A DNA stretch of 28,856 nt from an uncultured Rhodospirillales bacterium (GCA_965369185.1 CBDUPU010000001.1:1-28856), one strand, 5' to 3'. Counted from the stretch's first letter, positions 1 to 28,856 are shown. Notes: generated by a model not told the origin, from the sequence alone. A program made the numbers and translations.

Positions 1-1
1 G

Positions 2-280
2 TTCACCGTTACCAACGCGGTCGATATTACCGACTACCTCGGCGACCAGACCTGCCTCATCGATTTTCAAATCGGCGACATCGCCAACCCATTGGCGGTT
101 GGTGTCGAGTACGCGCAGGGAGAAAATACGCTGCGAAGTCTGAAAACTCGGGTTGCGCGAGGCGGGGGTACGGTTTAATTGGGCGATCTGGGCCGCGAAC
201 TGATCAGCGCTTTGCGCTTTGGCTGGAACCGGAAGCGCGGCAATCACCGCCACGCAGAAAAGCATAAGAAACTGTTTCAT
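2..280 (-). CDS. Exported PRC-barrel-like protein (partial, runs off window start)
   Basis: Not in the ORF track; read manually. ATG at 280 with GGAGA upstream gives MKQFLMLFCVAVIAALPVPAKA|QSADQ...LRVLDTNRQWVGDVADLKIDEAGLVAEVVG. This is a signal peptide followed by the V.D..G..VG.V.DL.ID..G.V pattern typical of PRC barrels. Confidence 0.6.
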   Translation of the reverse strand, partial: MKQFLMLFCVAVIAALPVPAKAQSADQFAAQIAQLNRTPASRNPSFQTSQRIFSLRVLDTNRQWVGDVADLKIDEAGLVAEVVGNIDRVGNGE

Positions 281-360
281 GATCGCATCGTCTCCATTTA
301 AAAATCCTACACTAAATGTAGTACATGAGGCACAGACGTCCAGCCAGCGTTTTGATGAAA

Positions 361-1128
361 TCAGTAATCAACCCGCATCAAATACAGGCCTTCCGCCGGG
401 CAGGTTATCCCGCCTTTGGTGCGGTCGCGCGCCGCTAGCGCGCTTTGCAAATCTTGCTTCGTCCACTTGCCTTCACCGATCAGCGAAAGGCTGCCGACCA
501 TATTGCGCACCTGATGGTGCAGAAAGGACTTTCCTTCGGCCTCGATAACAATTTCCGTTCCGCCGAATGAATCATAAGGACGGGCGGTGACATCAAGCCG
601 GTCCAGCGTCCGTTCAGGCGATTTGGACTGGCACTGCGAAGCGCGGAACGTCGTAAAATCATGAAACCCTGTAAGAACCTGCGCCGCATCATGCATTGCC
701 CGCCAATCGAGCTTTTTCTTGATATGCCAGGCCAGCCCGTCTTCAAGCGCAGGCGGGGCGGAACGATTGATGATGCGGTAGCGATAAAGCTTGTTCGTTG
801 CCTGAAAACGCGCATGAAATTCCGGATCGACAATTTCAGCATTGATGACGCAGATGGGCTGGGGACGCAGATGGGCATTAAGCGCCTTGGTCAGATCAAA
901 CCCCGTTAGCGGCCGGTCCCCGTAATCAAGATCAAAATGCGCGACCTGACCACAAGCATGGACGCCCGCATCGGTACGCCCTGCGACATGGATGGTCAGG
1001 CGCTGCTGGCAAAAAGCGTAGATCGCGTCTTCAATCGCCTGCTGTATTGACGGCACCCCATCTTCCTGCCGCTGCCAGCCGCAAAAAGAAGTACCTTTAT
1101 ATTCAATGATCAGTTTCCAGCGTGCCAT
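361..1128 (-). CDS. truA: tRNA pseudouridine(38-40) synthase TruA
   Basis: IEYKGTSFCGWQRQ, AGRTDAGVHA (catalytic Asp), FHARF, SFLHHQVRNMVG and CPAEGLYL motifs. Confidence 0.97.
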   Translation of the reverse strand: MARWKLIIEYKGTSFCGWQRQEDGVPSIQQAIEDAIYAFCQQRLTIHVAGRTDAGVHACGQVAHFDLDYGDRPLTGFDLTKALNAHLRPQPICVINAEIVDPEFHARFQATNKLYRYRIINRSAPPALEDGLAWHIKKKLDWRAMHDAAQVLTGFHDFTTFRASQCQSKSPERTLDRLDVTARPYDSFGGTEIVIEAEGKSFLHHQVRNMVGSLSLIGEGKWTKQDLQSALAARDRTKGGITCPAEGLYLMRVDY

Positions 1129-1199
1129 TACGCTTTTTACCCCTTACTCATATTCCGTCCCCAGCATGACGCCCCCGAGACATAGCACTGTCCGGCAAT

Positions 1200-1230
1200 A
1201 AAAAAAAGCCCGGCAGGGAAATGCCGGGCT
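1200..1230 (-). terminator. Intrinsic terminator downstream of the FtsH-like gene
   Basis: The minus strand reads AGCCCGGCA-TTTCCC-TGCCGGGCT followed by a T run: a perfect 9-bp stem (1207-1215/1222-1230) with a U tail. Confidence 0.8.
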
Positions 1231-1372
1231 CTCTTCAATTTGGCCAGTCGAGTTTGAAAACTCGCCGCGTTATAACGCACCTGCAGCAAAGATTGCAACA
1301 GCAAAAAGACGATTTTTTCGATTTTCCGCAATTTATCCATAAAAATTTTATGAAAGGCGAAAAATCAGGGCC

Positions 1373-3076
1373 TTAAGACAGTTTCGGCCCTCTATTTGCC
1401 AGCTGTTTCAAACTCTCCTGCTTTGGCTTTCCGGGCTGGATTCCGGTAATGGAAATCACCTCGTCACGGTCCAGTGTTTCGTGTTCCATCAAAGCCTGCG
1501 ACAGACGGATCAAGGCATCGTAATCTTCGGTCAAAATACGGCGCGCTTCTTCATAGGCCTTATCGGTCAAGACGGTCATTTCATCGTAAATGCGCCGTGC
1601 CGTATCAGAATCCAGCCCTTGGCCGCGATTAAAGGCAGCGCCGAGATAACCGCTTTGATCATTGCCATAGGCAAGCCGTCCAAGTTTTTCATTAAAGCCG
1701 TAACTGGCGACCATCTGCCATGCGGTATTGGTAGCGTTTTCAATATCGCCGCTGGCGCCGGATGAAATGTTATCCGCGCCGTAAGCCAGCTCCTCGGCGA
1801 TGCGTCCGGCGTAATCGACAACCAGCTCTGCCATGAATTTCTTGTATGAGTAAGAATAGGTTTCACGCTCCTCACGGAAATAGGTTGTGCCGAGCGAGCC
1901 GCTATGCGGCAGGATCGTCACACTACGTAAAGGCGTCATCCCCTCGCCTTCCTTACGCAAACCGGCAATGGCATGGCCGGCTTCGTGAATGGCGGTGCTT
2001 TCTTTTTCAAAGCTGTTCATATCAATATTACTGCGCGGGCCTTTAACGACGCGCTCATAGGCCTCTTTAAACTCGGCCATGCCGACTTTGCGGGTATGTG
2101 GTTTTTCTGCGGCCAGCGTCGCTGCTTCATTGACAAGCAAGTTGAGCTGAGCACCGACAAAGCCGTAAGCCTGTTTGGCGATTTCCCCGAGATCGACATC
2201 CTTTTTAAGCGGCACTTTACGATCCCGCGTAATGATCTCGAGAATATCCTTGCGCCCTTTCATATCCGGCGCGCCAACTTCGAGTGACATATCAAAGCGC
2301 CCCGGACGCACCAGCGCCGGATCAAGTGTTTCCGGACGGTTGGTCGAAGCAATCAGGGTGATACCGTCCGAAGGCTCGAACCCGTCCATCAAGCGCGCCA
2401 GTTCCATCATGACGATCTGGTGGACATTTTCATGCGCACCGGCGCGAGTGGCGCCGAAAACGTCAATTTCATCAATGTAAATAATGCAGGTCGCGTTTTT
2501 ATTGCCGGCCTCTTTTTCAGCAGCGACAAGGTCTTTTGCCTTATCCATCAATTTGCGCATCCGCGCTGCGCCGATGCCATGCAGACTGGCATCAAATTCC
2601 GTGCCGGAAACACTGATAAACGGGACGCCGGCTTCATGCGCCATTGCTTTAGCCAGCAAAGTCTTGCCTGTACCCGGCGGACCTTTCAGCAGAACGCCGC
2701 GCGGCAGCTTTGCGCCCATGCGCTGGAATTTACGCGGCTCTTTCAAAAAGCGAACAACGCGCTCCAGCTCACCCTTGATTTCGTTGATACCGCCAACACT
2801 GTCAAAAGATACGCCGGTTGTTTCGGCGACTTGCGGATCAAAGCCAGGATCATCGTCAATGCCGCGACCGGCCGGGTTCATATCAGGCCCAAAGCCGTAA
2901 TCATCATCCAGTGCGGGATCGTAGCCATCTTCCGGCATGCCGCCTATGGCCGCGGCAAAAAACGTTTTCATCAGTGGTAACAATACATCCAGCGCAATGG
3001 TTTGCGAGGTTTCTGGCGCATTATCGTTTGCCGCCGGATTTTCGGAATGATTATCTTTTGCTGACTTTTTGGTCAT
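1373..3076 (-). CDS. FtsH-like AAA+ zinc metalloprotease paralog lacking the two-TM/periplasmic N-terminal module
   Basis: Walker A GPPGTGKT, Walker B IIYIDEID, SRH ASTNRPETLDPALVRPGRFD, Zn motif HEAGH and third-ligand region GASGDI. The N-terminus is short and acidic, without two clear TM helices. Confidence 0.9.
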   Translation of the reverse strand: MTKKSAKDNHSENPAANDNAPETSQTIALDVLLPLMKTFFAAAIGGMPEDGYDPALDDDYGFGPDMNPAGRGIDDDPGFDPQVAETTGVSFDSVGGINEIKGELERVVRFLKEPRKFQRMGAKLPRGVLLKGPPGTGKTLLAKAMAHEAGVPFISVSGTEFDASLHGIGAARMRKLMDKAKDLVAAEKEAGNKNATCIIYIDEIDVFGATRAGAHENVHQIVMMELARLMDGFEPSDGITLIASTNRPETLDPALVRPGRFDMSLEVGAPDMKGRKDILEIITRDRKVPLKKDVDLGEIAKQAYGFVGAQLNLLVNEAATLAAEKPHTRKVGMAEFKEAYERVVKGPRSNIDMNSFEKESTAIHEAGHAIAGLRKEGEGMTPLRSVTILPHSGSLGTTYFREERETYSYSYKKFMAELVVDYAGRIAEELAYGADNISSGASGDIENATNTAWQMVASYGFNEKLGRLAYGNDQSGYLGAAFNRGQGLDSDTARRIYDEMTVLTDKAYEEARRILTEDYDALIRLSQALMEHETLDRDEVISITGIQPGKPKQESLKQLANRGPKLS

Positions 3077-3180
3077 TACGCAGCCCCTGTCTATTAATTT
3101 TCATATAGTTGTAAAGAGGCTGTGGTATTATTACAAATAATTTTTTACGAAAAATAACTCTATAGCCTTGAAACGCGCCC

Positions 3181-4122
3181 TTATCCGAGCAGTTGGCCGA
3201 CTTTCAAATAGTTGCCGTTTATCGCGGAGACAGCATCCATAGGGCGGGCATTTTCCGGCTGGACACGAACCAGACGCAAACCGGTATCAGAGCCGCAAGC
3301 AACATGGCCGGCATGGTCGGTGAGGGTTCCGGGCGCGGCTGTGAAAGCCTCGCTAACCGGTTCGGCGGCGAGAATTTTAAGGCGCCGGCCATCTTCAGGC
3401 ATTGCCCATACGCCCGGCCACGGGGTCAGGGCGCGGATCTGGCGGTCAATTTCTGCTGCGGTCATATCCCAGTCAACTCTGCCATCGTCTTTTTTCAGCA
3501 TCGGCGCATAAGTCGCAGCATCATCGTCCTGTTTTTCAGCTTCCAGCTTTTCGCCTGTCGCCAAACGATCTGCCGCCTTTACAATCATTGCCGCCCCCAG
3601 CGCCGCCAGTTCGTCGTGAAGACTTTGCGCCGTTGTTTGCGGGCGGATGGCAACGGCAGTTTTAGAAATCATAGGACCGGTATCAAGCCCCCCTTCCATC
3701 TGCATAATGGTAACGCCGCTTTCTGCATCCCCTTTCCAGATCGCGTGCTGGATCGGAGAGGCGCCGCGCCAGCGCGGCAAAAGCGAAGCATGGATATTCA
3801 GGCAGCCATAACGCGGCGCTTCCAGAACCTCTTTAGGCAAGATCAGCCCGTAAGCAGCAACTACGGCGAGATCAGCCTCTAGCGCGGCAAAATCGGCCTG
3901 GGCTTTAAGGTCTTTTTTCAATGAAAGCGGGTTATAAACCGGGATGCCGTGAAAAGCGGCCAGCTCGTGCACGGGCGAGGGCTGTACCTGCTGGCCGCGG
4001 CCTTTCGGGCGGGGCGGCTGCGAATAAACGGCAATAATATCGTGGCCGTTATCAATCAGCGCCTGCAATGCCGGCACTGCAAAGTCCGGTGTCCCCATAA
4101 AAACGATGCGCAATTTAGACAT
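3181..4122 (-). CDS. fmt: Methionyl-tRNA formyltransferase
   Basis: MSKLRIVFMGTPDFA, VVAAYGLILP, NIHASLLPRWRGASPIQ, LDTGP. Start placed at the ATG at 4122 rather than the ORF-track 4155. Confidence 0.97.
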   Translation of the reverse strand: MSKLRIVFMGTPDFAVPALQALIDNGHDIIAVYSQPPRPKGRGQQVQPSPVHELAAFHGIPVYNPLSLKKDLKAQADFAALEADLAVVAAYGLILPKEVLEAPRYGCLNIHASLLPRWRGASPIQHAIWKGDAESGVTIMQMEGGLDTGPMISKTAVAIRPQTTAQSLHDELAALGAAMIVKAADRLATGEKLEAEKQDDDAATYAPMLKKDDGRVDWDMTAAEIDRQIRALTPWPGVWAMPEDGRRLKILAAEPVSEAFTAAPGTLTDHAGHVACGSDTGLRLVRVQPENARPMDAVSAINGNYLKVGQLLG

Positions 4123-4214
4123 GGTTTTTCCGCCCCACTTATAGATTTTATTCAACCCAAAATGGCGTTGCGGGCGGCAAGAGTAAAGGGAAAGTTTTTA
4201 ACCTTTGGAAAAGA

Positions 4215-4742
4215 TTACATGATCTGCTGGTCGCGGCTCAGCTTTTTGACCTTGCGAATGATCATATCGCGCTTGAGCTTGGAGAGATAATCAATGAACA
4301 GCACGCCATCAAGGTGGTCAATCTCGTGCTGGACGCAATGCGACAGCAGACCTTCAGCCTCTAGCTCGGCTTCCTTGCCGTTATAATCAAGATATTTGAC
4401 CCGCACGACAGAAGGGCGCTGGACTTCGGCGAACTGGTCGGGAATGGACAGGCAGCCTTCTTCCATGACGCTCGGTTCTTCGGACTTCCAGATAATTTCC
4501 GGGTTGACCATGCAGATCGGATCGCGCGGCGAATCCGGGCCATCGCGGCGTGATGTATCCATCACCAAAACGCGGTTGAGTATATTCACCTGATTGGCGG
4601 CAAGGCCGATACCGGGCGCTTCGTACATTGTTTCCAGCATCCGGTCCATTTGACGGCGCAGCGTATCATCGACATTTTCGACGGGCTGGGCAGGTTCGCG
4701 AAGGGCCGGGGCGGGTATCCAGATAATATCGTAAGTATTCAT
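4215..4742 (-). CDS. def: Peptide deformylase
   Basis: GIGLAANQV, EEGCLSIP and QHEIDHLDG motifs; adjacent to fmt. An alternative GTG start lies at 4751. Confidence 0.97.
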   Translation of the reverse strand: MNTYDIIWIPAPALREPAQPVENVDDTLRRQMDRMLETMYEAPGIGLAANQVNILNRVLVMDTSRRDGPDSPRDPICMVNPEIIWKSEEPSVMEEGCLSIPDQFAEVQRPSVVRVKYLDYNGKEAELEAEGLLSHCVQHEIDHLDGVLFIDYLSKLKRDMIIRKVKKLSRDQQIM

Positions 4743-4779
4743 AGCATTCACTTAAGGAAGTTAGCGGTAAAGGTCAAGC

Positions 4780-6033
4780 TCAGGCGCGTTTCTTGGATGT
4801 TTCCTCATCCGATGGCTCGGGCAATAATTCCGGTTCGGTCAGGGTACGCGGGGTCATGCCGAGCTGTTTAAGGTCGGAAATTTCCTTGCCGCCGGTCTGA
4901 ACATGCAAATCCTTGAATTTGCGCGCCCCGGGAAGCACTGACTTTTCGAGCGAGCCGACCGCAGCATCATAAGCGCCAACGGCGGTACTGAGGTTACGGC
5001 CAAGTTTTTGCATATGTTCGCCAAATGTCGCGATACGGTTATAAAGGTCGCTGGCGAGCGTGGCGACGGTCTTGGCTTCCTCTGCCATTTTCTGTTGCTG
5101 CCAGCCATGCATGATCACGCGCAGCAAGCCCATCAGGGTCGTTGGTGAAGCGAGGATAATATTGGCTTTCGCCGCATCCTCGATCAAAGCCGGGTCATTG
5201 CTGACCGCCATTGAATAAAGCCCTTCGGTCGGCATGAACATGACGACGAATTCCGGCGTATCAAAAGCGCGCCAATATTCCTTGGAGCTGAGCGTTTTAA
5301 GGTGGTCGCGGACATTCTTGCGGAATGTGTTCAGCGCTGCATCACGACCAGCTTCGGTTTCGGCCTTTTCCAGTGCTTCCCAATAAGGCTCTACCGGGGT
5401 TTTTACATCGATGATTACCTGCATGTCGCCAGGCATCTTGACGATGAAATCAGGCTGGCGGCGAATGCCATCGGCAACGGCGGTTTGCTGTTGCAGGTAA
5501 TGCGTGCCTTCGACCATGCCGATCATTTCCAGCGCGCGCTGCAGCTGCATTTCACCCCATCGCCCACGCGCTGCCGGATTACGCAGCGCCTGCACCAGAT
5601 GCTGGGTTTCCTGACGCAGCATACGCTGGTCTTCGGCGAAATTCTTCAGCTGCGCATCAAGGCCCGCGCCCGCTTTGCCGAGATTTTCGATCTTGCCTTC
5701 CATTTCCTTAAGCGACTTGCCAATCGGGTCAACGAGGTCGGCGATCGCCTTCTGGCGCTTTTCAAGGTCATGGCTGCCATCGGCCTGTGCCTGTTTCAGC
5801 TTTTCCTGCGCAAGCTGTAAAAAGCGCTCACTGTTTTTATCGAGCACCTCCTGCGCGGTAAGCGAAAAGCTGGCAGCAAGGGCGTCACGGCCTTCGCGCT
5901 CATGCTCTAGGTCTTTGGCAAGCGAAGCGCGCTCGCGCTCGGTACGGAGCAAAAAGAAGCCGAGCGTCACGGCTGCGAGAATGAAACCGGCAGCGCCGCC
6001 AAGCAGCAGGGAAATTGCATCAATCGTCATCAT
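4780..6033 (-). CDS. rmuC: DNA recombination protein RmuC
   Basis: N-terminal TM, coiled coil, RGRWGEMQL, QPDFIVKMP...IIDVKTP, FVVMFMPTEG, SPTTLMGLL. Confidence 0.95.
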   Translation of the reverse strand: MMTIDAISLLLGGAAGFILAAVTLGFFLLRTERERASLAKDLEHEREGRDALAASFSLTAQEVLDKNSERFLQLAQEKLKQAQADGSHDLEKRQKAIADLVDPIGKSLKEMEGKIENLGKAGAGLDAQLKNFAEDQRMLRQETQHLVQALRNPAARGRWGEMQLQRALEMIGMVEGTHYLQQQTAVADGIRRQPDFIVKMPGDMQVIIDVKTPVEPYWEALEKAETEAGRDAALNTFRKNVRDHLKTLSSKEYWRAFDTPEFVVMFMPTEGLYSMAVSNDPALIEDAAKANIILASPTTLMGLLRVIMHGWQQQKMAEEAKTVATLASDLYNRIATFGEHMQKLGRNLSTAVGAYDAAVGSLEKSVLPGARKFKDLHVQTGGKEISDLKQLGMTPRTLTEPELLPEPSDEETSKKRA

Positions 6034-6079
6034 CTTTAAACTTTGTTTTATGAGCTCTTGTCAGTACAATAGCATTGTA

Positions 6080-6814
6080 ATGACCCGCACACACAAATCT
6101 TTTTCGGCACAATCAGGCCAGCCAGATACCAACAGCCAAAGCGGCAACGCAATGATCTATGTCTTGATCATTGTTGCGCTTTTCGCCGCCTTGAGCCTGA
6201 CGCTAGCCCGCCAGACAGATACGACAGAAGCCGGACAGCTGACCACACAGGAGGTCGAGATCTACGCGACCCAGATCATGGAAGCACCGACAGCGGTCAA
6301 ACAGGCGATTGACCAGATGTTATGGACAGGCTCCGCCATAACAACACCGCCGGCCATTGCGCTTGATTTTGTAGAGCCGGGCGACGAGCCGAATTATAGT
6401 ACGCCAACACATATCCATAAAGTCTATCACCCGCGCGGCGGCGGGCTGCTGAAACCGCGCTTTCCTGACAAGGTTTATAATCAGGTCAGCACCCCGCCTG
6501 ATGCCGGGGTTTATATTGGCCGGTTTAATAATGTCGAATGGACGGAAACGACCGGTCAGGACGTGATCTTCACCGTTTACCAGATCGACCAATCCCTTTG
6601 CGCCGAAATTAACGAGCGCCTGACCGGCAGTACAGCGATCCCTGCGCTTGATGCAGGCATGGCGACGTATCTGGTTGACCCGGCCTTTCATGGCGGCGGC
6701 GCTTCAGACCTTAACGCGGCAAATTGCGCTGCTTGCGAGGGGCAGGTGCAACTATGCGTATCCGACAACACAGTGTCGGCATACAGCTTTTACAGCATCG
6801 TCGCGTCACAATAA
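6080..6814 (+). CDS. Type IV pilin/pseudopilin-like (PilX-type N-terminus) exported protein
   Basis: ATG at 6080 is in frame with track ORF 5675..6814. SQSG|NAMIYVLIIVALFAALSLTL is a class III signal-like sequence without Glu+5. Cys residues lie near the C-terminus (CAEIN, NCAAC, QLC). Confidence 0.6.
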   Translation: MTRTHKSFSAQSGQPDTNSQSGNAMIYVLIIVALFAALSLTLARQTDTTEAGQLTTQEVEIYATQIMEAPTAVKQAIDQMLWTGSAITTPPAIALDFVEPGDEPNYSTPTHIHKVYHPRGGGLLKPRFPDKVYNQVSTPPDAGVYIGRFNNVEWTETTGQDVIFTVYQIDQSLCAEINERLTGSTAIPALDAGMATYLVDPAFHGGGASDLNAANCAACEGQVQLCVSDNTVSAYSFYSIVASQ

Positions 6815-6828
6815 TTAAAATGAAATAA

Positions 6829-7470
6829 TCAGATGGCGTAGCCGGCAATCACGGCGCGCAGCTCTTCCAGACCTGATCCGGCGTGCGCGCTGGTCAGCAT
6901 GACCTCGTTCATTGCCGCGCCGTGGGTTTTAAGTTCAGCCTGAATGGAAGCTATCAGCTTGTCGCGCTGGGCCTGCTTTGTCTTATCTGTCTTGGTCAGG
7001 ACGATGCGATAGGAAACCGCGGTTTCATCGAGCATCTTCATGATCTCGCGGTCACTGTCCTTCAGGCCGTGACGGGAATCGATCAATATAAAAACGCAGC
7101 GTAGGGTCGGGCGGCCGCGCAAATAGTCGCGGATCAGCGTGTTCCATTGCTGCTTTTGTGTCTTGGACACTTTGGCATAGCCATAGCCCGGCAGATCGAC
7201 AAGGAAAATCCGGCCCCCAAGATTGAAGAAATTAAGCTGCTGGGTGCGCCCCGGCGTATGCGAAGTACGCGCCAGCGTCTTGCGTCCAGTCAATGCATTG
7301 ACCAGCGAAGACTTGCCAACGTTCGAACGCCCGGCAAAAGCAATCTCCTGCAATTCGGCTGAAGGGAGCTGCTTTAACGCCGCGACCCCTTGCACGAAAT
7401 CGCAGGCACCGGCAAACAGCTTGCGGGCTTCCTCGATCTCTTGCTCAGTAAAGGCGGCTTCGTCACTCAT
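6829..7470 (-). CDS. engB: Ribosome biogenesis GTPase EngB/YihA
   Basis: AFAGRSNVGKSS (G1), TPGRT (G2), VDLPGYG (G3), TKTD (G4). Start MSDEAAF at 7470, immediately after the yidC stop. Confidence 0.95.
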   Translation of the reverse strand: MSDEAAFTEQEIEEARKLFAGACDFVQGVAALKQLPSAELQEIAFAGRSNVGKSSLVNALTGRKTLARTSHTPGRTQQLNFFNLGGRIFLVDLPGYGYAKVSKTQKQQWNTLIRDYLRGRPTLRCVFILIDSRHGLKDSDREIMKMLDETAVSYRIVLTKTDKTKQAQRDKLIASIQAELKTHGAAMNEVMLTSAHAGSGLEELRAVIAGYAI

Positions 7471-7471
7471 C

Positions 7472-9460
7472 CTATTTCTTCTTCTTGGATTTTTTCGGCT
7501 TGGGCTTTGAAACCGGCTTGGCTTCTTTTTTAGTAGCTGCTTTTTTGGCCGCCTTCTTAGCTGTTTTCTTTTCCTGCCCTTCCTCGGCAGCGTCAGCATC
7601 TTCGAGCTCTTCGCCGAACAGCGCTTCCTCGACATCGTGCTCGATTACCTCAAGCTCCGGGTGGACGGTCGGGCCTTCTTCGATCTGGCGTTCGAACTCT
7701 TTTTCTTCCTTGCTTTTGAAGATATGCGGCTCAACGCCCATGCTCTTCATAATAACGTATTGCTGAAGAACAGACAGTGCGTTGGAGAACGTCCAGTAAA
7801 TCACCAGACCGGCCGGGAAGCCTGCCATAATATAGACAATGAAGAACGGCATGATATTCCTCATCATCTTCTGGGTCTTGTCCTGCGGCGGCGGGCTCAT
7901 CGCCTTTTGCATGATCATGAAAATCAACATCAGGCAAGGCCAGATACCGATCATCAACTGCGCCGGCGGATCCCAGGGCAGCAAACCGAACAGGTTAAAG
8001 ATACTGGTCGGGTCAGGCGCCGACAGATCCTTGATCCAGCCATAGAAAGGCGCATGACGCATTTCGACGGATAGCTGCAGCACCTTAAACAGCGAGAAGA
8101 AAATAGGGATCTGGATGAGGATCGGCAGGCAGCCGGCCATCGGATTGACCTTTTCCTTCTCGTACAGCTTGACCAGCGCCTGCTGCAGCTTTTGCTTATC
8201 ATCGCCGTATTTTTCGCGCAGCTTGCTCATTTCCGGGGCAACCTGACGCAACTTGGCGAAAGATCTGAAAGACGTGTTGGCAAGCGGGAAAACAAAAATC
8301 CGGACAACAAAAGTCAGCAGGATAATCCCGATACCAAAGTTACCGGCAATATCACCAAGCCAATGCAGCAGATAATAAAGCGGCTTGGTCAGGAAGTACC
8401 ACATGCCAAAGTCGATCGCGAGATCGATATGGTTCCAGCCAAACTGCTCGGCGTAACCTTCAAGAATAGACAGTTGTTTCGGGCCGACAAAAATACGGGT
8501 GGCGGTTTCAAAAGACTCGCCGCTATTCAGCGTACGGCCTGCGCCCATAATATCGACTTGATAACGCGCCTGCCCGTTTCCAGCCTTTTCCGGCGGGACA
8601 TAAACAAAGCGATAGGTGCCAGGCGTGTCACTTGCGGGGAACATGCCGCTCAGCCAATAATGCTCTGTCAGGCCGAGCCAGCCCTCATCAGACTGAAATT
8701 CCTTAAAGCCGACATCCTTCATTTTTTTGTAGGTGATTTCCTGCAATTCACCTTTGATATAGCCGATCGGGCCTTCATGGATCGTCCAGCGGTTATAAAG
8801 CTCTTCGGGCAGGCCGTGCTGCGCCAGCGCGGTATAAGGATAAAGCGTGATATTGCCGGCATTTTTATTGATGACGCGCTGCGTGACGGTGAACAGATAT
8901 TTATCATCGAGAAGGATCTCGTTTTCGAAACGAAGCCCCTGACCATTATCCCAGTACAGCGTTACCGGCTGGTTCGGGCGCAGTACAGTGTTACCACCGC
9001 CAACGACGCTCCACTTTGTATCCTTATCGGGGGTGCGGATTTTTTTCGCGGCGTCCGTCCAACCAAAGGCGGCATAGCGCGGATGGTAAGAGCCCATCGG
9101 GGAGAACATATTCACGCTGCGGATTTTTTCCATCGTCTGGAAATATTCCCGCAGCGCAAGATCATCGATCCGGCCGCCATTCAAAGAAATAGAACCGGTC
9201 AACCGGTCTGTTTCGATGCGGATGCGGTCGCTTTCTGGCAGGACTTCCTGACGCGGACGCAACTCCCGCGCCGTGGCAGTTTCACCCGTCGGGACAGACG
9301 CGGCGATCTGTTGCTGCTTTCGCGCGGCCTCCATTGCTTCCATGCGGGGGCGAAGCAGGAAATGATCGAAAGAAACCCAAACGACCACAGCGGCAATAAT
9401 GAAGGTCAACAGGTTCTTCATATCGTCCGGGTGCATCGGATCATCATTTTTATTCAACAT
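7472..9460 (-). CDS. yidC: Membrane protein insertase YidC with long acidic/Lys-rich C-terminal tail
   Basis: IDFGMWYFLTKP, GNFGIGIILLTFVVR, GCLPILIQIPIFF, GWIKDLSAPDP, GLVIYWTFSN; sits in the rpmH-rnpA-yidD-yidC operon. Confidence 0.97.
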   Translation of the reverse strand: MLNKNDDPMHPDDMKNLLTFIIAAVVVWVSFDHFLLRPRMEAMEAARKQQQIAASVPTGETATARELRPRQEVLPESDRIRIETDRLTGSISLNGGRIDDLALREYFQTMEKIRSVNMFSPMGSYHPRYAAFGWTDAAKKIRTPDKDTKWSVVGGGNTVLRPNQPVTLYWDNGQGLRFENEILLDDKYLFTVTQRVINKNAGNITLYPYTALAQHGLPEELYNRWTIHEGPIGYIKGELQEITYKKMKDVGFKEFQSDEGWLGLTEHYWLSGMFPASDTPGTYRFVYVPPEKAGNGQARYQVDIMGAGRTLNSGESFETATRIFVGPKQLSILEGYAEQFGWNHIDLAIDFGMWYFLTKPLYYLLHWLGDIAGNFGIGIILLTFVVRIFVFPLANTSFRSFAKLRQVAPEMSKLREKYGDDKQKLQQALVKLYEKEKVNPMAGCLPILIQIPIFFSLFKVLQLSVEMRHAPFYGWIKDLSAPDPTSIFNLFGLLPWDPPAQLMIGIWPCLMLIFMIMQKAMSPPPQDKTQKMMRNIMPFFIVYIMAGFPAGLVIYWTFSNALSVLQQYVIMKSMGVEPHIFKSKEEKEFERQIEEGPTVHPELEVIEHDVEEALFGEELEDADAAEEGQEKKTAKKAAKKAATKKEAKPVSKPKPKKSKKKK

Positions 9461-9540
9461 CGGCCGGTTGCCTTTCCTACTCGTCGCAGTCCTAAATGAG
9501 TCGCGGGGGTTTACGTATATTCGCGTCCATTACGCATATA

Positions 9541-9834
9541 TCAATTTTGTTTGCGTTTATAGCCGATTATATCCCCCCACGTAAACCGCTTTGGCACGGG
9601 GTCGTTCCAGTGGGTTTTGCACCATGGATGACAGCGCAGAACGCGGCGCACGCCAAGAACAAGCCCTTTGATAGCACCGTGGCGCTCAAGTGCTTCGAGC
9701 GTATAGGCGGAGCAGCTTGGATGAAAACGGCAGCTTTGGCCGAACAGGGGGGAAACGGCGTACCGATAAAACCGGATCGGCGCCATGACAATCTGTCGCA
9801 TAAAATAGCTCAAATAATAGCTGAAAGGCCGCAT
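9541..9834 (-). CDS. yidD: Membrane protein insertion efficiency factor YidD
   Basis: YRYAVSP..GQSCRFHPSCSAY...HGAIKG...RRVLRCHPW..DPVP. The exact start is uncertain. Confidence 0.93.
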   Translation of the reverse strand: MRPFSYYLSYFMRQIVMAPIRFYRYAVSPLFGQSCRFHPSCSAYTLEALERHGAIKGLVLGVRRVLRCHPWCKTHWNDPVPKRFTWGDIIGYKRKQN

Positions 9835-9836
9835 GA

Positions 9837-10223
9837 TCAACCGCTATTTTGTTCTTTGTCGCCTTGCAAATACCCCAGCTTTCCAAGGCACCAGATCAGG
9901 TCTTTTTTCAGGGTCGCGTACGGACGAATGGCAGTTTCCGGGCGGCCAATCAGAACAATATCGATATCGTCGGCAAGATGCGCCGGCAAGACATCGTAGG
10001 CAACCGCGCGCAAGCGTCGCTTGATACGGTTGCGGCACACGGCCGACTTGCTCACTCTTTTGGTAACGGTAATGCCGAAATGGCGCTGTTTTTCAGATGC
10101 GGGCGCAATTTGTATGATCATGCCCTTGGCGACCCATTTGATGCCGCTATGCTGTAAACGCAAAAAATCGGACCGCTTTTTAAGGCGGCCCACATTCTGT
10201 ATTTCTGTCTTTGTTGCCTGCAT
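9837..10223 (-). CDS. rnpA: Ribonuclease P protein component
   Basis: RLKKRSDF, FGITVTKRVSKSAVCRNRIKRRLR (RNR motif); position between rpmH and yidD. Confidence 0.95.
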   Translation of the reverse strand: MQATKTEIQNVGRLKKRSDFLRLQHSGIKWVAKGMIIQIAPASEKQRHFGITVTKRVSKSAVCRNRIKRRLRAVAYDVLPAHLADDIDIVLIGRPETAIRPYATLKKDLIWCLGKLGYLQGDKEQNSG

Positions 10224-10265
10224 GGGATTTACCGGCCTTACTTTAAAGACCGATACCCCATCGCC

Positions 10266-10400
10266 TTATGCGCTCAGGCGCTTACGGCCTTTTGCACGGC
10301 GGCGCGCAAGAACGGCGCGGCCAAATTTGGTCGCCATGCGTGCGCGAAAACCGTGGCGGCGCTTGCGAACCAGGCGGCTGGGCTGAAAGGTGCGTTTCAT
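10266..10400 (-). CDS. rpmH: 50S ribosomal protein L34
   Basis: Too short for the ORF track. Manual translation gives [44 protein letters not shown], with GGAG upstream. Confidence 0.97.
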
Positions 10401-10571
10401 GTTCAGAGCACTCCGTACTTAAAAATCTCTTCAGAAGGGGGCGTTATAACGAGTTTCCGGCAATGTGTCAATTTTTTCCTGTTTTGTGGAAAAAGCGCCT
10501 GTTTTTGTCGCCCCGCGGGGCAGTCTGCGGTACGCGCGGCAAGTTTTTCTTTGACCTTTGGGCGTAAAATA

Positions 10572-10594
10572 TCTTAACTTCCAGAAAGTTAAGA
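10572..10594. promoter_or_regulatory. Palindromic operator-like site TCTTAACTT-N5-AAGTTAAGA
   Basis: Perfect 9-bp inverted repeat, 9 bp upstream of a GCTATAT -10-like element (10604-10610), in the divergent rpmH / 10668 intergenic region. Confidence 0.5.
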
Positions 10595-10667
10595 GTTGCC
10601 ACTGCTATATTCTCTGGCAAAATAGCGGGTGGTTTTTAAGGCGGACACCAACAAAAGAGGATCGTAC

Positions 10668-11288
10668 ATGTACGATGACAATAACTGGAATCCGGTAACG
10701 GGTGACGAACTGGCAGGTTTTCTGGAGCAGATCAATCCTGTAGATGGCAAATATAAAGTCTCGACGGAAACAACCCAGGTTAGCTGGCGCGCATTGCCGT
10801 TTTACGACCGGGTCGTGCTGGTACGTGTCAAAGATCCAGGCTGGTCCCCGGGCAACCTCAATATTTTTTACCTGACAATCGACGGCAACCTATACCGTTT
10901 GAACGGCACTTCACCGCCGATCCACGAAGTAAACGCGCTTGCACCGGTCAAAATCACCGAAGAAAACGTGCTCGAATATCTGCGTTTCTTCTGCTATTTC
11001 GTGCGCGGCGAAGAAGGCCCGTTCCTGATTGCCGAAGACATCAACAATCCTGACATGCCGCGTGACATGGACGACCAGACCCGCGCTGTTGTCGAAGGCA
11101 CTATTCGTCCGGCGACCTATGAAGGCATGAACGAGCAAGGATTCTTCCTGTGCGATGGCGTTGTGTTTTATTCCAACGCGCTGTTTATCGCCAACTTCGC
11201 GGTTCAGCCGAGCGGTATGATCGAGATGCTGGACGACGAGCCGATTGCAGCCGATCTTCCGGTCAAAGTCGAAGCGCCGATCGCTTAA
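10668..11288 (+). CDS. Hypothetical cytoplasmic protein (206 aa)
   Basis: AGAGGA RBS precedes the ATG at 10668 (MYDDNNW...). Acidic, globular-looking composition with no signal peptide or TM. The family was not recognised. Confidence 0.8.
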   Translation: MYDDNNWNPVTGDELAGFLEQINPVDGKYKVSTETTQVSWRALPFYDRVVLVRVKDPGWSPGNLNIFYLTIDGNLYRLNGTSPPIHEVNALAPVKITEENVLEYLRFFCYFVRGEEGPFLIAEDINNPDMPRDMDDQTRAVVEGTIRPATYEGMNEQGFFLCDGVVFYSNALFIANFAVQPSGMIEMLDDEPIAADLPVKVEAPIA

Positions 11289-11339
11289 AGTCTTTCAAGA
11301 CAAAGGCAGTAAAACGCATAACCTGCACCTTGCAGGGAC

Positions 11340-11377
11340 GTTAACGGTGTCTTGCATACCGTTAACAGTTTGTTTAC
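11340..11377. promoter_or_regulatory. Inverted repeat GTTAACGGT-N9-ACCGTTAAC overlapping a CtrA-like box
   Basis: Perfect 9-bp IR at 11340-11348/11358-11366. TTAA-N7-TTTAC at 11362-11377 is one mismatch from the CtrA consensus TTAA-N7-TTAAC. Confidence 0.45.
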
Positions 11378-11462
11378 AATTAAACGAGTCGGGAGGATTT
11401 TCATCCTTCCCTTCATTTTAGTCAGACGAACAACACCTATCGAAACAAGGCCTGTCACGCCG

Positions 11463-12113
11463 ATGAAGAACGCCCTGCTTGCTTCAACGCTCATCATTTC
11501 GCTGTTCGCCGGAGCCGGCGCGGCGCAGGCACAAAGCAGCCGCGTTTACTTTGCGGGCTATCTTGGCCTTAACGTTTATAACGACAATAAATTCAGCGAA
11601 AGCACAGCCAACCGCAAAGGCGATTTTGAATTTAAAAATGCCGGGTCCCTGGCTGGCGCGCTTGGCCTTCGCCTAACGCCGCAATGGCGGCTGGAGGGCG
11701 AAATTTCCCGGCGCAGCGCAGAACTTAACCGCGCAGATGTGAACGGTGTCGGCAGTCTTGATGCTGGCGGCGACATCACAAGCTGGCTCTATATGATGAA
11801 TATCTATTACGATATTGACTGGAAATGGAAAAACTTCCAGCCATTCCTGACTGCCGGCTTTGGTCTGGCCTCGCATGAAGCGCAAATTGACAGCCTTGCC
11901 GGTATCGCCCAGACTACGGACGACACGCTGGGCTTTGCCTGGCAGGTTGGCGGCGGCCTGAAATACCGGGTCAGCGAGGACATGGCACTGACCAGTAATT
12001 ATCGCTATCTCGGCACGACCGATCTGGAAGTTGACAGCTACGATGTCGAATATTCCACGCATGAATTCAGGCTTGGCCTGGAATACGACCTGCCGACTGA
12101 CTGGCTCCGGTAA
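11463..12113 (+). CDS. Outer-membrane beta-barrel protein (OmpA-like TM / Omp25-RopB type, probably 8-stranded)
   Basis: Signal peptide MKNALLASTLIISLFAGAGAAQA|Q. Motifs YFAGYLG, WRLEGE, MMNIYYD, PFLTAGFG, FAWQVGGGLKY, NYRYL and EFRLGLEY alternate as in beta strands. Confidence 0.85.
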   Translation: MKNALLASTLIISLFAGAGAAQAQSSRVYFAGYLGLNVYNDNKFSESTANRKGDFEFKNAGSLAGALGLRLTPQWRLEGEISRRSAELNRADVNGVGSLDAGGDITSWLYMMNIYYDIDWKWKNFQPFLTAGFGLASHEAQIDSLAGIAQTTDDTLGFAWQVGGGLKYRVSEDMALTSNYRYLGTTDLEVDSYDVEYSTHEFRLGLEYDLPTDWLR

Positions 12114-12234
12114 AAAAAACTCCCGATCATAAGCGACCATAGCGGCCTTAACCATCTTCATGACAAACGTAGTCATTTAGTCTAAAACTTATGGGCAAGT
12201 TTAGGGCTAAATCGGAACAGGCACGGGTGCTGAA

Positions 12235-13461
12235 TTGAAGAATGCGGATGTAATCGTTGTTGGCGGCGGCCTTGCCGGACTTTCTTTAACGGCGCTGCTC
12301 GGGGCGCACGGCGTAAAGGTGCTTTGCCTTGACCGGGACGCGCAGACGACAGCGATGCAGCAGAATTTTGACGGGCGCACCACAGCGATTTCCTTTGGCT
12401 CGCGCAAAGTGCTCGCCGCCGCAGGCGTGTGGGACTTTCTGGCAGAAGATTGCTGCGCGATCGATAATATCCAGATCCTTGACGGCGACAGCCCGGTATT
12501 GCTGGAATTTGATTGCAGCGAAGTCGGCGGCCGGACGTTCGGCTGGATCGCCGAAAACCGCATGATCCGCAAGGCGCTGTATGACAAGATCCAGACGCTT
12601 GAGACCGCCGAAATTATCGCGCCGGCCGTGGTTGCCGACTATGCCGTTAGTGACGATCAGGCGAGCGTCATTCTGGCAGATGGCCGGACATTTGATGCGA
12701 AGCTGATTGTTGGTGCCGATGGCCGGTTTTCCTTCACGCGGGAGTGGATGGAAATCGGTGCGCGCGACTGGTCATACCGTCAGCGCGCGATTGTTTGCAC
12801 CGTCACGCATGAACATCCGCACGAGAACATCGCCGTTGAAAACTTTCGCCCCGAAGGGCCGTTTGCCATCCTGCCGATGACCGATGATGAACACGGCAAC
12901 CATCGTTCTTCGGTCGTCTGGACAGAACACGGCCAAGAACGCAATTCACCCATCCATTACGGTCAGGAAGCTTTTGACGCCGCCCTGCAGGCGCGTTTTC
13001 CCGAACGGTACGGAACGGTAAAGCAAATACATAAACGCTTCAACTTTCCGCTCGGCCTGATCCATGCCCATGACTATATTGCGCCGCGTATGGCGCTGGT
13101 GGCGGATGCGGCGCACGGTATTCACCCGATCGCTGGGCAAGGACTTAATTTGGGCTTCCGCGACATTGCCTCGCTCAGCGCTCTGATCGTTGAGGCCATT
13201 GAACAGGACAAGGATCCGGGCGGCGACACGCTGCTGAGCGCCTATCAGCGGGCAAGGCGTTTTGACAATATGGCGATGGCGGGGGCGACCGATACGCTCA
13301 ACCGCCTGTTTTCCAACGATATCACGCCGGTACGCATGGCACGCAAAGCAGGGCTGAAAATGGTTTCCAACCTGCCCTTCGCCAAACAGTTTTTCATGAA
13401 ACAAGCAATGGGCGCCGCCGGTCTGTTGCCGGCGCTGATCCGCGACCGCGAAGCGGCCTGA
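12235..13461 (+). CDS. FAD-dependent ubiquinone biosynthesis hydroxylase (UbiH/UbiL/COQ6 family)
   Basis: DVIVVGGGLAG, DGRTTAIS, LIVGADGRFS, LVADAAHGIHPIAGQGLNLGFRD. The TTG start is uncertain and the paralog cannot be assigned without a tree. Confidence 0.92.
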   Translation: MKNADVIVVGGGLAGLSLTALLGAHGVKVLCLDRDAQTTAMQQNFDGRTTAISFGSRKVLAAAGVWDFLAEDCCAIDNIQILDGDSPVLLEFDCSEVGGRTFGWIAENRMIRKALYDKIQTLETAEIIAPAVVADYAVSDDQASVILADGRTFDAKLIVGADGRFSFTREWMEIGARDWSYRQRAIVCTVTHEHPHENIAVENFRPEGPFAILPMTDDEHGNHRSSVVWTEHGQERNSPIHYGQEAFDAALQARFPERYGTVKQIHKRFNFPLGLIHAHDYIAPRMALVADAAHGIHPIAGQGLNLGFRDIASLSALIVEAIEQDKDPGGDTLLSAYQRARRFDNMAMAGATDTLNRLFSNDITPVRMARKAGLKMVSNLPFAKQFFMKQAMGAAGLLPALIRDREAA

Positions 13462-13493
13462 ACATTCTTCGCCCCTGATAGATTAAGCGACCT

Positions 13494-14336
13494 CTAACCC
13501 TTGGCAGGGCCGTTCATGCCCGGCACAGCATCACGCTGCGGCTGCTGTCCTTGCTGGGCAAGCTGCTGCTCTTGCTCTGGCGTCGGCTGAGGCGCCGTTG
13601 CCGGTTCCGCCGTTTCCGGTCTGGTACCATCCTGCACAGGCCCTGAAACAATCGTGCCGTCCGGGTTTTGCTGATGACCTTCGGCATTTATGCCAAACAT
13701 TTGCGCAACTTGCGCCATAGGCCCGTTGGGGCCGCCATTGCCGTCAATGACAAACTCGTCCCCTTGCATAAACTTTTGAATGCCGCCCATAAGGTTTTCG
13801 ACCATACCGGTGATCCCGTTAAATACAGCAAGCAGGGCCGCGCCGATATTTTCCCATGAAAAACCGTTCATCATTTCGCCGAGTTGGCCTTGCATATTCT
13901 GCAGGAAATTTCCGCTATTCTGCCGTTCAGCCGACCGCGCCACTTGAGCGGCAACCTGCTGTTCTGTGACTTGCTCTTTTAGAAGCGCCGAAAGACTGCC
14001 CGGCTCTTCGCGAAAACCATCAATAACCTGGCCCAGTTTCTGCGGATCGTCATGCACCAGCGCATTAATACGCTGCGCCAGTTCAGGATCCGCTTCAATT
14101 GTCTGGCCAAACTTTTCAGCCAGTTGCGGATCTTCAACGATTTGCAGCACTTCTTGCTTGATATCAGCAAGGTCTTCATCCGTCATTACCCCGGCCAGAT
14201 CAAGTTCGTTGACCGCCGGATAGGTTTCGCGCAAATGCTCAATCGCATCAATCTGGCCGGAGCTTAAACCGGCGAGTTGCAACCCCATACGTTCTGCGCC
14301 CAATGCCTGAAGCACGCTGCCCATATCAAAACCCAT
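13494..14336 (-). CDS. Hypothetical protein with 14-residue DP repeats, amphipathic segment and Q/P-rich tail
   Basis: Long ORF with GAGGAG RBS-like sequence upstream; [D/E]P at residues 69, 83, 97 and 111. Confidence 0.75.
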   Translation of the reverse strand: MGFDMGSVLQALGAERMGLQLAGLSSGQIDAIEHLRETYPAVNELDLAGVMTDEDLADIKQEVLQIVEDPQLAEKFGQTIEADPELAQRINALVHDDPQKLGQVIDGFREEPGSLSALLKEQVTEQQVAAQVARSAERQNSGNFLQNMQGQLGEMMNGFSWENIGAALLAVFNGITGMVENLMGGIQKFMQGDEFVIDGNGGPNGPMAQVAQMFGINAEGHQQNPDGTIVSGPVQDGTRPETAEPATAPQPTPEQEQQLAQQGQQPQRDAVPGMNGPAKG

Positions 14337-14346
14337 TACTCACTCC

Positions 14347-14715
14347 TCAATGCAAAGTGGTGCGCACCAATAGCGGCACTTCAATAAAATCATGTAATTT
14401 TTTGTCATTCACCAGATAGGCCGTGACGCTTTTTGCCTTACGCAAATACTTGCTCATCAACGGTTTGATCTCGATACCAAGATCATTCAACCGGCCCTGC
14501 TTGGTGATAAAGGTGAGCTTTTCTTCTTCCATATCATATTCAGCCCACTCCAGAACGCCGGGGAAAGGTTCATTGTGAAAAACCCAGACATCGGAATCCT
14601 TGTTGACCGCGATATCGACCAGCATTTCTTCGGTCAAATCGGGGTTGACCGGCACCTCTGGCGGGATCGCTTTTTTCTCGCCCTCAAGAATGGAAGATTT
14701 CTTTTTCCTTGCCAT
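14347..14715 (-). CDS. Hypothetical protein (about 122 aa)
   Basis: Plausible start MARKKK at 14715 with an AT-rich promoter-like region upstream (TATAAT on the minus strand, 14756-14761). The gap to the next gene is 10 bp. Confidence 0.7.
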   Translation of the reverse strand: MARKKKSSILEGEKKAIPPEVPVNPDLTEEMLVDIAVNKDSDVWVFHNEPFPGVLEWAEYDMEEEKLTFITKQGRLNDLGIEIKPLMSKYLRKAKSVTAYLVNDKKLHDFIEVPLLVRTTLH

Positions 14716-14810
14716 GCACAACACCCTTATTTCTTATACTTATTACGCATAGGCTATTATAACAAATTATCTTAATTTTTTACAAATTTGCCGGTGCGCT
14801 TTTCTCAATA

Positions 14811-15383
14811 TTACGGTTTAAGCCTGTAACCCTGCAGCTCCCTGTAAACACTGCCTTTTTCATCAGGCGCAGCCGACAGATACAGGCCGAAACTTGCCGC
14901 CTGCCAGCTGGCCCTGACTTTGCTGCTGTTTTTCTGCTGAAACGCCTCCAGCCCCTGCGGCTTATTCAGGCGGGCAAGGGTAACGTGCGGGCGGAAAGGC
15001 TTGCGCGGCATCTCGAAACCGAGCGGCTCCAGCGCAGCGTTAATTTCGGCGGTCAGAGCCGTCAGCTTGCGCGTGCTTTGCACATCCGCCCAAAGAACCG
15101 GCTGGCGCCCTTCCTGAAAAGCGCCGAGGCCGCCCAGCTCTATATTAAAGGGGGCGCGGCGCACACGATCAAGCGCCGCCTTTATATCCGGCAGTTGCGC
15201 AGGATCGACTTCGCCGAGAAAGCGCAAGGTAATATGCATGTCATCTGCCTTGCTCCAGCGCGCATCCAGACCTTTATGCGGCAGGGCGGTGAGCGTGTCC
15301 TTAACAGATTGCGGCAAGGTCAGGGCGGCGAACAAACGTATTTTTCCGCCTGTGGCTTTTGGGTCTTGTTGCCATTCACTCAT
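14811..15383 (-). CDS. thpR: RNA 2',3'-cyclic phosphodiesterase (2H phosphoesterase, LigT/ThpR)
   Basis: IRLFAAL, HITLRFLG and FRPHVTLAR: two H-x-T motifs. Confidence 0.9.
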   Translation of the reverse strand: MSEWQQDPKATGGKIRLFAALTLPQSVKDTLTALPHKGLDARWSKADDMHITLRFLGEVDPAQLPDIKAALDRVRRAPFNIELGGLGAFQEGRQPVLWADVQSTRKLTALTAEINAALEPLGFEMPRKPFRPHVTLARLNKPQGLEAFQQKNSSKVRASWQAASFGLYLSAAPDEKGSVYRELQGYRLKP

Positions 15384-15392
15384 GCCCCGATT

Positions 15393-16004
15393 TTACGGGG
15401 CGAGCCGGATTTCTGCAACTTTCTTGAAGCGAGTCCCCTTGCCATTGTTGTTGGCCGGGTGTTCCGGGTGACTGCGGGTCAATGTCTCGCAGATATAAAA
15501 CCGGTCGCAGCGCCAGGACGGCGCTTTGATTGTACCATGCGCCTTGGCGAATTCTTTGGTCAGGTCACCCGCTTGCGGCGGCGGGCGCGCTACTGTCAAA
15601 TGGGGCGAAATTGCATGATTGCCGGTGCGGAATTCGCTGGCTTTTAAAAGTTTGACAATTTTCGTATGCAGGTCCCGCAACTCATTGTCAGCATGGTTAT
15701 CAGGCCGCGCCCAGATCACATGGTTTGACGTGTTACGCCCTTCCGGGTCCTTGAGATAAAAGCTAAGACCGGCAAAAGAGGCGTTGAACGCCTTATGCTC
15801 GATTTGCTCAAGCACTTTTACGAGCTTTTTAAATTGCCGCTCGGTCAGATGTCCCGGGAATGCGAGGGATATATGATAGTCCTCCGGGCGCTTCCATTCC
15901 CATGAATCCGGGCCGGCCTTCGTCAATTTTCTGATTTTTTCAGTGGCCCATTCAGGCGGAAAAACAGCAATAAAGAATTGCCGTTTTAGCTCTCCTTTTT
16001 CCAT
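15393..16004 (-). CDS. Second, divergent 2H phosphoesterase (ThpR-like)
   Basis: FFIAVFPP, YHISLAFPG and SPHLTVAR: H-x-S and H-x-T motifs. Confidence 0.85.
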   Translation of the reverse strand: MEKGELKRQFFIAVFPPEWATEKIRKLTKAGPDSWEWKRPEDYHISLAFPGHLTERQFKKLVKVLEQIEHKAFNASFAGLSFYLKDPEGRNTSNHVIWARPDNHADNELRDLHTKIVKLLKASEFRTGNHAISPHLTVARPPPQAGDLTKEFAKAHGTIKAPSWRCDRFYICETLTRSHPEHPANNNGKGTRFKKVAEIRLAP

Positions 16005-16093
16005 CCCTGTTCTGTTCTTTCATTTTTTTATTTTTATAGTTGTTGTTGCAACTATGGCACAGAACGGAATGTGTTCGCAATGTCAGAGAGGCA

Positions 16094-16594
16094 TCAATCG
16101 CGCTTTAAACTTCGCAAATCGTCACCGGCCGGGCGGGGAATTATTGTGTCAGGATTATGAGCAATAATGCCGGGTATCGTCTTATTGAAACGATCCAGCT
16201 CTTCCTTGTTGATCGACTTTCGATTGATTTTGATATCGTGCATTACAATACCGCCAGAAGCATCGGGGATGGCAATGCACTCGGCCATTTCAGAGCGGGT
16301 ACCGCCAAAGGCGTCGGTATAGGTATAAAAAATCCGCAATGATCGGCCATACTCGTCATAACGCGTGACCTGAAAGGACGTTGGATATTTCATACGCGCT
16401 TCAAGATAGGTGCGGCAAACGCCGAAATTTATTCCCGCCCGCAAGGGCTGCATGGCGAACCAAATAAGAAAAACAAGAACGGCAGCGCCAATGCCGAGAT
16501 ACATTTTTTGCTTTTTGCGCTTTTCCTTAAGCGCAGCGGCACGCTCCCGCGCCTGCTTTCTATCTGTATCGTCGTTGGCTGTATGATCCGTCAT
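16094..16594 (-). CDS. Hypothetical single-pass membrane protein downstream of icmB
   Basis: Basic N-terminus (KEKRKKQK), TM YLGIGAAVLVFLIWFAM, periplasmic domain with two Cys; 35 bp after the icmB stop. Confidence 0.75.
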   Translation of the reverse strand: MTDHTANDDTDRKQARERAAALKEKRKKQKMYLGIGAAVLVFLIWFAMQPLRAGINFGVCRTYLEARMKYPTSFQVTRYDEYGRSLRIFYTYTDAFGGTRSEMAECIAIPDASGGIVMHDIKINRKSINKEELDRFNKTIPGIIAHNPDTIIPRPAGDDLRSLKRD

Positions 16595-16629
16595 GGCTTT
16601 TGGCTGTGTCCTGCGAAACGTTGTTTAGC

Positions 16630-19600
16630 TTACAAAAGAGCCCGCTTGAATTTTTCACGCTCTTTCGCTTCCTCGGCCATTTCCGATTTCGCCACGAGCT
16701 CGGAAACAATCTCTTCGATCACAGCGCTGGTCAAGGCCCCGCGGGATTCTTTTTCCGATTCACTCTTGGCTACAACGCGGCGCTTGATCTCGTTCCGCGC
16801 ACTACCGCCGGGGAAGGCCGTCGCCAGCATCTGACGGGCACGGCTTGCGCCAAGGCGATTGTATAGGCGGTTACGAATCGAGACATCTTCTGACGATGTC
16901 GAAAGCGCCCAAAGTTCGATCGGACCGAGCGTATTATAAAGGAATTGCTCGTAACGCCCCTCCGTCGTGCCGAGAACAAACAATACGGGCGCGCCGTGGG
17001 CTTTTGGACCGGTCAACTTATAACGAATAATTTCGCGTGCTGTTTCAGACAAGCCGAAACGTTCTCGCACATTTTCAACGGCCGATTCAGAAATCGCCGA
17101 GCCAAGAACCCATACACCGGTAGCAAGATCGATCATGTCATCATCGAAATCGTCAAGCAGCTGCGAAGACAGCAGGATCTGGACGCCCCGCTTACGGCCC
17201 TCACGAACATCCCGAATCAGCTGGGAGCGCACCGACCCTGACTTACTGGTACGGTGGAATTCGTCGTAACATAGCCGTTTTGGCGTCTCGGAAATATCCT
17301 GCAAACGCGCCTCGTGATATGGACGGTATTTTTCCGGCATAAATTCAATTGATTCCGGCCCGATCCACCAGTTACGCACCAGCACGTGACGGGCAAGCAT
17401 GTACATAATGGACGTCTGGCGATCGGCAACGTCATCACCTTGCGGCGCGACATCCATCAAATCCAGAGAGCAAACGCGGCTGTCGCTGATATCAAACTGG
17501 GTGACAGAAGCCAAAATCGGGAATTCACGAATGGCGGATGTAATCATCCGTTCAAAGGCATTAATGACCGTTTCCGCACTAAAGCCGACCGAGGTTTCCT
17601 CTAGCAAAGTACGGATTTGCGGACGACGCGATGCGGTAATAGAGTCGCTGATCGTCGGCACGGCATGGCGCTGGGCCAGCCTGGCAATATGATATTCACC
17701 AAGATCGTACATTTTATCAACGACGTCCCACCAATACGGATCGGACGGCAAGTGAACGTTGAATTTCGCCAGCGCATCATCAACTTCCGGATCAAGGCGC
17801 GGCAAGAACGGGCGCGGCTCGGCATTGGCAGACACGTCATCACGCCAGCGATACATTTCGTCAACACAAAGGCCCGCAAGCTGCTGGATACCGTCATAAG
17901 GCTTTTCATGCCCCGGCGGCGTACAGAGCAGAGTCAGTAGCTCAACAAGGTAGCTACGCTCATCGATCAACGGATGCCGGCAACCAAGCTGAGTATCAAA
18001 CGGGTTAACCGCGAATTGGTGCGCCATTTGCAGACGGTAATACGTTGCCTCATGCTGGCGGTTTTGCGGCAGCGCCTCTTTAATAAGGGAAATCATCCCT
18101 GAAGAAGACGGGCCGATATCGATAACCGCGACATAAGGCAGCTTGCTGATGCCCGGTGACAAGCAAGTGCCGAGATTAAGCGCATTCAGAAGAACGGATT
18201 TACCAGCGCCCGGTTGCGCGAACACGAGATCGAACCATGTGGTTGTGACGTTCGTGCCAGTCTGATACGGCCAAAGTTTACCGTCCGGAGTCCGCAGAAG
18301 GATCGAGCCTTTTTCAAACGGGCTGGACGGACGCTGCCAAGGCATCAATTTCATGACTTCAAACATCGGCGCAACGGCGGTCGGCGCCGTACCGGAACAA
18401 TGTATCCCCATCGCCGATGACAGAACGCTATCAAGCGGGTCGCCAGAAAATTCGCTGACCTGACAATAGCCCCAACTTTCCACCGCCTGAATCAGGGTGG
18501 ACAGCCTGTTGTTAATTTCACCGGTGTCACCGGTGGCCGGTGCCCATGTCGCAAAAGATACGCGCAACTTCACCACTGGCTCACGGCGCGAGAGAATTTC
18601 CAGTCCTTCGAGGGAGAATTTGATCTGCTTGTTAAGGGAATTGGTGACGCCCATAATCGTTGCGGCAAAAGCGCGGAACGCCGTAGCGGACGCGCCGCCA
18701 CCTTCGATCATAAACGAAACACGCCACGGAATATCGGCCTCGAACAAACGGTTGAGCAGCTGCGGGAAAGGCATTGCGTCCATCGGTCCAAGCGTCATAT
18801 CGGCGCCGGCCCAATAAAGATCACCGATCTGAACAACACTACGATCGACGACATACGCATCGCCGACTGCAATTTGCTGCGATAAAGGCGGCCACATAAT
18901 ATCCGACATATCCTTGCGGCTGGTCGGCATACGCGGCGGGATCGGATCGCCCGGCAAACAGGCCTTCCAGCTCTCGTTGGCCTTGTTCGGGTAAAGATTG
19001 CTGCGCACGGCGCGCAAGGCGTCATGCACCTCCATTACTTCCGACTTGATACCGAGTTCGTCGAGCGCCGAGACCACGGCAGAAGTATAACTTCTATGCC
19101 TTGTACGCAGCGCATCAAGCGCGGCGAGAGGGAATTGCGCGTAACCGGCAGTAATCCATTTTTTTGCCTTTGATTCCTTGGCGGCGCGCTGAATCTCGTT
19201 TTTAGTAAGGATCGTCGAGCGGGTCCAGAGGACGAAATAGCACTCTTCATAAGTCAGAAAATTAGACAAATGTTTGACGCGTTCTGTGAAAACATCGTCC
19301 AGATCCATACCGGCATTGGCAGCGCCCTTACGGCTGGGGTCTACCATGCGCTTAAGATAGGCCTCGATACGGTTAGGATCACGCACGAAATAAACCTGCA
19401 TCGCGTGACCGCGGCGATCGAAACGGGCACCGACCTTGATGGTCGCGCCTTCAACGAGGTGCTGATATTCCTGTTCGCCAATAACCTGACGGCTGCCATC
19501 GACCTTCAAATAGGTCAGAAGCGATCCGTCCTTGGCAACAAGAACATGATTATCGTCTGCTGTTTCCAGCGTAATAAAACTCTCGACAGACTGACGAAGA

Positions 19601-19641
19601 AAAGTCTGAAAAGGTATGACAAATTTATAAAACCAATTCAT
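16630..19641 (-). CDS. icmB: Type IVB secretion ATPase IcmB/DotO (VirB4/TraU-like)
   Basis: 1003 aa; Walker A AQPGAGKS, IDIGPSS, INPFDT-like VNPFDTQLG, Walker B LCYDEFH, REGRKRGVQILLSSQ, C-terminal LGPIELWALST; synteny after icmJ. Confidence 0.93.
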   Translation of the reverse strand: MNWFYKFVIPFQTFLRQSVESFITLETADDNHVLVAKDGSLLTYLKVDGSRQVIGEQEYQHLVEGATIKVGARFDRRGHAMQVYFVRDPNRIEAYLKRMVDPSRKGAANAGMDLDDVFTERVKHLSNFLTYEECYFVLWTRSTILTKNEIQRAAKESKAKKWITAGYAQFPLAALDALRTRHRSYTSAVVSALDELGIKSEVMEVHDALRAVRSNLYPNKANESWKACLPGDPIPPRMPTSRKDMSDIMWPPLSQQIAVGDAYVVDRSVVQIGDLYWAGADMTLGPMDAMPFPQLLNRLFEADIPWRVSFMIEGGGASATAFRAFAATIMGVTNSLNKQIKFSLEGLEILSRREPVVKLRVSFATWAPATGDTGEINNRLSTLIQAVESWGYCQVSEFSGDPLDSVLSSAMGIHCSGTAPTAVAPMFEVMKLMPWQRPSSPFEKGSILLRTPDGKLWPYQTGTNVTTTWFDLVFAQPGAGKSVLLNALNLGTCLSPGISKLPYVAVIDIGPSSSGMISLIKEALPQNRQHEATYYRLQMAHQFAVNPFDTQLGCRHPLIDERSYLVELLTLLCTPPGHEKPYDGIQQLAGLCVDEMYRWRDDVSANAEPRPFLPRLDPEVDDALAKFNVHLPSDPYWWDVVDKMYDLGEYHIARLAQRHAVPTISDSITASRRPQIRTLLEETSVGFSAETVINAFERMITSAIREFPILASVTQFDISDSRVCSLDLMDVAPQGDDVADRQTSIMYMLARHVLVRNWWIGPESIEFMPEKYRPYHEARLQDISETPKRLCYDEFHRTSKSGSVRSQLIRDVREGRKRGVQILLSSQLLDDFDDDMIDLATGVWVLGSAISESAVENVRERFGLSETAREIIRYKLTGPKAHGAPVLFVLGTTEGRYEQFLYNTLGPIELWALSTSSEDVSIRNRLYNRLGASRARQMLATAFPGGSARNEIKRRVVAKSESEKESRGALTSAVIEEIVSELVAKSEMAEEAKEREKFKRALL

Positions 19642-19785
19642 AAGATGACGCTGCCGTTACTCACTGCTGTTAGCCATGGCGCAAAGAAGAATTACCCACC
19701 AATAGATAGTATATAGTTTAAACGGTTCGGGAAATAGTTCGATTATTCTTTTTTTGCTTTTTGCCGAATTTATCGCGCAAAACAC

Positions 19786-20484
19786 CTAAGCCGCTTCTGC
19801 AACAGCGCGCGCCTGCTGATAAAGACCGACCCATTCTTTCGGAATTTTACCGCCGAACGGGCCGTCTTTTGACCGCCAGTAAGCAAGAATTTGAGGAAAC
19901 TGGTTAAATTCGAGATCGGATTCCCTGATAATCCGGCGATCCAGCGGAAAGAGCCGAATGCCTTCCAGCTTATCACGGCGCGTTTCATAACTTGCCTGAC
20001 TGATATAATCCTTTAGCACGGTTGAAAGAATAAACGGGTCGTCTGTGCCCAGACGATTACGCATTTCGTCGCGCCGTTTCATCAAAACTTCTAAAGAGCG
20101 CCGCGCCGCATCGGCAATCGGTCCCTGTGAAATTCGCGCGACATAAACCGCACGCGCAATATGGTGAAGCTGTGCCTGTGAAAGTTCAGGCAGCCATATA
20201 AGGACACCGGAGCGCATGGCACTGACATCATCCAGATTGAAACATTGGTGACAGAAAATACAGGTCGTCGCCATATTGTCAGGCTGCACATCATTGCGGC
20301 GGCCATTTAAAAAATGAACATCCTGATATTTAGCAGAGCGGAACCCGCAGCACTGGCAAGTATGATTGTCGCGTTCGAAAATCTTTTGCTTGAGCTCCGG
20401 AGTCAGCTTGCTTTTATCTGAAGAAGCGGACTGGGCATTGCGCGAAGACCGTGCAATGCCCAGTGTAATAGGTATGTTACGCAT
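19786..20484 (-). CDS. icmJ: IcmJ/DotN (Zn-binding HNH-like, TraT-like)
   Basis: RDNHTCQCCGF...HFLNG...TCIFCHQCF, LIWLPELSQAQL; lies between icmD and icmB. Start MRNIP at 20484 preferred over TTG at 20514. Confidence 0.88.
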   Translation of the reverse strand: MRNIPITLGIARSSRNAQSASSDKSKLTPELKQKIFERDNHTCQCCGFRSAKYQDVHFLNGRRNDVQPDNMATTCIFCHQCFNLDDVSAMRSGVLIWLPELSQAQLHHIARAVYVARISQGPIADAARRSLEVLMKRRDEMRNRLGTDDPFILSTVLKDYISQASYETRRDKLEGIRLFPLDRRIIRESDLEFNQFPQILAYWRSKDGPFGGKIPKEWVGLYQQARAVAEAA

Positions 20485-20506
20485 TTTACTTATGGTCGCG
20501 TTATCC

Positions 20507-20521
20507 TTAACCAAAGTTTAC
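20507..20521 (-). repeat. 15-bp motif GTAAACTTTGGTTAA, copy 2 (upstream of icmJ)
   Basis: Exact match to 21327-21341. Confidence 0.85.
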
Positions 20522-20898
20522 TGAACGGCGAAGTCAACCTGATTCAGCGTTGCCGCGTTCACGCCAGCGCCATCACCGATCGTTTCGAACATTGCTTCGT
20601 ATACAATCGGCAGGGCAAACAGACCGCCACCGGCTGCCAGACGAATTGCACCATCTTTCAGCGGTGTTTGCTGCGGGTTCTCAACATGGTCCTTGATTTT
20701 CAGGATGCCAAGAACACCGATCAAAATGCCGAACATATATGCAAGACCTGTCAACAGACCCGGCACACTTTCAACAGAAGTGGTGATGTTTTGTGCAATA
20801 GAGCTGAAGTTGTTGGCATGAGCTGCCGAGCTGCTAAGCAGCATCCCCGACATCAAAGCCGCGCCCATCATCAGTGAAGTACGATTTAGTTTTTTCAT
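20518..20898 (-). CDS. icmD: IcmD/DotP-like small membrane protein, copy 2
   Basis: Signal peptide ...SSAAHA|, two hydrophobic helices around KIKDHVENPQQTP; syntenic position between icmC and icmJ; AGGAGG RBS. Confidence 0.82.
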   Translation of the reverse strand: MKKLNRTSLMMGAALMSGMLLSSSAAHANNFSSIAQNITTSVESVPGLLTGLAYMFGILIGVLGILKIKDHVENPQQTPLKDGAIRLAAGGGLFALPIVYEAMFETIGDGAGVNAATLNQVDFAVQ

Positions 20899-20921
20899 TT
20901 CTCACAGTCCTCCTACAAGTT

Positions 20922-21305
20922 TTATTGAACGGCGAAGTCAACCTGGTTCAGTGTTGCCGCAGTCACACCAGCACCATCACCGATCGTTTCAAACATTGCT
21001 TCGTATACAATCGGCAGGGCAAACAAACCGCCACCGGCTGCCAGACGAATCGCCCCGTCTTTCAGCGGTGTTTGTTGCGGATTCTCAACATGGTCCTTGA
21101 TTTTCAGGATACCAAGAACGCCGATCAAAATGCCGAACATATATGCAAGACCTGTCAGCAGACCCGGTACACTTTGAACGGACGTTGTAATATTTTCTGC
21201 GATGGAGCTGAAGTTGTTACCAGCATGTGCCGCCGAGCTGCTAAGCAGCATCCCCGACATCAAAGCCGCACCCATCATCAGCGATGCACGATTTAGTTTT
21301 TTCAT
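20922..21305 (-). CDS. icmD: IcmD/DotP-like small membrane protein, copy 1
   Basis: Differs from copy 2 by 4 amino-acid substitutions and one Gly indel. Confidence 0.82.
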   Translation of the reverse strand: MKKLNRASLMMGAALMSGMLLSSSAAHAGNNFSSIAENITTSVQSVPGLLTGLAYMFGILIGVLGILKIKDHVENPQQTPLKDGAIRLAAGGGLFALPIVYEAMFETIGDGAGVTAATLNQVDFAVQ

Positions 21306-21326
21306 AGTTTATGGTCCTCTCTCACG

Positions 21327-21341
21327 TTAACCAAAGTTTAC
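21327..21341 (-). repeat. 15-bp motif GTAAACTTTGGTTAA, copy 1 (upstream of icmD copy 1)
   Basis: Exact match to 20507-20521; it also encodes the last codons of icmC (V-N-F-G-stop). Confidence 0.85.
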
Positions 21342-22322
21342 ACCAACAGCGCTTAATCCGAAAGTCTCTTGAACTGCGTTCAACAACGGCCCCAGATTAA
21401 TGGCAAGAGCGCCGCCGAACAGGTGGGTCATACCCGCCATCAACGATGCTTGCTGGTTTCCTTCCGCTACATCTCTGATAATGAACCAGCCGCGGACAAA
21501 GCTGACCCACCCCAAGACCATAACAAATGCAAGCACCGCACTTATTACGCTCAAAACATGTTCCCTTTCCGGATCCGTAAGTCCGGCATCGAAAGTAAGT
21601 TGCGCCTGGTTTGCGACTTGGTCGGTCGTGAACAGCGTCGTTGACCAGGCAGACATCATCTCATCGGCCGAGAACAGTGCGCCGGCGACAATAAATGTCA
21701 TGATCGTGCCAAAACCGCCCGGGCCGCGCGGGCCTTCCTGCGCCGATTTAAGCAACCGCAAGATACCAATAATCGTCAGGATCGTAGCAGCCATATAGCA
21801 GAATAATTTAACAACGTTGGCGAAAGGCTTGTACGCATCATTCATCAACGCAACAACCATCGCATCAAGTCCGGCGCCTGTCGGCGACCCTGCCCAGCTA
21901 TCACTGCTGAGAGTAAGCGCATCGCCGCTATTATTACTCAGCGTGACGTAAACAACCTCCATCACCATCGGCAGCGCGAACAGGCAGCCCGCGCAAATAG
22001 TGCGCTTTAGCGGCTCCCATATAGAGACCTGGTGCGGGTTTTGAACATGTTCGTAAAATTTGGCGATTGCCCAGAGACCGATGACCAGACCAAAAAGGTA
22101 ACTCATCCCGGCGAGAAGCCCGACAGACTCAGTACTGTTTTCAAAAACGTTACAAAGGACGCCGCCGATTGTGGTGTCCTGACCGCAGGTACCGGCTGAA
22201 GTTGCCGGGCTGATACCACCCGCAAGAGCCGGCAAGGCAGACAGAAGAACAATCGCCAACGGCATAAACCCATGAACGATTATACTATTTCTGATTTTTT
22301 TAAAACCTATGCCGCCACGCAT
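21327..22322 (-). CDS. icmC: IcmC/DotE-like polytopic membrane protein with an extra N-terminal IcmD-like unit
   Basis: Three helical-hairpin repeats (K..EHVQNPHQ, R.LKSAQEGPRG, RDVAEGNQQAS); position between icmG and icmD. Confidence 0.75.
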   Translation of the reverse strand: MRGGIGFKKIRNSIIVHGFMPLAIVLLSALPALAGGISPATSAGTCGQDTTIGGVLCNVFENSTESVGLLAGMSYLFGLVIGLWAIAKFYEHVQNPHQVSIWEPLKRTICAGCLFALPMVMEVVYVTLSNNSGDALTLSSDSWAGSPTGAGLDAMVVALMNDAYKPFANVVKLFCYMAATILTIIGILRLLKSAQEGPRGPGGFGTIMTFIVAGALFSADEMMSAWSTTLFTTDQVANQAQLTFDAGLTDPEREHVLSVISAVLAFVMVLGWVSFVRGWFIIRDVAEGNQQASLMAGMTHLFGGALAINLGPLLNAVQETFGLSAVGVNFG

Positions 22323-22537
22323 GACACACCCAAATTTACTTATATAGTTAACTTAACCGTTTTATTGATCTTTATTACCCTTATTACCCTCTTCTAATAA
22401 TTAGATCACATTTTATATAAATTGTGCAAGTTTCAAGGGTCATATCAAAGGTATAGGCAAAGAGTTAATATTTAGTTGATCAGCGCCTTGCGTTTACCGG
22501 CCTGATTCAAAGAATACTTATTTATCATGGGTGATAC
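22323..22537 (-). promoter_or_regulatory. AT-rich internal promoter region upstream of icmC
   Basis: 215-bp AT-rich gap containing CTATAT (-10-like, minus strand, about 22342-22347), a tandem TTATTACCC x2 (22372-22389) and TTAA-N7-TTGA (22465-22479). Confidence 0.5.
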
Positions 22538-23896
22538 TTACTGACTAATGCGTCCGGCAGATCCCTGCACAACCCAGCGCCCGTTCTCGACAAAAATACC
22601 GGTAACCTTACCGATACCGTCAAGATTTTCGCCGACAGTGACACTATACATGTCATCGCCGCCTTTACGCGCGACCATGGCCTGCCCCGGCTGTGCCGAT
22701 TTCAGTACCCAGCTGGCTGTGCCAGACTGGGGAGCAACCGGCTTCGAAGCCGGTTTTGCTGCGGTTCGCGCCGGTGCCGTTTTCTCTACGGACCTCGGTG
22801 CTGACTTTACTGCAGAGGAAACATCGTTATTTTTCGGCGCCTTCTCCAAAGTCGCCAAACGGTTTTCAAGTTTGGTAACGCTGGTCTGAAGATCATCAAG
22901 CTGATCAAGATTACTTTCGATTTGGCCCAGCCGGTCAGTAATGCGATCGAGCTTCTCATTCAACTGCGCAACATCGCCACTCTGCACCTTGGCTTGAGAG
23001 GCAGAAACAGCAGAAACCGCCTCAGGCCTGTCATCATTCATATTAACGGTATCAGCCGGAGTCTCTACCGACTGCACCGCCAACTTATCGCCCGTCGCGC
23101 GCACCGGATCCGCCGGCTCATCATTGTCCTTTTCAACAGAAGCCTCACCCAGACGCTCCGGCATCGGGATCAACCCCTCAACCGGTTCCGGGCGCGGAGA
23201 ACGTGGAACGACCGGCGCTTCGGTTACATCCGGGGCCTCAGCCTGAGCCATAGGGGCGGGCATCGGCAAATCACCATCAGCTACCTTGCCATTACTTTCA
23301 TCAACGACAACCAGCTGCGTCGGTACAGCCGCCTCACGGTTACGCAAGCGCGCTAAAGCCTGCGGATCATTCAGCAGACCTTCCCGGCGTTGCTCTTCTT
23401 CCGGGGCAGCAACATGCGCTTCATCCTGCTTACCGTAGGTTACCCCGAAAGCATCCTTGGGCTTTACCTTGGTTTCATTATGAAATTCAACCCGTTCGCT
23501 GGGGTTGACCTGCGCTGCGCCGGCGACTTTTTCCATGATCGGGGCGCCAAGATTTTCTTCTTTACGGGCGGACATCACCACGTAACCACCGACACCGACA
23601 GCAAAAATAACCAGACTGCCAATGATCAGCTTATAAAAAGCAGCCTTTCGCTCTTCAGAGCCATCGCCATCACTATCATCGATAAAGCCCTCTTCATCAT
23701 AGGCTTCCCAGTCTTCTTCGATAAAGTCATCGCCACCAACGTCATCAGCGAAACCATCATCGGCAGAAAAATCCGCAGCGTCGAAATCTTCATCGGCATA
23801 TGGCTGTTGATTGCCGTCACCATCCATTGCCAGATCGTCTTCCTGGGTCAAATCTTCCGGAATCTGATTTTCAATGTCCTTATCGCCACTCATCAT
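22538..23896 (-). CDS. icmG: IcmG/DotF-like (TraP-like) core-complex protein
   Basis: Acidic N-terminus, single TM (LIIGSLVIFAVGVGGYVVM), Pro-rich linker, heptad coiled coil (LNEKLDRITDRLGQIESNL), C-terminal WVLKSAQPGQAMV...VTVGENLDGIGKVTGI...WVV domain; synteny. Confidence 0.8.
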   Translation of the reverse strand: MMSGDKDIENQIPEDLTQEDDLAMDGDGNQQPYADEDFDAADFSADDGFADDVGGDDFIEEDWEAYDEEGFIDDSDGDGSEERKAAFYKLIIGSLVIFAVGVGGYVVMSARKEENLGAPIMEKVAGAAQVNPSERVEFHNETKVKPKDAFGVTYGKQDEAHVAAPEEEQRREGLLNDPQALARLRNREAAVPTQLVVVDESNGKVADGDLPMPAPMAQAEAPDVTEAPVVPRSPRPEPVEGLIPMPERLGEASVEKDNDEPADPVRATGDKLAVQSVETPADTVNMNDDRPEAVSAVSASQAKVQSGDVAQLNEKLDRITDRLGQIESNLDQLDDLQTSVTKLENRLATLEKAPKNNDVSSAVKSAPRSVEKTAPARTAAKPASKPVAPQSGTASWVLKSAQPGQAMVARKGGDDMYSVTVGENLDGIGKVTGIFVENGRWVVQGSAGRISQ

Positions 23897-23953
23897 ACTG
23901 CCATTATATCAAATTTGTTTTGCTAACTGGTTATGAAATTTCAGCCGCCGAAC

Positions 23954-25219
23954 CTATTGAACCTCATCCGTCACTGGCGTGACAAATAGCAGCCCCATCG
24001 GCGTGCCGGCACCGACACGAATCATCGGCTCCGTATTGCTGGCTTTTTCATCGAGAATCTCGCTAATCGTTTCCGCGCTCTTCTCAATCCCTTTGAAGAT
24101 CTCCTGATTGGTATCAAGATCCTGCGTGTCCTGAACCGCCGCACCCTGATCAACAACAACAGTCGTCGAGCCGGATTCGGCAATCGCAGCACCCATCCCT
24201 TCAACAAAAGAAGCTGCCGCCGGCAAAATAACGCGGGTAAAGTAACGATGATCAATCTCTGTCACCATACCAATGCTCGTCGTTTCCGGATTCAGGGCTA
24301 CAGCCTCTGTCGGGTGGACAATCCCGTCAATTACGATGGAATTGAAATTAAGCACCAGATACTCTTCTTCCACTTCAAAAGTACCCAGCAAACGGCTACC
24401 GGCAAAAGGCCCGCTGACCAGCTGTGCCAAAATCGGCCCTTCCGCATCAGAGTTCGCCTCGGTAATCAGCTGCGCATAGGCAATCGTACCGGCGGGAATG
24501 AGAACGTTTACAATCTCTCCATCGCCAGTAACACCGTCAGCTCCGGCCTGCCGCCGCCGCTCGGCTTCAGCCTCACGCTCTTTGCGCTCTTCCCTGCGCT
24601 GCTGCTCGATAAAGTCCGGATCGGTAATATTCATACTGATCGCCTCAATCGGCATTTTACTCTCCAGAATACCTTCCATCTGGCCCGCCATTGCGTTGGC
24701 AAGAGCGTCAATCGCATCAGCATACGGATCCGCAGCCTGAACGGCAGAGCGCTGCTGGCTTACCTGACGCTGGCGTTCTTCCTGAATACGGCGCCAGCGC
24801 TCCAGAGGATCTTCTGCGCCGGTTTTCTCTTCCGGCAGCACCAGACGTTGCACCGGCGTATCAACAGGGGTCGGCATCGCACTGCCGCCGCCACGAACAG
24901 CTTCTTGCGTACGCTGCTCGTTACTCTCGACAATAGCATCCCTCATTGCCTGAGAAATCTCATCGCCGGGCGCTGCGCTAACATCACGCCCAGGCCGCAC
25001 AACAGACTGAAGCGTAGGATCCTGCTTGCCGCCGAACAGTATAATAGCACCAATTACAGTGACCAGACCGCCGGCAATAACCCCGATCTTGACCAGCGGG
25101 TTATTACGCCACATATCACCGAGCGACGTGCCGCCGCCTTCAAAATCCTCGAAACCGCCTTCATTACCATCATCATCAAAGTCGATGTGATCATCCTGAA
25201 AATCGTCGTTATTGCTCAT
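23954..25219 (-). CDS. icmE: IcmE/DotG (VirB10/TrbI/TraO-like), short form
   Basis: TM LVKIGVIAGGLVTVIGAIILF; C-terminal IPAGTIAYAQLITEANSD..GPILAQL..GPFAGSRLLG, IDHRYFTR, IRVGAGTPMGLLF. Confidence 0.88.
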   Translation of the reverse strand: MSNNDDFQDDHIDFDDDGNEGGFEDFEGGGTSLGDMWRNNPLVKIGVIAGGLVTVIGAIILFGGKQDPTLQSVVRPGRDVSAAPGDEISQAMRDAIVESNEQRTQEAVRGGGSAMPTPVDTPVQRLVLPEEKTGAEDPLERWRRIQEERQRQVSQQRSAVQAADPYADAIDALANAMAGQMEGILESKMPIEAISMNITDPDFIEQQRREERKEREAEAERRRQAGADGVTGDGEIVNVLIPAGTIAYAQLITEANSDAEGPILAQLVSGPFAGSRLLGTFEVEEEYLVLNFNSIVIDGIVHPTEAVALNPETTSIGMVTEIDHRYFTRVILPAAASFVEGMGAAIAESGSTTVVVDQGAAVQDTQDLDTNQEIFKGIEKSAETISEILDEKASNTEPMIRVGAGTPMGLLFVTPVTDEVQ

Positions 25220-26270
25220 CTAAAGCATCCTTTTCGCTCAGACCGGCGCGCACAACCTGCCCCCGATCAGACAGCAACAAGACCGGAGAGTTAGCGATCG
25301 CATATACATTCATCCCATCTGCGGAAGACACAGAGCCGGACCAGCCGGGCGACAACAAAGTCAACGGCGTCCGCACATAAGTAACGCCCTGCAATTTATA
25401 GGCACTTGTCCGGCCATCCACTCCCGTAACACTCAGCTTTTCCGAACCGGTCGGCGGAACCCCGTCAAGAATAGAACCAAGAATAGAGTTTCCGGCAACA
25501 AGGGTGAGACCGCCATCGATAAGCGGCGTTTCCGCATAAGGGCCGTATTCAGGAATGCGTGCATCAAATCGGTAATGCACAGAATCGCGAGACGTCTTCA
25601 AAGTAAACGTTACCGGAGTCTTCAGCTCATTAAGCCGCAGCGAAATGTTGCCATAGCCAAACTCGGACATACCGGTAATGCGAATAACATGACCACCGGC
25701 CTCAGGCGGAATCACCTCGAAATTACCGGCAAAGGTCAAATCCTGAACCGGCCAGGGAGCACCCGTAACGTCAAGAACCGTCAAGGTTGTTACATGACCG
25801 ACACCGACTTTTATTACCGGCGGCCTGGTGCCCGGATCAAGCGAAACGGTCTGAACAACCACTTCCGGCTCCGGATAAGGATAAATCGGCACTTCCACGG
25901 CCTGCTGCGTTTCATCAAAACGCTCGAGCAGCTTCCTGATTTCATCAGGATTCATTGGCAAAAGACCGGTCAATGCGGCATTGAATGCCTGCTGCCGAAT
26001 CATTTTTTCAATCTCTTCCGGACTGCGCGGACGCTCTTCTTCCTGAATCGCGAAAGGATCAATCACCTCATCCTTTGCGGTCGGCAAAGACATTCCGGGC
26101 GCACGCGGCGGGCGCGTCCTTTCTTCCGGCAGCGCAGACTGGGGCGCAGCGCCCTCTGAGCGCGACAAAGCCCCTTGCGGCAACTGCGCAAAAGCGCCCG
26201 GCATAGACACAAACATTGTCGCGCAAGCACACGACATCAAAATCATTTTTTTGGATAACCTGCGGATCAT
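25209..26270 (-). CDS. icmK: IcmK/DotH (TraN-like) outer-membrane core-complex protein
   Basis: Signal peptide, LLPMNPDEIR, VSLDPGTRPPVIKV..GHVTTL..LDVTGAPWP, DGRTSAY, YVRTPLTLLSPGW, SSADGMNVY; overlaps the icmE start by 11 bp. Confidence 0.9.
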   Translation of the reverse strand: MIRRLSKKMILMSCACATMFVSMPGAFAQLPQGALSRSEGAAPQSALPEERTRPPRAPGMSLPTAKDEVIDPFAIQEEERPRSPEEIEKMIRQQAFNAALTGLLPMNPDEIRKLLERFDETQQAVEVPIYPYPEPEVVVQTVSLDPGTRPPVIKVGVGHVTTLTVLDVTGAPWPVQDLTFAGNFEVIPPEAGGHVIRITGMSEFGYGNISLRLNELKTPVTFTLKTSRDSVHYRFDARIPEYGPYAETPLIDGGLTLVAGNSILGSILDGVPPTGSEKLSVTGVDGRTSAYKLQGVTYVRTPLTLLSPGWSGSVSSADGMNVYAIANSPVLLLSDRGQVVRAGLSEKDALDEQ

Positions 26271-26409
26271 CCACCTAACCCCGTTTTCAAAAATACCCCC
26301 AATGCGGACGGCAAAATTCCGTCCCTCAACAGAATATATTCACATGAACCAACTGTCACCCCGCCCACCTAAAAAGATGCACAATTAATATACAATCTTC
26401 CCAAGCGGC

Positions 26410-27177
26410 CTAGCCCGGCACGGCGACCCACTGCTCGATACCAACACCGTTCGGGCTTTCCAGCCTGGAAACACGAACAACAACAATGGTGATCATCAGG
26501 TCATCAGAACGCTTCAACGAACCAGACTGATAAGTCAAAATCATGGGCAACTGGACAATCCACTGATAGCGCCCCTGTACAACACCCTCACGCTCCAGCA
26601 CAGGCGCGCCGCGCGGCGCAGCCGTGACGACTTGCTGATTCGCCTCGACCATCTCAATAATACGCGAGGCCTGAAGCGCCTTGGTAAAGCTCTCCCAGCC
26701 ACGACGCGTAAAGTTGCGGGAAGCTTCCTGCAAGCGGCGACGATAATCATTAAAGCCAAAAGTCATCACTTCTGTCGAAGCCTGCGCCACCCACGACATC
26801 AGGGCCGGTGTACTCAGATTCGGCTCATTCAGGGCGACCATCGGAATCAAACGGCCATCCTCGGTCGTGGCGAAATAGCGGTTTTCCGGTTGATGCACAT
26901 GAACAACAAAGAGCATCGCGCCAATAAGGCCGATAATCACCAGCGTCTGCAGCAGGGCAAGCTTGAGAATTGTCCGGTAGCCATCGCGATAAAACTCGTT
27001 TCGCACGACAACAGCGCCAAGCGTCCCGATGTTCTGCGCGTTAGGCGCCGCCTTTCCGGATGAAGCCGCCGGAGAGTCCGGTCGCTGGCCAGCCCCTTTG
27101 GCGGGCTTGAATTTTCTGGGGTTGGCTTTGCCGCCAACCGCTTGAGGTGCCTTTTTTGCAGGATTATCGTCAGCCAT
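26410..27177 (-). CDS. icmL: IcmL/DotI (VirB8/TraM-like)
   Basis: RNEFYRDGYR, TM, YFATTEDGRLIPM..L.EP, WVAQA...TFGFNDYRRRLQ...FT..GW..F..AL, WIVQLP, GVGIEQW. Confidence 0.93.
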   Translation of the reverse strand: MADDNPAKKAPQAVGGKANPRKFKPAKGAGQRPDSPAASSGKAAPNAQNIGTLGAVVVRNEFYRDGYRTILKLALLQTLVIIGLIGAMLFVVHVHQPENRYFATTEDGRLIPMVALNEPNLSTPALMSWVAQASTEVMTFGFNDYRRRLQEASRNFTRRGWESFTKALQASRIIEMVEANQQVVTAAPRGAPVLEREGVVQGRYQWIVQLPMILTYQSGSLKRSDDLMITIVVVRVSRLESPNGVGIEQWVAVPG

Positions 27178-27412
27178 GGATATCGAAATTCAAGAGATAA
27201 GGAAATGTTACATTTAAGAATAACCAACAATGAGTATGAAGACCAAACCAAAATATCTCAAGCCCTTTATAAAAATACAGAAACAATTCTTTCGATGCGG
27301 GGCAAATTGCCGCACTATTACAGCTTCGTTTTTTGTGCACTCTGCGGAAGAGTGTGTTAAAATATTATAAGTTTAAGTCTAAACTGCGGGCAGTTGCGGG
27401 GTTTTTATAAGG

Positions 27413-28744
27413 ATGAAAGATCTTGCCATCACGGCACGGCGGATTTTTTTCGGGCAATCGCGAAAAATTTTGCTGACTTTCCTGTGTCTGGTTCTGGTCA
27501 CAGGCTTTTCTCTCACCCTTTCACAAAGGGCGTGGGCTTGCGCGCCCTGTAGCTGTGTTTCCGTTAATCACGCCATAACCCGCGGCGTTGTTCTGAGCGA
27601 ACATTTGTTGACCCAGGAGCATATTCGCATTCAGTTCGAACGGCACCGCGAAGAATTCTTTGTCTATTACTTCTTTAAAGAGCATGTTCTGGCCGCAATG
27701 ATGATGATGACCGAACAGCTGGTTGGCAATGCCATGAACCAGATGTTCATTGTCGGCGCTTTTTTCGATGCCAAGGAGCAACTTGAAACCCAGCAGCTTT
27801 TTCAACAGCTCGCTGCCGAGGCGCATAAGAATTATCAGCCCAGCGTCGGGATGTGCGAAATCGGCACCCTTTCCCGCAGCCTTGCCGCATCCCAGCGCCA
27901 CGGCGAGTTTAACGGCTATTTCCTGAGCCAGTACATGCAGGACCGCCAGATGCGCACCCTGCCGACTTCTGCCGCTGCAGGACGCGCACTGGAGGTCAAT
28001 AGCCGCTGGCTGCAGTGGAAAGAGACGTTTTGTAACCCGCATGATAATGACGGCTGGCTCGGGCCGCGTAGCTCCGACCCTATATGTACGGGCACCCCCG
28101 TGCTTTACCGCAACGCCGATGTTGATTTTACGACAACGATTGGCCACCCGACCACCGTCAATGTCGACTTCTCGGAGCCGGGCACGAATCAGGCCAACGA
28201 AGCGGTCTTTGGCCTTACCGGCAATCTTTACGGCAACGATGTTTTCGCCTATTTCCCCGAAGCCTTTTTCAAAAACGAGGAAAATGAAGACGAATATATG
28301 TATGTCCGTTCGATCGTTGCCAAACGCAGCGTCGCGCAAAATTCGTTCAATGCGCTGGTTGCCCTGAAGTCACGGGGTAAAATCGAAACGGAAGAGCTGG
28401 CTCCTTACATGCAGCGGCTAATGGAACAGCTTGGTTTGCCTGCCACAGAAGCCCAGCAATATTTTGCAACCACGCGGCCGAGCTATTATGCCGAGATGGA
28501 GCTTTTGACCAAAAAGCTTTACCAGCGCCCGGAATTTTATACCAACCTTTACGACAAGCCTATCAATGTCGAGCGCAAACGTGCGGCAATGCAGGCCATC
28601 GGTCTGATGCAGAATATGGACTTATATAAAAGCAAACTCCGCACCGAGGCTTCGCTGGCCGTATTGACGGAACTGGAGATATTCAAGCAACAAGAAGAAG
28701 TACAAAACCGCATTGGCGGGGCAAGGGATACGGGGCTGAAATAA
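27413..28744 (+). CDS. Exported Cys-containing hypothetical protein, possibly IcmX/TraW-like
   Basis: Signal peptide ending RAWA|CAPCSC, mostly helical composition, 443 aa, divergent from icmL. The family assignment is an inference. Confidence 0.75.
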   Translation: MKDLAITARRIFFGQSRKILLTFLCLVLVTGFSLTLSQRAWACAPCSCVSVNHAITRGVVLSEHLLTQEHIRIQFERHREEFFVYYFFKEHVLAAMMMMTEQLVGNAMNQMFIVGAFFDAKEQLETQQLFQQLAAEAHKNYQPSVGMCEIGTLSRSLAASQRHGEFNGYFLSQYMQDRQMRTLPTSAAAGRALEVNSRWLQWKETFCNPHDNDGWLGPRSSDPICTGTPVLYRNADVDFTTTIGHPTTVNVDFSEPGTNQANEAVFGLTGNLYGNDVFAYFPEAFFKNEENEDEYMYVRSIVAKRSVAQNSFNALVALKSRGKIETEELAPYMQRLMEQLGLPATEAQQYFATTRPSYYAEMELLTKKLYQRPEFYTNLYDKPINVERKRAAMQAIGLMQNMDLYKSKLRTEASLAVLTELEIFKQQEEVQNRIGGARDTGLK

Positions 28745-28745
28745 T

Positions 28746-28856
28746 ATGATGCAGCGAAAAAATACAGGCAGGGCGAAAAAGGGGCTGTTGGCGGCCGCTT
28801 TCTGCATGTTTTTTGCCGTGACTTTCGCGCCGAGTGCGGCCCGTGCCTGCGATCCA
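28746..28856 (+). CDS. Exported protein (partial, runs off window end)
   Basis: ATG 1 bp after the previous stop gives MMQRKNTGRAKKGLLAAAFCMFFAVTFAPSAARA|CDP..., a signal peptide with Cys at mature +1. Confidence 0.65.
   Translation, partial: MMQRKNTGRAKKGLLAAAFCMFFAVTFAPSAARACDP

Follow-up and report, generated by a model that had tools for sequence, protein, structure and literature searches.

The nine genes at positions 16630–27177 (icmL-K-E-G-C-D-D-J-B) form, in our reading, the core operon of a complete, vertically inherited Dot/Icm-type (type IVB, MPF-I) system. We consider this system to be a domesticated, relaxase-independent protein translocator with a prey bacterium as its most likely target, and the probability of this reading is roughly 0.6. 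We also infer a role in epibiotic predation. The window, that is, the whole 28,856-nucleotide stretch analysed, is the entire longest contig of a 2.3-Mb, 90%-complete MAG. All nine genes were found to be open and contiguous on the minus strand, and two further conserved genes are linked to the block. The features are as follows.

26410–27177, minus strand: icmL/dotI, 255 aa, inner-membrane complex component and first operon gene (NF038072, 208.8 bits, cut-off 175; PF11393, 227 bits).
25209–26270, minus strand: icmK/dotH, 353 aa, outer-membrane core complex (PF12293, 283 bits, full model).
23954–25219, minus strand: icmE/dotG, short form, 421 aa, with a TrbI/VirB10-like C-terminal domain (PF03743 TrbI, 38.8 bits; NF033900 DotG, 141 bits; NF033884 TraO, 73.9 bits).
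22538–23896, minus strand: icmG/dotF-like, 452 aa, at the traP position; conserved in 29/30 related loci (weak matches: NF038218 IcmG/DotF, 29.7 bits; NF033885 TraP, 23.4 bits).
21327–22322, minus strand: icmC/dotE-like, 331 aa, with a TraQ-like C-terminal half and an N-terminal IcmD-like unit (NF033883 TraQ, 37.7 bits, residues 155–323; 30/30 loci).
20922–21305, minus strand: icmD/dotP copy 1, 127 aa, signal peptide and hydrophobic pilin-like hairpin, at the traR position; conserved in 30/30 loci (weak matches: TrbC/VirB2 pilin, 20.2 bits; DUF6750, 19.6 bits).
20518–20898, minus strand: icmD/dotP copy 2, 126 aa, tandem duplicate (identical to copy 1 at 96% of amino acids and 90% of nucleotides).
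19786–20514, minus strand: icmJ/dotN, 242 aa, part of the coupling complex (NF038221, 99 bits, cut-off 100).
16630–19641, minus strand: icmB/dotO, 1003 aa, VirB4-family ATPase (full-length tblastn: IncI1 TraU, 26.5% identity, E = 1e-82; a plasmid gene annotated DotO, 32%).
16094–16594, minus strand: orf166, tenth operon gene, with an N-terminal membrane helix and a small alpha/beta domain; directly after icmB in 29/30 related loci.
27178–27412, no strand: divergent 235-bp spacer separating icmL from the IcmX-like operon, with presumed promoters (from the gene layout).
27413–28744, plus strand: orf443, 443 aa, an exported, helical, IcmX/TraW-like protein that opens a tandem array of paralogs; in 28/30 loci it is transcribed away from icmL.
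28745–28856, plus strand: start of the next gene, clipped at the contig end, with the frame open to the window end.

Housekeeping genes (truA, fmt, def, rmuC, engB, yidC, rnpA, and ubiH) lie on either side of the block. None of the window ORFs that were scanned was recognised as an integrase, transposase, relaxase, or replication gene, and neither a tRNA gene nor flanking direct or att-like repeats were found in the window. The sequence-only reading had described an intact chromosomal block next to core genes, free of visible mobile or plasmid genes and belonging to a probable Micavibrio-like organism rather than to an ICE or plasmid; these points held throughout. IcmB is 76% identical to that of M. 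aeruginosavorus HCB189 and 67–88% identical across 71 Micavibrio-type loci, which identifies the source at the sequence level as a Micavibrionaceae bacterium. The gene order proposed there, matching the Legionella/Coxiella icm region and IncI traM-N-O-P-Q-R-T-U, was likewise recovered.

The assignments differ in their basis. The DotG profile matched icmE/dotG at model positions 733–1007 only, corresponding to the C-terminal part, and the long repeat region known from Legionella DotG is absent from the gene. The names IcmG, IcmC, and IcmD were given mainly from the IncI traP-Q-R positions, since their profile matches were below cut-off. The N-terminal part of the IcmC-like protein gave a local alignment with IcmD. 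The icmD pair lies in a 404-bp tandem repeat spanning 20512–21328, and relatives with displayed gene order have space for a single icmD only; by sequence, copy 2 is a recent tandem duplicate. For IcmB, searches of Pfam, NCBIfam, and PDB sequences gave no match, but phmmer against ColIb-P9 TraU scored 327 bits. The alignments with IncI1 TraU and the plasmid DotO covered 95% of IcmB. A published rule for Dot/Icm systems (pT4SSi) asks that six or more other MPF-I genes accompany icmB in its cluster (10.1101/852004; PMC9418006); applying it by gene inspection, we found DotI, DotH, DotG, DotF-like, IcmC-like, two IcmD-like, and DotN genes adjacent. The membrane-anchored orf166 yielded an AlphaFold model with a pLDDT of 87.5. 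It belonged to no family in Pfam, NCBIfam, PDB, or the Atlas, and its top Foldseek matches, BamC-N/MlaC-like folds, were non-significant. In the divergent intergenic region, a sigma-70-like match was located on the minus strand (27261–27233), where the number of such matches did not exceed the chance expectation.

The divergent gene orf443 was approached by several routes. In the ESM Atlas, it fell near clusters carrying PF28212 TraW-like (score 0.95), with 23% of the cluster members being TraW-like. The paralog next to its counterpart in M. aeruginosavorus matched NF033888 TraW (E = 1.8e-5). Although the query model was of low confidence (pLDDT 57.6), the DotA–IcmX protochannel (PDB 9ngy) ranked first in Foldseek (E = 1.6) and reached a VIA-align Z of 8.2 versus 5.9 for the next chain. 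A profile search of PDB sequences returned no match for orf443. Weak but convergent evidence suggests that orf443 and its paralogs are IcmX/TraW-like, and the clipped fragment is probably the next such paralog. Two additional IcmX-like paralogs were found ahead of flgK-flgL on another contig (C125). Same-genus relatives carry five tandem copies, and the overall range is 2–5. DotA is similarly multiplied: the MAG holds four tandem paralogs (contigs C61/C35) with a mutual identity of 38–43%, and 3–4 tandem paralogs occur overall.

The sequence-only reading had also expected the system to be split across loci and called for a search for the remaining essential genes. The split was confirmed and the remaining essential genes were located: dotA, dotC, dotD, dotL, dotM, and the N-terminus of dotB were located on contigs other than the window. 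DotD (128.6 bits) and DotC/TraI (262.7 bits) are encoded on contig C249, alongside the DotB N-terminus at the contig end; icmT and most of dotB lie within an assembly gap. DotB was full-length and single-copy in 5/5 relatives, and dotB is followed by IcmT in M. aeruginosavorus HCB189. The dotM-dotL pair is situated on contig C7, between ilvH/ilvC/flgC and argS. In all, the parts occupy three or more distinct regions of the chromosome, every one of them bordered by housekeeping genes. All three proteins of the DotC–DotD–DotH outer-membrane core complex are present, as are the DotL–DotM–DotN coupling complex, DotB (as the N-terminal part mentioned), and DotA. DotU (IcmH; PF09850), which with IcmF makes up the stabilising pair of Legionellales systems, was searched for in six genomes of the genus, this MAG among them, and gave no match. 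The C-terminal region of Legionella DotL is adaptor-binding; the last ~145 residues of DotL in this system gave no alignment with Legionella DotL.

DotH was single-copy in 145/151 GTDB family genomes (58/60 genera) and in 196/201 order genomes (~96% each), and it occurred in 16 of the 161 families sampled across the class. In the comparison of related loci, M. aeruginosavorus included, the gene order was kept, as was the ubiH-omp-rnpA-yidC-engB flank across genera. IcmB was better conserved than the linked housekeeping proteins (73–86% versus 57–71% identity). Judged from these comparisons, the Dot/Icm locus is vertically inherited at a fixed site in the chromosome of nearly all Micavibrio-like bacteria.

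The machine comprises an outer-membrane core, with DotC, DotD, and DotH together with DotF and DotG, and the inner-membrane parts DotI, IcmC, IcmD, and IcmT (the last seen in relatives). Its three ATPases are IcmB/DotO, DotB, and DotL, the coupling protein, which is accompanied by DotM and DotN. In the proposed mechanism, substrates would be recruited by DotL–DotM–DotN, and DotO and DotB would power their transport through the DotC/D/H/G/F core and a DotA–IcmX-type channel. The destination would most likely be the prey bacterium bearing the attached epibiotic predator. The multiple DotA and IcmX-like paralogs may give alternative channel tips.

Three other explanations were weighed. The same domesticated machine could, as in the case of Legionellales, have eukaryotic cells such as protists or algae for its target; many uncultured Micavibrionales would then be associates of eukaryotes. 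All characterised chromosomal Dot/Icm systems act on eukaryotic hosts, as is established (PMC9418006). The components are also nearer to those of Legionella than to those of IncI1, and some same-genus genomes contain several ankyrin-repeat genes. Their number, however, ranges from 0 to 19 matches per genome within the genus, and Ank_2 had no match in this MAG. The missing DotU match in the six genus genomes also speaks against a eukaryotic target, and all members in culture, M. aeruginosavorus and its syntenic system among them, are obligate predators of Gram-negative bacteria. We regard a eukaryotic target as unlikely. It is more improbable still that the genes are kept without serving translocation, for instance as an organelle of adhesion or attachment or as a scaffold that spans the envelope at the contact pole. 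The paralog expansions do fall in the DotA and IcmX-like families, whose Legionella counterparts form the protochannel, but the three ATPases and the whole coupling complex are intact, and IcmB ranks with the most conserved of the compared proteins, which is hard to explain without active transport.

Least credible of all is a conjugative or DNA-transfer system carrying DNA instead of proteins, be it an ICE, an integrated IncI-like plasmid remnant, or a device for DNA uptake or release. The IncI1-like gene order, extended in relatives by traH-I-J-K, would suit such a system, and relaxases are not foreign to these bacteria: PF03432 (MOBP/Q-type relaxase) matched in 70 of 151 family genomes (46%, 0–7 copies), counting this relaxase family alone, in genomes at least 95% complete apart from the source MAG itself, a sample filtered differently from the one used for DotH in the same bacterial family. 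Yet the remaining 81 of the 151 had no PF03432 match. The relaxase search proposed earlier found none in the window and a single PF03432 match in the MAG, an RlxS-type relaxase beside MerA on contig C12, which is accounted for by a separate VirB-type T4ASS with VirD4 in the same genome. IncI1 conjugation is defined by NikB (MOBP), NikA, and oriT next to the tra/trb genes of a plasmid or ICE; the locus carries no relaxase, integrase, tRNA, or flanking repeat, and on its gene content the system appears to have no dedicated relaxase. The dispersal of the parts among housekeeping genes and the single-copy, syntenic inheritance across the order also argue against DNA transfer. Because this inheritance is order-wide and relaxases are patchy, the hypothesis of protein delivery for predation is strengthened over conjugation.

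The Micavibrio that have been brought into culture live as obligate epibiotic predators (PMC3189940; PMC12428579). The presence of the system is not wholly new, as the sequence-only reading had anticipated: a 2022 MacSyFinder survey mentioned seven Micavibrionales in passing among its pT4SSi matches, with no further analysis there (PMC9418006). The 2011 genome paper on M. aeruginosavorus ARL-13 reported no type IV system, and in the literature searched, the Micavibrio Dot/Icm system is almost undescribed. In the accessible part of additional file 4 of PMC3189940, a gene annotated icmO and two neighbours have RNA-seq expression indices of 1.7–4.3 in the attack and attachment phases of ARL-13; these values concern the dotL-dotM locus only, in a species different from that of the MAG. 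Given the near-universal vertical inheritance and a genome paper that reported no type IV system, the operon is a testable candidate for the Micavibrio attack on attached cells. More tentatively, the Micavibrionales machine might inject proteins into bacterial prey with its diverged tandem DotA (3–4) and IcmX-like (2–5) paralogs acting as interchangeable channel-tip modules for different prey envelopes. If true, prey injection would be the first case of a type IVB system directed against bacteria.

Among known systems, Legionella Dot/Icm shares with the present one DotA, DotB, DotC, DotD, IcmT, DotI, DotH, DotG, DotF, IcmC, IcmD, DotN, DotO, DotL, DotM, and an IcmX-like protein, the icmL-K-E-G-C-D-J-B order, the chromosomal location in several loci, and the lack of a relaxase. 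The scores for DotI were 106.9 bits to Legionella DotI (PDB 3wz4) versus 41.7 to R64 TraM (3wz3), and those for DotH were 169.6 bits to Legionella DotH (PDB 6x62) versus 77.4 to ColIb-P9 TraN. Compared with the IncI1 counterparts, DotN (84–86 bits to PDB 5x42 and 6sz9 versus 26), DotL (495 bits to PDB 6sz9_A versus 211), and DotM (76.6 bits versus 24) behaved alike. With scores against Legionella Dot/Icm that are two to three times those against IncI1 Tra, the components place the system nearer to the effector-translocating branch. In contrast to the gammaproteobacterial intracellular parasite, the host here is an alphaproteobacterial predator of bacteria. The present system further differs in its short DotG, the DotU not found in six genomes, the unrelated DotL C-terminal tail, the enlarged IcmC, the duplicated icmD, and several DotA and IcmX-like copies in place of one each; dotD-C-B-icmT stay together, as in IncI.

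The IncI1 (R64/ColIb-P9) Tra/Trb system (MPF-I) shares the traM-N-O-P-Q-R-T-U order, a TraW-like gene, nearby traH-I-J-K (in relatives), a short DotG, and a DsbC-like gene (cf. TrbB) with a lytic transglycosylase adjoining the system. Its proteins are only 26–29% identical to those found here, less similar than the Dot/Icm proteins, and the present system has chromosomal vertical inheritance with neither a NikA/NikB relaxosome nor a plasmid backbone. The pT4SSi that Needham et al. 2022 (PMC9418006) report from ‘Candidatus Comchoanobacter’ and further marine bacteria is likewise relaxase-less and found outside Legionellales, but Comchoanobacter is a gammaproteobacterial associate of a eukaryote. 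The bacteria-killing X-T4SS of Xanthomonas, Stenotrophomonas, and Lysobacter offers a purely functional analogy. It belongs to the VirB/VirD4 type IVA family instead of Dot/Icm, and homology is claimed only as the shared ancestry of VirB4, VirB10, and VirD4. In papers cited by PMC12428579, it too is chromosomal and relaxase-independent, and its proposed function is contact-dependent injection of toxic proteins into bacterial rivals or prey.

The block consists of nine closely spaced, uninterrupted genes. The metagenome-assembled genome (MAG) that contains it comprises 2.31 Mb in 321 contigs (53% G+C, 90.3% completeness, 3.5% contamination), and the window is its longest contig (C1, 28,856 bp), complete. 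The features of the window were located as follows:

1373-3076, FtsH-like AAA protease
14811-16004, two adjoining LigT/2'-5' RNA ligase-family genes
16094-16594, orf166, flanking gene on the icmB side
27177 to 16630, minus strand, icmL-icmK-icmE-icmG-icmC-icmD-icmD-icmJ-icmB
27413-28744, orf443, flanking gene on the icmL side

Profile searches gave strong, specific matches for four of the nine block genes.

Profile matches of the block genes
IcmL/DotI: NF038072, 209 bits, cut-off exceeded
IcmK/DotH: PF12293, 283 bits
IcmE/DotG, C-terminal TrbI/VirB10 domain: NF033900, 141 bits
IcmJ/DotN: NF038221, 99 bits, just under the cut-off of 100

IcmB had no match in Pfam, NCBIfam or the PDB sequences. 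It aligned with TraU of IncI1 over 95% of 1003 residues (E = 1e-82), and also with a plasmid gene annotated as DotO. IcmG/DotF (TraP/IcmG), IcmC (TraQ) and the two IcmD copies (TrbC-pilin/DUF6750) yielded sub-threshold matches only; they were named because of their position in the IncI1 order traM-N-O-P-Q-R-T-U, which was taken from the annotated ColIb-P9 record. The profile matches, the IcmB alignment and the IncI1-like order confirmed the nine-gene icm block claimed by the sequence-only reading. The block is a real, intact Dot/Icm-type system.

The second icmD arose from a 404-bp tandem duplication internal to the block, the sole direct repeat of note in the window. Between the copies, identity is 96% in protein and 90% in nucleotide sequence, and the relatives for which gene order was displayed can accommodate a single copy only. 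An exact 15-bp motif occurs immediately before icmJ (20507-20521) and before icmD copy 1 (21327-21341), and a diverged copy precedes icmD copy 2. This motif fits the edge of the duplicated icmD unit (region 20507-21341). The remainder of the window is housekeeping: truA, the FtsH-like protease gene, fmt, def, rmuC, engB, yidC, rnpA, an outer-membrane beta-barrel protein gene, a UbiH-type monooxygenase gene and the LigT pair. The FtsH-like protein (567 aa) has AAA and M41 domains and an apparently shorter N-terminus than usual, and had been read as lacking a membrane anchor. The LigT genes, of 190 and 203 aa, separate the T4BSS operon from the ubiH flank; no more than 2-3 of 30 related loci have them.

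The two flanking genes belong with the block: among 30 related Micavibrio-type loci, orf166 comes directly after icmB in 29 and orf443 is divergent from icmL in 28. For orf443, there was no match in Pfam, NCBIfam or the PDB sequences, even with an 18-member family profile, and Pfam searches of all 18 members returned nothing. The ESM Atlas feature search placed it near clusters with the TraW-like family in 23% of members (score 0.95), and a neighboring paralog in M. aeruginosavorus HCB189 matched the TraW model (E = 1.8e-5). The structural model of orf443 was of low confidence (pLDDT 57.6). Its first-ranked Foldseek match was 9ngy, the Legionella DotA–IcmX protochannel, with an E value of 1.6 that is not significant alone. 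VIA-align returned the same chain at the top (Z = 8.2, rmsd 7.6 Å over 244 residues; next chain Z = 5.9). An hhalign comparison of the family profile with ColIb-P9 TraW fell short of significance (E = 0.059, probability 0.9%); the alignment paired a short stretch, ETQRL...C...YC. Because several weak lines agree (the Atlas clusters, the HCB189 paralog, Foldseek and VIA-align), we consider that orf443 is probably IcmX/TraW-like.

IcmX-like genes occur in tandem: HCB189 has two copies, the MAG at least three, and each of four other genomes, two of them in the same genus, has five. Here, the array (36–41% identical) runs from 27413-28856 in the window onto MAG contig C125 (4613-7067), where there are two further IcmX-like genes, with flgK-flgL next. 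These flagellar hook-associated genes thereby stand between two T4BSS modules, as they do in HCB189. The IcmX-like proteins contain invariant cysteines. The model of orf166, a confident one (pLDDT 87.5), showed a membrane helix and a small alpha/beta domain. Foldseek gave no significant match for it, the best being BamC-N and MlaC-like (E = 5e-3 and weaker). In the ESM Atlas, no named family came up for it; the orf166 family profile found nothing significant among the PDB sequences, and hhalign of this profile against TraV found nothing. orf166 is an unnamed T4BSS-linked component.

A whole-genome search located further parts of the machine. DotD and DotC/TraI are encoded on C249, preceded by a lytic transglycosylase gene and followed by the DotB N-terminus at the contig end, and DotM and DotL on C7, between ilvH-ilvC-flgC and argS. 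C61 (6259-11285) and C35 (1-5200) carry four DotA/TraY paralogs in tandem, each about 900 aa long and 38–43% identical to the others. Three to four such paralogs were present in six of the six genomes examined, the MAG and five relatives (for example, 2277728-2285621 on C1 of genome G425); DotA is single in Legionella and IncI1. The sequence-only reading had named the absence of the remaining essential dot/icm genes as evidence against itself, and DotD, DotC, the DotB N-terminus, DotM, DotL and DotA proved to be present on these other contigs. In HCB189, the order is icmB to icmL, the divergent IcmX-like genes, flgK-flgL, a 463-aa gene without known family, icmT-dotB-dotC-dotD, a lytic transglycosylase gene, a 336-aa gene without known family and a DsbG/DsbC-like gene. 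Mapping the HCB189 proteins gave the MAG sequence C83, C249, gap, C125, window. icmT and the part of dotB beyond the N-terminus had no match in the MAG, and both fall in the gap between C125 and C249. A search of six genomes of the genus gave no DotU match. Single-sequence phmmer searches with IncI1 queries revealed no homologues of TraK, L, P, Q, R, S, V, W, X, TraH or TrbB.

Several other genes were recorded in addition. The DsbG/DsbC-like thiol-disulfide isomerase gene adjoining the dotD-C-B module (13422-14291 in the HCB189 locus L109; C83:7309-8169 in the MAG) recalls TrbB of IncI1. On C7, dotM and dotL are separated by an unnamed 183-aa gene (11416-11967 of the retrieved locus L019), and its equivalent in M. 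aeruginosavorus ARL-13 is the 582-bp GMV_384 between the same genes. The ESM Atlas assigned no named family to the 183-aa product, a candidate accessory protein or adaptor of the coupling complex. On C39 (2499-3320; locus L003), next to ubiB, COQ9, gapR and acs and remote from every other T4BSS gene, we found an orphan 273-aa DotI/IcmL-domain protein (NF038072, 62.8 bits), which may be a DotJ-like partner.

The IcmB query retrieved 71 loci at 67–88% identity, with titles mostly of Micavibrio sp., Micavibrio aeruginosavorus or unclassified Alphaproteobacteria and a few others; the lineage had been guessed correctly as Micavibrio-like. The copy in the complete HCB189 chromosome is 76% identical. 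DotH (PF12293) was detected in 145 of 151 sampled genomes of the GTDB family (58 of 60 genera) and in 196 of 201 genomes of the order, in all eight families, nearly always in single copy. In a class-wide sample with one genome per family, only 16 of 161 carried it; one of these carriers is the unpublished genome G283, used for this count only. The gene order of the block is invariant in related loci, and the downstream flank (ubiH, omp, rnpA, yidC, engB) is common to other genera, including M. aeruginosavorus. IcmB identity (73–86%) exceeds the average of the linked housekeeping proteins (57–71%). Across 14 loci, T4BSS and linked housekeeping protein identities showed a positive correlation, which was not significant (rho = 0.41, p = 0.15).

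These observations bear on whether the block is part of an ICE or plasmid. The window contains no tRNA gene, and no relaxase, integrase or att repeats were found at the locus. PF03432, the relaxase domain of IncI-type systems, occurs in only 70 of 151 family genomes, in 0 to 7 copies. Its sole match in the MAG is an RlxS-type relaxase adjoining the mercuric reductase MerA (C12:6488-10754). The MAG also holds a separate VirB-type (type IVA) system on C42 (1-8021), with VirB11 followed by ORFs sized like VirB10, VirB9, VirB8, VirB6 and VirB4, and a VirD4 gene on C182 (1-1167). The RlxS-type relaxase goes more naturally with these, and all of them probably belong to an ICE or plasmid within the bin that is not connected with the T4BSS. 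We rejected the ICE or plasmid reading of the block because of the lack of relaxase, integrase, tRNA and att repeats at the locus, the DotH distribution, the conserved order and flank, the IcmB conservation, the patchy PF03432 and the separate VirB-type system. The T4BSS is an order-wide trait, domesticated and inherited vertically, and the interpretation given by the sequence-only reading is supported. Two mobile-element-related observations were made besides. The best plasmid-borne IcmB match (44% identity) is on the Methylorubrum extorquens AM1 megaplasmid (NC_012811.1, 466852-469797), a replicon that PLSDB types as MPF_I and non-mobilizable; this homologue is an orphan, as the other window proteins had no match within 14 kb on each side. 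Five of six genomes of the genus encode a T7-like large terminase (NF033889, 432 bits; MAG contig C119, 3275-4630), which may belong to a prophage or gene-transfer-agent-like cluster.

The apparatus is an intact, envelope-spanning type IVB machine with three ATPases and a coupling complex; it has no relaxase, is chromosomally fixed and is strongly constrained. Such an apparatus would translocate proteins, and DNA transfer and a structural or adhesive role have lower odds. Cultured representatives of the lineage live as obligate epibiotic predators on Gram-negative bacteria (PMC3189940; PMC12428579), and for this reason the most economical target would be the prey cell, at the site of attachment. 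A eukaryotic target is less probable; ankyrin-repeat counts, examined as its proxy, gave no clear pointer either way. In the rows of the ARL-13 expression table that were covered, the icmO-annotated gene and its two neighbors have expression indices of 1.7–4.3 in both the attack and attachment phases, and the table lists short 'intergenic' entries inside GMV_2424, 2425 and 2430 (PMC3189940).

The authors of the ARL-13 genome put forward hemolysins and type I/II secretion, and according to them the genome has neither a type III nor a type IV system (PMC3189940). A marine genome survey from 2022 counted seven Micavibrionales among pT4SSi carriers in a single sentence (PMC9418006), and an evolutionary study of T4BSSs was confined to Gammaproteobacteria (10.1101/852004). 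We found nothing further on Micavibrio or Micavibrionales and T4BSS in the full-text literature, with subscription journals outside the coverage. The results bear on the means by which Micavibrio and other epibiotic predators, staying outside, kill and drain their prey: a complete, strongly conserved, order-wide Dot/Icm-type injector is a concrete candidate, genetically testable in cultured strains. Type IVB secretion would extend beyond Legionellales eukaryote parasitism and IncI plasmids, and would be, in one alphaproteobacterial order, an ancient trait passed on vertically. The multiplied DotA and IcmX-like genes offer a natural experiment on the newly solved DotA–IcmX protochannel.

We compared the proteins with the Legionella and IncI1 machines.

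Bit scores of the T4BSS proteins to Legionella and IncI1 counterparts
DotI: 107 to Legionella DotI, 42 to R64 TraM
DotH: 170 to Legionella, 77 to IncI1 TraN
DotN: 86 to Legionella, 26 to IncI1 TraT
DotL: 495 to Legionella, 211 to IncI1 TrbC
DotM: 77 to Legionella, 24 to IncI1 TrbA

At the sequence level, the proteins are closer to the Legionella machine than to IncI1. Residues 3–655 of DotL match Legionella DotL and the last ~145 residues do not align; in Legionella, this tail is the adaptor-binding region. The gene order, by contrast, is like that of IncI1, and the short-form DotG is also IncI-like. The system is a variant, set apart by the lineage and its predatory lifestyle, by the combination of Dot/Icm-like sequences with an IncI-like order, by the short DotG, by the lack of a DotU match, and by multiplied DotA and IcmX-like genes.
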